Part shown: positions 1 through 40,830 of the stretch, one piece after another
Numbering within the stretch: the first letter of the stretch is position 1
How the letters are laid out: the number at the start of each line of letters is the position of its first letter
Assembly (NCBI GenBank): GCA_002793355.1
Contig: PFQB01000107.1
Span: forward strand, 1 to 40,830
Source of the DNA: Candidatus Dojkabacteria bacterium CG_4_10_14_0_2_um_filter_Dojkabacteria_WS6_41_15
Lineage (GTDB): Bacteria; Patescibacteriota; Dojkabacteria; GCA-002793355
Direction: 5' to 3'
Length of the DNA: 40,830 nucleotides
Program-made: the position numbers and the translations under genes
Notes under the pieces: model-generated
The model's input: the letters and a program-made list of their open reading frames with translations, nothing else
The model's database searches: none
What the model was told of the DNA's origin: nothing

Positions 1-54
1 AACCCCGCCTAGAGGATTGAAAATCCTCTGTCCTAACCGATAGACGATAGCGGC
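1..54 (-). tRNA. tRNA-Glu (anticodon UUC), 3' part cut off by the window edge
   Basis: The reverse complement reads GCCGCTA-TC-GTCT-ATCGGTTA-GGAC-A-GAGGA-TTTTCAA-TCCTC-TAG-GCGGGGTT. This gives an acceptor strand, D arm, anticodon stem-loop with TTC at positions 34-36, and the start of the T arm. It parallels canonical bacterial tRNA-Glu. Confidence 0.85.
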
Positions 55-62
55 AATGGTGA

Positions 63-91
63 ATTATACAAAAATAATGAGTTTATAGCAA
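63..91 (-). promoter_or_regulatory. sigma70-like promoter for tRNA-Glu
   Basis: On the minus strand: TTGCTA (86-91), 17 nt spacer, TATAAT (63-68). The -10 ends 8 nt upstream of the tRNA 5' end at 54. Confidence 0.6.
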
Positions 92-186
92 TATCCTCAC
101 CACCACATTGTACTGTCTCTACCGATATTCCGATACTCGCACAGAGCCAGTAAAAGCTAGTGGTATAATTCCTTACCTAATCTGAT

Positions 187-1296
187 ATGAGTTTTATGAA
201 ATCCTACGCAAAATATGCAAAAAAACAGCTGGGAGTACTGCAAGAGCAGATTGAAACCGCACTTGCTCAGTATTTACAATCAGATTTCTGTACAGAAGCG
301 TACAATTACCATTGTGTTGCTGCAAAAGCAGCTGATATTTTCAAAGATGTCGTTACCCGACCTGCCAAACGTCTTCGCGGCGCATTTGTTTTAGAAAGCT
401 ACAATATGTTCTCAAAAAAGCCATCAGTTGAGGTTATGAAAGCAGCCGTAGCAATCGAAGTTGTCCACGCTTACTTGCTGATTATCGATGATTTTAACGA
501 CAGATCCAATCTCCGAAGGGGTTTACCCACAGCACACCGACTGCACGAGACGTATCATATCCAACACAAAATGACCGGGGACGCTCTCCATTACGGTTAT
601 TCACAAGCGGCCGTCTCGGGCTTATTCGGTATGCACCATGCCAGTAATTTACTGCTAAGCATGGATTTCCCACCTGAACGCCTTATTCGTGCCTTACAAG
701 GAGTCAACGATGCAATTAATGTAACCGCCTATGGCCAGATTCGAGACATTTTCAATCAACAAGGACCAAATACTGTCGAACACGATGTTCTTGAAGTTCA
801 TCGTCTGAAAACAGCGCATTACACGTACTTCAATCCACTTCAGTTGGGTGCAACTTTGGCAGGTGAAACAGCGAATAGCATCGCACGCTTCAATACCTAT
901 GCAGAAAATGCCGGTATTGCCTTCCAGATTCAAGATGATATTCTGGGCGTCTATGGCGATCCAAAAGATACCGGAAAGTCGAATATGGACGATATTATGG
1001 AAGGGAAGGCGACGCTATTAACCGTTTATGCGTATGCAAATGCAACCCTAGCACAAAAGGAAATACTTGATAAAACCCTCGGCAACCGCGAATTAGAAAA
1101 AACACCGGATTTATTTGCGCAAGTACAGCAAGTAATTATCGACACAGGTTCACTAGAACATTCAAAAGAGGTTGCACAAGAATTAGTTCGCAAAGCAAAG
1201 AACAGCATGTATAAAGAGTTCCCAGAATTCATAGATAACGACGGGTTCAAGTTTATCGTTGGTGTTGCGGATTATATGATTGAGAGGAAACTGTAG
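187..1296 (+). CDS. trans-polyprenyl diphosphate synthase (FPP/GGPP synthase family)
   Basis: The first aspartate-rich motif LLIIDDFNDRSNLRRG (DDxxD...RRG) is present. The second is FQIQDDILGVYGDPKDTGKS, and KT..Y motifs are typical of the family. An extended -10 TGgTATAAT lies at 162-169. Confidence 0.85.
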   Translation: MSFMKSYAKYAKKQLGVLQEQIETALAQYLQSDFCTEAYNYHCVAAKAADIFKDVVTRPAKRLRGAFVLESYNMFSKKPSVEVMKAAVAIEVVHAYLLIIDDFNDRSNLRRGLPTAHRLHETYHIQHKMTGDALHYGYSQAAVSGLFGMHHASNLLLSMDFPPERLIRALQGVNDAINVTAYGQIRDIFNQQGPNTVEHDVLEVHRLKTAHYTYFNPLQLGATLAGETANSIARFNTYAENAGIAFQIQDDILGVYGDPKDTGKSNMDDIMEGKATLLTVYAYANATLAQKEILDKTLGNRELEKTPDLFAQVQQVIIDTGSLEHSKEVAQELVRKAKNSMYKEFPEFIDNDGFKFIVGVADYMIERKL

Positions 1297-1304
1297 CATT
1301 GATT

Positions 1305-1438
1305 TGCCGAGGAGAGGAGTTGGCCACCCAACAATTTTAGGGTTCGTTCCTCACCTCTAAAATTGTACATCTTAGTCTTAGTGGTTGTTAAGCGCGGCCC
1401 CGCCCATCGTCGAACAAAAATGTTTGTTCTCCTCCGGG
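1305..1438 (-). ncRNA. unassigned structured RNA candidate ending in a copy of the tRNA-Leu 3' end
   Basis: The proposed closing helix pairs CCGGAGGAGA (1428-1437) with TCTCCTCGG (1307-1315). Internal hairpins are a perfect 10-bp stem (1331-1340/1357-1366), a 7-bp stem (1412-1418/1423-1429) and GTTGG/CCAAC (1319-1332). A TATATA/TATAGA -10-like box follows the upstream terminator. No family was recognised. Confidence 0.2.
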
Positions 1439-1454
1439 TTTCGACTCTATATAG

Positions 1455-1494
1455 CAAAAGCGGCGACTACCCAACTTTGTTGGATACTCGCCGC
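1455..1494 (-). terminator. rho-independent terminator of tRNA-Leu
   Basis: On the minus strand: GCGGCGA-gtatccaacaaagttgggtag-TCGCCGC, with additional inner pairing CCAAC/GTTGG, followed by TTTTG. It starts immediately after the tRNA 3' end. Confidence 0.65.
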
Positions 1495-1496
1495 TT

Positions 1497-1579
1497 TGCC
1501 GAGGAGAGGAGTCGAACCTCCACGCCATTGCTGGCACCAGCTCCTAAAGCTGACGTGTCTGCCATTTCACCACCCCGGC
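1497..1579 (-). tRNA. tRNA-Leu (anticodon UAG), type II with long variable arm, no encoded CCA
   Basis: The 83-nt reverse complement is GCCGGGG-TG-GTG-AAATGGCAGA-CAC-G-TCAGC-TTTAGGA-GCTGG-TGCCAGCAATGGCGT-GGAGG-TTCGACT-CCTCT-CCTCGGC-A. All four stems pair. Confidence 0.9.
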
Positions 1580-1674
1580 CTAATTAACGACTTGGAGAAT
1601 TAGAGATTTAACGACATCGTCCACTCAATTCTTCCTTCGTTTGGTATTTTACCATTAAAACGTCTTCTATAACA

Positions 1675-2382
1675 CTAGAAATTGGCAACACTACTCTCTT
1701 TCGTTAAAATTGCTCGCTGGATTTTTCCCCCAACAAAGTGCTGCACCATTGAGGCTAATCCATTTAGGGCTTCTTCTAAAACAGGATACTCCTCAGCGCA
1801 ATTTGCTTCAATAACCAATATCGCATTCTTTGTATCCTTTGTGAGCATCGTTCGCTGCCCTTCTCGCCAATTCCAGCAGCGACAAATGACACCTTCATCA
1901 TCACGATACAGGACCTCGCCAATAAACGGCTTTTCTGCTTTCTGATCACCAAGAAGTTGAACTTCTGGCTCATTTCCCGTCGCTATCGTTAGCTGCAATG
2001 CGCCAATCATTTTATCCGTATCTTCACCACCAACAGGTAGTTTATACTTTAGTGAAATATAGTTGTAGATATCAACCAGCGTATTAATATGCTCAAGCAC
2101 TCTTCCCTTCAATGCCATTCTAATAAGGTTTTCTATTGAACTTCGATAATCAGATGGTTTTGCACCAAAGGAACGATAAATTTCGCGCCATCGTGCAACA
2201 AATGGTACTTGAGTAATGGTTTCTAGGGAGTATTCCTTTGTAATTGTGGCAGTTTGCTCGGCAAGCTTCTTCAATAAAGTTTCGTTCGCATTCTGTGAGT
2301 TATCAATGCCCGATACTAACATGCACCCGATTCGTACTTCGGGATATTTTGAAAACAATTCCTCTGAAACACTGAAAGTCAT
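1675..2382 (-). CDS. B3/B4 tRNA-binding domain protein (PheRS beta-subunit-related, stand-alone)
   Basis: A 235 aa ORF. Its N-terminal F.VSEE...P...IG and central LPVGGEDTDK pattern resemble solo B3/4 domain proteins. The call is by eye only. Confidence 0.55.
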   Translation of the reverse strand: MTFSVSEELFSKYPEVRIGCMLVSGIDNSQNANETLLKKLAEQTATITKEYSLETITQVPFVARWREIYRSFGAKPSDYRSSIENLIRMALKGRVLEHINTLVDIYNYISLKYKLPVGGEDTDKMIGALQLTIATGNEPEVQLLGDQKAEKPFIGEVLYRDDEGVICRCWNWREGQRTMLTKDTKNAILVIEANCAEEYPVLEEALNGLASMVQHFVGGKIQRAILTKESSVANF

Positions 2383-2399
2383 GTGCTAATTACGCAAAT

Positions 2400-2810
2400 T
2401 TACTTTTTCGCAACTGCTTTCTTAACTGTAGCTTTCTTAGCTACAACTTTCTTTACTGCCTTAATGCTTTTCTGTTTTTTCTCTTCAGTGCTTTTTGGCT
2501 TTTCTACTTTGGTGCTTTCTTGCTTTGGTGCTTTTGCTTCTGCCAGCTTTGGCCAGACATTTACAACGGTTCTAACACCATGTGGTCTGCGAAGATAGGT
2601 GAACTGAACGATGCCCGCAACACGGGACATAACGGAACTGTCGCGACTAATCATGGTATTCATGCCTGCTTTGAACACAATACCCGTTTGTTTAATAAGA
2701 ATCTGTCCACCACGAACAAACTGTCCTTGGTTAACTTTAAGGCCTCTGCGCTTTCCTACAACATTTGCCTTTTGATGTGCCGAGGATGACCCGGCTTTTA
2801 CGTGCGCCAT
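2400..2810 (-). CDS. rpmA: 50S ribosomal protein L27 with Lys/Ala-rich C-terminal extension
   Basis: The N-terminus MAHVKAGSSSAHQKANVVGKRRGLKV...GGQILIKQTGIVFKAGMN is canonical bL27. About 50 extra residues rich in K/A/V/E follow the conserved core. Confidence 0.9.
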   Translation of the reverse strand: MAHVKAGSSSAHQKANVVGKRRGLKVNQGQFVRGGQILIKQTGIVFKAGMNTMISRDSSVMSRVAGIVQFTYLRRPHGVRTVVNVWPKLAEAKAPKQESTKVEKPKSTEEKKQKSIKAVKKVVAKKATVKKAVAKK

Positions 2811-2830
2811 ATTATCTTTCTATAGTTTAA

Positions 2831-3970
2831 CTATCTTTTTTCGAGAACAACAATCTCTCTACCGATAATGCTATCTCGCTGAAGCCAAAGGAGAGGACCT
2901 AGATCTACTAGAAACTCCGGTACTTTCCATGCTTCTCCGGACATCGGTAATGGTGGATTATACCACTCACCCCCATGTTCCGCAAGAAACGAAAAGGTAG
3001 GTTTAATAAACACCAAACATTGCCCTTTATGCAAAATCCCGCTGGCAACTTGCAACAAAGTTCCGTACAAACGACTAATCTCGCGCCATTCACGCTTTGC
3101 CAGAAATTCATTTCCAAAAGGTCGGTAGCGAGGTTTTCCAAGATAAGGTTCAGTCACCACTGCAGTTACCGTACGGTCGGCCTTAGATCGCTCAATTGCT
3201 TCAACATAAAGCGTATGTTTTGCCTGCGAAACTAACCCATTTCTAATCAACCATTGCATGTTTTGCTTCGCTTTAGCAATACTTTCTGGCGATTTATCTG
3301 TTCCCAAAACGGGAATGCCTAAGACCGCAGCTTGCATCGCTATAGTAGCCTGCCCAACAAAGGGATCCCAGATTTTACCTGTAGCCTGTGCTCCAGACAA
3401 ATTAATCATCATTCGGGCAAGTTTTGCAGGTAATAACCCTATTTTCATATCTCGGGCTGGGCGCTCTGCATCGGTAATCGACCAAAACTGTGCATCTTGT
3501 ACCTGAATCGTTTTAATAATATAAACCGTATTCCCACTTGAAATTGCAGAGAATTCTTGCCCCCCACGTTTTAATACGTGTTCACTGACTGCCGGTGCAT
3601 GCAGGGCTTCGTCAAATCTGCCATCATACTTGGAACCCGGAAGTTCGTCCTTTAAATCGTGATGAAGTCTTTTTTTGTCGAGTTTAACGCCATAAAGCGA
3701 AAAGATATACTCTTTTTTTGTGGCTTCCTTCAACTGTTTTTTGAACGCACTAATAATGTGATTTTCTAGATTATCGTTTTTATCAAGCTCGGCAATTACT
3801 TCACCCCAGCGCGGAACCCCACCAAGTTTGAAAAAACTGTTTTGTACAAGCATCGTATCAAGTTCGAACATTGCAACACCCATCAATCGCGAGGATTCCT
3901 TAACTCCAAACATCAAGCGTAATTCAGCTAATGATACTTCGGGATGTGAACCAAGAAAAAATGCAATCAT
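2831..3970 (-). CDS. class I SAM-dependent methyltransferase, UPF0020/Trm11/RlmL-like (putative RNA m2G-type)
   Basis: Contains a SAM motif DPFVGQATIAMQAAVLG, then GTDKS, then a catalytic-like VTEPYLG where NPPY would normally be. It is inserted between rplU and rpmA. Confidence 0.55.
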   Translation of the reverse strand: MIAFFLGSHPEVSLAELRLMFGVKESSRLMGVAMFELDTMLVQNSFFKLGGVPRWGEVIAELDKNDNLENHIISAFKKQLKEATKKEYIFSLYGVKLDKKRLHHDLKDELPGSKYDGRFDEALHAPAVSEHVLKRGGQEFSAISSGNTVYIIKTIQVQDAQFWSITDAERPARDMKIGLLPAKLARMMINLSGAQATGKIWDPFVGQATIAMQAAVLGIPVLGTDKSPESIAKAKQNMQWLIRNGLVSQAKHTLYVEAIERSKADRTVTAVVTEPYLGKPRYRPFGNEFLAKREWREISRLYGTLLQVASGILHKGQCLVFIKPTFSFLAEHGGEWYNPPLPMSGEAWKVPEFLVDLGPLLWLQRDSIIGREIVVLEKR

Positions 3971-3976
3971 AGGTTC

Positions 3977-3982
3977 ATTATA
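3977..3982 (-). promoter_or_regulatory. -10 box TATAAT, 6 nt upstream of the methyltransferase ATG (leaderless geometry)
   Basis: The minus strand reads ctgTATAATgaacctATG. Confidence 0.4.
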
Positions 3983-3998
3983 CAGTTAAATGTGGAAA

Positions 3999-4319
3999 TT
4001 ACTTGGTAACAATCTCGTCTACCCGAACGCGAGTCAATTCTGCGCGGTATCCCCATTGTTTTCGGTAACGTGACTTTGCTTTGAACTTTCCTGCTTCAAA
4101 TTTTTCACCACGGAATTGCTTAAGAATAGTGCAAACGACTTTTGCGTCTTTGACTACTGGTTGACCAATAGTTGTTTTATCACCGATTTGGGTCAATAGT
4201 ACATCAGAAAATTCTAATTTGCTGTCGACTTCGCCCTCAATTCGAGGCATATCAAGGTATTCACCCTTCTTTAAGGAATATTGGTGAAGGCCTTTTCTAA
4301 TAATCGCGTAGTCAGTCAT
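3999..4319 (-). CDS. rplU: 50S ribosomal protein L21
   Basis: A 106 aa ORF with YAII..G..QY....G......IEG at the N-terminus and KFKAKSRYRKQWGYRAELTRVRVDEI at the C-terminus, typical of bL21. Confidence 0.9.
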   Translation of the reverse strand: MTDYAIIRKGLHQYSLKKGEYLDMPRIEGEVDSKLEFSDVLLTQIGDKTTIGQPVVKDAKVVCTILKQFRGEKFEAGKFKAKSRYRKQWGYRAELTRVRVDEIVTK

Positions 4320-4325
4320 GGTGGG

Positions 4326-4354
4326 ATTGTATCAAGAGAAGGAGGCTATGTCAA
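4326..4354 (-). promoter_or_regulatory. near-consensus sigma70 promoter placing the TSS on the rplU ATG
   Basis: On the minus strand: TTGACA (4349-4354), 17 nt spacer, TACAAT (4326-4331), then cccacc, then ATG (4319). Confidence 0.6.
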
Positions 4355-4369
4355 CGAAAACTTGCACGA

Positions 4370-4948
4370 TTAACAATTCACAAGGTCTTTTTCTGTTCTA
4401 CAGTCTGTAAATTGGAACAACTCGCTAGAATCCTTTCTCATTTGTTCTAGTTTTGACTCATCATTAAGCCCGCATACTGCTAACAAATCTTCTTTTTCCA
4501 TGTCGCGATCGAGCTCCAAAGTAAAAGCAACTATAGCAGCCCCCAAAGCAACACCACGCACGATCATTTGATCTGTATCGTCCAACTGACGTGCTGAACG
4601 CTGGGCACGGACAGCTTTAAATACACCAGCAACCACTTGTTTGAAGGGTGGTCGATCTCCCCCCTCATAAGCCTGAGCCAGTGAATCTTCTATGGCGTTT
4701 AAGCAGAGTCCAACCGGTGAATTAATCATGGAACGCTTTAGACCCTGCTGGTCGACAATGTCTGCGTCATAACGCATTATGCGGCTATTTGTTCGTGTTG
4801 TTCGGTCTGCATTAAGGGAGCGTTTAACCGCTTCACAGGCAATCATTTTTCCGGATGGAATTCTGCAACCTAAATCTATATCTTTTACAGGTACAAGATC
4901 ATCGCACAGAGCTAGCTGTGCTGCGGTCATACTGATTATTCGTGCCAT
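4370..4948 (-). CDS. hypothetical protein (192 aa), no recognisable motif
   Basis: A long ORF between truB and rplU. Its own promoter-like TTGCTG (4977-4982), 17 nt spacer, TATAAT (4954-4959) ends 5 nt before the ATG. Confidence 0.6.
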   Translation of the reverse strand: MARIISMTAAQLALCDDLVPVKDIDLGCRIPSGKMIACEAVKRSLNADRTTRTNSRIMRYDADIVDQQGLKRSMINSPVGLCLNAIEDSLAQAYEGGDRPPFKQVVAGVFKAVRAQRSARQLDDTDQMIVRGVALGAAIVAFTLELDRDMEKEDLLAVCGLNDESKLEQMRKDSSELFQFTDCRTEKDLVNC

Positions 4949-4990
4949 TAGTTATTATACCGCAATACCCCATAGTCAGCAAGAGACCTG

Positions 4991-5809
4991 CTAGATTCTG
5001 CACAAACCAATTAGCAGGCCCTTCGCACCTAATCTTGTGGCTATATCCTGTGCTAATGAGCGGATATATGTACCTTTGGGTACTAACACCTCGATTTCTG
5101 TGAGCAGAAATGTGCACTTTGCCTCAGCAACTACTTGCGTTGAAGCCAGAAGTGATTGTTCCCACTTTGTTAACAGAAATTCATATTTCTGCGCACGGTA
5201 ATTCACGTCACTTCCAATCTCAACAAACCTTTCGAAAGAGTCTTTCAATTTCTTACGCTTAAGAGAAAGAAGTTCAACTAGGTTTGAAGCAGACAAAACC
5301 TTATTTTGTATAAGCTTCCATTCCAATAATTTTGTTTCTACAAACCGTTTTTCGGCTGTTTTCCCATCCCGAATTAGCGAATATGCCGTTTTCCCGTTTT
5401 GTTTCGAGGCGTTAAACGCTGGTAATTCCTGAGTAAAGCCAGCAGACAATTCGATTAAAATCTCTTTAACTCTTCCCTCAGGAAAATTTACCTGCGACGG
5501 AGATAACTCTATAGGTAATTCTAAATCACCAGAAAAAGAACTTGCACCAATTAATATTTCAGCTCTGTAACGCTTTTCGCTTGCCAGATATTTTGTTAGC
5601 AGTTTTGTTCCTGCACCAATGCCTAAAAGCAATGCACCTTCTGCCAGCGGGTCGAGTGTTCCGCCGTGTCCAACTTTTTTACTAGTAATCTTCTTGTACA
5701 TCTCGACCAACGCTGTACTTGGAATTCCATACGGTTTGTATACTTGAACAAGACCATCGACAATTGCCTTCTCTTGAACCCACGCATGAAATTGTGAACC
5801 GTCTACCAT
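4991..5809 (-). CDS. truB: tRNA pseudouridine(55) synthase TruB
   Basis: Contains the catalytic motif GHGGTLDPLAEGALLLGIG. The size and layout fit the TruB family. Confidence 0.9.
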   Translation of the reverse strand: MVDGSQFHAWVQEKAIVDGLVQVYKPYGIPSTALVEMYKKITSKKVGHGGTLDPLAEGALLLGIGAGTKLLTKYLASEKRYRAEILIGASSFSGDLELPIELSPSQVNFPEGRVKEILIELSAGFTQELPAFNASKQNGKTAYSLIRDGKTAEKRFVETKLLEWKLIQNKVLSASNLVELLSLKRKKLKDSFERFVEIGSDVNYRAQKYEFLLTKWEQSLLASTQVVAEAKCTFLLTEIEVLVPKGTYIRSLAQDIATRLGAKGLLIGLCRI

Positions 5810-6552
5810 CCTCGAAGAATATTGTTGAGAATGTTTGCCATCGACTTAAGTCCTGGAACCACCGCACGATAATTCAAGTTGACATAACCTATTGTGCCAA
5901 TGTATCCAACTTCTTCGCCGTCAAACAATTTGAAGGGCGTAAAGACGGCGATAAAATTTTCGAGATCTTTCCACCCTAATTCAGCACCAGAAAAAATGCC
6001 AATACCACCCGTCTGAAACTCGTAACGCTGCTTAAAAAATGACATTAACAATTCTGGATCTTCAATAACGTCCCAAAACTTCATAAGCCCAGATAGATAG
6101 TCCCCTTGGATTTTCTTAGGAAATTTTTCGTAAACTTTGAGAAGTCGAGAAATCCGATAGAATTGAATAACATCGTTATACAGAATAAATGAGGGCTCGC
6201 CCGTCCACTTGTGCAAAGTTTTCATGGCATCACGCAGCAAGCTTTGCACCTCGAAACGGGAATTGGAAAGTGACTGCCCTTCTTTGACAATATCTACGAA
6301 GTCAATCACATTCTCAACCATTAAGTTGCTAACGTAAAAGTTGAGGCCTTTGATAGTCGGGATTCGTCCTGAGGCGAAATGGCTTTTTGTTAAGTACCCA
6401 CCGTGCGAAAGCTCCAAAAACTCATTTCGCAATGTAGCCGAGCTTACTTCAAAATCTCCGGTACGAAGTAATTCAAAAGAACTGATATCATGTCCACTCT
6501 CAATAAAGGACTCTATAAGCGCTTTAAGTATGAGCTTTTGGCGTTCGGTCAT
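5803..6552 (-). CDS. hrcA: heat-inducible transcription repressor HrcA (short form)
   Basis: The N-terminal winged helix reads TERQKLILKALIESFIESGHDISS...VSSATLRNEFLELSHGGYLTKSHFASGRIPTIKGLNFYV, matching the HrcA signature. At 249 aa it is shorter than the usual length of about 340 aa. Confidence 0.75.
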   Translation of the reverse strand: MTERQKLILKALIESFIESGHDISSFELLRTGDFEVSSATLRNEFLELSHGGYLTKSHFASGRIPTIKGLNFYVSNLMVENVIDFVDIVKEGQSLSNSRFEVQSLLRDAMKTLHKWTGEPSFILYNDVIQFYRISRLLKVYEKFPKKIQGDYLSGLMKFWDVIEDPELLMSFFKQRYEFQTGGIGIFSGAELGWKDLENFIAVFTPFKLFDGEEVGYIGTIGYVNLNYRAVVPGLKSMANILNNILRGW

Positions 6553-6557
6553 GCTCG

Positions 6558-6586
6558 ATTGTATTATGATTCTATTTATTTAGCAA
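6558..6586 (-). promoter_or_regulatory. sigma70-like promoter with the -10 box 5 nt from the hrcA ATG
   Basis: On the minus strand: TTGCTA (6581-6586), 17 nt spacer, TACAAT (6558-6563), then cgagc, then ATG (6552). Confidence 0.55.
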
Positions 6587-7154
6587 TCGGCTCTCTGATT
6601 GCTGAAACCATTAAGTACCCCACACCAAAGCCAAACAGCAGCCCTGTTAGAAAACGTCGTGGATTGGTACTTTCGTAAAACCCTCTTTCCGGTGCCAAAA
6701 TGTATGCAATCGTTTGAATTCCTCCATCTAATATCATCGGAATAATCAACAGTATTGGGATAATCTTTGGAATTCTCCACTGCCTCAGAAATTCAGATGT
6801 CAATAATCCGATTAGTAGCCCGAGATACATTCCCGTACATCTCGTGCAAACACCGAATTTACAGCCGAATTCCTCACCACAAACAAAACGATTCCTAAAA
6901 TGAAAAGTGAAAATGTGATCAAATGGAACCTTGCTCCAAACTTCAGCTTTCGTATGCAGCAGTGCATTACCAAATAAGTAAAAACTTCTGTCTGCACGTT
7001 GATGGCACACCAAACCCAAGGCAAAATAAAAGTATTTTGCCAGCTTCTCTGCGCCAAGCTCAAAAAGTAGCGGAGGTAGTATGATTAATAGATTCAACGA
7101 GCCAACCAACCACTTTATTGGAGCTAAACTTAAGTTTTGCTTATTCTTTTGCAC
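6576..7154 (-). CDS. DUF2085 family membrane protein
   Basis: Contains CHQRADRSF and CTRCTGMYLG motifs with flanking TM helices. The start is ambiguous: the longest ORF reaches 7307 but would overlap the upstream gene by 167 nt. In-frame GTG/TTG codons lie at 7193, 7172, 7160, 7154 and 7109. Confidence 0.6.
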   Translation of the reverse strand: MQKNKQNLSLAPIKWLVGSLNLLIILPPLLFELGAEKLAKYFYFALGLVCHQRADRSFYLFGNALLHTKAEVWSKVPFDHIFTFHFRNRFVCGEEFGCKFGVCTRCTGMYLGLLIGLLTSEFLRQWRIPKIIPILLIIPMILDGGIQTIAYILAPERGFYESTNPRRFLTGLLFGFGVGYLMVSAIREPIAK

Positions 7155-9288
7155 AATCAAAAAGTGTTGCACCGGCTTCCTGCCAATCGACACGACATAA
7201 TGACTTATATACTTCGGTATTAAGAGGCTTTTTCTTCTCTTTTGCCCAAATTTCTTCTTGGTCACTAAATACAACGTACTTAACTTCATATTTTGCCAAC
7301 AATTCACTCACTTCCGTAAGGTCAGTCGAAGTATACATTTTCTCAATATCGGTCATTCGATCAGAAACCTTAATCAAGGTTAACTTCCCGGTATTCATCA
7401 GTTTTCCTTTTCCATCATACCCGTTGTACCACTGTACATTGTGAAGAGGCCACCCTGAAACAGCACTCATGCCCGAATACGCCGAAATTCTAGAATAGTA
7501 AGAATACGAATCGTACGTTACAATTTCGAGGATTTTCGCATAAGGTTTCGTAAGCAAATAGGAGACGAGATTGTAGTCAGTCCCGTGTAAATCTCTCATA
7601 TACGAATAGCCATTACTCAAGCGAGGGTCATTTATTCTCTGAAGCGTAAATCGCGAGAAATTCGGCGCAATATATTGATCGGTAGAAATAAAGGAGTAAG
7701 ACAACATTATCGCGACACATACTGCAAAGGCGCCATAAACTAAGAACAGCCACCTTGGAGGAATGGTATTCTTAATTATTTGCCAAAACACGCCTAAAAA
7801 GAAACCGATTGAGCCTAACGCAAACAAGGACCAAACATGATAATAAATTTTGAAAACAGTATTCGTTCGTGCATAGGATGGATTTAGCGTAGAAAAAATA
7901 TCTTTCGCATAAACAAATTCGACAGCAATAACAAGAAGTGCTCCAGTAATTATTAACACAATTGGAAGAAGTATCTGAGGTGAGAATACCGCCTTCATTC
8001 TTAACTTCTTCTCTACACGCTTCCATAAAAACTCATAAAGTATGGCTGCGACAACAGTAATTATCAGGAACTGGCCAAACAACAAAAATATTTCCCATAA
8101 CCCGCTAAACTGCTTGTTTAAGCCGACTCCACCTACTGGAGGCAGGTAATAGCTTCTAGAGGCAAGAAACTGTGGCAAGCTAAAAACCAAGACAGGAAGT
8201 CCTATAAACAAGGCAACTCGTTTGCCCCATTCCAGCATTTCTTTTGTAGAAACATGGTTAATTCGCCATAAATACCAAGCTGCTGAAACCACCAGAACTC
8301 CACCCAACAAAGCCAAGGTGAAAACGTCCCAGCTGTTTGTTAAGTATAAATAACCCAGCAGAATTCCTAGCAAAACACTCTTCGGAAACAGCCATTCAGG
8401 TTTCTCACCTTTAGTAGTGGCTGGAAATATCATGTCTATCAATAAAAACACCCCGAGCAAAAAAAACGGATACGACAAATAGTGTCCGTGAAGGTCACCT
8501 AATACGATTGAATAGGCAGGAAATTCATTTATCGTGTATGGAATAACGCGTGTTGCAGAGGCAAACCATTGATTAGCCTGAACGTGCTGCAATGTTTGGA
8601 CCAGCAAATACAGGTTACCACCAAACGTCATCAACACAGACACTAACAAGGCAGGTAAATCTGAAAAGCGCATGACTTTTACGACCAAATAGCCGGCTTG
8701 TACAATCCACACCCCGATAAGCGAAATCGCTAAATTGTACCCAACAGCAGTTGGGATTTGGAAAAGATATTGAAATAAGGCCAAAACAAAATGGCCGAAG
8801 TAATAATAATTCATGTAAAAGCCAGAAAACCATGGGTTTTCGATTGGAATATGATTTTGCTTCATCAACGCGTTTATGAGCGCAACATCCATCAATTTCT
8901 CCGTACCTAGAATATCTGTTTTATACGTTCTTATGTATACAAGGAACAGGTACACCACATATGACAATAATTCAACGCCCACAAACACGAGTAATTCACG
9001 CTTAGAAGGCAACTGAAGGCGACTTTTGAAAAGTAACGCAGCTATCGCAATTACCACGAGTAGAATTCCCAAAGCTACAGGAACCATGTTCGTCCAGCCA
9101 GAACCAGACATAAAAGACAAGTACCAGACAAGCAGCGAAAACACAGTTACGCCCAAAAACTTATAAAATATTAACGGATATCGCTTCGGAAAAAGAGCCG
9201 ACCCCAGAAAATATCCCAGTATTACAAAGGCTTCGGTTCCTAGAAAGTATATATGTATCATGTTACTATGTTGAAATAGAATGAGCAA
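7141..9288 (-). CDS. DUF2298 / chlor_Arch_YYY-domain polytopic membrane protein (GT-C-like)
   Basis: About 20 hydrophobic segments and the signature FSGFYMNYYYFGHF, with a C-terminal soluble domain. The start is either TTG 9288 or ATG 9261. Confidence 0.65.
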   Translation of the reverse strand: MLILFQHSNMIHIYFLGTEAFVILGYFLGSALFPKRYPLIFYKFLGVTVFSLLVWYLSFMSGSGWTNMVPVALGILLVVIAIAALLFKSRLQLPSKRELLVFVGVELLSYVVYLFLVYIRTYKTDILGTEKLMDVALINALMKQNHIPIENPWFSGFYMNYYYFGHFVLALFQYLFQIPTAVGYNLAISLIGVWIVQAGYLVVKVMRFSDLPALLVSVLMTFGGNLYLLVQTLQHVQANQWFASATRVIPYTINEFPAYSIVLGDLHGHYLSYPFFLLGVFLLIDMIFPATTKGEKPEWLFPKSVLLGILLGYLYLTNSWDVFTLALLGGVLVVSAAWYLWRINHVSTKEMLEWGKRVALFIGLPVLVFSLPQFLASRSYYLPPVGGVGLNKQFSGLWEIFLLFGQFLIITVVAAILYEFLWKRVEKKLRMKAVFSPQILLPIVLIITGALLVIAVEFVYAKDIFSTLNPSYARTNTVFKIYYHVWSLFALGSIGFFLGVFWQIIKNTIPPRWLFLVYGAFAVCVAIMLSYSFISTDQYIAPNFSRFTLQRINDPRLSNGYSYMRDLHGTDYNLVSYLLTKPYAKILEIVTYDSYSYYSRISAYSGMSAVSGWPLHNVQWYNGYDGKGKLMNTGKLTLIKVSDRMTDIEKMYTSTDLTEVSELLAKYEVKYVVFSDQEEIWAKEKKKPLNTEVYKSLCRVDWQEAGATLFDCAKE

Positions 9289-10660
9289 TTATATACTAGA
9301 TTCACAAAGTGTCTTACTACGATTAGGACTGGCGCTATTCATAGGTCTTTTGATAGGCGTAGATCGAGACGAAAGTTGGCAAAAGCAATCTGCAATTCAG
9401 CACTCAAGATTTTCGTTCGTTCGCCCTGGTAAACAGGCGGTTGGGTTAGGCGGTGTAAGAACATATACGGTACTGGCTTTATTGGGCACGCTATTGGGCA
9501 CTTTGTACTTGGTTAACACACAAACACTTCCCATAGTTATTGTTGGGTTTATCGGCGTTACGGCATATATTAGCATTGCATATTTTCTAAACTTTTTTGA
9601 CCGACACACCTTAGGATTAACCACAGAATTAGGTATGCTGCTATTGTTTGCACTCACTTTTGCATTAGGTGCAAATCTGCTTGACTACAAATTAGTACTG
9701 GGCATAGCGGTCATAGTGTCATTAATCTCTAACTTAAAAGTTGAGTTTAGAAAACTAATCGGCTCGTTTACCCAAAAAGAAATACTCGAAAGTGTCGAAT
9801 TTGTTGCGATTTCTGCAGTCGTATTGCCTTGGTTGCCAAACGTTACGATCACAATAGGACAAGTGCTTTCACTTCTCAATCTGAGTGCGGGACCGTTCGC
9901 TGCGATTGCGCTGATAAACCCCTTCCAGTTTTGGACTGTCATTGTATTTATCAGCGCCTTAAACTTTGTTGGATATTTCCTTTCAAAATTAACACAATCT
10001 TCGTCGAGTATTCTACTAACTGCATTTCTTGGAGGTATTGTATCCAGCACCTCAGTAACACATTTCTTGGCAGCAAGAAGCAAGGTCGCAAAGACTGCTT
10101 CCAACAGTAAATTGCTGGTCGCTGCAGTGTTACTTACAAATATGACCAGCTTCATTCGAATCCCCCTAATTGCCTTGGTACTAAATCCACAATTGTTTTA
10201 TCAGACTATTCCATGGTTCCTTGTATTAATTCTTCTCACAGTGGGCATTTCCCAATTTTTGAGAAGAGGAGCTTCTAAACACGAAGCACCCTTAGCCATA
10301 TTTACCTCCCCACTGGCAATTAAGCCGGCGGTGGCCTTTGGCTTATTGTTCTTGATTGTTTCACTTGCAACAAATATTGCGATCTACTGCTTCGGCAAAA
10401 TGGGGTTTGTCGTTACTGCACTGCTTGCATCCTTCTCAGGACTGGATGCAGTCTCGATTATTACAGCCAAAGCTATCCCCGATGTGATATCGTTAACCGT
10501 TGGAACAAGCGTCTTGTTAGGTGCTGTGATTACAAATTTGGTCTTTAAGCTTGGCATTGTCCGTATATATGGAGAGAAACGCTTTGCATTCCTTTCAACC
10601 GTCTGGTTAGGAGGAATTACCCTGGCTGCCGTCCTTCTACTTGGAATTGTGCTGTTATGA
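9281..10660 (+). CDS. MgtC/SapB family membrane protein with DUF4010 domain
   Basis: The N-terminal LRLGLALFIGLLIGVDRD motif (MgtC family) is followed by a polytopic C-terminal region. TGtTACTAT lies 11 nt upstream of the ATG. Confidence 0.65.
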   Translation: MSNYILDSQSVLLRLGLALFIGLLIGVDRDESWQKQSAIQHSRFSFVRPGKQAVGLGGVRTYTVLALLGTLLGTLYLVNTQTLPIVIVGFIGVTAYISIAYFLNFFDRHTLGLTTELGMLLLFALTFALGANLLDYKLVLGIAVIVSLISNLKVEFRKLIGSFTQKEILESVEFVAISAVVLPWLPNVTITIGQVLSLLNLSAGPFAAIALINPFQFWTVIVFISALNFVGYFLSKLTQSSSSILLTAFLGGIVSSTSVTHFLAARSKVAKTASNSKLLVAAVLLTNMTSFIRIPLIALVLNPQLFYQTIPWFLVLILLTVGISQFLRRGASKHEAPLAIFTSPLAIKPAVAFGLLFLIVSLATNIAIYCFGKMGFVVTALLASFSGLDAVSIITAKAIPDVISLTVGTSVLLGAVITNLVFKLGIVRIYGEKRFAFLSTVWLGGITLAAVLLLGIVLL

Positions 10661-11505
10661 TAGATGCACATTGCCACTTAAATGCGACTTATACTGCAGA
10701 AAGCGTTGGCAATATTATTGATAAGTTTGTGGCCTCTCAAGGTGAAAGAATAGTAGATGTTACTACGAGTAGCGAGGATTTTTTAGTATCTCAACGAATT
10801 ATCAGTCAATATCCGGATTTAGTATTTTCAACTGTAGGTTTTCATCCAGAAAGTCCAGATGGAGTGGCTGAAGCCTTCGAAAAACTTATTGTCGGGTTTA
10901 CTGAACTTTCATCAACGTTGCCGAATGCAAGAAACATCGTCGGTATTGGCGAGACTGGGATTGACTACAGCTTTTTCGCTAATTTCCCCTCAACACATGT
11001 ACAAGTGCTAGAACAGCAGCGCGAACTATTCGTTAAACATATTGCATTAGCAAAACAATTTCAGTTGCCTCTCGTTATACACGCCAGAGGAAGACATCTG
11101 TTGGATTATTCCGCATATTCAGAAATACTATCCATATTGCTTCAAGAAAGATTTCAATTTTCGGTATATTTCCACAGTTTTGGTGGAGATTATCAACTTG
11201 CAAAAAAAATAGTTGATGCTGGTTATTTCATCGGAGTCAATGGCATTGTAACGTACTCAAACGCCAAAGCAATTGCAGAAGTTGCGACAAAAATTCCTAG
11301 TGAGTTTCTGGTCCTGGAAACAGATTCTCCGTTTTTAATTCCAAGTAATTTGGAGAGAAAATTACTTGAGAATCCTAAGATAAATGAACCAATAGGCGTC
11401 TTGTACACAGCTAAGCGAGTCGCCACGCTTCGTCAAATTCAACTGGAAGAAGTACTGCAACGTGCCACCAATGCAACAAAGAAGTTGTTTGCAAAAATGC
11501 TGTAA
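10657..11505 (+). CDS. TatD family metal-dependent hydrolase/DNase
   Basis: Contains MIDAHCHLN, GETGIDY, VIHARG, YFHSFGG and LETDSPFL motifs. It overlaps the preceding gene by 4 nt (ATGA). Confidence 0.85.
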   Translation: MIDAHCHLNATYTAESVGNIIDKFVASQGERIVDVTTSSEDFLVSQRIISQYPDLVFSTVGFHPESPDGVAEAFEKLIVGFTELSSTLPNARNIVGIGETGIDYSFFANFPSTHVQVLEQQRELFVKHIALAKQFQLPLVIHARGRHLLDYSAYSEILSILLQERFQFSVYFHSFGGDYQLAKKIVDAGYFIGVNGIVTYSNAKAIAEVATKIPSEFLVLETDSPFLIPSNLERKLLENPKINEPIGVLYTAKRVATLRQIQLEEVLQRATNATKKLFAKML

Positions 11506-11516
11506 GAATTGCCAAC

Positions 11517-11522
11517 TATACT
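11517..11522 (+). promoter_or_regulatory. -10 box TATACT, 6 nt upstream of the ATG at 11529
   Basis: The sequence reads aacTATACTtattgcATG. Confidence 0.35.
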
Positions 11523-11528
11523 TATTGC

Positions 11529-12284
11529 ATGATTACAGCAATTCAGGGAATAAGCACAGACAAAACACCATTTATCTCGACTATACTCGCTCCCCAACTT
11601 CGGGCAAGAAATATGCCCTTGTATTTTGTTGCTTCAATCTCAGAAGTACCGTTAATTCAGGCATCGTATACACTCCTCGACGGTGAAATCGTATTGCAAC
11701 AACCTTTAGAAATTAAGAAACAATTATGTGCCTACATTGCCGAACAATCAGTGAGTATGGCTTTAATAATGGGAAAATCCCATCAGCAAAAGCTCGCGCT
11801 ACTAGAGTTGGGGTTTTCCCATTGCCTCGAACTACCTGTTGCTACAGAAGTAATTATAAGGACCATTGAAAATAGCCTTAAGCCCCACCGTACAACTCAC
11901 TTACAACTAAGAGAAAAAGCTACAAATTACAATACCAATGCCCAACTCTCCTACTTACACGACAAGCACGGCAGATACTTCCTAACAAATCACACAAAAA
12001 GCATATACTTAAGTATTAATGAGCAGAAAGTTTTAGAATATTTACTCCAAAGAGAAGGGTTTGCAAGCAAGAACGAGCTATCCTACGCGGGCTGGCACAA
12101 TTTCGACACACGCGCGAACACAATTACCGTTACAGTAAAAAAATTGCGGAAAAAACTATTCACGCTGCGGTTGCCCTACACAATCAGAACACTTTACGGC
12201 TATGGTTACTCCTTGAAAAAAAGCGGCATGATTGATTCAATCGACGCAAACACTACTTATTACGATGCTTTGGTGTCACCATAA
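11529..12284 (+). CDS. OmpR/PhoB-type winged-helix DNA-binding protein with degenerate receiver-like N-terminus
   Basis: The C-terminus reads LSINEQKVLEYLLQREGFASKNEL....TITVTVKKLRKKL....IRTLYGYGYSL, matching the trans_reg_C pattern. The N-terminus lacks the acidic DD pair of receiver domains. Confidence 0.6.
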   Translation: MITAIQGISTDKTPFISTILAPQLRARNMPLYFVASISEVPLIQASYTLLDGEIVLQQPLEIKKQLCAYIAEQSVSMALIMGKSHQQKLALLELGFSHCLELPVATEVIIRTIENSLKPHRTTHLQLREKATNYNTNAQLSYLHDKHGRYFLTNHTKSIYLSINEQKVLEYLLQREGFASKNELSYAGWHNFDTRANTITVTVKKLRKKLFTLRLPYTIRTLYGYGYSLKKSGMIDSIDANTTYYDALVSP

Positions 12285-13794
12285 ACGTCATAGACAGTCC
12301 CAGCATCATTTCTATTTGCGCTTGCAGGTAGGGGAAAAAACCTAATGTTAACGAGAACAATATTAACATTATTTGTTCAAAATAATGCCACAGAAAGAAT
12401 ACCAGACCTTTCTTTTTTGGAGGTGGGCCATACAATGCCTCAAGTACAGATCTGGAAGGAAGTAACCCCAACAACGAGATAGTCATAAGAGTACTGACAA
12501 TTTTCGGCAAGACGTGTGCAGAACTGGACAATCCAAAATCTGGGTTTAGAAACATAATCATAGGGATAGAGAAACTCAGCAAGAAAACCAAAGTCGAATA
12601 AAGATTATATACACGAAACATTTCGACCATACTCTGAACTTTTTTCTTAAACGAAATTTTTCGATTATTGGTAATGCCTTGAATAGTCATAGGATAAACA
12701 ATAGCACCCCAGCCCCAACGTCGCAGCTGCTTATACATTACAACATGAGATTTTGCATAGGTCTCTGCCAAAACTGCATCGTTATAACACGGAGCATAAA
12801 ACTCCTCGCCTTTAAAATGCCCATCCGTTGCTAAAACTGCACGCCAATAAAATCCGGTGTCGTCCACCCCAATTTGAGGGTCGAAATAATCAATTTCGTC
12901 AAGTAATTTAAGATTAAACCCATAACAAGAGAATGATTGTTTCTGTTTTTTTGCAACTACCCACTCACTTAATAGTGCCAACGTTAAGGCGCCAGAAAAT
13001 ACGCGGACCAAAAAGGGAACTTCCCAGTAGTTGTTCGAGTACAACATCACTGCAGGAGAAAAGAACGAATAATACCGATCAGCTGACATTAAATAGGTAT
13101 GTATGTAATTCGACAAGAATTTCGGGTGAATCAACATATCACTATCGTACTTAATAACCTGATAATTTGAGATGTCTTCACCTCTGGCACGCACGTCTTT
13201 GACATATTCTCGGGTAGCCCAAGCCAAATTTGGGCCAGCGATGCCAAAAGCTTCTCCAGCAATATCAGCAGGGTGAATGTAATAGTTAACTTCTGCAAAG
13301 GTTTGGCTATAATCAGCCACCAGTCGATCACCAGTTTGTTTTGAGTATTCGCCACCACGTCCCTCGATCCCAACTAATATATGTATCTTTTTGAGATCAA
13401 AGGTCGACCTTTTTACCGACTCTATAGTGTCTTGGATAACCTCATATAGTTCTTTTGTATAGGGAATTAATACAACAATTTGAAGATCCTTAAATGATTT
13501 CGGAAGCTGTTCTGGATTTGGCAAATCTTTCCAGTCGAGCTTTTTGATCATGGAATCCCAGTCTAATTCAAGTGCCCTTTTGTAACGGCGAAAACCGATA
13601 ATATTGCCAAGACTAGTTACAGTTGTCTTGTACAACCAATAGACAGATAAAAAGGCAACATAATACAGAACAATCTTCGGACGACCAATCAAAGTCGCCC
13701 AAATCGGAGATAGCAACAATGCCAAGGTAATAAGACCAGGAATAACACGAACTATTTTAAAGAATGGTGAGTCGAAATTGTATACGTGTTTCAT
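12253..13794 (-). CDS. membrane-embedded processive family 2 glycosyltransferase (cellulose/chitin synthase-like)
   Basis: Has N- and C-terminal TM helices, VVLIPYTKE near the start of the GT-A fold, DSDMLI as the DxD-like motif, and the QxxRW signature YKQLRRWGWG. Confidence 0.7.
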   Translation of the reverse strand: MKHVYNFDSPFFKIVRVIPGLITLALLLSPIWATLIGRPKIVLYYVAFLSVYWLYKTTVTSLGNIIGFRRYKRALELDWDSMIKKLDWKDLPNPEQLPKSFKDLQIVVLIPYTKELYEVIQDTIESVKRSTFDLKKIHILVGIEGRGGEYSKQTGDRLVADYSQTFAEVNYYIHPADIAGEAFGIAGPNLAWATREYVKDVRARGEDISNYQVIKYDSDMLIHPKFLSNYIHTYLMSADRYYSFFSPAVMLYSNNYWEVPFLVRVFSGALTLALLSEWVVAKKQKQSFSCYGFNLKLLDEIDYFDPQIGVDDTGFYWRAVLATDGHFKGEEFYAPCYNDAVLAETYAKSHVVMYKQLRRWGWGAIVYPMTIQGITNNRKISFKKKVQSMVEMFRVYNLYSTLVFLLSFSIPMIMFLNPDFGLSSSAHVLPKIVSTLMTISLLGLLPSRSVLEALYGPPPKKKGLVFFLWHYFEQIMLILFSLTLGFFPYLQAQIEMMLGLSMTFMVTPKHRNK

Positions 13795-13828
13795 ACCGTT
13801 ATTGCTAAGCTTTCTGTATTATACCTCA

Positions 13829-13857
13829 TTGACAAGCCAGTTGAAATACCGTAACCT
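13829..13857 (+). promoter_or_regulatory. sigma70-like promoter 7 nt upstream of the ATG at 13865
   Basis: TTGACA (13829-13834), 17 nt spacer, TAACCT (13852-13857), then gatacgt, then ATG. Confidence 0.5.
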
Positions 13858-13864
13858 GATACGT

Positions 13865-16126
13865 ATGACACAGCCCTTGTTTTACAAAGACCTGTTTTCC
13901 GGTCAGCATTCCTATACGGAAAAAGAGCTTGGTCGAAAAGGACTTAGCTTGGCACAATTGGTTGCACAAAATATTCCCGTACCTCCATTCTTTATCCTAC
14001 CTCCGGAACTCTTCCGTTCAATTATTGCCTCGGTATTTAAAGATACCTCAATTACTTCACTGGAATCTTTTCGAGAGCATGTAAATACGCTAGTTCTGTC
14101 AAAAGAAACGATGCAGCAAATAGAGGCGGAATATGCAAAACTATCTGGTTTTGGTAAAGCTTGGGTGGCAGTACGTTCCTCTATTGTTGCACCAGAGCAC
14201 CCGACATCTTCATTTAGTGGACTTCTTGCTTCAAAACTGAACCTTCGAGGAACACGCGAAATCGAATTGGCAATCAGAGAAATTTTTCTTTCACTTTTCG
14301 CAGACCGCTCGTATGATTATCTAAAACGTAACTCGATCTCTTACGGCGATGTTAGCACCGCAATTATTGTGCAAAAAATGGTTCAGGCGGAAGTGTCGGG
14401 AATTATGTACACCTACGATCCAATTACAAACAATGGTAAACACGTTTCAATTGAAGCCGTTTTCGGATTAGGCGATGTATTAACCGAAGGCAACATTAAT
14501 CCAGATATTTACACCGTTTCTAAAACTACACTTGAGATTATCGAAAAGAAGATTGTTCCGCAAGAATGGATGAAGGTTCGCAAAATGGGCGAGAAAGACA
14601 CCCTAGAACATTTGCAGAAAATTACGATTTCGCAAATGTGGCAGTATTCGCAAAAACTTGATGATTCCTTAGTGCGAGAGCTAACCGCTTTGGCAGACAA
14701 AATCGAACAAGCGACTGGAACACCGCAGATTATTGAGTGGGCAATGGAGCGAGGATCCTTATACGTTTTGCAAGCCAAGCCAATGGAACTTGATAACACA
14801 GCAGCTATGCCAAAAATTCACGATGCTGCAAGAAAAATTAGCTCACTGAAAGATATTGATGAGTTTTCCGAATTATCGAATACGACAGAAATATCGTTTA
14901 GTCATGAAGCACCAATGGTAGATTCTCCCAAAATGCCACAAGAAACATTGCTTTTTACAGGAACGCCCGCAAGTTCTGGCGTTGCCTACGGAGAAACTAT
15001 TTTGTTGCCTAATGCATCTTCAATGACCCCAGAAATGTTAACCTCCCTCAAAGAAACTACAACAAAGAAGCATATTTTGGTCACTGACGAGTTTACCTCA
15101 GAGCTAGAACCTCTTTTCTATCTAGCGGGTGGAGTAATTACCAACTTTGGTGGTGCTAATAGCGATGTCGGCTTAGTTACCAGAGAAACAAAAATTCCTG
15201 CAATTGTTGGCACCCGTATAGCAACAAGCTACCTGCAATCGGGAGCTTTAATAAAGATGGATGGATCTTCGGGGGCAATATACCGCGTTGATTTTTTGCC
15301 CGAGGAATTTCCTGCAACAACAGAAAAGACGGTAACGTTGCATAAAAAGAAAAAACTTAAGAAAAAAATAAACACTGCCGTTTCTCCAATTCTTGAACCA
15401 CCTGCACAGGTACCGATACTTGAAGCCCTTGCAGGAAAACAAACCATAGAAAAAACGCCAGTACAGAAGAAATCGGTTCACGACTCGCCTATCAAGATTT
15501 TCTTAACCGGTAGCACAGTATCAGAAGCAGTATTCCTGCCCTCGAAACATGCAGCAATTTCTTCAAACGCTACAACGTTTATGATTCCAGTTTCGAATGC
15601 CGCAGTTTCTGAACGAGCGTTCATTAAAAAGGTAAAGAAGGAATCAACTGCAACCATTTATTTGCTTTTATCCGATTCTCCCTCGTTAGATGCGCTGCTT
15701 AGTGCAAAACGAACGTTGGCAGCGCACAGCATTAGACGATCCAAACGAGTCCCGTACATTGTCAACGTCGGTTCAATGTATGGTCTTCTTAACAGTAAGA
15801 ATCTTATTGATCTAAGCATTGACGGCTTACTTTTTGATTTACCCAAACTTTCTCGAGTGTACAGACCGGGTACCACCTCCATCGATGCAGAGCTTTGGAA
15901 GCTACTGCGAGAAACCTTACGGTCAGTAAAGAAACAGAAGCTTTCTTATATTGGTCTTTCCCTACCTAAAGAGTTCTTCACTTTACCGCTGCGCAAAGAA
16001 ATCCGCGAACTATTAAAGGAAGGGATTACGTCATTAGTTTTTGCTGAACCCGTAACAAGTGCAACAGAGCACGATATGCAGAAGATTGAGGAAGAGATTA
16101 TGGGGGTGCAATTAGAAAAAGTTTGA
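13865..16126 (+). CDS. PEP synthase / pyruvate phosphate dikinase-like protein with a substituted phospho-histidine
   Basis: The PPDK_N pattern is present: GRKGLSLAQL..IPVPPFF, VAVRSS, SFSG, IIVQKMV..EVSGIMYTYDP, IIEWA...LYVLQAKP. The swivel domain reads HILVTDEFTSELEP...GGVITNFGGANSDVGLVTRETKIPAIVG, where the canonical form is GG.TSHAAI.ARE.GIPAVVG. The C-terminal third is degenerate. I preferred the ATG at 13865 over the longest-ORF start at 13778, which overlaps the divergent gene. Confidence 0.75.
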   Translation: MTQPLFYKDLFSGQHSYTEKELGRKGLSLAQLVAQNIPVPPFFILPPELFRSIIASVFKDTSITSLESFREHVNTLVLSKETMQQIEAEYAKLSGFGKAWVAVRSSIVAPEHPTSSFSGLLASKLNLRGTREIELAIREIFLSLFADRSYDYLKRNSISYGDVSTAIIVQKMVQAEVSGIMYTYDPITNNGKHVSIEAVFGLGDVLTEGNINPDIYTVSKTTLEIIEKKIVPQEWMKVRKMGEKDTLEHLQKITISQMWQYSQKLDDSLVRELTALADKIEQATGTPQIIEWAMERGSLYVLQAKPMELDNTAAMPKIHDAARKISSLKDIDEFSELSNTTEISFSHEAPMVDSPKMPQETLLFTGTPASSGVAYGETILLPNASSMTPEMLTSLKETTTKKHILVTDEFTSELEPLFYLAGGVITNFGGANSDVGLVTRETKIPAIVGTRIATSYLQSGALIKMDGSSGAIYRVDFLPEEFPATTEKTVTLHKKKKLKKKINTAVSPILEPPAQVPILEALAGKQTIEKTPVQKKSVHDSPIKIFLTGSTVSEAVFLPSKHAAISSNATTFMIPVSNAAVSERAFIKKVKKESTATIYLLLSDSPSLDALLSAKRTLAAHSIRRSKRVPYIVNVGSMYGLLNSKNLIDLSIDGLLFDLPKLSRVYRPGTTSIDAELWKLLRETLRSVKKQKLSYIGLSLPKEFFTLPLRKEIRELLKEGITSLVFAEPVTSATEHDMQKIEEEIMGVQLEKV

Positions 16127-16135
16127 GGAGAACTA

Positions 16136-16777
16136 CTACAATTCTCTTTTTGCGAGCTCGACCATTGTTCTTGCTGTTTCCATAGGAACATTGTTGCTTG
16201 TGCAATTAAACAATTGCCGTAATCCACCTGCCATCAGGTGAGCATTTACCGGCTGCGCCAAGGTTGCTCGATTTTCAAATTGAAATGTATGATGTACGGT
16301 CAAACATGCATAACCTTTACGATTTCCAAAGATGGCCTTCACTACTGTTGTTACTCTTCCTTTTTGGTGATGAAATCTTTCAACCATTTCTAACTGATTG
16401 CATTCATCAGGGGTTTCATCATCAGAATATGACACATACCTAATAATCTCTCCTGTTTTCGGAATCATAGCAATTTTAAACGTTAGTTCTCCATGCCCAA
16501 ACGGAATAGTAGTTCGAACACCTGGATAGGTTTCATCATCCTCTCTTCTATTGGCTAATCTACAGCTTACCCCACCGTTGGCGACGCGCCATCTTGCCTT
16601 ACTTAAAGGAGCGTGACTATCAAATTTATTTGCTAAACTAGCCGCAGCTCTTGCTGCTAATGCCGTATCTATAGTCACTCTATCGCCTGCGCTGCCGCGA
16701 ATAAAGATAAAATCCATATTTCTTCTTATCTCTTTTGCTGGTCCACTGTCCGCGGCCACTAATAGATTTGCTTCCAT
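16136..16777 (-). CDS. hypothetical protein (213 aa)
   Basis: A long ORF with no recognisable motif. It is convergent with the PEP-like gene (9-nt gap) and divergent from mutS. Confidence 0.55.
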   Translation of the reverse strand: MEANLLVAADSGPAKEIRRNMDFIFIRGSAGDRVTIDTALAARAAASLANKFDSHAPLSKARWRVANGGVSCRLANRREDDETYPGVRTTIPFGHGELTFKIAMIPKTGEIIRYVSYSDDETPDECNQLEMVERFHHQKGRVTTVVKAIFGNRKGYACLTVHHTFQFENRATLAQPVNAHLMAGGLRQLFNCTSNNVPMETARTMVELAKREL

Positions 16778-16856
16778 GATGTCAGTTTTGATTTATGTTA
16801 CGTATTATCCTATATTATAACCAGCCCTTCAAGTATCACTTGACTTCTCAATTTCG

Positions 16857-16865
16857 TGCTACAAT
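16857..16865 (+). promoter_or_regulatory. extended -10 promoter TGcTACAAT, 6 nt upstream of the mutS ATG
   Basis: The sequence reads gTGcTACAATtcccgtATG. TTGACT at 16840-16845 is only 14 nt away, so it is probably not used as a -35. Confidence 0.5.
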
Positions 16866-16871
16866 TCCCGT

Positions 16872-19472
16872 ATGACCGAAACTAAGCCACTAATGGCGCA
16901 GTACGCAGCTATTAAGGCGGAATACAAGGATGCAATTCTTCTTTTTCAGATGGGTGACTTTTTTGAGTGTTTTTACGAAGACGCCGAAAAAGTATCGGAC
17001 GTGCTTGGCTTAGTACTAACGAGTCGTTCTAAAAGTAATGATGCACCGCCAATGGCGGGTTTTCCTCAAAAAGCTCTAGATGATTATTTACCGCGACTAA
17101 TTGCCGCAGGGCTAAAGGTCGCGGTTGCAAGACAGATGGAAAATCCGAAGAACGCAAAAGGAATTGTTAAACGAGCAGTCACCGAAGTTATCACGCAAGG
17201 TACTATTGCGACACAAGAAGAGTTGCTCTCGAAAGACAAGAATTACATAGGTTGCGTTGTAATAAATGGAAAGCTGGTTGGCGTTGCTTTTGCAGATATT
17301 TCTACAGGTGAATTTAAGTTTTATGAAGGGGCCATCGTTGGCGTTAAGGAACTTATCGAGCAACTAAAGTTCAAGGAATTACTGAAATCGACCAAAGATT
17401 CTAATAATTACACTGAGGGTTATAATATTGTTGTACAGCCCATTGACGACAAAGAGTTCTCACTTGAGAAAACGATGAAGGTATTGCTGTCTCATTTCAG
17501 TGTACCAAACCTTGATCCTCTTGGTTTGACCGATTACCCACTTGCGACAACGGCTGCTGGCTTGCTTCTCACCTACTTTAACGACACAAAAAAAACTGAA
17601 CCAAAGCATATTGTGAAAATTGAATATTTTAATCCTCGACACGCACTCCATATCGATCCCACGACACAACGAAATTTAGAGATATTCTACAATCTAAAAA
17701 CACATAGACTTGAGGGGTCATTACTGGGGGTCATTGACGAGACAAGAACGGCCATGGGTCACCGCTTGCTGTACGAATGGCTCTCCTTCCCGCAAACTGA
17801 TCCGCAAGAACTAAATATGCGCTATGATATTGTGGAATATTATGCGAAAAACAATGCTTTGTATCAAGAATTGACAACTCTTTTGACGCGTTATCCAGAC
17901 TTACAACGACTTACCAGCGCACTTGGATTGGGAAGAATTCATCCCAAGCACCTTATTGTTATGGCTGAAGCAGTTGAGAAAGGAATTTCGATAAATACCT
18001 TGCATAAAGACCTGCACGGTATAACTTCGTTAGACGAAGAACAAACGTCGTCACTATACAAGTTATCACAGAAAATATCGGCTGCTATTGTTATTAGCGC
18101 AACAAGACCAACTTTTATCACGCAAGGCTACAATAAAGAGTTGGATCACCTGGTCGAGCTATCCACAAATGGTGAAAGATTTATAAAGGATTTATACAAC
18201 AAAGAAAAGGTAACCAGTAATATTCCTGGATTAAAGCTAAGTTTTAATAATGTGTTCGGCTATTCGTTCGAATTATCCCGTATCCAGAGTGCTAATGCAC
18301 CCGAACATTTCATTAAGAAACAAACACTGGTAAATACAGAGCGGTACATTACAGAAGAATTGAAGCAATTGGAATCTCAGGTATTATCGGCTCGTGATCA
18401 ATTGCAAATCCTTGAAGGAGAGCTTTACAAAGAACTAGTGACTTCGTTACAGCAGTACGTTCGAGCCCTTGCTTCGCTTGGGCAGCTCATCTCTTTCATT
18501 GATGTACTGCTTAGTTTTGCCACCTCCGCCCTAACCAAGCGTTACATTCGCCCAACACTAACGACAACTGAGCGAACGCTAAAACTAGAAGGCATGCGAC
18601 ACCCTGTAGTCGAGAAAACTGTTAGCGAATTCGTTCCTAATGACTTGACTGTAGACAAAGAAAGTAATTTCTTGATACTGACGGGACCAAACATGGGCGG
18701 CAAGTCTACTTTTGTTCGACAGATTGCACTGCTCCAGATTATGGCGCAAGTCGGCTCATTTATTCCAGCTACATCAGCAACAATACCGTTAGTTGACAAA
18801 GTCTTTGCCCGTATTGGAGCCTCTGACGATATTTCGACCGGCAAGAGCACGTTCATGGTAGAACTTTCTGAAGTTGCCTACATTGTTGCACAAGCAACCG
18901 AACAGTCATTGGTAATTTTGGATGAAGTTGGCCGCGGCACCAGCACTTACGAAGGAATTTCCCTAGCATGGGGAATTGCACAATATATTGCCAACCAAAT
19001 AGGCTGTACAACCATTTTTACTACTCACTTCCGCGAATTAACTGATCTTGCTGATCTTTCATCTAAGTTTATTAATTATAAAGTGAATTTGAAAGAAGAA
19101 AATGAAACCATTTACTTCTTGCACACAGTAACCAAAGGGCGTAGCGATAAAAGTTACGGCATTCAAGTTGCAAAGTTAGTTAACCTACCGAAAGAGATTA
19201 TTGATACAGCATTTGAAGTGCTGGAATCGTTTGAGAAAAAGGCGCTATCCGTTGAATTTAAGCAAGAAAACGATAACGCACCAAAGCAGGAAAACAATAA
19301 AGCGGTGAAGGAAGGGCAGTTGGATTTCTTTAGTGCTGTACAACCCCAAGAAAGTGAACAAAGCAAGAAACTTCGCGAATTACTCGAAGATGTTAATCCG
19401 AATACGCTAACACCAATTGAGGCACTGATACTGGTGGAGAAAATGAAGAAAGAACTAGATGAAAAAGAGTAA
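16872..19472 (+). CDS. mutS: DNA mismatch repair protein MutS
   Basis: An 866 aa ORF. The N-terminal mismatch-binding region reads MAQY..IK......LLFQMGDFFE.F..DA. Walker A is LTGPNMGGKSTF, and DEVGRGTSTYEGISLAW and the FTTHF motif are present. Confidence 0.95.
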   Translation: MTETKPLMAQYAAIKAEYKDAILLFQMGDFFECFYEDAEKVSDVLGLVLTSRSKSNDAPPMAGFPQKALDDYLPRLIAAGLKVAVARQMENPKNAKGIVKRAVTEVITQGTIATQEELLSKDKNYIGCVVINGKLVGVAFADISTGEFKFYEGAIVGVKELIEQLKFKELLKSTKDSNNYTEGYNIVVQPIDDKEFSLEKTMKVLLSHFSVPNLDPLGLTDYPLATTAAGLLLTYFNDTKKTEPKHIVKIEYFNPRHALHIDPTTQRNLEIFYNLKTHRLEGSLLGVIDETRTAMGHRLLYEWLSFPQTDPQELNMRYDIVEYYAKNNALYQELTTLLTRYPDLQRLTSALGLGRIHPKHLIVMAEAVEKGISINTLHKDLHGITSLDEEQTSSLYKLSQKISAAIVISATRPTFITQGYNKELDHLVELSTNGERFIKDLYNKEKVTSNIPGLKLSFNNVFGYSFELSRIQSANAPEHFIKKQTLVNTERYITEELKQLESQVLSARDQLQILEGELYKELVTSLQQYVRALASLGQLISFIDVLLSFATSALTKRYIRPTLTTTERTLKLEGMRHPVVEKTVSEFVPNDLTVDKESNFLILTGPNMGGKSTFVRQIALLQIMAQVGSFIPATSATIPLVDKVFARIGASDDISTGKSTFMVELSEVAYIVAQATEQSLVILDEVGRGTSTYEGISLAWGIAQYIANQIGCTTIFTTHFRELTDLADLSSKFINYKVNLKEENETIYFLHTVTKGRSDKSYGIQVAKLVNLPKEIIDTAFEVLESFEKKALSVEFKQENDNAPKQENNKAVKEGQLDFFSAVQPQESEQSKKLRELLEDVNPNTLTPIEALILVEKMKKELDEKE

Positions 19473-20526
19473 CGAGCAGGTAATTATTCGTAATGTATTA
19501 GAATACTCACTTTGGACACTATTATTGCTTATTTCGGTGTATATCACTTACTGCTACTCGGGTAATCTGCTAAATAACAGTCACCCAGCGGTAATTACAG
19601 CAATTATTCTATTCTCTGTAATATTAGGATTACTCATAATTAGAAAGCCGCAAGATGTATTGTTGGTTTCGCTCATCCTCACTCACTTCGCTGTACTAAT
19701 TACATGGGGAACTATTGTCCCATACATTCAATTCATGCCCTTAATATTAACGGCACTGTTTTTATTAAATAAAAAAGAAAAATTGATTCTGCCCTATCTT
19801 GGAGTTTCTGCCCTTTTCACGGGAATTGAATTCTGCGGATTACTTCCACTGGTCAAGGTAGAATACCTCGAAGTTGGTTTGCCTAACTTGACTATAACAT
19901 TCATACTACAGATATTAACCTACAGCTTTTGGGCAATATTTCTTAAGTTCTATGCTCTTTTTGATAATATAAATGAATTAGGACTAAAGGACCTAGTTAC
20001 TAACACTTCCAAAGGATTTCTTGCCAGCATCTGGGTAAAGGGATTGTATGTTTCGATGCTGCTCCATTTTATAAACAACTTTTTTAACTCAATTGTGTGG
20101 GGAAGCAAATTATCAGTAAAGAATGCAAGTATTATCCGCCTCTTGGCTGAATCTGACCGAGCAGATAGAAATAAGAGCTTTAAGCTTTCCGACATATTTA
20201 CCTTACTCGAGATACCAAAAGCGAAGTTCCCACGAATGTCGCAACGGTTATCCACTAGTGACTCCAAGATTCTTTTCATTATTCTCCACAATATCATCGA
20301 CAACTATAAGAAACACAAGTCAAACCCCTTATTCGTAGTCAACGTCAAGGAAAACAACATACTGCAAATTGTTATAGACACAAACACAGTAACACGCACA
20401 ACAAAAGCTTTTTGGAACAGGAATCTCGGAACAACCAAGCATTTTCTACAGCTAACCGATAAAGGAAGCTTATTGATTGAGCAAGCTCCTGCGTTTAAAA
20501 CTTCACTAATTTATAAACTCGGTTAA
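19459..20526 (+). CDS. polytopic membrane protein with LytS/YehU-type His_kinase-like motif and degenerate ATPase region
   Basis: About 5 N-terminal TM helices, then LLHFINNFFNSIVW (compare the HFLFN.LN signature of PF06580), then an N-box-like HNIIDNYKKH. It overlaps the mutS end by 14 nt. G-box motifs are not evident. Confidence 0.4.
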   Translation: MKKSNEQVIIRNVLEYSLWTLLLLISVYITYCYSGNLLNNSHPAVITAIILFSVILGLLIIRKPQDVLLVSLILTHFAVLITWGTIVPYIQFMPLILTALFLLNKKEKLILPYLGVSALFTGIEFCGLLPLVKVEYLEVGLPNLTITFILQILTYSFWAIFLKFYALFDNINELGLKDLVTNTSKGFLASIWVKGLYVSMLLHFINNFFNSIVWGSKLSVKNASIIRLLAESDRADRNKSFKLSDIFTLLEIPKAKFPRMSQRLSTSDSKILFIILHNIIDNYKKHKSNPLFVVNVKENNILQIVIDTNTVTRTTKAFWNRNLGTTKHFLQLTDKGSLLIEQAPAFKTSLIYKLG

Positions 20527-20663
20527 ATACTTTTCCGATTTTCCTTGCAACGTTAGCGCTTTAAAGCAAGCGGTATTTGGTTAACTCTCGATAGTACCAA
20601 CATCTTGCCATTCGGATAGTGTTACGGGAATTAGGCTAATCATGAACTGTTTTACTTCATTTT

Positions 20664-21149
20664 CTACAAATACGAACCACGTCCACCTTCACCAGAATCT
20701 CCATACCCTGGAGCGTTAGGTATAGGTAAATCGTCATCAACGACTTCTGGCGAAATGCTTTTACAGCTAAATTGACCATCCTTCGGGTGGTGAGGATCAT
20801 TCCCGTGGTGACCTTTCTTGCGAGTTGGATCAAAATAAGCAACTGTTTCGTACCCATCAGACTCAAGCACAGAGAGCTTCACTCTAAACCCTTTACTTGT
20901 TGGTGTACAGGCAAAAGTTACCATATCACCAACTTTATCCTTGTAGCAACAAACTAAGCTGGGTCGTGAGCCAGTACTGCCTTTTAGCACCGTGATTTCA
21001 CCATTTGGAGCAAATCGTGATTCGACAGCACCATCAATATATACTCTTGCTAATAGTCCTTTTACACTATTTGGTACTTGATTATTTGCTACAGAATCTA
21101 TAGCTTCGAAACGTCTGGATGCATGCCCGCTCTGATGATCAGCTATCAT
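20664..21149 (-). CDS. hypothetical protein (161 aa), His/Gly/Asp-rich C-terminus
   Basis: An ORF with an upstream extended -10 TGcTATAAT and a leader of about 30 nt. No recognisable domain. Confidence 0.5.
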   Translation of the reverse strand: MIADHQSGHASRRFEAIDSVANNQVPNSVKGLLARVYIDGAVESRFAPNGEITVLKGSTGSRPSLVCCYKDKVGDMVTFACTPTSKGFRVKLSVLESDGYETVAYFDPTRKKGHHGNDPHHPKDGQFSCKSISPEVVDDDLPIPNAPGYGDSGEGGRGSYL

Positions 21150-21219
21150 ACCGTGTTTTCAATAATTATTTTTCGGAGCTGCACTCGTATTATAGCATTG
21201 ATTGACCAAAGGCAACAGA

Positions 21220-21825
21220 TTATAGGCTCCCCTTGCGCTGTTGGTCAGTAAGTTGCGATTTGTTCAATCTCCTTAACGCAAGCACCGCAATTGCTAGATT
21301 AATTGCAAAGATATACGCGGGAAAAGCTGCTGTTCCAATACTCCACAACGTTATTGCGCACAAACTCAACATTCCTGCAACCGTATCTATTGCAAAGAAG
21401 CGCCAATCTTCTGTTTCTGGATGCTTGTAAGTTTTTACAAGCGTTGGGACCATGCCAAAGAAATCAGCAAGAATTGAGGCATAAAGACCAAAACCTGGGT
21501 TTGAGGTTGTTTGCCACAACACAATACCTACGCTGGCAACAAACATGCAGAAGATATCTAACCTGCTCCACCCACCCCAGCCATACTTCAAACTCAACAG
21601 AAAAATAAATGTGGCTTGCAGAAAGGAGACACCTGCTAACCAGATTGCAACCGTATCATGCCGAGCAAACAGGGAAAAGGTTGTAATCATCGTAGTAGCC
21701 AAGATGACTAAACGTGTAATCCGGTGAGGTTTTGCTTCGCCCTTCAAGATGGAGCTGGCGTAGACTAACGGTGAGCAGAGCGCAAGAAGCGTGCTGACGA
21801 CAATAAGTAGTTGGGAGTAGTTCAT
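21220..21825 (-). CDS. integral membrane protein (about 6 TM), family not recognised
   Basis: Hydrophobic periodicity throughout. An SD-like GGAG lies 8 nt upstream of the ATG (caGGAGtctgtatATG). Confidence 0.6.
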   Translation of the reverse strand: MNYSQLLIVVSTLLALCSPLVYASSILKGEAKPHRITRLVILATTMITTFSLFARHDTVAIWLAGVSFLQATFIFLLSLKYGWGGWSRLDIFCMFVASVGIVLWQTTSNPGFGLYASILADFFGMVPTLVKTYKHPETEDWRFFAIDTVAGMLSLCAITLWSIGTAAFPAYIFAINLAIAVLALRRLNKSQLTDQQRKGSL

Positions 21826-21888
21826 ATACAGACTCCTGCAATTTAGTTGAGGCTTTTAGTCTCGTATAGTAATTTTAGAAGAGTTTGC

Positions 21889-21916
21889 GGCGTTGCGCGA
21901 ATAAGCGCGCAACGCC
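21889..21916. promoter_or_regulatory. perfect 11-bp GC-rich inverted repeat in a divergent intergenic region
   Basis: GGCGTTGCGCG (21889-21899), aataag loop, CGCGCAACGCC (21906-21916). No flanking T-tract on either strand. It lies between the starts of the 21825(-) and 21990(+) genes. Confidence 0.5.
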
Positions 21917-21978
21917 ACAACAAAACCCAGTTCGTCGTTTATTTCTGCAACAACTATGCCAATCTATTCGAATTCCGT

Positions 21979-21984
21979 TATAAT
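21979..21984 (+). promoter_or_regulatory. -10 box TATAAT, 5 nt upstream of the ATG at 21990
   Basis: The sequence reads cgtTATAATagtgtATG. Confidence 0.4.
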
Positions 21985-21989
21985 AGTGT

Positions 21990-22820
21990 ATGAAAAGTAA
22001 TCAACCAGAATCAAAAGAACTATTAGTTCGTAACCTAGCAGAATTTGGGCTTACCAAAGAAGAAGCGCTCACCTACATAGAATTAACCCGTTCTGGCCCA
22101 GCAACCTCGTATCATTTGCACCAATTGACGGGAATGGGCAGGTCTACCCTAGACAAAGTACTAGACGTGCTCCTTGAAAAGAACCTTGTGTCCCTTAACC
22201 GAACAGACAACACTAAGATTTATACCGCCCACCCCTATAAAAACCTTTCCAATTTGGTCGAAGTTAAGGAAGCGGAAGTAGAAATGATGAAAGAATCCTT
22301 AAATCAAATTTACGATAAATTCGCAGGTTTATCCCCGGAATCGACAAAAGATAATGCACAAGTAATACACTACTACGGGATGGAAGGATTAAAACAAGTG
22401 GTCTGGAACGCCTTGCGTGCCAAAGACGAAATGCGCATATTTGAAGTTTCCCGCTTATCCGCCTTTATGCAAAAGAAATTCGCCGAGCGCTATCGCGAAG
22501 AGTGTGTTGCTCGAGGCATCAAACACTACGACTTAACAAACGAAAGCTTCATGCCTGGCTGGACTGATGTGCACAAGTTTGTCGAGCAAGATGAAACTCG
22601 ATATATCGACCCCGCAATTCTTGAAATCAAATTCGAGATCTACATTTACAATGACGTCGTAGCCTTAACTGATTACCGAAATAACGAGCTTTTATGTCTA
22701 GAAATCCATAATTCTTTTCTGGCAAGCCTACAAAAACAACTCTTTGACTACATTTGGAAAGACGCGAAAAAGATGGTGGTAACGGGGCCAAGAGGTGAAA
22801 TGACCGTTGTAAAAGAATAA
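21990..22820 (+). CDS. TrmB family transcriptional regulator
   Basis: The N-terminal wHTH reads LAEFGLTKEEALTYIELTRSGPATSYHLHQLTGMGRSTLDKVLDVLLEKNLVS, matching the TrmB pattern. A C-terminal effector-like domain follows. Confidence 0.7.
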   Translation: MKSNQPESKELLVRNLAEFGLTKEEALTYIELTRSGPATSYHLHQLTGMGRSTLDKVLDVLLEKNLVSLNRTDNTKIYTAHPYKNLSNLVEVKEAEVEMMKESLNQIYDKFAGLSPESTKDNAQVIHYYGMEGLKQVVWNALRAKDEMRIFEVSRLSAFMQKKFAERYREECVARGIKHYDLTNESFMPGWTDVHKFVEQDETRYIDPAILEIKFEIYIYNDVVALTDYRNNELLCLEIHNSFLASLQKQLFDYIWKDAKKMVVTGPRGEMTVVKE

Positions 22821-22824
22821 TCCT

Positions 22825-23268
22825 CTACTTGCCTCCGAACAACTCTTCAAAATTCATCGTCGCCCCAATAATTGCCCCGAAAACCAAGTAACTACGAGCT
22901 AAATCCTTTATTTCAAGTGCACCTTGCAGTTGCGATAATGCCTCTGGTAGCTGTTCTTTCAAGGAAGTAATTGGCAGCAATTCAGTTTCGAATATTCGGA
23001 GCACAAAAGCTTGCACTACAGCCAAGTTTTGTCCTTGATTTAGTGCCACTTGTAGCTGAAGTATCCCTGAATAAAGATCTGTTAACTGCCGTTTTAGTGA
23101 AACCAGCTCCGCTCTATCAAGATTTTGGATAAGAGTAATAATTTCTTCAGTTTTAATCGTGATTTTTTGATTTAATTGCTCCAGAGATTCGTTCGTTGAA
23201 ACATGCTGCAGCAATTGTTGGTGTTTTAACATGCACTGATTAATTTTCTTCACATCAAGTGGTACCAT
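22825..23268 (-). CDS. hypothetical helical/coiled-coil protein (147 aa)
   Basis: An ORF with SD GAGGAG 9 nt upstream of the ATG. The Leu/Gln-rich heptad-like composition gives no family call. Confidence 0.5.
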   Translation of the reverse strand: MVPLDVKKINQCMLKHQQLLQHVSTNESLEQLNQKITIKTEEIITLIQNLDRAELVSLKRQLTDLYSGILQLQVALNQGQNLAVVQAFVLRIFETELLPITSLKEQLPEALSQLQGALEIKDLARSYLVFGAIIGATMNFEELFGGK

Positions 23269-23314
23269 CTCTCTGTTCTCCTCATCTTAATTAATGATAT
23301 AATTGCACACTGCC

Positions 23315-23351
23315 TTGGACATTAACTGACTGTTTTGGACACATTTGGACA
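23315..23351 (+). repeat. three direct TTGGACA repeats abutting the start codon of the winged-helix gene
   Basis: TTGGACA occurs at 23315-23321, 23335-23341 and 23345-23351, with 20-bp and 10-bp spacing. The ATG is at 23352, and TGaTATAAT lies at 23296-23304 upstream. Confidence 0.6.
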
Positions 23352-24380
23352 ATGGCAGATTATCAAGATCTATATAAACAAGGCCTCCCCTACTTTCAGC
23401 ACGACGTTGAGAAAATACTTGCTGCCCTCGAACAAAAACAGTGTGTTGCCCTTTGCTCTGCTTATAAGATGGGCGACCACCGATTTGTTGATTATCTCTA
23501 CTCCCTCATCAAAGACACTAATCAATACGATGTATTTTATGATGCCGAAAATTCGTACACAAAAAACAAATTGATCGAATTCCAAGAAAAACACAGTGAT
23601 AAAAACAAAGTCCTTCTGTTACCCTGGTTCTGGCGAATGAATCAGTCAGTGGTAAAAGAATACACCTCCATTATGCGTGACAAACGTAACAAATTCACTT
23701 CGGTAATTATTCTCGACCCTACTTTTCTAGATAAGCCTGAAAAATTATTTCCTGACACCAATACACCTACCGAAATCATGATTACTCGCAGTTTACTTTT
23801 ACCGGGTGAGATTTCCAAACTACTTCTTACTCGTGAAAAGTTGGCTAACCGTACAATTCCTCAAGCACAAAAGAAAAAAATTGGTATTCTTAGTGGTGGC
23901 CATATAGGACTTGCAAAGCGTTTATTTACTTTGGCAGTTCAAGGAGAAACCATTTCACTTGAGAATCTTATTGTCGACACCGCAATCAGATCCGATTTGC
24001 TTAATTTGGAACATCAAATTCAGACACTCAGCCAGTCGACAGCAAAAAAAATAGGCTTATTGGATAAAAACAATCAAATTAGCATTCCTTTACTGCAGCG
24101 CTTTATAGCCAACAAAAATAAGGTTTCTACCGTTCGGCTTTCGCCATTGTATCAACAAATCCTTTCAATATTTCTAGCCAAAGAAGGAGCCATTGTTAGC
24201 AAAAAAGAGTTACACGAAATTATCAACAAAGAGAAAGTATACTCGCTCTGGGCAGTATACAAAACTATTTCTAGGTTTAAAAATGCAATAAAGCCAATAT
24301 ATGAACTTAGAACCGTAAATGGCAAGGGATATCTATTAACTCGGAATATTGACCATGTACAATTTCAGATGCGCACCTGA
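23352..24380 (+). CDS. winged-helix (OmpR/trans_reg_C-like) protein with degenerate NTPase-like N-terminal domain
   Basis: The C-terminus reads LSPLYQQILSIFLAKEGAIVSKKEL...VYKTISRFKNAIKP..ELRTVNGKGYLL. The N-terminal roughly 230 aa lack a Walker A motif. Confidence 0.5.
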   Translation: MADYQDLYKQGLPYFQHDVEKILAALEQKQCVALCSAYKMGDHRFVDYLYSLIKDTNQYDVFYDAENSYTKNKLIEFQEKHSDKNKVLLLPWFWRMNQSVVKEYTSIMRDKRNKFTSVIILDPTFLDKPEKLFPDTNTPTEIMITRSLLLPGEISKLLLTREKLANRTIPQAQKKKIGILSGGHIGLAKRLFTLAVQGETISLENLIVDTAIRSDLLNLEHQIQTLSQSTAKKIGLLDKNNQISIPLLQRFIANKNKVSTVRLSPLYQQILSIFLAKEGAIVSKKELHEIINKEKVYSLWAVYKTISRFKNAIKPIYELRTVNGKGYLLTRNIDHVQFQMRT

Positions 24381-25377
24381 TATTTCTCCGAACATACTGC
24401 ACCGTATTGGTCCAGAAGTATTCTCTCCAAATACTGTTGCTGCAGAAATGTCACTTGCGCTTATCGATCCCGATTGCTACCAGAAAATGATGCAGGAAAG
24501 ACGACCCGAACACGAAATTGAACAGGTAGGTCTTGCATTACTTCAAGGACAACAAAATATATTAAACCTATGTCCAGGTAATGGTGTTATTCTTTGTGGC
24601 CCAGCTGGAGCAGGAAAAACTTCACTAACAGCACATCTGCTCGGAGGTCTAAAACATATGAAGCATACACCTAGCGCCAAGCTCCTAGATAAAGAGCGTA
24701 CAGCGTTTTTTCGAGAACGTCCCGACTGTGAGGATCCTCATTGGTATGAAAGACAATTACTTGAAACATGGGTGACAATTCGTACTGCAGCACTATTTGA
24801 TATGCTTACGAAGGAATTGCCAAAATTGAAGAAACAACACTCACTAAGCACCGATGAGATTATTATTGGTGGAGTAATTCAATCACTAGTCACGTTGTGC
24901 GCTTACACAAATACGTACCAAACAGATCGGCTCACAGGTGAAATTCGCTTGCCTGATTCGATGTTGCAGCTAATTATGCTTTCTATGACATATTGGACCC
25001 CACGCGTCTTTGTATTCGTTGATGCAGAAAAGTCAGTACGCAAAGAACGAGTAGACAAGTCTGGCGAAATAGACCCTTTCGAAGTATTGAAAAGAAAGCT
25101 TCCGTTTGATTTCGATGATACTCTAAGAAAACTTACCGTAAACACCTTAAGATACATTGAATTGTACGGGCAATCTCATAATGTTCCCTTCAACTTTGTC
25201 TACTATCCAACCTCTGGCGGTGTAGCTCCAAAATTAATAGGCTCCACTATTTTTACTCCATCAAGTCTTTGTGCATATATTTATTCGCACCAGAACCATC
25301 GCGAGCTACATCACTATTGGTCAAGAATTACCGATTGCTGGGGTGACGAAACTGATTTTGGATTTTGTGAGTACTAA
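24349..25377 (+). CDS. P-loop NTPase/kinase-like protein
   Basis: Walker A is VILCGPAGAGKTSL. A later FVFVDAEKSVRKERV resembles the lid region of small-molecule P-loop kinases (AAA_33/zeta-like). It overlaps the upstream gene by 32 nt, and the start may be an internal Met. Confidence 0.5.
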   Translation: MTMYNFRCAPDISPNILHRIGPEVFSPNTVAAEMSLALIDPDCYQKMMQERRPEHEIEQVGLALLQGQQNILNLCPGNGVILCGPAGAGKTSLTAHLLGGLKHMKHTPSAKLLDKERTAFFRERPDCEDPHWYERQLLETWVTIRTAALFDMLTKELPKLKKQHSLSTDEIIIGGVIQSLVTLCAYTNTYQTDRLTGEIRLPDSMLQLIMLSMTYWTPRVFVFVDAEKSVRKERVDKSGEIDPFEVLKRKLPFDFDDTLRKLTVNTLRYIELYGQSHNVPFNFVYYPTSGGVAPKLIGSTIFTPSSLCAYIYSHQNHRELHHYWSRITDCWGDETDFGFCEY

Positions 25378-25391
25378 GCAATATTTTCCGC

Positions 25392-25397
25392 TATAAT
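25392..25397 (+). promoter_or_regulatory. -10 box TATAAT, 5 nt upstream of the ATG at 25403
   Basis: The sequence reads cgcTATAATgctccATG. Confidence 0.4.
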
Positions 25398-25402
25398 GCT
25401 CC

Positions 25403-26794
25403 ATGCTAACAAAGCACAAAATTGCCGTAGCAGTTCTTATCGTGCTTTCGCTTGGTGCACTCATCACTTTTTTGCTGGAATGGCAGTATTCTCCCTTGAA
25501 TAAAGCGATTGCTTGGTATCACCTAAAAACAGGAAGTTTTGCAACGACACAAGAAGCATCAAAATACGTCACGACCTTGCTAGATAATGAGCAAATATCG
25601 GCACAAAAGCTGGCAAGCTATCCATACTTGGCGGTTTCGGAACAGATAACCGAAGTTGTCGAAACCGCCAAACCGTATACAACGGGAACCTCAGAAGATC
25701 AGAGTTTCCTTGCCGAAAAAACTTATACCTTTCCCTTCGGACAAGATGGCATATACGATCTTGAGCACCATTCTTTGTTGGTCGAGAGCAAAAAGGCTTC
25801 AAATTTTACTGTGATTGGAAAGACCTTAGCAGGACCAATCAACCAAACCGTATATGTTGGTAGAAAAAATGCTGAGGAATTAAAAAAGGAAGTACTTGCT
25901 CAATGGAAATTATTAGTAATTGCACTGGGGAAAAAGGATGCGAAGCAAGCGGAAGAACTGATTAGCTTCGCCGAATCAGAAAAGTTTGCAAAAACTGCCA
26001 AATTGTCTGACTTAAGGTATCGGTTGGCGCCGACGCCAAGCGTCGCCTTCGCCGTCGGCGCCGAAGATGCCCACACCATCCGTATTGGCACACTATCGCT
26101 CAAACAAAAGAACTGCTCGGTTACCGGAGAAATCTACCTTGTATACCTGAAGGATCGACGTGTATACCGTTTGGACAACACCTACACCGCTCTAGCTTCA
26201 ATGTGTGCAAAGCCTAAGCCCGTCAACTCGACTTCCTCTTCAACACTATCTTGTTCAAACTGTTGGTTAGCCCCTGTTAGCAAACAATACGCGCTACCTA
26301 CTGGATTCACTCCTTATGTGGTCAGCACCGGCCTAAGCGGTGGTGGTTATGTGACTCCTGATACAAAATCCGCTCTTGCAAAACTATTCGCTGATGCTAA
26401 AACCAATGGCATCACCGTACGTGTATCCTCCTCGTATCGTTCCTACTCCACGCAAGAATCCCTTTTTAATACCTACGTCAACAACGAAAAGAAGTATGGC
26501 TTAACTACAGCGCAAGCAACCGAAAAAGCCAATACCTATTCTGCAAAACCAGGACGCTCCGAACACCAACTTGGAACTACAACTGATCTTATGTCCTGCA
26601 AAGCACCCTGTTCTTTCTACGATTCAGCAAACAACGCGCTATACACCTACCTAAAGAACAATGCGCATAAATTCGGATTTGTCATTTCATATCCCAACGG
26701 CTCACAATCGTATACCGGTTACGTGTACGAACCCTGGCACATTAGATATGTAGGCACAACCTATTCGAACGAACTATATAATCACGGTATTTGA
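25403..26794 (+). CDS. membrane-anchored D-alanyl-D-alanine carboxypeptidase, VanY/peptidase M15B family
   Basis: An N-terminal TM anchor and a long linker domain precede the catalytic region. That region carries SSYRSYSTQ, SEHQLGTTTDL and EPWHIRYVG, the zinc ligand motifs of M15B. Confidence 0.85.
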   Translation: MLTKHKIAVAVLIVLSLGALITFLLEWQYSPLNKAIAWYHLKTGSFATTQEASKYVTTLLDNEQISAQKLASYPYLAVSEQITEVVETAKPYTTGTSEDQSFLAEKTYTFPFGQDGIYDLEHHSLLVESKKASNFTVIGKTLAGPINQTVYVGRKNAEELKKEVLAQWKLLVIALGKKDAKQAEELISFAESEKFAKTAKLSDLRYRLAPTPSVAFAVGAEDAHTIRIGTLSLKQKNCSVTGEIYLVYLKDRRVYRLDNTYTALASMCAKPKPVNSTSSSTLSCSNCWLAPVSKQYALPTGFTPYVVSTGLSGGGYVTPDTKSALAKLFADAKTNGITVRVSSSYRSYSTQESLFNTYVNNEKKYGLTTAQATEKANTYSAKPGRSEHQLGTTTDLMSCKAPCSFYDSANNALYTYLKNNAHKFGFVISYPNGSQSYTGYVYEPWHIRYVGTTYSNELYNHGI

Positions 26795-26857
26795 CTAAAT
26801 CGGGATATTATCTGTATCAGTTTTTGTTGGAAAAGGGGAAATACTAGACCTATAGTG

Positions 26858-26887
26858 TTGACTTCGGGGATAATACTCTAGTATAAT
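26858..26887 (+). promoter_or_regulatory. near-consensus sigma70 promoter for the micro-ORF pair
   Basis: TTGACT (26858-26863), 18 nt spacer, TATAAT (26882-26887). Confidence 0.65.
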
Positions 26888-26920
26888 TAGAAATCTCTTA
26901 CGAAAGGAGGTCAACAAAAA

Positions 26921-27010
26921 ATGGCACCAGCTAAAAGCAAGCCAAAGTCCAAAAAGGTCAAGAAGACCGAAAAGCACCGCAAGATCCAGAACAAAAAGAA
27001 AGGTGGTTGA
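26921..27010 (+). CDS. 29-aa extremely basic micro-protein (MAPAKSKPKSKKVKKTEKHRKIQNKKKGG)
   Basis: A strong SD AAAGGAGG (26903-26910) lies 10 nt before the ATG, and the ORF ends in TGA. It is below the length cut-off of the ORF track and sits downstream of a near-consensus promoter. Confidence 0.55.
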   Translation: MAPAKSKPKSKKVKKTEKHRKIQNKKKGG

Positions 27011-27012
27011 CC

Positions 27013-27105
27013 ATGGCCGGAACGAAAAGTTCAAAACGTAAGACCAGGAAGGCCAAGAAGCGCCGAACCCACAGGCCCCAAAAAGGCAATAAGGGCAAGC
27101 GCTAA
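27013..27105 (+). CDS. 30-aa extremely basic micro-protein (MAGTKSSKRKTRKAKKRRTHRPQKGNKGKR)
   Basis: It starts 2 nt after the stop of the first micro-ORF, with AAAGGTGG 6 nt upstream. Composition and layout are similar to the first peptide. Confidence 0.5.
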   Translation: MAGTKSSKRKTRKAKKRRTHRPQKGNKGKR

Positions 27106-27243
27106 CTTGGAGTGATGGGTAAAACCTCACACAATATAGGTAGGGTGCATCCGCATCCCGTGGAGCCGAAAGGTCCTGGAGCAATCGTTGCGATCACTTG
27201 ATCAAAACCCTAATCTCCTCTCTAATTCCACAAAGCACTACCT

Positions 27244-28566
27244 TTATCCCCCAAACAACCTCTCCGAAAACTCCAGCCCCTTCTTAATCAGTCTGATATC
27301 GTAATTTTCGTTAACTCCGTGCATGTTGCAGTCGTCGTTGGCGAGGGAAATCAAAACGGGATCAACACCAAAAACTCGTTTGATATCGATAACAATCGGC
27401 AACGTTGCACCACAGAAGTCGATAAGCACCTTGTCACCGTAAACTTCTTCCAATAAAGCAATTGCCTTTTTGTGCATCGACGAGGTAATGTCAACTTTTA
27501 TCGGTGCATTGTCGCTTTGCACGTCGACAATTTCGGCAGTTGCATAGTCAGGCGTATTTTCGACCAAGTATTGACGAATCATATTTTGCACAGTTTCAAC
27601 TGACTGATTTGCAGCAAGTCGTGTATTCAACTTTATGAACGCTGTTGCAGGCACGATATTCGAGTACCCACTGCCCGTGTAGCCTCCGTTAATTCCCGAC
27701 GGAACAATCATAGTAGTAAAGCCAACAACCTCGCAGAACGAGTTGTTTTTGCCCAAAAACCACTTCTTCACACCAGTCTGCTCTAGAGTCTTCATTTTGA
27801 CGCCATCCATATCTTTACAGAGCTGAAGCTCTTCAACAGTTGGGACTAGGTCCTTGTCATAAAAACCTTTAAGAACTAAGCGGTTGTTGTCGTCGTACAT
27901 TCGCGCGACCAGCTGCGAAGCCACGACCGTCGCGCTTGGAGCAGCACCACCATATAAACCAGAGTGCATGTTGTTTGCAGCAGTTGTCACTTTGACCGTG
28001 AGATTAAAGGTTCCTCTAAACGAGGCGGTAATAACGGGTTTATACGGCATTTCACCATCAGAGATTATGTATTGGTCGGCTTTGAACAATTCTGGGCGTT
28101 CCTCGAACAACTTCGAGATACCACCACCGCCGGTTTCTTCGTCACCTTCGACAACGAACACGATATTCTTAGTAAGTTTGCCTGCCTTGATTAACTCGAT
28201 AATACTCACCAAGTGAATCATAAATTGGCCTTTGTTATCAACAACTCCTCTACCCAACAACTTTCCGTCTTTTTCGGTCAACACAAAAGGATCAGCATCC
28301 CAACCATCTTCCTTGTTTGCGGGCTGCACATCATAATGGCCATAGACAAAAAACGTTTTTTTATCCGCCGAGACGGTGTATTTTGCAATCACAATTGGGT
28401 GACCATAGCCATCAACACGTTCAAATACGAAACCATTGTCGGTAAAATACTTTTTAAGCCATTCAACCGCACCCTCTATGCCAGATGCAAATGCCGGGTC
28501 GGTAGAAATACTTTGCTTAGAAACAAGTTCTGTAACTTGCTTCTTATATTCATCAAAATTATCCAT
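27244..28566 (-). CDS. M20/M25/M40 family metallopeptidase (dipeptidase / acyl-amino acid amidohydrolase type)
   Basis: Contains FFVYGHYDVQP, RGVVDNKGQ and FVVEGDEETGGGG motifs and a dimerisation-domain-sized insert. I preferred the ATG at 28566 (MDNFDEY); the longest ORF starts at TTG 28578. Confidence 0.85.
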   Translation of the reverse strand: MDNFDEYKKQVTELVSKQSISTDPAFASGIEGAVEWLKKYFTDNGFVFERVDGYGHPIVIAKYTVSADKKTFFVYGHYDVQPANKEDGWDADPFVLTEKDGKLLGRGVVDNKGQFMIHLVSIIELIKAGKLTKNIVFVVEGDEETGGGGISKLFEERPELFKADQYIISDGEMPYKPVITASFRGTFNLTVKVTTAANNMHSGLYGGAAPSATVVASQLVARMYDDNNRLVLKGFYDKDLVPTVEELQLCKDMDGVKMKTLEQTGVKKWFLGKNNSFCEVVGFTTMIVPSGINGGYTGSGYSNIVPATAFIKLNTRLAANQSVETVQNMIRQYLVENTPDYATAEIVDVQSDNAPIKVDITSSMHKKAIALLEEVYGDKVLIDFCGATLPIVIDIKRVFGVDPVLISLANDDCNMHGVNENYDIRLIKKGLEFSERLFGG

Positions 28567-28568
28567 CT

Positions 28569-30302
28569 TTATTTGCAATTAATTAAGTACCGTTCAGAAA
28601 TTTTACCATCTTTCACTAACTGAGTGGTAAAGTCATCTAGTCGTTGTGTAGAAATAAATTTATTTAGTGCATACATTGCCTTAAGCCATTCTTGCTTTGC
28701 ATGCAGAAACACCCGTGAAAAATCAACTGCTGGTTCCAGATTCGCCTGAGACAAGTTTGTATAATGTACGCTCTTGTCCCCTATGTCTTTGCCAAAAACG
28801 AAATTGCCACTTTCATCGAAATACAACATATGCGACTTATAACCTGAGCTGTTACCTTTTTCGATGGCAATCAATTTAATAATGAACCCTGCATGTACGA
28901 CCTCACCATTACGTTTAATCATTGATGCTTTTCTTACATGGCCGTGCAAAGGTTGCCCTTGTTGGTAAAAGAGGATCGATGGCACATAATTTTGCACAAC
29001 AATTCCTTGATAATCCACATTGCTTAGAAAACTTTGTAGTTCATCGCACGGCTTACGATGCACATGTTTTCCTCCAGTCGAGCACCAGCTTCCTTCTTTT
29101 ATGGTGACCCACTGCGTAAATCCATCGAATGAAGTCGGATGCGTATCGCGAGAAAACACGATGCTTTTGGGCCTTGCAATTAAAAATCCTTCTTGCTGTT
29201 CTTGTTGCTGCAACAGCTCAAAAAAGGCGGACTTAGCATTAAGCAAACTCGAAAGATACATCTTTTTGTGACTCTCATTTGCGACGTTATATTGCGACTT
29301 GTCAAAATGCTCCCAAAGATACGCGTATTGTTTGAAGTTTTCTGAGGCAGTTTCATGAGTAAGAAACACATTCTCACGCAAATCAATTCCTAACTTGCCG
29401 TTAATAAGTATATGCTTCTTTTCTGGAGTTGCGATTAACGTGGTGTTATTGCCTTCAAAATACACACGCGAGTGTGAACAAGAGTTTTTGACCGGATTTA
29501 GCAACATGCCGTAGATATCTCTATACTGCGTATTGCCATAAGGTGCGACCAGCGCTTTCAAAGGTATTTCGGAAAACAATCCTGTGTTCGCGTGCAAATC
29601 AGAAAGTACCGTAACAGCGATACCTTGTTTCTCTAAAGATTCGGCAATATAGTAACTCATATCAGACTCCCACTCAACGTCGTACGTCGTATAAGTTGGA
29701 CTTGCTACTCTTCCTAGGGTTGAAAGAAACGCCTCCATGTACTCGTATACTCGCATTACCACTTCTTTGGGAAAGAATGATATTCCTTGCCTTTTAACAA
29801 CTATCTCCTTAAATTTAGTTACCTTAAGAAGTTTGTAGCGTTTCCAGAGCTGGTTATAACACCACACAATGCCGTATTCACTAGCAAAAAGAATCTTCAG
29901 CCGACTAACGTAGTCTTTTGTATACAAAGACGTCAATAAAGGGCCCTTTATGCGCAGCTTGATACAGAATTCATCAACTACACGGTCTTCTGTTGCACCA
30001 ATTTGCTGTAAAGAGTTGATAATCACCGCTAAAAGCTCGAGTATTTCTTTTTCTGCAAGACTAGGAAAAGCAGCTTTTATGGCTTCCTTTACCGCGGACT
30101 TTGCTGAAATCGAAAGGTGAGTGTCATCAACTGCTATTTGATCCAAAATTGTTCTGAATACGAATGGAAAGCCACCAGCAGATAACGCGTTTGGATCAAT
30201 GAAACCTGTATCGTTACCTTGCGGATCCCATAAATACTCTATTTCGGCATGAGAAATAAAGCACTCCTGTAAGCTTCTGAGCTTTTTTTCAATGCTGTCC
30301 AT
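28569..30302 (-). CDS. large orphan protein (577 aa), C-terminal half possibly ATP-grasp-like
   Basis: No firm motif. The segment FLIARPKSIVFSRD...YQGIVVQNYVPS...HGHVRKASMIKRNGEVVHAGFIIKL resembles the strand pattern of ATP-grasp ligases. This is a weak, by-eye call. Confidence 0.3.
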   Translation of the reverse strand: MDSIEKKLRSLQECFISHAEIEYLWDPQGNDTGFIDPNALSAGGFPFVFRTILDQIAVDDTHLSISAKSAVKEAIKAAFPSLAEKEILELLAVIINSLQQIGATEDRVVDEFCIKLRIKGPLLTSLYTKDYVSRLKILFASEYGIVWCYNQLWKRYKLLKVTKFKEIVVKRQGISFFPKEVVMRVYEYMEAFLSTLGRVASPTYTTYDVEWESDMSYYIAESLEKQGIAVTVLSDLHANTGLFSEIPLKALVAPYGNTQYRDIYGMLLNPVKNSCSHSRVYFEGNNTTLIATPEKKHILINGKLGIDLRENVFLTHETASENFKQYAYLWEHFDKSQYNVANESHKKMYLSSLLNAKSAFFELLQQQEQQEGFLIARPKSIVFSRDTHPTSFDGFTQWVTIKEGSWCSTGGKHVHRKPCDELQSFLSNVDYQGIVVQNYVPSILFYQQGQPLHGHVRKASMIKRNGEVVHAGFIIKLIAIEKGNSSGYKSHMLYFDESGNFVFGKDIGDKSVHYTNLSQANLEPAVDFSRVFLHAKQEWLKAMYALNKFISTQRLDDFTTQLVKDGKISERYLINCK

Positions 30303-31152
30303 AAACGCGCTGTGCTGTTAATTTAACTATGGCATTCCAGTCACTTTGAATAAGTTCTTTTTTTAAATATGTTGCCACGTTTATTGATTCTTTATAGGTT
30401 CCTTTAATAGTACATACAGGCCAATCGGAGCCAAGCATAATTCGGTCTACACCGAATTTTTCTATAATAGTGTCGATACATGGTCTAAAGTCTTCTTTCT
30501 CGACAGTATTCTTAGATGATTCCGTCAAAAGCCCCGAGATTTTGCAGTAAACATTGGGATAACACGCCACCTTTGTGATATCTTTTCTCCACAACTCAAA
30601 GTCGCGACTTATTCCGTTTATCGCCGGTTTTCCCATATGGTCAAGCACGTAGTTTGGGGATTCATGCTCACTCAATTCTTGCAGCAAAGTATGGAACTGT
30701 CCAAATTGGTGTCTTTTAATCAGTACTTCATAGCTGAACTGATGCTTATTCAGTAATTTCATCGCTTGGATAAATTTAGGTTGGCACATAAAGTTTTCAT
30801 TCAACTCGTCTTGGACAAGATGCCTGAAAGCTACCAATTTTGTTTTGGAACTCGTTTGTTTGTACGCTATAAGCTCTTGTTCAACAAGGTCACCAAGTAC
30901 GTCTACCCAACCAACAACGCCTAAGACATCGTGGTTATTCTCTGCAATTGAACACAGAAACTGGGTTTCCTCTTTCAACTGCCTCGCTTGCACAAGAACG
31001 ACTTGTTCTACATCAGCTGATTCCTTTGCAACTAATAAATCGTCAAATAAAAAGTCTTGCGCCAGGGCATCTATATCTGGTGTTATCCACGGAAAATCCT
31101 TCCGATTATATCGCCACAAATGAACATGCGTATCAATAATGGTGCTATTCAT
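30289..31152 (-). CDS. Amidohydro_2 (PF04909) family metal-dependent hydrolase, lactonase/decarboxylase type
   Basis: Contains IIDTHVHLW, a DHMGKP-like motif and MLGSDWPVC motifs, as in L-fuconolactonase-type amidohydrolases. Confidence 0.8.
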   Translation of the reverse strand: MNSTIIDTHVHLWRYNRKDFPWITPDIDALAQDFLFDDLLVAKESADVEQVVLVQARQLKEETQFLCSIAENNHDVLGVVGWVDVLGDLVEQELIAYKQTSSKTKLVAFRHLVQDELNENFMCQPKFIQAMKLLNKHQFSYEVLIKRHQFGQFHTLLQELSEHESPNYVLDHMGKPAINGISRDFELWRKDITKVACYPNVYCKISGLLTESSKNTVEKEDFRPCIDTIIEKFGVDRIMLGSDWPVCTIKGTYKESINVATYLKKELIQSDWNAIVKLTAQRVYGQH

Positions 31153-31837
31153 GGTTACTCATTGACAATTCATGTGCCAACATGTACCTAAAGTTTCTCA
31201 TAAACGAAAGCAGTGGCTCTGCTTGTAGCTTTGCCGTTTTTGTGCTTAAAATATCGGCACAACTAATTTGATAACTAAGCTGTTCCATCAGGTCATGAGA
31301 ATTGTTCTCTCGCTTGCTTTTGCTTATCGTGTCATACCGTGCATTCTCAATTGTGGGCAAAATCTTGGCGACAGAGAATCCCAACTCTTTTTCCGGTCTT
31401 GCCGCTAATCCCCTCCAGATACCAACGGCGCCAAGTAAATCCAAAGTATCTGCATCAACCAAAACATCTAGAAGTTGAGATGGTCGAGGTGCTAATTTTT
31501 TGTGGTTGTGCCATGAAATAGCGTAGACAACTTCGGTGATTTCTTCTAGAGTCATCTCTTTACCTGCGATATCAAACAAAAAGCTCTGTGCCATCTGCGC
31601 GCCAACTTCGCCATGTGCCGGCCTTTCGCACAAGCCTAGTCCGATGTCATGCAACAAACCGGCAATTTCATAGAGTGATGGCTTTTCCAGACCTTCGCGT
31701 TCGGCAATACACATTGCAATATTCCCAACGCGAAATGCATGAGAATAATCGTGGGAAGTCTCTCTTCCCATGTTCTCTTTTACAAAATTTCGTATTCTTC
31801 TTTTTGTTACTGCTTTCATATTAATTTTTAGAGTCAT
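31145..31837 (-). CDS. HD domain metal-dependent phosphohydrolase
   Basis: Contains HDYSHAFRV....IA and AGLLHDIG (the H...HD...D pattern). Confidence 0.8.
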   Translation of the reverse strand: MTLKINMKAVTKRRIRNFVKENMGRETSHDYSHAFRVGNIAMCIAEREGLEKPSLYEIAGLLHDIGLGLCERPAHGEVGAQMAQSFLFDIAGKEMTLEEITEVVYAISWHNHKKLAPRPSQLLDVLVDADTLDLLGAVGIWRGLAARPEKELGFSVAKILPTIENARYDTISKSKRENNSHDLMEQLSYQISCADILSTKTAKLQAEPLLSFMRNFRYMLAHELSMSNHE

Positions 31838-32609
31838 CTAAGTGTGTATAGCCACCGTCGACAAAGAGTAGTTGTCCTGTCGTATGGCTACTCTTTTGCG
31901 ACAATAAAAACAATACATAATCCGCTATTTCTTCAGGCGTTGTTAGCCGTGTGCCAAGATTTATTTTCTTCAGAATCGCCGGTAGTCTACGTTCTCCCTC
32001 TTGTGTTTGCAACCAACTTGCATACTGCGGGGTATTAACCTCGGCTGGGATGACACAGTTAACGTCGACATTAAAAGGCGCAAGGTCAACTGCCCACTCT
32101 CGGGTTAATGCGTTAATAGCCCCCTTTGCAGCAGCATAACCTGACGTTCCTCCTTGTCCTGTAACTGCCACCTTTGACGATATATTGATGATAGAACCTT
32201 GCGCTTGTTTTATTCTTGCTACCAGCCCTTGTGTCATTTGAAAATAGTGAACTAAATTCTTGTGTAGTGAAGACATAAATGAAGCTACGTCTGAGTTCAG
32301 GCCAATACCATCATTAGCGCCAGCATTATTTACTAAACCGTAAATATCTGTATGATCCAAGTTCAACTCGCTCAGAACACGCTGTGTATCCAGCGGATCT
32401 GAAAGATCGCACAGGTAAGTTTCAATCATTTTTCTTTTAAATAGCGAACTATGCGCTTGAGCCAAAGATTGCAACCCTACTCTGCTTTTATCGATAACAA
32501 CAGGAATTGCACCTTCTTGAACAAGCCCATTAACTATTGCGGCACCGATGCCACTTGCACCTCCTGTTACAACAATTGTTTTATTTTTTAGATCAAGGTC
32601 CATATTCAT
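31821..32609 (-). CDS. short-chain dehydrogenase/reductase (classical SDR)
   Basis: Contains the cofactor motif VVTGGASGIGAAI, NNAG, and the catalytic S...YAAAKGA triad. Confidence 0.9.
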   Translation of the reverse strand: MNMDLDLKNKTIVVTGGASGIGAAIVNGLVQEGAIPVVIDKSRVGLQSLAQAHSSLFKRKMIETYLCDLSDPLDTQRVLSELNLDHTDIYGLVNNAGANDGIGLNSDVASFMSSLHKNLVHYFQMTQGLVARIKQAQGSIINISSKVAVTGQGGTSGYAAAKGAINALTREWAVDLAPFNVDVNCVIPAEVNTPQYASWLQTQEGERRLPAILKKINLGTRLTTPEEIADYVLFLLSQKSSHTTGQLLFVDGGYTHLDDSKN

Positions 32610-33223
32610 GGTACTAATTTACTCATAACTTGCTCTGCAACCTTTTTTGCTGGCTGCATAGTACTAACAAAGTCAATGGGAATACCGGTGCATTCAGCGA
32701 GAATGTGTCGCGTTAATTGCGTCTGGAAGTTAACAAAGTTGCTCTTGCACGAATCTGAATTTAGTGCTAATTCGTTTTTTTGCAGTTTCCTGATTTTTAT
32801 TACTCTTGAGTAAGCAACCTCTGGTGCTAGATTAAGAAATATAACCTTATCCGGTTTTCGAAGCGTTCTCCATATAGAAAGTACTCGAGCATCGCCCTTA
32901 TTTACCTGCTCTTTTGCAAGAAATTTATAGTAATAGGAATCACACAAGACATTCGATACTGACAATGCTTTTTCTACAACATCTTGCAAATACGCAACAA
33001 ACAAGTGATAGTACGCACTTCTAAACTCGGAACTAAAGGTTGTAAATTCGGGTATTGCTTCATCGCGCACCGTTTTAGCTATACTGTTTACTGCAGTATA
33101 ATTACTCGGCACGTGTTCCTGGCTGTAAGAAACAATTTTCCATCCTGCTTTGTTAATAAGTGATAGAGTTGTGGACTTTCCAACACCATCTCCACCTAGC
33201 AGTACAAACAATTTATACTTCAT
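32606..33223 (-). CDS. thymidylate kinase-like P-loop (d)NMP/nucleoside kinase
   Basis: Contains the P-loop LLGGDGVGKSTT, CDSYYYKF (compare the DRY region of Tmk) and PDKVIFLNLAPEVAYSRV. I preferred the ATG at 33223; the longest ORF starts at GTG 33235. Confidence 0.6.
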   Translation of the reverse strand: MKYKLFVLLGGDGVGKSTTLSLINKAGWKIVSYSQEHVPSNYTAVNSIAKTVRDEAIPEFTTFSSEFRSAYYHLFVAYLQDVVEKALSVSNVLCDSYYYKFLAKEQVNKGDARVLSIWRTLRKPDKVIFLNLAPEVAYSRVIKIRKLQKNELALNSDSCKSNFVNFQTQLTRHILAECTGIPIDFVSTMQPAKKVAEQVMSKLVP

Positions 33224-33860
33224 ACAGCTGCCCACTTACTTTATACGCTCCAGATGCAGAATCGAATAACACCCTTGTGTAGAGTGCCTTGTCTTTCTTG
33301 AATGGCCGTTTTTCATAATTTCTGAACTGGACATTAATACTGCTTAACGCATTCATTTTCCTATCGATAAGAGATTCATTAATAATGTGCGAAACATCAA
33401 CAAGAAGCTGTTCAACAGTGGAGCAGTCGTCCGCAAGGTCAACAGCATACTTTCTCCAGTGTCCAAAATACATATACCCATTTTTATTAATATTTTCGTC
33501 TTTAAACATAGGGCACATTGAGCGAAGTCCTTTAACGTACGCAGGAGTTAACAAACTGGTAATTCCAACATTTGCTTCTTGATATAGAAAAACATTCGGT
33601 GACTTTTGCATGACACGTTTAGGATTTCCTAGTAAAAAGTACATTTTTGTGAACGCAGCCTTCCAAAGTTGCTTCTCTTCTTCACCAAGGCGTTTATGCA
33701 ATTGAAGAAGAGAGCCTACATAGGTCTGGAAGTTAAATTCCGACATAACCGCAACCACTGCCATTTCTGGATTTGTTTCCTCGGATAAGACACCTGACGC
33801 TGCAGCGATTCGCACCTGCATAAGTTTTTCTAATTGTTTTTGTCTTGTATCGTTGTTCAT
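33213..33860 (-). CDS. orphan protein (215 aa), no recognisable motif
   Basis: An ORF embedded in the coupled operon. It has an ATGA overlap with the upstream gene and overlaps the downstream kinase gene. Confidence 0.55.
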   Translation of the reverse strand: MNNDTRQKQLEKLMQVRIAAASGVLSEETNPEMAVVAVMSEFNFQTYVGSLLQLHKRLGEEEKQLWKAAFTKMYFLLGNPKRVMQKSPNVFLYQEANVGITSLLTPAYVKGLRSMCPMFKDENINKNGYMYFGHWRKYAVDLADDCSTVEQLLVDVSHIINESLIDRKMNALSSINVQFRNYEKRPFKKDKALYTRVLFDSASGAYKVSGQLYEV

Positions 33861-35095
33861 AGAAATTTAACATTTGAATTAATCCGCGCTTTCGGTTTAA
33901 GTGTTCGATACCACACTTGCATGCTTGAAATCAATTCGGGGTTTTTTGACTGTTCTTCCAGGCTAGCAAGCTCAGTTACATCGCACGTACCATACTCTTC
34001 CTGAATTCGCACTGCTTTGTTTATACTTTTTTGCAGCTCATCGTAAGAAAAATTCAGAACTACTTTTTGGGAATTATAGACAAGTAAATACAAACGCAAC
34101 CCCAATGAAATGATTTCTGGTGTGTACCGAGGTTCGAATTGCCTCACAATATCCGTAAGCGTGTGCCCTTCCCATCCTCCTTTACGTGCGGACGCGACCT
34201 TACCTTGTATTGCAACTCTTGCTGTCGGCCTGCATATTACTGTACAACCTAATTTTTCCAGCACTCGACCAATTGTAAGAAAGTCAGAAGTACATTCAGG
34301 GTCAAATACCAATTCCATCATGTCTCCAGGATTGACTACCGGCACTAGTCGTCTGAGGGCAATAAACATATAGTTATACCCAAACACATTGGCAGAAGAT
34401 ATTTTTCTTAGCCGTAACCCGTAATTAGAAAAATCCAAATATATGTTTCCGTCGCTGGATCTTGCGTCTAGCACAACGTCAAGTTTTTTTAGTTCACGCA
34501 AAAGCTCTTCGTGCGTAATCAAAAACTTCTCCGGGGTGTACAATCCGGGGTCGTACATTCCTAATAACTTGTACTGACTCTTCCATTCTGGAAGAATGTA
34601 CTTATAATATTCGTGCCCAGCAAGAGACGACTCCAATTCTTGTCTTCTCGTTTGCATTCTTTCTTCGCTAATGCTGTAATTTCGGGAAGACATCTCAATG
34701 TATGCCTTCCCAACCGAAATTCCATCAGACAAGTCGCTGTTTTCTCTACCTCGAAGATATTCCCCAAGTTTAATAACCTGATTATCAACATCAAAAGCTA
34801 ATCGGTTATACAGATAATCCACATCAACATTGCATGCTTTACGCATTTTATACAAGAAGTCTACATACAATAAATGCCTAATATGGCTGGGATTCAACGG
34901 TTTCGTGGGATCAATTTGAACGGGGAAGAGAAAATATTTCATTTTTTGTTGAGTTAAATAATAAAAAACTTCCCTTTCGGGAGGTTTAACATTTTTATTT
35001 AGAGGTTTAGTTAATTCCCGAAAGTTGCTTTGTGGACGAAATAAATTGGAAGGGTTGCGAAAAGTTTGGTCCAACGCATAGGGGAAAGATGACAC
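33857..35095 (-). CDS. truncated class I aminoacyl-tRNA synthetase-like protein (ArgRS catalytic-core-like)
   Basis: KYFLFPVQIDPTKPLNPSHIRHLLYVDFLYKMRKACNVDVDYLY...FDVDNQVIKL parallels the ArgRS region (SxNPtgPlHvGHxR..iGD.l.R.l...G..V.reyY.ND.G.Qi). QGKVASARKGGWEGHTLTDIV parallels G-KMStRkG..v.L.DLl, and GLRLYLLVYNSQKVVLNFSYDEL parallels the RY.ll......i.F pattern. The N-terminal add-on domain and most of the DALR anticodon-binding domain are absent. It starts at GTG 35095, with an alternative ATG at 34942. Confidence 0.45.
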   Translation of the reverse strand: MSSFPYALDQTFRNPSNLFRPQSNFRELTKPLNKNVKPPEREVFYYLTQQKMKYFLFPVQIDPTKPLNPSHIRHLLYVDFLYKMRKACNVDVDYLYNRLAFDVDNQVIKLGEYLRGRENSDLSDGISVGKAYIEMSSRNYSISEERMQTRRQELESSLAGHEYYKYILPEWKSQYKLLGMYDPGLYTPEKFLITHEELLRELKKLDVVLDARSSDGNIYLDFSNYGLRLRKISSANVFGYNYMFIALRRLVPVVNPGDMMELVFDPECTSDFLTIGRVLEKLGCTVICRPTARVAIQGKVASARKGGWEGHTLTDIVRQFEPRYTPEIISLGLRLYLLVYNSQKVVLNFSYDELQKSINKAVRIQEEYGTCDVTELASLEEQSKNPELISSMQVWYRTLKPKARINSNVKFL

Positions 35096-35179
35096 CCGAC
35101 GCCTTGTACGGCCGTGTTAAAAAGCAATGCAATTGCTTCTAATAAATTTTTGGACACGGTTTGCGTCATGTTGAACAGA

Positions 35180-35208
35180 ATTTTACAGGAGTTGTATACG
35201 GGTGTCAA
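35180..35208 (-). promoter_or_regulatory. near-consensus sigma70 promoter of the eight-gene operon
   Basis: On the minus strand: TTGACA (35203-35208), 17 nt spacer, TAAAAT (35180-35185). The predicted leader to the GTG at 35095 is about 78 nt. Confidence 0.6.
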
Positions 35209-35311
35209 ATCATCCTAGTACGTTAATACAATCCGGTACGATTTTCCTGCAATCCGCGAGTAAAACCAGTTAATTAAGATTTGGCTCATTGCTCAGATCA
35301 TTCTAATCTCG

Positions 35312-35890
35312 TCACAGTTTCACTACCCACTCGACCACCTTTGCCAATACGGTAGTTTTCGAATCAGGTACGTATTGCTCAACACTAACCAAACCGTTGC
35401 GGGCGACTAGCACCACCGCGTGTTCGGAAAGGTCGCCCAAAGCCAGCGTGCAAATAAGGATTCCGCGAGGCAATAAATTTCCTGTCGCTACTCGTAGCTT
35501 CGAATCCGCACCCAAACGAACACCGAATTTCTCTACACCATTCTCATTGTCGTATATTTTCGAACCGCTTTCGGTAGCAGATAGAATACTTATCAGCTCT
35601 GAACTTGTTGCTGGAACTACATCAATAACAGGCACAAATCGCGAGGACAAATATTCCGTACTTGCGTCTTTAAAACTGGGAAACGACGAAGCGGCACCGA
35701 AGAACTTACTGACATCAAGATCTAGCGCGTCAGCTAAAAGCAATATCTTTTGCAACGAAGAAGATCTTCCTCGTTCATACCTGCTAATCATCTCCCATGT
35801 TACGCCAACTTTCTTTGCTAGTTCGGACTGAGACAACCTTTTCTTTTGTCGCTGTTCACGAATAGTTCTTCCAATTTCAATATCTGTCAT
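35312..35890 (-). CDS. XRE-family HTH regulator with C-terminal LexA/CI (S24)-like domain
   Basis: The N-terminal HTH reads IGRTIREQRQKKRLSQSELAKKVGVTWEMISRYERGRSS. The C-terminal beta-rich region has GADS at the position of the S24 nucleophile, but no obvious catalytic Lys. Confidence 0.75.
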   Translation of the reverse strand: MTDIEIGRTIREQRQKKRLSQSELAKKVGVTWEMISRYERGRSSSLQKILLLADALDLDVSKFFGAASSFPSFKDASTEYLSSRFVPVIDVVPATSSELISILSATESGSKIYDNENGVEKFGVRLGADSKLRVATGNLLPRGILICTLALGDLSEHAVVLVARNGLVSVEQYVPDSKTTVLAKVVEWVVKL

Positions 35891-35896
35891 GGATTC

Positions 35897-35902
35897 ACTG
35901 TA
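35897..35902 (-). promoter_or_regulatory. -10 box TACAGT, 6 nt upstream of the XRE ATG
   Basis: The minus strand reads cgTACAGTgaatccATG. Confidence 0.4.
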
Positions 35903-35982
35903 CGAAATACCATGTCATTCCGCCATGAAACGGAAATCTATAATCTTTACAGAATTCTTACGCAAACTTTCAAGAATTGGGG

Positions 35983-35988
35983 TACAGT
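35983..35988 (+). promoter_or_regulatory. -10 box TACAGT, 5 nt upstream of the ATG at 35994
   Basis: The sequence reads ggTACAGTaggacATG. Confidence 0.35.
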
Positions 35989-35993
35989 AGGAC

Positions 35994-36194
35994 ATGACAC
36001 CAAAGTCTATATCAATACGACATGAAATTTATTTCAAATTGCTTGCAACACTAGACCTGCTATGGACAGACAATTTTGAACACGAGCAAGCTCTTAATCA
36101 ACAAACACTTGACACCATCGAAAGATTAACCCGACTTACGGAACAATTGGTGTTGTTGGCGCAACGACATTTACTCGAACGTCAATCCGACTAA
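35994..36194 (+). CDS. small helical protein (66 aa) divergent from the XRE gene
   Basis: The ORF shows the same -10/ATG geometry as other genes in the window. It overlaps the 3' end of the convergent 684-aa gene by 59 nt. No motif was recognised. Confidence 0.35.
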   Translation: MTPKSISIRHEIYFKLLATLDLLWTDNFEHEQALNQQTLDTIERLTRLTEQLVLLAQRHLLERQSD

Positions 36195-38190
36195 CCTCGC
36201 CGGGTACATACCGAGCCCAATCAGGTAGCCAGACAGGTGCGAATTTGACCTCCGGAGCCTTTTCTAAAGAAGGAAGTTTTGAAAGGTACTCCAACATTTC
36301 TGGCCATTTCTTACCGGTAACCTCATTCCTAATTTTATCGATATCTAGGCGAGAAGTAGCCAGACCGTTAGCGGTAAACTCGACAGTTACTTTATCATCC
36401 TTCGCAACGGTAACTTTATCTGCTTTCACCGACATTTTCTCGATCGAAACCCTAGATGCATCTGCAGCCGACAGATTCTTTTCTGCTTTGTATTTATTTA
36501 GCAACATTTGTTCGGCTAGTTGAGAAAGTGATACTGCATGATAGTACAGCGCCGTCGTCGTTGTAAACAGCGCGACAGAAGGTTCTTCGTCTGTTTCCTT
36601 CACTTCAGCACCTACCGCCGGGTTCGCCGTTGGTTTACCTTTAAGCGTTGTTACGACTGAGCTTTTAATAAACTCGTAGTTATTATCAAGATTCATATAC
36701 GAAAGATCTGACTCGGCTTCAGTACCTAATTGAGTTTGCAGGGCTTTAACGGCTTTATCCACATCTTTTTGGCCAACAACTACAAAGGTGCGTTTTGTGC
36801 CACCACTTAATGCAACACTATTCTGTCCAGAAAGCGTGGGAAAGCCCGATATGACAAATGGGTTATCAGCCGGCAAATTATACTCCTCACCAAATTCGGA
36901 GGCGGTAATAGTCATAGGTGCAGTCACGTCTACGACAACAGCAGCGCCGGTCACCACAAACTTCTTCCCACCCGAAGTTACCAAAGTGCCCACAGGAACT
37001 GTTTTGCTGGCCATATCACTATTGATAACCGTTATCGTACCCGTTGCTTTCGTTCCATCCGTCCCGCTTTCTGTCGCTTTAAAGGGAAGTGTTCCATTCT
37101 TCTCTACTTTCTCTTTGGTCATTTGAATCTCTTTGCGATTAATGTCAAAACCCGTGACTGCAGAAGTTGCAAGCACAGAATCCGTAATAGTTAAGGCGCT
37201 TGATTGCACTGCAATGGTAATATGCACTTTGGGAAAATAGTAGTAATAGGCAGAGAACATACCGGCTGCTGCAATAAGCGCACCAAAGAAAATAAACAGA
37301 ACGATTCGGCCAAAAATATTTGGCCTACCCTTTTTCGAAACTTTTGCAATTGAACTACCTACCTTCTTCGGAGTTACATCGGGATGAAAAGAATTAATCT
37401 CTTGTGGAGGAACTATCGTATTTGCGGTGCCAGTTGCAGCTTTTGGTCGCCCGAAAAAAGAAGTTTGCTTCTTTTGCTTCATCATTTTTGAGAAATCAAT
37501 GCCAGTCACATTCTGGCTGGCTAAATTCTCGAGTTTCGAGGGCTTTTCGCTGTTTTCATGCTCAGTAATTGGCTCTTTACTGTTACTCGGATTGGGGGCA
37601 GGGATTTCGGAGTTTTCGTAATTATCTCCAACCTGCTCTGGCTTTGTTGTTTCGGCAGAGTTCCCATGCTGTGGCATTTTAGTGCTTTCTTGCTTTACTG
37701 CGTTCGTGCTTTCACTTGCCTCTTCTTCGTTAATCACTTTTCCTCCTCCAGTAACGATTTCTGGGATTGGTAAATGATCTGGAACGGGCGTCATATATTC
37801 TACTTTCTTTTCGATATGATGCGGCAATTCCTTTTGAGAATTCATGCCGGCCAGTGTGTTTTTGTATTCGTCAAATTGCTGTACAACAGTTTGCCAAACA
37901 TCGCCAGTAACCGCGTCTTGCGAGGTTGAAGCAATGAAACCAGCCTTTTTAGCAAGCTCGTAGCCGATACCTTGCGGAACTACTAAGACCATACGCTTTC
38001 CTTTTTCAAGCGTCTTTTTGCGAAGCGCCTTCAACCCAATCGGACTGTTCGCCAAGTCGTTACCTTCGGGTAATACCAACATCACAAAGGCAGCATCAAC
38101 CTTGATAATTGCATCTAAAATCAAATTTATGTCATCATCGATTGTTACATTGATTTTCACTACTTTCTTGTCTGGTGTTGCGTCAATCAT
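36136..38190 (-). CDS. bitopic membrane protein (684 aa), co-transcribed with the FtsA-like gene
   Basis: A roughly 110-aa N-terminal cytoplasmic domain is followed by a low-complexity E/N/S/P-rich linker and a single TM helix (IVLFIFFGALIAAAGMFSAYYYYF). A large beta-rich ectodomain follows, and its ATGTITVIN...VPVGTLV pattern is reminiscent of baseplate-J-like annotations. Family assignment is uncertain. Confidence 0.6.
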   Translation of the reverse strand: MIDATPDKKVVKINVTIDDDINLILDAIIKVDAAFVMLVLPEGNDLANSPIGLKALRKKTLEKGKRMVLVVPQGIGYELAKKAGFIASTSQDAVTGDVWQTVVQQFDEYKNTLAGMNSQKELPHHIEKKVEYMTPVPDHLPIPEIVTGGGKVINEEEASESTNAVKQESTKMPQHGNSAETTKPEQVGDNYENSEIPAPNPSNSKEPITEHENSEKPSKLENLASQNVTGIDFSKMMKQKKQTSFFGRPKAATGTANTIVPPQEINSFHPDVTPKKVGSSIAKVSKKGRPNIFGRIVLFIFFGALIAAAGMFSAYYYYFPKVHITIAVQSSALTITDSVLATSAVTGFDINRKEIQMTKEKVEKNGTLPFKATESGTDGTKATGTITVINSDMASKTVPVGTLVTSGGKKFVVTGAAVVVDVTAPMTITASEFGEEYNLPADNPFVISGFPTLSGQNSVALSGGTKRTFVVVGQKDVDKAVKALQTQLGTEAESDLSYMNLDNNYEFIKSSVVTTLKGKPTANPAVGAEVKETDEEPSVALFTTTTALYYHAVSLSQLAEQMLLNKYKAEKNLSAADASRVSIEKMSVKADKVTVAKDDKVTVEFTANGLATSRLDIDKIRNEVTGKKWPEMLEYLSKLPSLEKAPEVKFAPVWLPDWARYVPGEVSRIDVRVNVVAPTTPIVP

Positions 38191-38192
38191 CG

Positions 38193-39443
38193 TTAATAAG
38201 TTCCCAAGTAATTAAGGTTTGGCTGGCGAATGACGTCCCAATAGAATTTCGCCAACGAAGCGGGTGTTACATCATACGGATGAATCAATAATCCGCTCTT
38301 ATCATATACCCGGTCAAGTTTATCTGGAGTAACTAGCAGAACCTTTGGCAAGCGCTTGAAGGGCAAGTGTTTGTGCCATGGATACGAAAGGATTGCCTCT
38401 TTGAGGTCAGGTAACATGGCACCACCACCACAAAGGAAGAACTGTGCAGGGAATTCTGGAACGTTTTCGAATTCTTCCATGGCAACAACCAAAGCGTCTA
38501 GCCACAGTTGCACATCTGGAGCAAGTAAACGTCGAACCTCGTCACGTAAATCTTGCGGTAATTCCCCCGTTGAATACTTGATCTTTCGCCCTTCGGCAAT
38601 ATTGTAACTAACGTCCATTGCTTGGGCTATTTTCTTGGTAAAAGCTCTACCCCCGAAGGCATACATTTGTGTTTGAATAGTGTCACCGTTTTGCACCAAT
38701 GCTACGTCTGTTGTGCCACCACCAATGTCAATAAAAATTCCAGAGAATTGCGAGTCCCAACTACCTGCAAACGAACGTGATACGGCGAACGGTTGCGTTA
38801 CAATCGATGCTATTTCTAGATCTAAGGCCTGCGAGATTTCACGTAATTTTGCTACATATGTCTTCGGCGCAAACGAAGCATACAAATTCAACACAATTTC
38901 CTCGGAGGCAAGCCCGACAACCGTATCGACCTTGAGGCCATCGGCAAACATACCCGTTACAGTAATCTGCAAAACTTCTACATTGTCTTCGGTGGTATCC
39001 AAACGCTTTGCTAATTCGCCCTTACCTTTGGTCAAAATGTCACTAATTACATTTTCAACGACCGAGTTTGCCTCTGGTTCAGTTATTTTGCGGTTTGCAT
39101 CACGCCCACGATCGTAAGAAACACGAATAGAGATGCCATTTACCAGTTCACCGGCCATTCCAAGTACCATCTTTGTGGGGACTTCGTCCGGATCCAGTTT
39201 CTCGACAAGTTTTTGCACACACAACCTGGCATTTTCCAATACAGTATCCTGATTCAGAATTACTCCGCTTCGCATTGCATGCGTTTGCTGCGTAACTTGA
39301 TACGAAGACCAAATATCGACACCAAGGTTTGACATCGAAAAAAGGAGCCCTTTCATGACTTCCGTTCCAATGTCGAGAGATAGCAAATACTTGCTTGTCG
39401 TTTTTGGCTTTTTGGCCCCTCCGAAAAGGGAGAATAGCTTCAT
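38193..39443 (-). CDS. ftsA: FtsA/PilM-family actin-like ATPase
   Basis: Contains the phosphate-1 motif LSLDIGTEVMKG and the phosphate-2 motif IFIDIGGGTTDVAL, plus AFGGRAFTKKIA. Size and domain order fit FtsA. The symbol is tentative. Confidence 0.65.
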   Translation of the reverse strand: MKLFSLFGGAKKPKTTSKYLLSLDIGTEVMKGLLFSMSNLGVDIWSSYQVTQQTHAMRSGVILNQDTVLENARLCVQKLVEKLDPDEVPTKMVLGMAGELVNGISIRVSYDRGRDANRKITEPEANSVVENVISDILTKGKGELAKRLDTTEDNVEVLQITVTGMFADGLKVDTVVGLASEEIVLNLYASFAPKTYVAKLREISQALDLEIASIVTQPFAVSRSFAGSWDSQFSGIFIDIGGGTTDVALVQNGDTIQTQMYAFGGRAFTKKIAQAMDVSYNIAEGRKIKYSTGELPQDLRDEVRRLLAPDVQLWLDALVVAMEEFENVPEFPAQFFLCGGGAMLPDLKEAILSYPWHKHLPFKRLPKVLLVTPDKLDRVYDKSGLLIHPYDVTPASLAKFYWDVIRQPNLNYLGTY

Positions 39444-39448
39444 GGTTC

Positions 39449-39457
39449 AGTATAGCA
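39449..39457 (-). promoter_or_regulatory. extended -10 TGcTATACT, 5 nt upstream of the ftsA-like ATG
   Basis: The minus strand reads gTGcTATACTgaaccATG. Confidence 0.45.
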
Positions 39458-39494
39458 CTACCGATTGAGCACGGCAATATCGAACAGATAGCAC

Positions 39495-40830
39495 TTACTC
39501 ATGCGCAACATCAACAATAATAATAGGATACCTTCGCAACACTTTATGGAAGAAGGCACCAACTCTCGCGTAAATCTCTTTCTTAACCGCTTTTTCGTCG
39601 GAAACTTTGCCACGTAAGCCTGCAATTCGCTGCTTGATTTCGGCAAGAACTGACTTTTGCTTATCTTCAGCATCAATGCCTTTAACCACAGTTGAAACCT
39701 TAGTAACCTTTCCCTTTTCAAGTACCAGAGATACCACGACAATGCCATCTTTTGCTAAGGCTTTTCGCTCGGCAATAATCTGCGCACCATCTTCGAGTAT
39801 CATGTCCCCTACCGCATAAATCGGATCAGCTGCAACTTTCTTTTCATGCTTAATTATGCCGTTTTCGAAGGCAAACACTTGCCCTTCTACGGGGATAAAC
39901 ACAGAAGATTCATTAATACCTGCTTCCTTCAGTACTTGTCGATGTTGCGCGGCAAACGAGGTAAACCCGTGTACGGGAATGTTGTACTTTGCATTCAAGG
40001 CCAAAGCCATTTCCTTCATATCTTCCTGATTCGGGTGACCACTTGAGTGAACATCCATTAAACGGGTGTTAATGATGCGAACACCACGACGGGCAATTGC
40101 ATCCATCAGATTCTGCACTTCCATTACTTTCGTTGGAATTACACTTGAGGACATAATGACCGTATCGGTTTTCTTCAGCGAGATAGTCTTATGTGTTCCT
40201 TTCGCAATTCTGGTAAGCGAGGCAAATTCCTCACCTTGGCTACCTGTCGATAAGATCAACAGTTTGTTATCTGGATGTTTATCCAAATCATTTCTGCCCA
40301 ACATTACATTGGCTTGAGGGTGGATGTACCCAATTCTCATAGCAATCTTGATGTTACTTTCTAAACTTCGACCTGAAACAAACACCTTTTTGTTCAGCTT
40401 TTTCGCAACATCGATAAGACCGCTCTGACGCGTAACCAGTGACGAAAACGTCGCGACGATTACCCGACCGGGAGCTTTCCGAATCTGCTCTTCTAGCACA
40501 TCTCGGATGTACAATTCTGAATTTGATTTTCCTTTTTCGAAAGCATTCGTCGAATCGAGCAAAGCTACTAAAACTCCTTTGCGACCTAGTTCCTTAATCT
40601 TTCCCATTTCTGTGGGAATATCGTTGATTGGCGTTTCATCCAACTTATAGTCGCCGGTATACACGACACGACCTTCTGGGGTATGAAAACATACACCATA
40701 AGCCTGCGGAATACTGTGCGTTACATGGAAAAACGAGATTTGCACATCACCAAACTTGAGAATATCGTCTTTTGCAACGGTATACAGTTTGGCTTGCTTG
40801 TCTTTTCGCGATTCTGCGAGTTTGTCTTTA
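39495..40830 (-). CDS. rnj: ribonuclease J (N-terminus beyond the window edge)
   Basis: FFHVTHSIPQAYGVCFHTPEGRVVYTGDYKLDETP, a beta-CASP region and HSSGH match RNase J. The reading frame stays open upstream of the track Met (actually an in-frame GTG) to position 40829. Confidence 0.9.
   Translation of the reverse strand, partial: KDKLAESRKDKQAKLYTVAKDDILKFGDVQISFFHVTHSIPQAYGVCFHTPEGRVVYTGDYKLDETPINDIPTEMGKIKELGRKGVLVALLDSTNAFEKGKSNSELYIRDVLEEQIRKAPGRVIVATFSSLVTRQSGLIDVAKKLNKKVFVSGRSLESNIKIAMRIGYIHPQANVMLGRNDLDKHPDNKLLILSTGSQGEEFASLTRIAKGTHKTISLKKTDTVIMSSSVIPTKVMEVQNLMDAIARRGVRIINTRLMDVHSSGHPNQEDMKEMALALNAKYNIPVHGFTSFAAQHRQVLKEAGINESSVFIPVEGQVFAFENGIIKHEKKVAADPIYAVGDMILEDGAQIIAERKALAKDGIVVVSLVLEKGKVTKVSTVVKGIDAEDKQKSVLAEIKQRIAGLRGKVSDEKAVKKEIYARVGAFFHKVLRRYPIIIVDVAHE

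Follow-up and report, generated by a model that had tools for sequence, protein, structure and literature searches.

The interval between the convergent VanY and M20 genes of a groundwater Dojkabacteria genome (Candidate Phyla Radiation, CPR; 1.03 Mb, 86.7% complete) raises the question of whether a strong promoter, a full Shine-Dalgarno (SD) sequence and three very short open reading frames (ORFs) together make up a set of genes, or an RNA in which the ORFs are incidental. The reading that we favour, at roughly even chances, is that this insert of ~396 bp (26848-27243), species-restricted among the genomes searched, is a free-standing transcription unit whose product is a young tricistronic mRNA of small ORFs, probably translated. 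Within the window, by which we mean the whole 40,830-nt stretch of DNA that was analysed, the sole ORF of at least 60 aa listed at the locus is an antisense one of 129 aa (26795-27184), as the original prediction had pointed out, and the plus strand carries the following features:

26858-26887, plus strand: sigma-70-type promoter, TTGACT (26858-26863), an 18-nt spacer and TATAAT (26882-26887), 11/12 match
26903-26911, plus strand: SD of ORF1, AAAGGAGGT, 9 nt upstream of the ORF1 ATG
26921-27010, plus strand: ORF1 (ORF scan), 29 aa, MAPAKSKPKSKKVKKTEKHRKIQNKKKGG, net charge about +12, stop TGA
26999-27006, plus strand: SD-like AAAGGTGG, inside the end of ORF1 and 6 nt before the ORF2 ATG, part of repeat D2
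27013-27105, plus strand: ORF2, 30 aa, MAGTKSSKRKTRKAKKRRTHRPQKGNKGKR, net charge about +15, stop TAA, beginning 2 nt after the ORF1 stop
27115-27201, plus strand: ORF3, 28 aa, MGKTSHNIGRVHPHPVEPKGPGAIVAIT, in the same frame as ORF2 and 9 nt after its stop

Re-reading the sequence returned the promoter, SD and ORF coordinates and letters that had been claimed, including an ORF3 with GGAG 2 nt upstream of its ATG and an ORF1-ORF2 pair arranged for translational coupling, the second ORF having an SD-like word of its own. The promoter is one of 50 in the genome that score at least 11/12, counting both strands, and leaderless genes or tRNAs lie behind many of the remaining ones. An SD-like 5-mer with an ATG at most 70 nt downstream follows only two of these 50, the second of them inside a leaderless gene, so that a full SD and then an ATG in a short leader are found at the micro-ORF promoter alone. 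The expression signals of this unannotated locus are thus strong by the standards of its genome. The accompanying claim that its SD was the only canonical full one must be narrowed: the motif by itself is not special, since AAGGAGG occurs four times in the window against 4.0 expected by chance, but the combination of promoter, SD and ATG does exceed chance.

These signals stand in a genome whose translation is mostly leaderless, a supposition of the original prediction that was borne out by the genome-wide analysis of start sites. SDs are used by some genes (gatA, gatB, rpoC, rpsB and HU, with identities read from their N-termini) at spacings of 5-11 nt, a range within which the SD-ATG spacing of ORF1 falls. 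Moreover, the 3' end of the 16S rRNA retains ACCUCCUUU and hence an intact anti-SD, and AAAGGAGGT is complementary to this end (...ACCTCCTTT...) over 9 nt. In the literature, the passages matched for leaderless initiation in Dojkabacteria were unrelated to initiation, while those matched for leaderless or SD initiation in the CPR lay in a legend or in reference lists. An alternative genetic code was ruled out by the stop codons of ORFs of at least 150 aa (383 TAA, 246 TAG and 138 TGA).

Judging from the spacing between the -10 box and the ATG in leaderless genes of the same genome, transcription is predicted to start at ~26893-26894. We hypothesize that the near-consensus sigma-70 promoter would there, at ~26893, initiate a leadered mRNA of ~345 nt, onto which ribosomes would load through a perfect 9-nt SD:anti-SD duplex, an exceptional route where leaderless starts prevail. 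The loaded ribosomes would translate ORF1 and, because its stop and the following start lie close together, could proceed across the 2-nt gap to ORF2, aided by the SD-like AAAGGTGG, and possibly across a 9-nt gap to ORF3. Programmed frameshifting between ORF1 and ORF2 (C-AAA-AAG; GGT-TGA-C behind the SD-like word) was also considered, and inspection by eye gave no support for it.

The predicted ORF1 and ORF2 products are polycations of 3.3-3.5 kDa with no hydrophobic segment. By K+R content, ORF2 ranks second and ORF1 third among the 3858 ATG ORFs of 25-60 aa in the genome. The statement that Lys, Arg and His make up over half of each peptide stands for ORF2 (16/30, 53%) and falls just short for ORF1 (14/29, 48%). 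Such peptides, with charges of +12 and +15, would be expected to be unstructured and would most likely bind nucleic acids unspecifically, whether rRNA and the ribosome, other RNA, or DNA.

The two basic ORFs were suspected of being tandem paralogues, and they do look like it. Two repeats, D1 and D2, have copies 95-96 nt apart and in frame; D2 is common to the SD region of ORF1 and the SD-like AAAGGTGG of ORF2, and both ORFs begin ATGGC. The alignment score of the two SD+ORF units was never reached in 500 dinucleotide shuffles; among 1000 codon shuffles 15 reached it, and among 2000 residue shuffles 40 did. The units are therefore more alike than their shuffles, which indicates a tandem duplication, presumably of one SD+ORF unit. 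BLASTP with composition correction detected no similarity between ORF1 and ORF2 (E = 22).

The surroundings of the locus help to date it, and for these, as for the RNA evidence, five further features are needed:

26848-26858, no strand: left arm of an inverted repeat, 11 nt, 10/11 complementary
27131-27141, no strand: right arm of the inverted repeat, straddling 27137, where the likeness to a variant RNA contig starts
27113-27142, minus strand: likely remnant of the relatives' 150-160-aa gene, comprising its promoter and first 7 codons (nucleotide alignment)
26909-27166, listed on the plus strand: cover by RNA contigs of two runs, one from each of two studies, at a word depth of ~11-12 (26909-27166 and 26915-27166)
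27137-27238, plus strand: 3' block common to the variant RNA contig, 100/102 nt identical

A comparison of same-genus genomes revealed that the gap between VanY and M20 is a variable spot. VanY abuts M20 in the closest relative (G004), with no such element between them, and in two other genomes of the genus (G002 and G003) a different gene of 150-160 aa lies there. In the window, the left repeat arm lies directly 3' of the VanY stop (TAG, 26845-26847) that alignment with relatives suggests to be ancestral, and it adjoins the -35 box. The putative remnant at 27113-27142 matches the relatives' gene at 20/24 nt, with E = 0.003 in a very small search, and at 25/35 aligned columns as counted by eye; its frame, also read by eye, ends in a stop after 11 codons. 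From this comparison, the locus appears to have replaced the different gene that close relatives carry there, which makes it a well-delimited candidate for studying the birth of young microprotein genes. The idea that the micro-ORF region is the reverse strand of that gene's body was rejected, as the relatives' 150- and 160-aa proteins gave a best tblastn E of 2.2 against the region. A MITE-like or otherwise mobile repeated element was also rejected: the 11-nt inverted repeats are present, but the locus is single-copy in its own genome. An independent metagenome contig of 1609 bp (L006) is identical to the window over VanY, the micro-ORFs and M20, so the arrangement is no assembly artefact.

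Searches for relatives of the locus were uniformly unproductive within the collections covered. Locus DNA matched 2 of 41 genomes, these being its own and one with an unrelated match to the 3' end of VanY, while the only match to the peptides among 11 family genomes was again in its own. None of the four other genomes of the genus yielded the locus, and in the complete one among them (G003) neither a feature scan nor BLAST turned up a counterpart; tblastn and blastn without filters against that genome and the locus's own yielded no further copy or counterpart. Across the rest of the class (220 genomes), nothing matched the 3' block at E <= 0.001, and class-wide DNA searches of this block at E <= 1 returned short chance matches (best non-self, 35 nt, E = 0.0011). 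Exact 24-28-nt patterns searched in viral, genome and metagenome contigs recovered L006 alone, and searches of phage, plasmid and viral-contig collections came back without the locus. At the protein level, HMMER with ORF2 against 1.84 billion protein representatives gave 0 hits, ORF2 was not among the 30-33-aa proteins of a collection of 5.8 billion, and an ORF2-ORF3 read-through had no word-sharing candidate of similar or shorter length in that collection by its word index. Pfam and NCBIfam profiles detected nothing in ORF1, ORF2, ORF3 or the antisense ORF. A 39-aa, SD-led basic ORF on another contig, considered as a conserved sister family, was rejected because it occurs in 1 of 221 class genomes (its own) and has no Pfam hit. 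Since no frames were found in relatives, selection on the ORF frames is not demonstrable. By these comparisons the locus looks like an orphan, evolutionarily young and accessory rather than core: the insert post-dates the split from relatives whose M20 proteins are 75-80% identical, which argues for an accessory function.

The stretch is present in RNA libraries, which are aquifer metatranscriptomes, as contigs from which strand, true ends and expression level are not readable. These contigs begin 15-21 nt past the predicted start, at a point across which the DNA contig continues, and their left ends hint weakly at a 5' boundary toward the promoter; the one at 26909 lies inside the SD, beside adapter letters. 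Three RNA runs had no contigs on 26300-26908 or 27239-27800, which is not readable as absence of RNA, and two of the runs (X22 and X23) had none past 27166, unitigs also breaking where the variant contig joins (27137-27166). The DNA run X10, by comparison, had cover in 29 of 30 bins.

A single relative turned up, the variant RNA contig, which keeps the 3' block with most of ORF3 (codons 9-28) and not the adjoining upstream part. It measures 289 nt and comes from run X24, its first 217 nt also forming a contig in X23. Its remaining 187 nt do not fit the window, and the contig itself ends 6 nt short of the stop codon of M20. Conservation of the reading frames in relatives, proposed as a check of the original prediction, is largely missing from the sampled genomes, which counts against that prediction. 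Read by eye, its differences at 27189 and 27192 are synonymous third positions in the ORF3 frame, although the same two changes, the only sites available, are equally synonymous in an antisense frame of 31 aa. In the variant, the 30 letters upstream of the common block read, by eye and in the ORF3 frame, K-G-stop and then TTG, again the end of a short ORF with a start immediately after it. As the variant keeps the 3' block of the window and not the 30 letters that precede it there, the basic part is either fast-evolving or not the conserved element.

The alternative that survives best is that the locus encodes a non-coding or incidentally coding, strongly transcribed, purine-rich RNA of ~0.3 kb, the ORFs being by-products of its T-poor composition, and we regard this as less likely than the coding reading, yet as a serious competitor to it. 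T makes up just 7.6% of 26921-27105 and keeps all three frames mostly open, so that frames staying open for some 30 codons are no surprise (~0.39 per frame by our own estimate) and the ORFs themselves carry little information. In addition, the peptides are conserved nowhere in the searches run, and the 3' block is the sole part common to the variant RNA. Codon use is atypical, which counts against coding: GC3 of the ORFs is 62-67% against 38% in the genome, and AAG accounts for 14 of 21 Lys codons against 36% genome-wide. An RNA contig beginning within the SD would also fit a non-coding RNA, as would a possible 7-bp helix, noted by eye, of 26909-26915 with 27006-27012, through which the two ribosome-binding regions are able to pair. 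Yet Rfam 15 gave no gathering-level match over the locus (best E 3.4 over 26780-27320; 10.8-14.5 bits against cut-offs of 37-100), and the predicted fold barely beats shuffles (z = -2.1 for the complete RNA, -1.4 for its 3' part, and -1.2). The look for a terminator in 27106-27243 that had been suggested as a check revealed none: folds of this segment were no better than shuffles, and no terminator-like site was detected in 26000-28000. CsrA and Hfq, the usual partners of purine-rich sponge RNAs, were not found in the genome (PF02599 and PF17209, no match at E <= 0.01), and a CsrA- or Hfq-dependent sponge of the CsrB/RsmZ type was rejected accordingly, with the proviso that at 86.7% completeness their absence is not proven. 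A perfect 9-nt SD that precedes an ATG by 9 nt within an A-rich leader, and that belongs to a unit present twice by duplication, would be hard to keep untranslated given the intact anti-SD.

A further possibility, suggested originally by a likeness to Thx, bS22 and bL37, is that ORF1 and ORF2 are lineage-specific ribosome- or rRNA-bound microproteins, functional analogues of these proteins and of eL41; we consider it improbable. Size, charge and scarcity of hydrophobic residues fit, as does presence of the stretch in RNA libraries, and a passage in one paper describes CPR bacteria as having smaller ribosomes (PMC12641178). Language-model neighbours of ORF2 include clusters with HR_L37 (0.78), COX24_C (0.77; 26% of cluster members) and Ribosomal_L41 (0.77), but all scores are below 0.9 and serve as leads only. 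The likeness did not extend to any family: with E allowed up to 10, hmmscan assigned ORF1 and ORF2 to 0 families of Pfam-A and NCBIfam, so that COX24_C (PF08213) is not matched; nor did bL37 appear in Pfam-A, whose copy used here may lack the recent HR_L37 model (PF26427). PDB sequences gave a single weak match, to 22 residues of a bS20 N-terminus (E = 1.5). Derivation of ORF2 from rpsT (bS20; Ribosomal_S20p, PF01649) was rejected, since there is no Pfam hit and the organism's own bS20, encoded on another contig, differs and is leaderless. Moreover, known tiny ribosomal proteins are described as lineage-wide. A locus not found in four other genomes of the genus, one of them complete, or in the class cannot encode a core ribosomal component. 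Like ORF1 and ORF2, bS22 (COX24_C/mS38-like), bL37, bTHX (Thx) and eL41 have 24-35 residues, about half of them Lys or Arg, and no hydrophobic core; the micro-ORF locus differs from them in having no sequence-family match, no conservation even within the genus, and two tandem paralogues with a third ORF behind their own promoter in a variable intergenic spot.

We give little credence to a more specific version, in which recently born or recently acquired microprotein genes would encode polycations that dock on the reduced CPR ribosome or its rRNA and are synthesized through the perfect SD:anti-SD duplex. Were it true, output would track free anti-SD, and thus idle 30S subunits, in a leaderless-dominated cell, amounting to a self-adjusting ribosome accessory confined to a single species. 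The duplication, the 7-bp pairing of ribosome-binding sites and the 11-nt border repeats would then be traces of gene assembly, replacing a lost 150-aa gene.

It is very doubtful that the Lys/Arg-rich ORFs are leader-type sensor peptides whose translation rate gates plus-strand transcription antisense into M20. The convergent M20 gene (stop at 27244) is the only one downstream of the transcript, no intrinsic terminator separates them, a C-rich, G-poor stretch follows from ~27200 onward in a genome that has a rho gene, and two amino acids are extremely enriched in the ORFs, much as one or two are in the hisL, thrL and pheL leader peptides of transcription attenuators, which likewise follow directly behind a strong promoter. 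Against this, M20 does not need the element, as relatives have M20 abutting VanY or next to another gene, and the variant RNA contig, which ends at 27238, does not reach M20. Known attenuators act on co-directional genes; here the next gene is convergent, no alternative terminator and antiterminator hairpins are evident, and an attenuator leader peptide was rejected on these grounds. The locus also departs from hisL-type leaders in its duplicated ORF, its lack of a co-directional structural gene and its absence from close relatives.

Least probable of all is a real gene on the minus strand, either the 129-aa ORF or a decayed version of the 150-160-aa gene, with fortuitous plus-strand signals: the ORF list, the strand-blind RNA contigs and the remnant of the relatives' gene start would accommodate it, but the 129-aa ORF drew no hit from Pfam or NCBIfam and had 0 of 56 word-sharing candidates at E <= 1, its pyrimidine-rich, F/L/S-rich sequence is the expected reverse of a Lys-rich stretch, it would overlap the ancestral VanY 3' end, 0 of 5 promoter-like sites in 26000-28000 lie on the minus strand, and neither the tblastn result nor the frame of the remnant, described above, favours a decayed gene.

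Returning to the young, tricistronic mRNA, if its peptides are made, the locus would be a small-protein operon of an uncultured CPR bacterium that gene callers have overlooked, and a mostly leaderless genome would be reserving a perfect SD for a very small, very basic product. If it is non-coding, it would represent an abundant, unclassified CPR small RNA. Its significance is in either case limited by restriction to one species. More generally, a perfect SD in a leaderless-dominated genome offers a handle on the coexistence of two initiation modes in the CPR.

Among known systems, RNAIII/hld, SgrS/SgrT and SR1/SR1P are small-protein-coding or dual-function small RNAs of bacteria. They resemble the micro-ORF locus in being transcripts of a few hundred nt with their own promoter, situated between unrelated genes, and in carrying ORFs that are shorter than 50 codons, have proper start signals and are overlooked by gene callers. 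The locus differs from them in its three ORFs, predicted to be coupled, two of them polycationic paralogues, and in that no RNA family match or Hfq-type chaperone was found. The chlamydial Hc1 and Hc2 and the Lys/Ala/Pro-rich tails of mycobacterial HupB are protamine- or histone-H1-like nucleoid proteins. The ORF1 and ORF2 peptides are ten times shorter than proteins of this type, and the likeness is one of composition only, Lys/Ala/Pro/Ser-rich as in the AKSKPKSKK type of ORF1. By analogy, binding of DNA or RNA through charge would be expected of the ORF products too.

We found the promoter, the ribosome-binding sites and the three plus-strand micro-ORFs described in the original prediction all in place, in a stretch (~26848-27243) between convergent VanY and M20 genes. 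The claim that Lys, Arg and His make up more than half of each peptide holds for ORF2 (53%), while ORF1 falls just short of it (48%).

Features of the micro-ORF locus
26858-26887, plus strand: promoter TTGACT-18-TATAAT, 11/12 match
26903-26911, plus strand: Shine-Dalgarno (SD) sequence of ORF1, AAAGGAGGT
26921-27010, plus strand: ORF1, 29 aa
26999-27006, plus strand: SD-like site of ORF2, AAAGGTGG
27013-27105, plus strand: ORF2, 30 aa, starting 2 nt past the ORF1 stop
27115-27201, plus strand: ORF3, in the frame of ORF2

Some of these signals are unremarkable by themselves. The word AAGGAGG occurs four times in the window (4.0 expected) and is not beyond chance, nor are the open frames, since T makes up 7.6% of the micro-ORF stretch and this keeps all three frames mostly open. 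It is the combination of signals that exceeds chance. Genome-wide, no more than 50 promoters reach 11/12 or better, many of them directly preceding leaderless starts or tRNAs, so that this promoter class is evidently in use; an SD-like 5-mer with an ATG within 70 nt follows just two of the 50, the second case lying inside a leaderless gene. Moreover, among 3858 ATG ORFs of 25-60 aa, the adjacent ORF2 and ORF1 rank second and third in Lys+Arg content. The sole richer small ATG ORF (34 aa, 50% Lys+Arg), at 4870-4974 of contig C92, has no SD-like word upstream.

The two SD+ORF units appear to be related. Copies of two repeats, D2 (GAAAGG[A/T]GGT..) and D1 (K-[S/T]-[K/R]-K-[V/A]-K-K), lie 95-96 nt apart, with D1 in frame in both ORFs, and the alignment score of the units is above 500/500 dinucleotide, 985/1000 codon and 1960/2000 residue shuffles. 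Composition-corrected BLASTP of ORF1 against ORF2 returned no similarity, as expected for such sequences. A 7-bp helix (26909-26915 with 27006-27012, read by eye) could pair both ribosome-binding regions; some four helices of this kind would arise by chance in 350 nt, so we only note it.

The assembly to which the window belongs as contig C102 has 1.03 Mb in 138 contigs, is 86.7% complete and has 41% G+C. Translation in it looks predominantly leaderless, because SD words stand at background level (5 of 757 long ORFs have GGAGG 4-20 nt upstream of the first ATG, against 0.74% at random positions) and 183 of 748 have a -10-like hexamer whose end lies 5-7 nt upstream of that ATG. The bS20 gene is also leaderless. 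The 16S 3' end (...ATTACCTCCTTTTAGG) retains an intact anti-SD, and AGGAGG-type sites 5-11 nt from the start are found in a minority of genes, with gatA, gatB, rpoC, rpsB and HU among the SD-led genes assigned by N-termini. The part of the literature reached by our search contained no paper treating leaderless initiation for Dojkabacteria. At ORF1, the A-rich leader, the 9-nt perfect SD:anti-SD duplex, a spacing used in this genome, the ATG-GCN start and the duplication of the unit with a 2-nt stop-start gap together make a strong physical argument for translation.

A promoter scan of 26000-28000 returned five promoter-like sites, all on the plus strand (shuffles, 2.6 +/- 1.9), and a terminator scan of the same region returned none. 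No intrinsic terminator was found there or by folding 27106-27243; the C-rich, G-poor tail and the rho gene in the genome make Rho-dependent termination near 27238 plausible.

We also identified a gene-free stretch of ~1.2 kb on contig C12 (~27160-28350; ~950-2140 of the extracted locus L101) that has two promoters (scores 11/12 and 12/12), a short transcript that matches no Rfam family and terminates at a hairpin plus T8, a tRNA, and a second SD-led (AGGAGGT) basic ORF of 39 aa, which starts MAKTKSS where ORF2 starts MAGTKSS. This ORF is an orphan, found in 1 of 221 class genomes and in no Pfam family.

One search found the stretch in 24 runs from groundwater and aquifer metagenomes, three of them metatranscriptomes. 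Among contigs aligned to 26300-27800, RNA-library contigs from two runs (two studies, which may belong to a single campaign) span 26909-27166 and 26915-27166 with a word depth of 11-12, and give neither strand, level nor true ends. Their left ends, within 6 nt of each other and 15-21 nt past the predicted transcription start, weakly hint at a 5' boundary fitting the plus-strand promoter; the contig starting at 26909 opens with 12 adapter letters, so its start is a fragment end, and a DNA contig of run X10 (26828-26995) continues across it. Both RNA contigs end at 27166, where a variant RNA contig present in two runs (X23 and X24) joins, having 27137-27166 in common with the window. In X24, where it is 289 nt long, it matches 27137-27238 with two differences, and the remaining 187 nt have no fit in the window; some close relative thus carries this 3' block, preceded by sequence that is different or strongly diverged. 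Read by eye, T>C at 27189 and G>A at 27192 both fall on third codon positions of ORF3 and are synonymous there, and equally so in an antisense frame of 31 aa. The 30 letters that precede the block in the relative also resemble repeat D2; in the frame of ORF3 they read Lys-Gly-stop and at once TTG, once more the end of a short ORF with a start directly behind it.

The locus is missing from other relatives because VanY-M20 synteny differs among genomes of the genus. In G004 (M20 80% identical) the two genes abut with overlapping stops and no gap; G001 has a rearranged neighbourhood; in G002 and G003 the gap is filled, on the strand of M20, by a gene of 150 or 160 aa that belongs to no Pfam family (2874-3326 of locus L029, G002; 2813-3295 of L030, G003). 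Within the genus, accessory genes turn over at this spot. At 27113-27142 the minus strand retains the apparent promoter and initial 7 codons of the 150- or 160-aa gene (20/24 nt, E = 0.003 in a tiny search; 25/35 aligned columns), which argues that the micro-ORF segment occupies the former site of its body. The segment is single-copy in its genome and has 49% G+C and a GC3 of 62-67% (genome, 41% and 38%). Inverted repeats of 11 nt (26848-26858 and 27131-27141, 10/11 complementary) bracket the promoter and basic ORFs, the left arm beginning just past the ancestral VanY stop and the right straddling the onset of similarity to the variant RNA contig, so that they coincide with two boundaries defined independently. 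By our estimate, chance alone would give about two pairs of this kind in 700 nt (six of at least 10 nt were listed), and we build no argument on their placement.

The VanY-type carboxypeptidase gene (25403-26794, PF02557) has, relative to the four other genus genomes, a 1-nt deletion in a Tyr codon that leads to the stop at 26792-26794, and its conserved end (~18 residues, ...LTK.G.YLYQFL.EKGKY) is readable in the +1 frame to TAG 26845-26847 (window 26780-26847). An independent metagenome contig carries the same deletion, which speaks against a one-off error of assembly. In G002, the search match to the M20 orthologue (1501-2823 of L029, contig C8) contains one in-frame TAA, yet the ORF list has an uninterrupted 441-aa ORF at that place.

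Among 41 relatives' genomes, locus DNA matched two, its own and G001, the latter at the VanY 3' end only. The peptides were found in 1 of 11 family genomes, the window's own. Large protein collections searched with ORF2 or the ORF2-ORF3 read-through gave no match, and none of 220 further genomes of the class matched the 3' block at E <= 0.001. A feature scan of the complete genome of the same genus (G003, 888,748 bp) gave 68 ORFs of 20-70 aa with at least 38% Lys+Arg, nested starts counted separately. A short SD-like word precedes five of the 40 listed, all with TTG/GTG starts and at most 43% Lys+Arg; none of those listed resembles the locus, and BLAST found no counterpart.

We hypothesize, on an even balance, that the locus is a young, free-standing tricistronic small-ORF mRNA. 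The main rival, a non-coding RNA with incidental ORFs, is possible at a distinctly lower probability: composition, orphan status, unusual codon usage and a 3' block that is better kept than the rest speak for it, while it lacks structure or an RNA family, its start signals are duplicated, and neither CsrA nor Hfq was found in the 86.7% complete genome. A ribosomal microprotein is improbable, the likeness being at composition level only and absence from the genus contradicting any core role. Control of M20 by sensor peptides or by antisense transcription, possible and unsupported, is a little more doubtful still, and a minus-strand gene is the least likely of all.

For the tricistronic mRNA, the argument for function is weak because the peptides lack conservation. 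With computed charges of +12 and +15 and a pI of 11-12, the ORF1 and ORF2 products are predicted to be hardly able to do anything but bind polyanions. The observation is sound, with RNA support; the locus is restricted to a single species and a near relative, with translation and function putative.

The locus falls into no known family, although small ORFs on a short transcript and polycationic microproteins are known as a kind. What sets it apart is the tandem arrangement of hyper-basic paralogues, the perfect SD in a CPR genome dominated by leaderless starts, and the datable replacement of another gene.

What the first reader, a model, noticed from the sequence alone, without database searches (positions are those of the whole stretch)
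27244..35208. Eight translationally coupled genes mixing an aaRS-like core, an ATP-grasp-like orphan, a Tmk-like kinase, SDR, HD, Amidohydro_2 and M20 peptidase: candidate undescribed small-molecule pathway
**Seen in the sequence.**
- Eight minus-strand genes run without a break from 35095 to 27244.
- Every junction is an overlap or a gap of at most 2 nt. There are ATGA overlaps at 33857-33860 and 32606-32609. Overlaps of 8-23 nt occur at 33213, 31145 and 30289. The junctions at 31821 and 28569 are a 17-nt/10-nt overlap or a 1-2 nt gap, depending on the start chosen.
- A single near-consensus promoter (TTGACA, 17 nt, TAAAAT at 35180-35208) sits upstream, and an XRE/CI-like regulator lies immediately before it.

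**By motif.** The products are:
- a truncated ArgRS-like class I aaRS core;
- a 215-aa orphan protein;
- a thymidylate-kinase-like P-loop kinase;
- a classical SDR;
- an HD phosphohydrolase;
- a PF04909 amidohydrolase;
- a 577-aa orphan with an ATP-grasp-like C-terminal half;
- an M20 peptidase.

**Inference.**
- There may be two ATP-dependent ligation chemistries (aminoacyl-adenylate and acyl-phosphate).
- The kinase/phosphatase pair is of the kind that acts on nucleotide-like substrates.
- The SDR plus Amidohydro_2 pair is the arrangement used as aldose dehydrogenase plus lactonase in non-phosphorylative L-fucose-type pathways.
- The amide-bond hydrolase completes a toolkit for making, or salvaging, an aminoacylated or peptidyl nucleotide or sugar-acid conjugate.
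- I cannot map this gene set onto any pathway I know. It is also unexpected in what otherwise looks like a streamlined genome.
Basis: partly seen in the sequence, partly recalled or inferred. Interest (0 to 1): 0.8.

Follow-up and report, generated by a model that had tools for sequence, protein, structure and literature searches.

The report
Attenuator-led mosaic enzyme operon in CPR bacterium
The eight tightly packed genes are real and include two very rare enzyme families, but related genomes show they are separable gene cassettes, not one eight-step pathway, placed between a previously unnoticed leader-peptide/terminator switch and a conserved dipeptidase gene.

Summary
In detail: eight minus-strand genes, all seven junctions overlapping, and one strong promoter. 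Most motif-based identifications also hold.
- ORF1 is a truncated ArgRS-derived class I core.
- ORF2 is DUF6182.
- ORF3 is a divergent Tmk-like P-loop protein.
- ORF4 and ORF6 resemble the Burkholderia L-fucose dehydrogenase/L-fucono-1,5-lactonase pair.
- ORF5 is a YpgQ/YedJ-type HD hydrolase.
- ORF7 has an ATP-grasp fold and belongs to a family of only 22 representatives.
- ORF8 is a CNDP2/DUG1-like M20 dipeptidase.

Two corrections change the picture.
1. ORF1 probably starts at ATG 34942. Upstream lie a conserved, apparently leaderless 52-codon ORF (35169-35011) and an intrinsic terminator (34987-34966). The 5' arm of that terminator can pair with the end of the small ORF, which is leader-peptide attenuator architecture. 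It recurs in five lineages ahead of different first genes.
2. The operon is a mosaic. Cassette A (ORF1-3) occurs in about 20 actinomycete genomes, usually with a GH3 ligase. Cassette B (ORF4-7) or ORF7+M20 occurs alone in other CPR contigs. Close relatives carry A+M20 or B+M20 behind the same leader.

The product is unknown. My best guess is co-regulated modules that make and hydrolyse amide conjugates. No publication was found.

The parts
35312..35890 (-). XRE-family HTH regulator (192 aa) upstream of the operon, on the same strand
   Evidence: Pfam HTH_3 E 1e-12. Orthologues at 64% and 53% identity occupy the same position in L004 and L002. In those loci 1-2 extra genes separate the regulator from the promoter.
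35180..35208 (-). Sigma-70-type promoter TTGACA-17-TAAAAT
   Evidence: 11 of 12 consensus matches. The -35 box (TTGACAC) and -10 box (TAMAAT) are conserved in four aligned leaders. L033 has TTGACTC and TACAAT.
35011..35169 (-). 52-codon leader ORF (MTQTVSKNLLEAIALLFNTAVQGVGCHLSPMRWTKLFATLPIYFVHKATFGN). Its ATG lies about 10 nt after the -10 box, so the mRNA is apparently leaderless.
   Evidence: An ORF of 50-52 codons with the same start, frame and stop position occurs in L004, L033, L007 and L002, and a 26-codon version in L009. Shuffled sequences stay open only 7-14% of the time per lineage (product 9e-5). Only R/C/H-W-x-K (nucleotides YRUUGG) and the ORF end are conserved. No Pfam match.
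35015..35024 (-). Proposed antiterminator strand (CUUUCGGGAA) formed by the last codons of the leader ORF
   Evidence: It pairs with the terminator's 5' arm and loop in the minimum-free-energy fold of the free leader in the window (-17 kcal/mol), L004, L002 and L009. 82% of cells are paired across five leaders, with a conserved 6-bp GC core. Covariation is not significant on its own.
34955..34987 (-). Intrinsic terminator: hairpin AAACCUCCC-GAAA-GGGAAGUUU (34987-34966) followed by a U-run (34965-34955), ending about 12 nt before the ORF1 ATG
   Evidence: Hairpin noted. 95.6% of cells are paired across five leaders, with two compensated pairs (12 of 500 shuffles reach this). It forms in all leaders when the ORF end is masked (-8.5 to -17.9 kcal/mol). 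No Rfam family matches.
33857..34942 (-). ORF1 (361 aa from the revised ATG): stand-alone class I aaRS catalytic core derived from ArgRS, with an unknown substrate
   Evidence: AF2 model has pLDDT above 90 over residues 52-383. Foldseek best hits are ArgRS 2zue_A at E 4e-10, then CysRS, MetRS and MshC. The family profile hits P. horikoshii ArgRS at E 1e-3, aligning PTKPL..SH to PTKPLHMGH and SsRhGGW to SGRKGTW. No Pfam hit. 31 family members, mostly actinomycetes.
33213..33860 (-). ORF2 (215 aa): DUF6182, the obligate neighbour of ORF1-family genes
   Evidence: PF19680 E 2e-12. Close to the ORF1 homologue in every locus examined: directly adjacent in most, separated by one gene in L007, about 5 kb away in L027 and across a gap on the opposite strand in L024. 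Invariant residues W66, T71, G78, P80, H158, E162 and R196. No solved relative.
32606..33235 (-). ORF3 (205-209 aa): divergent thymidylate-kinase-like P-loop protein
   Evidence: Pfam Thymidylate_kin 29.6 bits. TIGR00041 scores 37 bits, well below its cut-off of 83. Closest PDB entry is 2plr at E 5e-3. Homologous to the 204-aa and 241-aa genes of the actinomycete cassettes (E about 1e-16).
31821..32609 (-). ORF4 (262 aa): SDR, L-fucose-dehydrogenase type
   Evidence: NCBIfam FucosDh scores 335.7 bits, above its cut-off of 300. PDB 4gkb/4gvx at E 9e-72; 4gvx is B. multivorans L-fucose dehydrogenase BmulJ_04919 (PMC11293516).
31145..31837 (-). ORF5 (224-230 aa): HD phosphohydrolase of the YpgQ/YedJ type
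   Evidence: Pfam HD E 2e-12. PDB matches are 3djb, 5dqv (B. subtilis YpgQ, a dNTP pyrophosphohydrolase; PMC8177086) and 3gw7 (YedJ).
30289..31152 (-). ORF6 (287 aa): Amidohydro_2, L-fucono-1,5-lactonase-like
   Evidence: PF04909 E 2e-31. NCBIfam FuconLaconase scores 238 bits, below its cut-off of 400. The only PDB relative is 4dlf/4dlm/4dnm/4do7 at E 2e-42.
28569..30302 (-). ORF7 (577 aa): novel family with an N-terminal helical domain and a C-terminal ATP-grasp-fold half
   Evidence: AF2 pLDDT 91. The 47 best Foldseek PDB hits are all ATP-grasp enzymes (Ddl, VanA, RimK, synapsin, TTL, MdnB, GspS) at E 3e-3 and weaker, probability up to 1.0, but with low TM-scores. No Pfam, NCBIfam or PDB sequence hit. 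Only 22 representatives among 1.84 billion proteins. hhalign against DdlB and RimK is negative.
27244..28578 (-). ORF8 (440-444 aa): M20 metallopeptidase of the CNDP2/carnosinase/DUG1 dipeptidase clade, the constant 3' gene of these operons
   Evidence: Pfam M20 plus M20_dimer. PDB matches CNDP2, CNDP1, Sso-CP2 and DUG1 at E 1e-36 to 1e-40. 75-94% identical in L002, L004, L011 and L033, and adjacent to every ORF7 homologue.

Best explanation
This is a chromosomal operon of a Dojkabacteria-like (CPR/Patescibacteria) bacterium. It is built from interchangeable enzyme cassettes inserted between a conserved regulatory leader and a conserved M20 dipeptidase gene.

Transcription control. Transcription starts at the promoter (35208-35180). 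The apparently leaderless 52-codon ORF is translated.
- If the ribosome runs to the stop codon, it covers the CGGGA(A/G) strand. The GC hairpin and U-tract then terminate transcription just before ORF1.
- If the ribosome pauses further upstream, probably at the conserved R/C/H-W-x-K segment, that strand pairs with the terminator's 5' arm. RNA polymerase then reads through into eight translationally coupled genes.

Cassette A (ORF1-3). It comprises an ArgRS-derived ligase core that has lost its tRNA-recognition domains, the first His of HIGH, and (by alignment plus my recollection of ArgRS residues) the Glu and Asn that bind arginine; its obligate DUF6182 partner; and a Tmk-like P-loop protein. 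The same trio forms a conserved cassette in actinomycetes, usually with a GH3 acyl-acid amido synthetase.

Cassette B (ORF4-7). It oxidises an L-fucose-configured aldose to its aldonate (SDR plus lactonase). It also carries a nucleotide-type HD hydrolase and a new ATP-grasp-fold enzyme, which I infer ligates a carboxylate to an amine.

ORF8. This CNDP2/DUG1-like hydrolase is the shared amide-bond hydrolase.

Shown: the anatomy, fold and family assignments, the separability of the cassettes, and the conserved leader ORF plus terminator.
Inferred: the attenuation logic, all substrates, and the idea that the modules make and cleave amide (aminoacyl or aldonoyl) conjugates.
For: Anatomy.

Protein identities.
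- ORF1.
- ORF7.
- ORF4 and ORF6.
- ORF5.
- ORF8.
- ORF2 and ORF3.

Modularity.
- L004 has SDR-HD-lactonase-ORF7-M20 without ORF1-3.
- L033 has ORF1-3 followed directly by M20.
- L033 and L004 share only the leader (88.6% nt) and the M20 gene (83.7% nt, 91% aa).
- L008 and L009 have ORF7+M20 only. L010 has M20-SDR-lactonase-ORF7.
- 20 actinomycete loci have ORF1-like plus DUF6182, with GH3 in about 18 and the Tmk-like gene in about 16. None has ORF4-8 homologues.
- The low-GC ORF1 sequences form a single clade.

Leader.
- The promoter, small ORF, stop codon and hairpin align in five loci upstream of three different first genes.
- ORF maintenance has a shuffle probability product of 9e-5.
- The terminator helix has two compensated pairs.
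- The antiterminator is the minimum-free-energy fold in three of four leaders.
- L009 reproduces the switch with different sequence, upstream of ORF7.
- The peptide's C-terminus is not conserved (FGN, LGS, GG, CLQ) whereas the RNA complementarity is.
Against: - No substrate or product is known for ORF1, ORF2, ORF3, ORF5, ORF7 or ORF8.
- ORF7's ATP-grasp assignment rests on a predicted fold with low TM-scores (0.12-0.23 by query). No sequence-profile match supports it. Its catalytic residues were judged only by eye.
- Antiterminator covariation is not significant with five sequences (195 of 500 shuffles reach it). In L007 the terminator, not the antiterminator, is the minimum-free-energy fold.
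- L008 and L010 show no recognisable leader.
- The L033 and L007 contigs are short. 'Missing' cassettes could lie beyond their ends, or elsewhere in the L004 genome.
- In the window and in L002, A and B are fused with overlapping stop and start codons, which is also what a single pathway would look like.
- A ligase and a hydrolase for the same amide bond would form a futile cycle unless they are separated in time or substrate.
Confidence: 0.5

Rival explanations
1. One reading: all eight enzymes form one linear pathway that makes or salvages a single aminoacylated or peptidyl nucleotide or sugar-acid conjugate.
For: All eight genes are translationally coupled behind one promoter. The same A+B+M20 order is kept in the Dojkabacteria genome CP129470. 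The enzyme chemistries could be chained on paper: two ligases, a kinase, a phosphohydrolase, a dehydrogenase/lactonase pair and an amidase.
Against: Cassette A occurs without B or M20 in 20 actinomycete genomes. B or ORF7+M20 occurs without A in L004, L008, L009 and L010. The close relatives L033 and L004 carry A+M20 and B+M20 respectively, behind near-identical leaders.
Confidence: 0.15
2. The 52-aa ORF encodes a substrate: a scaffold, carrier or precursor peptide. The ligases (ArgRS-like ORF1, ATP-grasp ORF7) attach a building block to it, the other enzymes tailor that block, and the M20 peptidase releases the product. This would resemble LysW/LysX/LysK amino-group carrier systems or pearlin scaffold peptides. 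The hairpin would be a partial terminator that sets the peptide-to-enzyme ratio.
For: The small ORF and the M20 gene are the two constant elements, while the cassettes between them vary and each contains one ATP-dependent ligase. The ORF is kept open in five lineages. ORF7's fold hits include RimK, TTL and the RiPP macrocyclase MdnB. ORF8 resembles the Sso-CP2 carboxypeptidase as well as dipeptidases. From my own knowledge, the LysW system uses a ~54-aa carrier, an ATP-grasp ligase, a kinase, a dehydrogenase and an M20 hydrolase.
Against: Peptide identity is only 22-35%, with equal substitution at all codon positions. Peptide length varies (26 against 50-52 aa) and the C-terminus is not conserved (FGN, LGS, GG, CLQ). 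What is conserved at the ORF end is RNA complementarity to the terminator arm. The R/C/H variation keeps the nucleotide pattern YRU. Actinomycete A-cassettes and L008/L010 have no such ORF. The peptide is not acidic or zinc-finger-like, unlike LysW (my own knowledge).
Confidence: 0.15
3. The genes are unrelated scavenging enzymes of a streamlined symbiont (sugar oxidation, nucleotide turnover, dipeptide hydrolysis). They share a transcript and a starvation-type control with no chemical link between them.
For: Free recombination of cassettes behind one leader. ORF8 is far better conserved (75-94%) than its neighbours (29-79%), as a housekeeping dipeptidase would be. Gene overlaps are common in this genome. 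The region is ordinary chromosome with conserved synteny.
Against: ORF7 is always next to M20 across lineages where ORF7 is only 28-34% identical. ORF1, DUF6182 and the Tmk-like gene stay together from CPR to actinomycetes. ORF1, ORF2 and ORF7 are extremely rare families rather than housekeeping ones. No fuconate dehydratase or downstream L-fucose catabolic genes are nearby, so the SDR/lactonase pair does not form a catabolic route here.
Confidence: 0.17
4. The cluster is an anti-phage defence or toxin system.
For: An XRE regulator sits next door. There are weak PADLOC hits of ORF3 to VakA and PDC-M51B (E 2e-4 to 6e-4). A restriction-modification system lies nearby in L002.
Against: None of the eight proteins has a significant defence-family hit. 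The location is chromosomal and syntenic. The enzyme families are metabolic.
Confidence: 0.03

Closest known systems
Burkholderia multivorans L-fucose dehydrogenase (BmulJ_04919, PDB 4GVX) and L-fucono-1,5-lactonase (BmulJ_04915) of the non-phosphorylative L-fucose pathway
   Same: ORF4 passes the NCBIfam equivalog cut-off for L-fucose dehydrogenase. The Burkholderia enzyme is also its best solved relative (E 9e-72). ORF6's only solved relative is the partner Amidohydro_2 protein (E 2e-42). The two genes travel together in four CPR loci.
   Different: ORF6 scores below the lactonase family cut-off (238 against 400 bits). No fuconate dehydratase, 2-keto-3-deoxyfuconate dehydrogenase or FAH-type hydrolase is nearby. 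The pair is instead joined to an ATP-grasp-fold protein and an M20 peptidase, so the aldonate is probably a building block or end product, not a catabolic intermediate.
Arginyl-tRNA synthetase, and stand-alone class I aaRS paralogues such as MshC (Cys:GlcN-Ins ligase) and GluQRS
   Same: Rossmann-fold class I core, with ArgRS as best match by fold (E 4e-10) and by profile (E 1e-3). The PTKPL…H motif and the S-x-R-x-G-x-W motif (the ArgRS counterpart of KMSKS) are kept. Like MshC and GluQRS, it is a trimmed paralogue found in genomes that also need a canonical synthetase.
   Different: About 360 aa against 550-630 aa. There are no Add-1 or anticodon-binding domains and no Pfam tRNA-synt_1d or DALR hit. 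The first His of HIGH is replaced. The positions that bind arginine in ArgRS, Glu and Asn just before HIGH (residue roles from my own knowledge), are hydrophobic/Pro and Asp/Ala. It is always paired with DUF6182. The substrate is unknown.
ATP-grasp carboxylate-amine ligases (Ddl/VanA, RimK/LysX, glutathionylspermidine synthetase, microviridin MdnB)
   Same: The predicted C-terminal half of ORF7 superposes only on this superfamily. By eye, it has an invariant Lys followed by a Gly-rich loop (K402, S408, G410, G411) and a Q-x-Y hinge (Q437).
   Different: No sequence-level similarity to any ATP-grasp family. It has a ~200-residue helical N-terminal domain with an invariant GxIDPNxLSAGGxP motif. 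The family has only 22 representatives, apparently all in CPR-like contigs.
CNDP2, carnosinase and DUG1 (M20A metallodipeptidases)
   Same: These are the best solved relatives of ORF8 (E 1e-36 to 1e-40), with the same catalytic-plus-dimerisation domain architecture. CNDP2 also interconverts alpha-hydroxy-acyl amino acids (N-lactoyl amino acids) with their parts (abstracts of PMC12975387 and PMC11885389). That makes an aldonoyl-amino-acid substrate chemically plausible.
   Different: ORF8 scores below every NCBIfam cut-off. Its substrate is unknown. Here it is genetically locked to an ATP-grasp-fold gene and placed under a leader-peptide switch.
Leader-peptide transcription attenuators (trpL type) and metabolite-sensing arrest peptides (TnaC, SpeFL)
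   Same: A short ORF at the 5' end of the mRNA, an intrinsic terminator just before the first structural gene, and an alternative pairing between the ORF end and the terminator's 5' arm. Conservation is limited to a short peptide or codon motif.
   Different: There is no run of regulatory codons; a single Trp codon is the only invariant sense codon besides the start. The ORF is long (50-52 codons) and the mRNA is apparently leaderless. The same leader heads operons with different gene content. No Rfam family matches. The signal sensed is unknown.
Plant GH3 acyl-acid amido synthetases with ILR1-type M20 amidohydrolases (the hormone-amino-acid conjugate cycle)
   Same: The actinomycete version of cassette A carries a GH3 ligase. 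The CPR version sits with an M20 amidohydrolase. This is the same ligase-and-hydrolase logic for amide conjugates (the plant system is cited from my own knowledge).
   Different: This is an analogy only. GH3 and M20 are never in the same locus here, ORF8 belongs to the CNDP2 clade rather than the ILR1 clade, and no acyl substrate is known.

Membership tests
Class I aminoacyl-tRNA synthetase (ArgRS) | Rossmann-fold catalytic core of class I type | tested here: met
   AF2 model. Foldseek top 50 are all class I aaRS or MshC, with ArgRS first at E 4e-10.
Class I aminoacyl-tRNA synthetase (ArgRS) | Intact HIGH signature and the ArgRS equivalent of KMSKS (MSTRxG) | tested here: inconclusive
   The profile alignment to 2zue puts T/N-x-S-H on H-M-G-H, so the first His is lost and the last is kept. 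SsRhGGW aligns on SGRKGTW, with R304 and G306 invariant.
Class I aminoacyl-tRNA synthetase (ArgRS) | Anticodon-binding (DALR) and N-terminal Add-1 domains for tRNA-Arg recognition | tested here: not met
   361 aa against 550-630 aa. No tRNA-synt_1d, DALR_1 or Arg_tRNA_synt_N Pfam hit. Only about 30 helical residues follow the core, then a disordered tail.
Class I aminoacyl-tRNA synthetase (ArgRS) | Arginine-binding Glu and Asn immediately before HIGH (residue roles recalled from the yeast and P. horikoshii ArgRS literature) | tested here: not met
   In the alignment these positions are Ala/Phe and Ala/Asp in the family. The residue roles are from memory, not from a tool.
Class I aminoacyl-tRNA synthetase (ArgRS) | Charges tRNA-Arg, and is essential and universal | not testable with these tools
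   Indirect evidence only. The gene is absent from the syntenic operon of L004. The family is confined to about 20 actinomycete species plus a few CPR contigs.
ATP-grasp ligases | ATP-grasp fold | tested here: met
   The model has pLDDT 91. The 47 best PDB hits are all ATP-grasp enzymes, with probability up to 1.0. However E is only 3e-3 at best and TM-scores are low because only part of the protein aligns.
ATP-grasp ligases | Sequence membership in a described ATP-grasp family | tested here: not met
   No Pfam, NCBIfam or PADLOC hit. The profile against PDB sequences finds nothing. hhalign against DdlB and RimK gives probability below 1%. The exhaustive profile search finds only the family itself.
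ATP-grasp ligases | Catalytic Lys, Gly-rich loop and Mg-binding acidic/Asn residues | tested here: inconclusive
   Invariant K402, S408, G410, G411, Q437, R457 and N484 fit the expected order by eye. No residue-level superposition was available.
Non-phosphorylative L-fucose pathway | L-fucose 1-dehydrogenase (SDR) | tested here: met
   NF052481 scores 335.7 bits, above its cut-off of 300. 4gvx at E 9e-72.
Non-phosphorylative L-fucose pathway | L-fucono-1,5-lactonase | tested here: inconclusive
   NF052480 scores 238 bits, below its cut-off of 400. The best and only solved relative is 4dlf at E 2e-42.
Non-phosphorylative L-fucose pathway | Fuconate dehydratase, KDF dehydrogenase and a diketo-acid hydrolase in the same locus | tested here: not met
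   No enolase-superfamily or FAH-family protein among the window ORFs or in the called genes of L002, L004 and L010.
M20A dipeptidases (CNDP2/DUG1) | M20 catalytic plus dimerisation domains, with closest relatives in the CNDP/DUG1 clade | tested here: met
   NCBIfam subfamily models PRK09104 and PRK07907 score just below their cut-offs.
Thymidylate kinase | Score above the family threshold and the DR(Y/H) catalytic motif | tested here: not met
   TIGR00041 scores 37 bits against a cut-off of 83. The Walker A motif GGDGVGKST is present, but the motif after strand 3 reads D-S-Y rather than D-R-Y (read from the sequence; the motif role is from my own knowledge).
Leader-peptide transcription attenuator | Short translated ORF between the promoter and the first structural gene | tested here: met
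   The ORF is conserved in frame, start and stop in five lineages. Translation itself was not tested.
Leader-peptide transcription attenuator | Intrinsic terminator immediately upstream of the first structural gene | tested here: met
Leader-peptide transcription attenuator | Mutually exclusive antiterminator whose formation depends on ribosome position | tested here: inconclusive
   The pairing is present and is the minimum-free-energy fold in four of five lineages. One compensated pair, not statistically significant.
Leader-peptide transcription attenuator | Run of codons for the regulating amino acid, or a defined arrest motif with a known ligand | tested here: not met
   There is a single invariant Trp codon within R/C/H-W-x-K and no tandem codons.
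Scaffold or carrier-peptide biosynthesis (LysW/AmCP, pearlins, RiPPs) | Small peptide with a conserved modification site, such as a conserved C-terminus or core | tested here: not met
   The C-termini are FGN, LGS, GG and CLQ, and identity is 22-35%.
Scaffold or carrier-peptide biosynthesis (LysW/AmCP, pearlins, RiPPs) | Peptide-dependent ligase and a releasing peptidase encoded alongside | not testable with these tools
   Candidate ligases (ORF1, ORF7) and a peptidase (ORF8) are present, but no activity data exist.

The most novel reading that the evidence does not exclude
The conserved 52-aa ORF would be both the regulatory leader and a reusable scaffold peptide. Interchangeable cassettes would each bring their own ATP-dependent ligase: an ArgRS-derived, tRNA-independent ligase with DUF6182, or a new ATP-grasp enzyme. 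Each ligase would build a different small molecule on the scaffold, for example an aldonoyl- or aminoacyl-conjugate. The invariant CNDP2-like M20 peptidase would then cut the product off. That would be a plug-and-play, pearlin/LysW-like small-molecule factory in ultra-small CPR bacteria, part of whose toolkit (ORF1, DUF6182, Tmk-like) is shared with actinomycetes.
Probability: 0.1. Interest if true: 0.9.

Novelty: new variant of a known kind. Interest (0 to 1): 0.62.

Why it matters
1. It defines a stand-alone ArgRS-derived enzyme family that is always paired with DUF6182 and usually with a Tmk-like P-loop protein. In actinomycetes these come with a GH3 ligase, a methyltransferase and a flavoprotein. 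I found no publication on it. aaRS paralogues such as MshC have repeatedly turned out to make unusual amide or ester bonds, so this is a concrete target for natural-product and enzyme discovery.

2. It uncovers a new, extremely rare ATP-grasp-fold family that is locked to a CNDP2-like dipeptidase in CPR bacteria, organisms thought to have almost no biosynthetic capacity.

3. It reveals a candidate leader-peptide attenuator in Patescibacteria, whose gene regulation is essentially unexplored. It also gives a natural example of cassette swapping between a fixed leader and a fixed terminal gene.

4. A three-gene cassette shared between CPR bacteria and actinomycetes bears on gene exchange between episymbionts and potential hosts.

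None of these points is yet backed by biochemistry.

Tried and rejected
- ORF7 as a divergent GH3/ANL adenylating enzyme. I suspected this because it has the same length as GH3 and GH3 sits beside the Streptomyces cassette. Rejected: the fold search returned only ATP-grasp enzymes.
- Defence system. PADLOC gave no significant hit.
- T-box, riboswitch or other known RNA in the leader or downstream of ORF8. Rfam found nothing apart from a sub-threshold CRISPR-repeat hit caused by the hairpin.
- Sequence-level links for ORF1, ORF7 and DUF6182 to solved structures. ORF7 and DUF6182 gave nothing. ORF1's profile gave ArgRS.
- Residue-level check of ATP-grasp motifs by hhalign against E. coli DdlB and RimK. 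No alignment was obtained.
- Pattern scan of genomes with the 31-sequence ORF1 alignment failed because it was too diverse. The 4-sequence alignment worked.
- The metagenome scan for ORF7 relatives yielded one near-identical locus.
- Literature searches for DUF6182, ArgRS-like biosynthetic enzymes and bacterial GH3 clusters found nothing relevant.

Full report
OBSERVATION. The eight minus-strand ORFs are present exactly as listed. All seven internal junctions are overlaps of 4, 23, 4, 17, 8, 14 and 10 nt, and three of them become 1-2-nt gaps or shorter overlaps with the next in-frame ATG. Elsewhere in the window only 6 of 18 same-strand junctions are this tight, so an unbroken run of seven is not expected by chance. 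The promoter TTGACA-17-TAAAAT at 35208-35180 is the best minus-strand match in the region, although promoter-like sites are not enriched overall. The upstream gene is an XRE-family HTH protein. The window is ordinary chromosome of a CPR-type organism: L21, L27, TruB, MutS, RNase J, TatD and one tRNA-Leu. It is syntenic, flanks included, with a complete Candidatus Dojkabacteria genome, CP129470. GC content across the cluster (0.40-0.41) is not anomalous.

CORRECTED 5' END. ORF1 homologues start at the residue matching M52, and residues 1-50 of the 412-aa reading are modelled as disordered. The 370 nt between the HTH gene and ATG 34942 align end to end with the DNA upstream of the first operon gene in four other loci. 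The alignment shows, in order:
- the promoter;
- about 10 nt later, an ATG opening a 50-52-codon ORF (window 35169-35011), which an independent gene caller had annotated as a 52-aa gene in L004;
- a stop codon at the aligned position;
- about 27 nt of spacer;
- a GC hairpin with a GAAA loop and a U-run (34987-34955);
- about 12-20 nt later, the ATG of the first enzyme gene.
ORF1 is therefore 33857-34942 (361 aa).

WHAT THE PRODUCTS ARE.
- ORF1. It has no Pfam or NCBIfam hit. Its model (pLDDT above 90 over residues 52-383) matches class I synthetases, with ArgRS first (2zue_A E 4e-10), followed by CysRS, MetRS and MshC. A profile of 31 family members finds P. horikoshii ArgRS by sequence (E 1e-3). 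That alignment places the family's PTKPLt-sH on PTKPLHMGH and SsRhGGW on SGRKGTW. The first His of HIGH is lost. The positions that I recall as binding arginine (Glu and Asn before HIGH) are not conserved. There is no room for the anticodon-binding or Add-1 domains. It is thus an ArgRS-derived stand-alone core, not a tRNA synthetase.
- ORF2. It is DUF6182, with invariant W, T, G, P, H, E and R residues and no solved relative.
- ORF3. It is a P-loop protein only distantly like thymidylate kinase.
- ORF4. It passes the NCBIfam equivalog cut-off for L-fucose dehydrogenase. Its closest solved relative is the B. multivorans enzyme (PMC11293516).
- ORF6. It is closest to that enzyme's partner lactonase but scores below the family cut-off.
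- ORF5. It is a YpgQ/YedJ-type HD protein. YpgQ is a (d)NTP pyrophosphohydrolase (PMC8177086). A relative, PenF, is a nucleoside monophosphatase in a nucleoside-antibiotic cluster (PMC11592144).
- ORF7. It has no sequence relative outside its own tiny family: 12 clusters by word search and 22 representatives among 1.84 billion proteins, with nothing in the twilight zone. Its confident model (pLDDT 91) matches only ATP-grasp enzymes over its C-terminal half. TM-scores are low, and hhalign against DdlB and RimK fails, so this is a fold-level assignment only.
- ORF8. It belongs to the CNDP2/carnosinase/DUG1 clade of M20 dipeptidases.

THE OPERON IS A MOSAIC.

Cassette A (ORF1-ORF2-ORF3).
- The ORF1 family is found mostly in Streptomyces, Micromonospora, Saccharothrix, Actinosynnema and their relatives.
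- A scan of 185,579 species genomes found 21 loci: 20 in Actinomycetota and one in Dojkabacteria.
- In the actinomycete loci ORF1-like and DUF6182 always occur together. GH3 acyl-acid amido synthetase accompanies them in about 18 of 20 loci, the Tmk-like gene (30% identical to ORF3) in about 16, an LCM-type methyltransferase in about 11, and often a FAD oxidoreductase.
- None of these loci has ORF4-8 homologues.
- The low-GC (CPR-type) ORF1 sequences form one clade beside the high-GC ones in a midpoint-rooted NJ tree. That points to one ancient split or transfer, direction unresolved.

Cassette B and the M20 gene.
- ORF7 is adjacent to an M20 orthologue in every context.
- The content varies: ORF7+M20 alone (L008, L009), M20-SDR-lactonase-ORF7 (L010), or SDR-HD-lactonase-ORF7-M20 (L004).

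The decisive pair.
- L004 carries B+M20. L033 carries A+M20.
- Their leaders are 88.6% identical in nucleotides, and their leader peptides match at 48 of 52 residues.
- Their M20 genes are 83.7% identical in nucleotides and 91% in amino acids.
- They share nothing in between.

Another variant. L007 puts a PEP-mutase-like gene, an ORF1 homologue, a methyltransferase, DUF6182, an aminotransferase and an APH-like protein behind the same leader.

The window and CP129470 therefore hold a fusion of two units that live apart elsewhere. ORF8 is by far the most conserved gene, at 75-94% identity against 29-79% for the others.

THE LEADER.
- Coding signal. The small ORF stays open in four diverged lineages. 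Shuffled versions stay open only 7-14% of the time each, a product of 9e-5. The peptide itself is only 22-35% identical, with substitutions spread equally over the codon positions. The one close pair (L004 and L033) differs at 3, 0 and 6 sites in codon positions 1, 2 and 3.
- What is conserved. The start; an R/C/H-W-x-K segment whose variable first residue keeps the nucleotide pattern YRU before UGG; and the last codons, CGGGA(G/A).
- Alternative pairing. Those last codons are complementary to the terminator's 5' arm and loop. The free leader folds into this antiterminator as its minimum-free-energy structure in the window (-17 kcal/mol), L004 and L002. When the ORF end is masked, as a terminating ribosome would do, the terminator forms in all leaders (-8.5 to -16 kcal/mol).
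- Statistics. The terminator helix is 95.6% paired with two compensated pairs (12 of 500 shuffles reach this). The antiterminator is 82% paired with a conserved GC core and one compensated pair, which is not significant with five sequences.
- Independent support. L009 comes from a distant lineage (ORF7 29% identical). It has a -10 box 11 nt before an ATG, a 26-codon ORF containing S-Y-R-W-…-K, GGGAGGG near its end, a CCCUCCG/CGGAGG hairpin with a U-run, and then the ORF7 ATG. Its minimum-free-energy fold again pairs the ORF end with the terminator's 5' arm. Its peptide ends …CLQ, so the C-terminus is not conserved whereas the RNA complementarity is.
- Negatives. No Rfam or Pfam family matches. 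L008 and L010 show no recognisable leader.

MECHANISM (BEST ESTIMATE).

Shown:
- one promoter, a conserved small ORF, a conserved terminator, and eight overlapping genes;
- the family and fold assignments above;
- the separability of the cassettes.

Inferred:
- Translation-dependent attenuation. A ribosome reaching the stop codon masks the antiterminator, so the operon is OFF. A ribosome pausing near the Trp codon leaves it free, so the operon is ON. The signal sensed is unknown.
- Cassette B turns an L-fucose-configured aldose into its aldonate. The ATP-grasp-fold ORF7 activates a carboxylate and joins it to an amine.
- ORF8, whose mammalian relative CNDP2 handles alpha-hydroxy-acyl amino acids (abstracts listed), hydrolyses or equilibrates such an amide.
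- Cassette A uses the ArgRS-derived core to adenylate a carboxylate and transfer it to a non-tRNA acceptor, with help from DUF6182 and a P-loop phosphotransferase.

I give about 0.5 to this composite picture, 0.15 to a single eight-step pathway, 0.15 to the small ORF being a scaffold or precursor peptide, 0.17 to unrelated co-transcribed scavenging enzymes, and 0.03 to a defence system.

COMPARISON WITH WHAT IS KNOWN, AND NOVELTY. Each recognisable enzyme belongs to a known superfamily, and the leader follows a known regulatory principle. The following are not described as far as I could find:
- the ORF1/DUF6182/Tmk-like cassette and its GH3-containing actinomycete form;
- the ORF7 family and its fixed partnership with a CNDP2-like peptidase;
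- this particular leader;
- the cassette-swapping arrangement.
I rate it a new variant of known kinds, with moderate to high interest, limited by the complete lack of functional data.

LIMITS.
- Structure prediction was capped at two, so DUF6182 was not modelled.
- ORF7's active site could not be checked at residue level.
- The L033 and L007 contigs are short.
- Only five to six leaders are available.
- The roles of the ArgRS residues, the LysW and pearlin systems and the GH3/ILR1 analogy are cited from my own knowledge.

Noticed in passing
L002 2160-3657; L004 6594-7415; L007 2-748; L033 1-861 (absent from the window): A fast-evolving, probably helical protein (226-286 aa, no Pfam hit) sits immediately upstream of the leader promoter in four of five lineages, in two copies in L002. 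Pairwise similarity is marginal (best E 0.005). All copies share three short motifs: x-LFP, (G/A/K)-E-Y-x-x-(L/M), and P-G-A-(L/V)-Y-x-Y-A. The function is unknown. The window has only the HTH gene at this position.
   Followed up: partly
L013-L031 (e.g. L021 5263-11835); L001 and L005 10001-14245: Actinomycetes carry a conserved cassette: Tmk-like, GH3, LCM-family methyltransferase, a ~475-aa FAD oxidoreductase, ArgRS-like, DUF6182. A shorter form is ArgRS-like, DUF6182, Tmk-like, GH3. In S. kanamyceticus and Streptomyces sp. NPDC087300 it lies next to an NRPS with type III PKS and enoyl-CoA-hydratase genes. No literature was found.
   Followed up: partly
L007 1036-6476: Behind the same leader, this metagenomic contig encodes a PEP-mutase-family protein, an ORF1 homologue (41% identical), a methyltransferase, DUF6182, an aminotransferase and an APH-like kinase. 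This may be a phosphonate-type variant of cassette A.
   Followed up: no
L002 7735-9172: In the Dojkabacteria genome a 66-aa fragment resembling the N-terminus of the Amidohydro_2 gene is followed by a 409-aa beta-lactamase-family gene, inserted between the HD and Amidohydro_2 genes. It looks like an insertion that duplicated the 5' end of the lactonase gene.
   Followed up: no
window 27137-27243 (within the 449-bp gap 26795-27243 downstream of ORF8): The first ~107 nt after the M20 stop codon are 80% identical to the equivalent region of L004 (13112-13219). The gap is GC-richer than its surroundings. No Rfam hit, and the 129-aa ORF there has no homologue. It may be a conserved 3' UTR, terminator or small RNA.
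   Followed up: partly
window 33213-33860 (ORF2); alignment A4: The most conserved DUF6182 motif (W-x-x-x-F-T-R-T-V-F-L-x-G-x-P) matches a 20-residue stretch of mitoribosomal protein mL65/MRPS30 (WYQSFTKTVFLSGLP) at E 0.03 in a profile search of PDB sequences. This may be chance.
   Followed up: no
window 35167-35180; L002, L004, L007, L009, L033 leaders: In all lineages the leader ORF's ATG lies only 10-11 nt downstream of the -10 hexamer, which implies an essentially leaderless mRNA. That may say something about translation initiation in these CPR bacteria.
   Followed up: no

What the first reader, a model, noticed from the sequence alone, without database searches (positions are those of the whole stretch)
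33857..35095. Stand-alone, truncated ArgRS-like catalytic core with a degenerate HIGH motif
- The protein aligns by eye with three landmark regions of class I ArgRS.
- The first is the strand-HIGH-helix region, here PTKPLNPSHIRH....D.L.KMRKA.NVDV.YLY, followed by FDVDNQVIKL in place of ND.G.QI.
- The second is the KMSKS-equivalent loop, here GKVASARKGGWEGHTLTDIV.
- The third is the following helix, RLYLL......VLNFSYDEL.
- At 412 aa it lacks the N-terminal Arg_tRNA_synt_N domain and nearly all of the DALR anticodon-binding domain.
- The HIGH tetrad is altered to SHIRH.
- Known precedents for aaRS paralogues without tRNA-recognition modules are amino-acid ligases or tRNA-modifying enzymes, for example MshC (CysRS-like) and GluQRS/YadB (GluRS-like).
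- So this may activate an amino acid for transfer to a non-tRNA acceptor made by the neighbouring enzymes.
Basis: partly seen in the sequence, partly recalled or inferred. Interest (0 to 1): 0.65.

Follow-up and report, generated by a model that had tools for sequence, protein, structure and literature searches.

The report
Unannotated stand-alone ArgRS-derived enzyme family
This gene encodes a shortened relative of arginyl-tRNA synthetase that keeps the ATP-handling core but has lost the arginine pocket and tRNA-binding domains; it belongs to an unannotated family always paired with a DUF6182 protein in small-molecule gene clusters.

Summary
The minus-strand ORF at 33857-35095 is real and is a true, remote homologue of the ArgRS catalytic core. 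A 51-member family profile hits only ArgRS in the PDB (2zue E 2.7e-9, 1iq0 5.9e-8). A confident AF2 model (pLDDT 89) has ArgRS structures as its ten best Foldseek hits. Single-sequence Pfam and NCBIfam scans find nothing, and all 120 listed relatives are named "hypothetical".

- The true start is almost certainly M52 (ATG at 34942, 361 aa). The 51 upstream codons lie in a conserved non-coding leader that ends in a terminator hairpin.
- The HIGH equivalent is N68-P69-S70-H71, not SHIRH.

The Lys upstream of HIGH, the last HIGH His, and an MSTR-type S-x-R-x-G-G loop are conserved. All arginine-specific residues (E. coli D118, N123, D317, Q341) are replaced, mostly by hydrophobic residues.

The family is native-short (350-400 aa) and occurs in at least 122 mostly actinobacterial species and in CPR Dojkabacteria. 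It is adjacent to DUF6182 in 80 of 82 loci, usually with a thymidylate-kinase-like protein, often with GH3 or other amide ligases or AfsA, and is once fused to AfsA.

Most likely it is an ATP-dependent activating enzyme for a non-arginine, probably lipophilic, carboxylate in specialised metabolism. The substrate and chemistry are untested.

The parts
33857..34942 (-). ArgRS-like catalytic-core protein, probable true CDS (361 aa, start M52 of the 412-aa ORF)
   Evidence: Family profile against the PDB hits ArgRS only (2zue E 2.7e-9, 1iq0 5.9e-8). The AF2 model has pLDDT 89.1 and pTM 0.86. The Foldseek top 10 are all ArgRS. Orthologues start at this Met.
34943..35095 (-). In-frame 51-codon upstream extension of the listed ORF (GTG at 35095); most likely non-coding leader
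Evidence: It is absent from the orthologues. The DNA alignment has gaps of 1, 2 and 7 nt.
34883..34909 (-). HIGH-region strand P63-T-K65-P-L-N68-P-S-H71 (412-aa numbering): Lys upstream of HIGH kept, HIGH degenerate to NPSH
   Evidence: Alignments to 2zue, 1iq0, 3fnr and E. coli ArgRS. In the family the Lys is K in 44/47 and the fourth HIGH position is H in 37/47.
34778..34792 (-). D102-V-D-N-Q106, equivalent of the ArgRS D-x-G-x-Q motif
   Evidence: Aligned to E. coli D161-W-G-T-Q165. Q is conserved in 47/51.
34172..34192 (-). KMSKS-equivalent loop S302-A-R304-K-G-G-W308 (ArgRS 'MSTR'-type)
   Evidence: Aligned to 2zue SGRKGTW, 1iq0 SGRKG and E. coli KTRAGG. In the family S is 44, R 46, G 44, G 45 and W 40 of about 50.
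34943..35179 (-). Conserved structured leader RNA with terminator hairpin (34966-34987) and an upstream complementary CUUUCGGGA segment (possible antiterminator)
   Evidence: Conserved in three loci whose proteins are 43-60% identical. The terminator stem shows a compensatory change. No Rfam match.
35180..35208 (-). Sigma-70-like promoter (TTGACA, 17 nt, TAAAAT) of the operon
   Evidence: 11/12 match. Both hexamers are conserved in the Dojkabacteria locus.
33213..33860 (-). DUF6182 protein, obligate partner; its start overlaps the ArgRS-like stop by 4 nt
   Evidence: Pfam PF19680 E 2.3e-12. Adjacent to or near the ArgRS-like gene in 80/82 loci. Joined to it in P0041 and P0072. No PDB relative.
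32606..33235 (-). Thymidylate-kinase-fold P-loop kinase-like protein (third member of the trio)
   Evidence: Pfam Thymidylate_kin E 6.7e-7. Family profile against PDB TMPK E 1.9e-5. Present in 56/82 loci by tblastn, with a divergent copy also in type C.
31821..32609 (-). SDR dehydrogenase, L-fucose-dehydrogenase-like
   Evidence: NCBIfam NF052481, 335.7 bits, above the cut-off of 300.
31145..31837 (-). HD-domain phosphohydrolase
   Evidence: Pfam HD E 2.4e-12.
30289..31152 (-). Amidohydro_2 protein, L-fucono-1,5-lactonase-like
   Evidence: Pfam E 1.7e-31. NCBIfam NF052480 gives 238 bits, below the cut-off of 400.
28569..30302 (-). 577-aa orphan protein of the CPR operon
   Evidence: No Pfam or PDB relative. 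Not GH3 and not AfsA by hhalign. Syntenic in the Dojkabacteria loci.
27244..28578 (-). M20 metallopeptidase/deacylase, last gene of the operon
   Evidence: Pfam Peptidase_M20 E 2.4e-27. Follows the trio directly in L002 and is also in L086, L088 and L090.
35312..35890 (-). XRE-family HTH regulator upstream, syntenic in CPR relatives
   Evidence: Pfam HTH_3 E 1.3e-12. Same position in L086 and L088.

Best explanation
Identity (shown, about 95% sure). The gene encodes a member of a previously unannotated family of stand-alone paralogues derived from the arginyl-tRNA synthetase catalytic core. It has no Add1 domain and no DALR anticodon-binding domain. It is not a housekeeping ArgRS.

Mechanism (inferred, about 45%; the confidence value refers to this part). 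The protein is an active ATP-dependent adenylate-forming enzyme.
- It uses the ArgRS-type nucleotide site: the Lys upstream of HIGH, the last His of HIGH, and the S-x-R-x-G-G loop.
- It activates the carboxylate of a substrate that is not arginine. The remodelled pocket is mostly hydrophobic, so the substrate is probably lipophilic or an otherwise non-basic acid.
- It passes the acyl group to a non-tRNA acceptor.
- It works as an obligate pair with the DUF6182 protein, which is proposed to be the acceptor-binding or transferase partner.
- It usually works with a thymidylate-kinase-fold kinase, proposed to phosphorylate a phospho-intermediate or the acceptor.

This trio is a portable module plugged into different small-molecule pathways. 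In CPR Dojkabacteria it sits upstream of a sugar dehydrogenase, lactonase, HD phosphatase, 577-aa orphan and M20 deacylase set. In actinomycetes it sits inside clusters built around AfsA butenolide-phosphate synthases, GH3 or other amide ligases, carboxyl methyltransferases and P450s.
For: Homology and fold:
- The family profile against the PDB hits only ArgRS (2zue 2.7e-9, 1iq0 5.9e-8).
- The AF2 model has pLDDT 89.1.
- The Foldseek top 10 are all ArgRS, followed by CysRS, MetRS and MshC.

Native short architecture:
- 123 representative clusters are mostly 350-400 aa.

Nucleotide-site conservation across 51 members:
- K126 equivalent is K in 44/47.
- H132 equivalent is H in 37/47.
- R134 equivalent is K/R in 46/49.
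- The S-x-R-x-G-G-W loop is kept in at least 40/50.
- Such purifying selection on ATP-site elements argues for catalysis.

Arginine pocket lost:
- D118 becomes A/F/Y.
- N123 becomes T/S.
- D317 becomes a hydrophobic residue or Arg.
- Q341 becomes a hydrophobic residue.

Partners:
- DUF6182 is present in 80/82 loci, the P-loop protein in 56/82 and GH3 in 62/82.
- Natural fusions exist: ArgRS-like+AfsA (P0028) and ArgRS-like+DUF6182 (P0041, P0072).
- The P-loop partner is TMPK-fold.

Carboxylate and amide theme of the neighbours:
- GH3, LCM carboxyl-MTase, GCS2, a DdaG-like AMP-binding ligase, M20, and SDR plus lactonase.

Modularity:
- L088 has the downstream genes without the trio, and L002 has the trio followed directly by M20.
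Against: - No biochemical data exist. No substrate can be named.
- The first His and the Gly of HIGH are lost (T/N-P-S-H), which in canonical class I enzymes lowers activation rates. One subfamily even has Trp at the last His (6/51).
- Many clusters already contain another adenylating ligase (GH3, AMP-binding, GCS2), so a second carboxylate activator is not obviously needed.
- ArgRS itself needs tRNA for amino-acid activation, and this protein lacks the tRNA-binding domains.
- Model coordinates could not be inspected, so the pocket description rests on alignment registers. Both plausible registers were checked.
- DUF6182 has no recognisable fold relative, so its assigned role is a guess.
Confidence: 0.45

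Rival explanations
1. Nucleotidyl-transferase reading. The HUP/Rossmann core transfers AMP from ATP onto a phosphate or hydroxyl group of a phosphorylated intermediate, for example a butenolide phosphate or sugar-acid phosphate, and not onto a carboxylate. It would cooperate with the TMPK-like kinase and the HAD or HD phosphatases to build or remodel a phosphodiester or pyrophosphate linkage.
For: - The partner kinase is of the NMP-kinase fold, whose members phosphorylate phosphomonoesters.
- AfsA partners make phosphorylated butenolides, and the related spt pathway needs a kinase that forms a pyrophosphate.
- HAD or HD phosphatases recur.
- PPDK/PEP-utilising enzymes flank type D loci.
- The family is fused to AfsA in P0028.
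- The amino-acid main-chain binding residues are lost.
Against: - The closest relatives by sequence and fold are adenylate-forming aaRSs, not cytidylyl- or adenylyl-transferases.
- The ArgRS-type MSTR loop and Tyr313 equivalent are kept.
- Type C and several other loci lack any obvious phospho-intermediate logic.
Confidence: 0.2
2. Pseudoenzyme or scaffold. The ArgRS-like protein no longer catalyses chemistry. It acts as a ligand- or nucleotide-binding subunit that holds substrate for, or regulates, DUF6182 and its neighbours.
For: - HIGH is degenerate: the first His and the Gly are lost, and the last His is W, T or S in about 20% of members.
- It always comes with DUF6182, and the two are sometimes joined in one polypeptide.
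- Other adenylating ligases are already present in many clusters.
Against: - There is strong conservation of K (86%), the S-x-R-x-G-G-W loop (about 90%), D79, Q106 and Y132 across sequences only 15-30% identical.
- Class I enzymes with non-canonical HIGH variants are known to be active (established knowledge, for example the TIGN signature of TrpRS).
Confidence: 0.15
3. tRNA-dependent enzyme. The core still binds a tRNA acceptor end, or an aminoacyl-tRNA. Together with DUF6182 it modifies tRNA or transfers an aminoacyl group from tRNA to a small molecule, as GluQRS acts on tRNA without an anticodon-binding domain.
For: - It is ArgRS-derived, and ArgRS chemistry is tRNA-dependent (PMC3956977).
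- The region equivalent to the ArgRS second Rossmann half, which contacts the CCA end, is well conserved.
- GluQRS is a precedent (established knowledge).
Against: - Both ArgRS tRNA-recognition modules (Add1 and DALR) are missing.
- No tRNA gene or T-box is associated.
- The context is secondary-metabolite-like throughout.
Confidence: 0.1
4. Minimal housekeeping ArgRS of a reduced CPR genome.
For: - The window lineage (Dojkabacteria-like) has very small genomes (889 kb for CP129470.1).
- No canonical argS lies in the 40-kb window.
Against: - All arginine-binding residues are lost.
- No tRNA-binding domains are present.
- The same family occurs in at least 122 species, mostly large-genome actinomycetes that certainly have argS.
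- A closely syntenic relative lacks the gene altogether (L088).
- It is embedded in an accessory operon.
Confidence: 0.02

Closest known systems
Arginyl-tRNA synthetase (class Ia; Pfam tRNA-synt_1d; e.g. P. horikoshii 2zue, T. thermophilus 1iq0, E. coli 4oby)
   Same: - Rossmann catalytic core with the ArgRS-type insertions.
- Lys upstream of HIGH.
- Fourth HIGH His.
- D-x-x-x-Q motif.
- Tyr313 equivalent.
- MSTR-type S-x-R-x-G-G loop in place of KMSKS.
- First helices after the loop.
   Different: - No Add1 N-domain and no DALR anticodon-binding domain.
- HIGH reduced to (T/N)-P-S-H.
- The arginine-binding residues D118, N123, D317 and Q341 are all replaced.
- 361 aa against about 550-630 aa.
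- Located in accessory operons.
- Below Pfam detection.
MshC (CysRS-derived Cys:GlcN-Ins ligase of mycothiol synthesis; 8hfm)
   Same: - A class I aaRS paralogue that uses the adenylate-forming core to ligate onto a non-tRNA acceptor in a small-molecule pathway.
- It appears among the fold matches (E 6e-5).
- One relative locus even has a PIG-L deacetylase next to the gene, as in the MshB/MshC logic.
   Different: - MshC keeps its parent's amino-acid specificity (Cys), intact HIGH and KMSKS motifs, and most of the CysRS length.
- This family derives from ArgRS, has lost the parental substrate pocket, and needs a DUF6182 partner.
GluQRS / YadB (GluRS-derived, lacks the anticodon-binding domain)
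   Same: A truncated class I aaRS paralogue that consists essentially of the catalytic core.
   Different: - GluQRS still activates its parental amino acid and acts on a tRNA (queuosine of tRNA-Asp).
- Here the parental pocket is gone and nothing links the gene to tRNA.
Salinipostin-type (spt) and A-factor-type AfsA clusters
   Same: Many actinobacterial loci with this family carry AfsA (once fused to it), PPDK/PEP-utilising enzymes, a phosphate-directed kinase and phosphatases.
   Different: - The listed Pfam content of spt1, 2 and 4-9 has no aaRS-like, DUF6182 or TMPK-like gene; spt3 carries no Pfam entry in that list and was not examined.
- The window's CPR operon has no AfsA.
- The link is contextual, not one of membership.

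Membership tests
Canonical arginyl-tRNA synthetase (EC 6.1.1.19) | Class I Rossmann catalytic core most similar to ArgRS | tested here: met
   Profile against the PDB: only ArgRS is significant (2.7e-9, 5.9e-8). The Foldseek top 10 are all ArgRS, with TM by query up to 0.61.
Canonical arginyl-tRNA synthetase (EC 6.1.1.19) | N-terminal Add1 domain (Arg_tRNA_synt_N) recognising the tRNA D-loop | tested here: not met
   The protein starts 6 residues before the HIGH strand. The alignment to E. coli ArgRS begins at residue 125. No Pfam hit.
Canonical arginyl-tRNA synthetase (EC 6.1.1.19) | C-terminal DALR anticodon-binding domain | tested here: not met
   Only about 60 ordered residues follow the KMSKS-like loop, then a low-confidence tail. 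E. coli has about 180. No DALR_1 hit.
Canonical arginyl-tRNA synthetase (EC 6.1.1.19) | Intact HIGH signature | tested here: not met
   NPSH in the window and (T/N)-P-(S/T)-H in the family. Only the fourth His is kept, in 37/47.
Canonical arginyl-tRNA synthetase (EC 6.1.1.19) | ArgRS-type replacement of KMSKS: Lys upstream of HIGH plus MSTR-like loop | tested here: met
   K is 44/47. S-x-R-x-G-G is at least 44/50.
Canonical arginyl-tRNA synthetase (EC 6.1.1.19) | Arginine-binding residues (E. coli D118, N123, Y313, D317, Q341; PMC3956977) | tested here: not met
   Only the Y313 equivalent is kept (39/51). D118, N123, D317 and Q341 are replaced in both possible registers.
Canonical arginyl-tRNA synthetase (EC 6.1.1.19) | Charges tRNA-Arg; sole or essential copy in the genome | not testable with these tools
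No argS is in the window. The gene is absent from the syntenic relative L088.
Pfam tRNA-synt_1d / 1e / 1g | Score above the gathering threshold | tested here: not met
   The window protein has no hit at E up to 1. Across 51 members, 1 hit to 1d at E 0.071 and 1 hit to 1e at E 0.1.
Stand-alone aaRS-derived ligases (MshC / GluQRS kind) | aaRS catalytic core without the anticodon-binding module, encoded apart from the housekeeping gene | tested here: met
   Native length is 350-400 aa in 123 clusters. The genes sit in accessory operons.
Stand-alone aaRS-derived ligases (MshC / GluQRS kind) | Retains the parental amino-acid pocket and activates that amino acid with ATP | tested here: not met
   The pocket residues are replaced. 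Activation itself is not testable here.
ArgRS-like / DUF6182 module (proposed new family) | Adjacent DUF6182 gene | tested here: met
   In the window there is a 4-nt stop/start overlap. DUF6182 is present in 80/82 loci and also in L086, L089 and L090.
ArgRS-like / DUF6182 module (proposed new family) | TMPK-fold P-loop kinase in the same cluster | tested here: met
   Window 32606-33235. Present in 56/82 loci, with divergent copies elsewhere.

The most novel reading that the evidence does not exclude
The ArgRS-like protein, DUF6182 and the TMPK-like kinase together form a new three-protein activation module. In this module an aaRS core was re-purposed away from any amino acid to adenylate or ligate a lipophilic or phosphorylated metabolite. 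In actinomycetes it would diversify AfsA-type butenolide hormones or related products. CPR bacteria would have acquired it for their own small-molecule chemistry, controlled by a new terminator/antiterminator leader RNA that may sense the pathway's metabolite.
Probability: 0.3. Interest if true: 0.8.

Novelty: new variant of a known kind. Interest (0 to 1): 0.62.

Why it matters
Paralogues of aminoacyl-tRNA synthetases that left translation (MshC, GluQRS, cyclodipeptide synthases, AsnA, HisZ and others) have repeatedly revealed new chemistry. To my knowledge, and in the literature searched here, no ArgRS-derived stand-alone family has been described.

- The family is invisible to Pfam and NCBIfam and is labelled hypothetical in all 120 listed database relatives.
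- It is nevertheless present in at least 122 species, inside many actinomycete gene clusters, including AfsA-type signalling-molecule clusters.
- It gives the first functional handle on DUF6182.
- It flags a set of uncharacterised biosynthetic clusters for genome mining.
- It shows a CPR bacterium with a tiny genome investing in an eight-gene accessory pathway.
- If the enzyme activates a non-amino-acid substrate, that would be an unusual example of complete substrate-pocket replacement in an aaRS scaffold.

Tried and rejected
1. Single-sequence scans of the target against Pfam, NCBIfam, PADLOC and PDB sequences gave nothing. Pfam across all 51 members gave only 1 marginal tRNA-synt_1d hit.
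2. The first AF2 model, built from a 4-sequence alignment, was unusable (pLDDT 54). It was replaced by the 51-sequence model.
3. The 577-aa orphan as a cryptic GH3 was rejected: BLASTP found nothing and hhalign probability was about 0.
4. The 577-aa orphan as a cryptic AfsA was rejected. It also has no PDB or Pfam relative, so the earlier ATP-grasp suggestion found no sequence support.
5. DUF6182 against the PDB gave only a 20-residue chance-level match to mitoribosomal mL65. No consistent secondary Pfam signal was found.
6. A riboswitch or T-box in the leader: no Rfam match.
7. Identity with the salinipostin spt cluster was rejected. The listed spt genes include no aaRS-like, DUF6182 or TMPK-like gene.
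8. Literature searches for DUF6182, an ArgRS-like biosynthetic enzyme, or GH3+AfsA clusters found nothing relevant.
9. Housekeeping minimal ArgRS was rejected on pocket residues, domain loss, distribution, and absence from a syntenic relative.
10. The search for related loci with the full 51-sequence alignment failed because it had no conserved stretch. It was redone with an 18-sequence alignment.
Full report
**1. What is there**

The minus-strand ORF 33857-35095 (412 aa, GTG start) exists as described. It is the first gene of a run of eight co-directional genes with overlapping stops and starts:
- ArgRS-like
- DUF6182
- thymidylate-kinase-like P-loop protein
- SDR (L-fucose-dehydrogenase-like)
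- HD phosphohydrolase
- Amidohydro_2 (fuconolactonase-like)
- a 577-aa orphan
- M20 peptidase

An XRE regulator and a strong sigma-70-like promoter lie upstream.

**2. Is it ArgRS-like?**

Single-sequence searches say nothing. Pfam, NCBIfam, PADLOC and PDB sequences give no hit.

The word-indexed database of 5.8 billion proteins returned only four relatives. Even a profile of those four ranked two ArgRS structures first (2zue E 0.0027, 3fnr E 0.012).

An exhaustive profile search of 1.84 billion representatives found 123 clusters, mostly 350-400 aa long. A 51-member alignment of full-length members (A2) hits P. horikoshii ArgRS at E 2.7e-9 and T. thermophilus ArgRS at E 5.9e-8. Nothing else is significant.

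AlphaFold2 with this alignment gives a confident model (pLDDT 89.1, pTM 0.86). Its ten best Foldseek matches in the PDB are all ArgRS (E from 3e-9 to 2e-7, TM by query up to 0.61), followed by CysRS, MetRS and MshC.

**3. Architecture and true start**

The alignment to E. coli ArgRS spans its residues 125-398. There is no Add1 domain. Only about 60 ordered residues follow the KMSKS-like loop, so the DALR domain is essentially absent.

The short length is native to the family.

The annotated GTG start is probably wrong, for these reasons:
- Orthologues begin at the equivalent of M52 (L002 MKHILFPV; Dojkabacteria MKTYLVPV, 43% identical over 347 residues).
- Many family members start at that profile position.
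- The 51 extra residues were modelled as disordered.
- The corresponding DNA aligns between three loci with gaps of 1, 2 and 7 nt. It carries a conserved hairpin plus U-run (34966-34987) with a compensatory stem change.

The CDS is best taken as 33857-34942 (361 aa), preceded by a structured leader of about 240 nt.

**4. Active site**

I used the experimentally defined residues of E. coli ArgRS (PMC3956977) and the E. coli sequence fetched from the annotated genome. I counted residues at equivalent columns in the 51-member alignment.

Retained:

| E. coli ArgRS position | State in the family |
|---|---|
| K126 (Lys upstream of HIGH) | K in 44/47 |
| H132 (fourth HIGH residue) | H in 37/47, W in 6 |
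| R134 | K/R in 46/49 |
| Asp of IIGD | 49/51 |
| Q165 (Gln of DxGxQ) | 47/51 |
| Y313 equivalent | Y in 39/51, F in 6 |
| ArgRS-type MSTR loop, as S-x-R-x-G-G-W | 40-46 of about 50 |

In ArgRSs lacking KMSK, the upstream Lys is known to supply the missing lysine function. That is established knowledge; I could not retrieve the primary paper in the library.

Lost:

| E. coli ArgRS position | Replacement in the family |
|---|---|
| H129 (HIGH position 1) | T/N |
| G131 (HIGH position 3) | S/T |
| D118 | A/F/Y, no acidic residue |
| N123 | T/S |
| D317 | hydrophobic (HMMER register) or Arg (hhalign register) |
| Q341 | hydrophobic |

D118A and D317A each abolish arginine binding in E. coli ArgRS.

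So the nucleotide-handling half of the site is under selection, while the arginine and alpha-amino-acid half has been rebuilt into a largely hydrophobic pocket.

**5. Distribution and annotation**

A scan of one genome per species found relatives in 122 species. They are overwhelmingly Actinomycetota (Streptomyces, Kitasatospora, Amycolatopsis, Nocardia, Frankia, Micromonospora, Actinoplanes and others), plus a few MAGs of other phyla.

The window's own lineage is CPR. The operon is syntenic with Ca. Dojkabacteria CP129470.1, a genome of 889 kb. The window protein itself was seen in two JGI metagenomes.

All 120 listed relatives are named hypothetical or uncharacterized and have no Pfam domain.

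**6. Context**

By tblastn across 82 loci, DUF6182 lies within 10 kb in 80, GH3 in 62 and the P-loop protein in 56.

Recurrent architectures:

| Type | Approx. loci | Gene order |
|---|---|---|
| A | 40 | two unknowns, AfsA, HAD, P-loop, GH3, LCM-type methyltransferase, FAD oxidoreductase, ArgRS-like, DUF6182, then hydrolase, methyltransferase, CMD, P450 |
| D | 12 | PPDK/PEP-utiliser, membrane protein, P-loop, DUF6182, 291-aa unknown, (P450), ArgRS-like, AfsA, KAS III, KS, HAD, PEP-utiliser, PPDK_N |
| C | 15 | methyltransferase, TrpE, TrpG, TrpD, TrpC, class II DAHP synthase, ArgRS-like, DUF6182, GH3, HMG-CoA-reductase-like, divergent TMPK-like |
| E | 2 seen | ArgRS-like, DUF6182, P-loop, LCM methyltransferase |

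Further observations:
- One locus lies next to NRPS and Dpg genes.
- A non-actinobacterial locus has PIG-L, ArgRS-like, DUF6182, TMPK-like, GCS2, a C26 peptidase, a DdaG-like AMP-binding ligase and two M20 genes.
- The divergent "PAW" subfamily again has DUF6182 adjacent.
- Natural fusions join ArgRS-like to a double-hotdog AfsA (P0028) and to DUF6182 (P0041, P0072). The latter two could be gene-call merges.
- In CPR relatives the trio is separable. L088 keeps XRE, SDR, HD, Amidohydro_2, the 571-aa protein and M20 but lacks the trio. L002 has the trio followed directly by M20.
- The P-loop partner is of the thymidylate-kinase fold.
- DUF6182 has no detectable solved relative.

**7. Mechanism**

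Shown: homology, fold, domain losses, residue conservation pattern, obligate DUF6182 partnership, modular occurrence.

Inferred: the conserved ArgRS-type ATP site implies a working adenylate-forming or nucleotidyl-transfer enzyme. The hydrophobic rebuilt pocket and the loss of the alpha-amino and alpha-carboxylate ligands imply a substrate other than arginine, and possibly not an amino acid.

The neighbours revolve around carboxylates, amides and phosphoesters: GH3, GCS2, DdaG-like ligases, carboxyl methyltransferase, M20 deacylase, dehydrogenase plus lactonase giving an aldonic acid, AfsA butenolide phosphates, and HAD/HD phosphatases.

I therefore favour (about 45%) an ATP-dependent carboxylate-activating ligase that hands its acyl group to a non-tRNA acceptor with DUF6182, with the kinase acting on a phospho-intermediate.

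Rivals:
- AMP transfer to a phosphate or hydroxyl group (20%)
- a non-catalytic binding subunit (15%)
- a tRNA-dependent activity (10%)
- a minimal housekeeping ArgRS (2%)

**8. Comparison and novelty**

It works like the known aaRS-derived stand-alone ligases (MshC, GluQRS). It differs in its parent (ArgRS), in having discarded the parental substrate pocket, and in its obligate DUF6182 partner.

It fails most defining features of ArgRS membership and is below threshold for the Pfam ArgRS family.

Literature searches found no description of it, of DUF6182, or of such clusters. The salinipostin spt cluster shares some accessory themes but has no such gene among those with a listed Pfam.

I rate it a new variant of a known kind.

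**9. Limits**

- No experiment was possible.
- Model coordinates could not be inspected.
- Gene calls in high-GC loci were made with a simple GC3 heuristic and checked by Pfam or tblastn only for the genes cited.

Noticed in passing
window 34943-35208 (minus strand); L002 862-1123; L087 3658-3934: A conserved leader of about 240 nt lies between the promoter and the ArgRS-like start. It ends in a terminator hairpin plus U-run (34966-34987). An upstream CUUUCGGGA(G) segment is complementary to the terminator's 5' arm, which gives a possible antiterminator. The leader is conserved across three CPR loci and shows a compensatory stem change. It has no Rfam match. It is a candidate new cis-regulatory RNA, but only three sequences are available.
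   Followed up: partly
window 28569-30302 (minus strand): The 577-aa orphan protein has strongly conserved motifs (for example GGWCSTGGK and HGHVRK) and about 12 relatives, mostly CPR. It has no Pfam or PDB relative. It is not GH3 or AfsA by profile comparison. It stays with SDR, HD, Amidohydro_2 and M20 even where the ArgRS-like trio is absent (L088).
   Followed up: partly
window 30289-32609 (minus strand): The SDR scores above the NCBIfam cut-off for L-fucose dehydrogenase. The Amidohydro_2 protein resembles L-fucono-1,5-lactonase but scores below its cut-off. This pair would make a 6-deoxy-aldonic acid, which is unexpected in a CPR genome of under 1 Mb.
   Followed up: no
P0028 (712 aa, public protein found): A natural fusion of the ArgRS-like domain with a complete double-hotdog AfsA butenolide-phosphate synthase. 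This is a Rosetta-stone link between the two activities.
   Followed up: partly
L051 3117-16863 (Streptomyces levis): A cluster combining dedicated TrpE/G/D/C and class II DAHP synthase genes with ArgRS-like, DUF6182, GH3, an HMG-CoA-reductase-like 780-aa protein and a divergent TMPK-like kinase. It may encode an indole- or anthranilate-derived conjugate pathway.
   Followed up: no
window 36136-39443 (minus strand): An FtsA/PilM-like ATPase is followed by a 684-aa protein with no Pfam hit here. Its L088 counterpart shows a weak Baseplate_J hit. The pair is syntenic with RNase J and the operon in CPR relatives.
   Followed up: no
window 13778-16126 (plus strand): A 782-aa PPDK_N plus PEP-utiliser protein is 25% identical to the Spt1-like 896-aa enzyme that flanks type D ArgRS-like clusters in Micromonospora. 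It lies about 18 kb from the operon, so the link may be coincidental.
   Followed up: no
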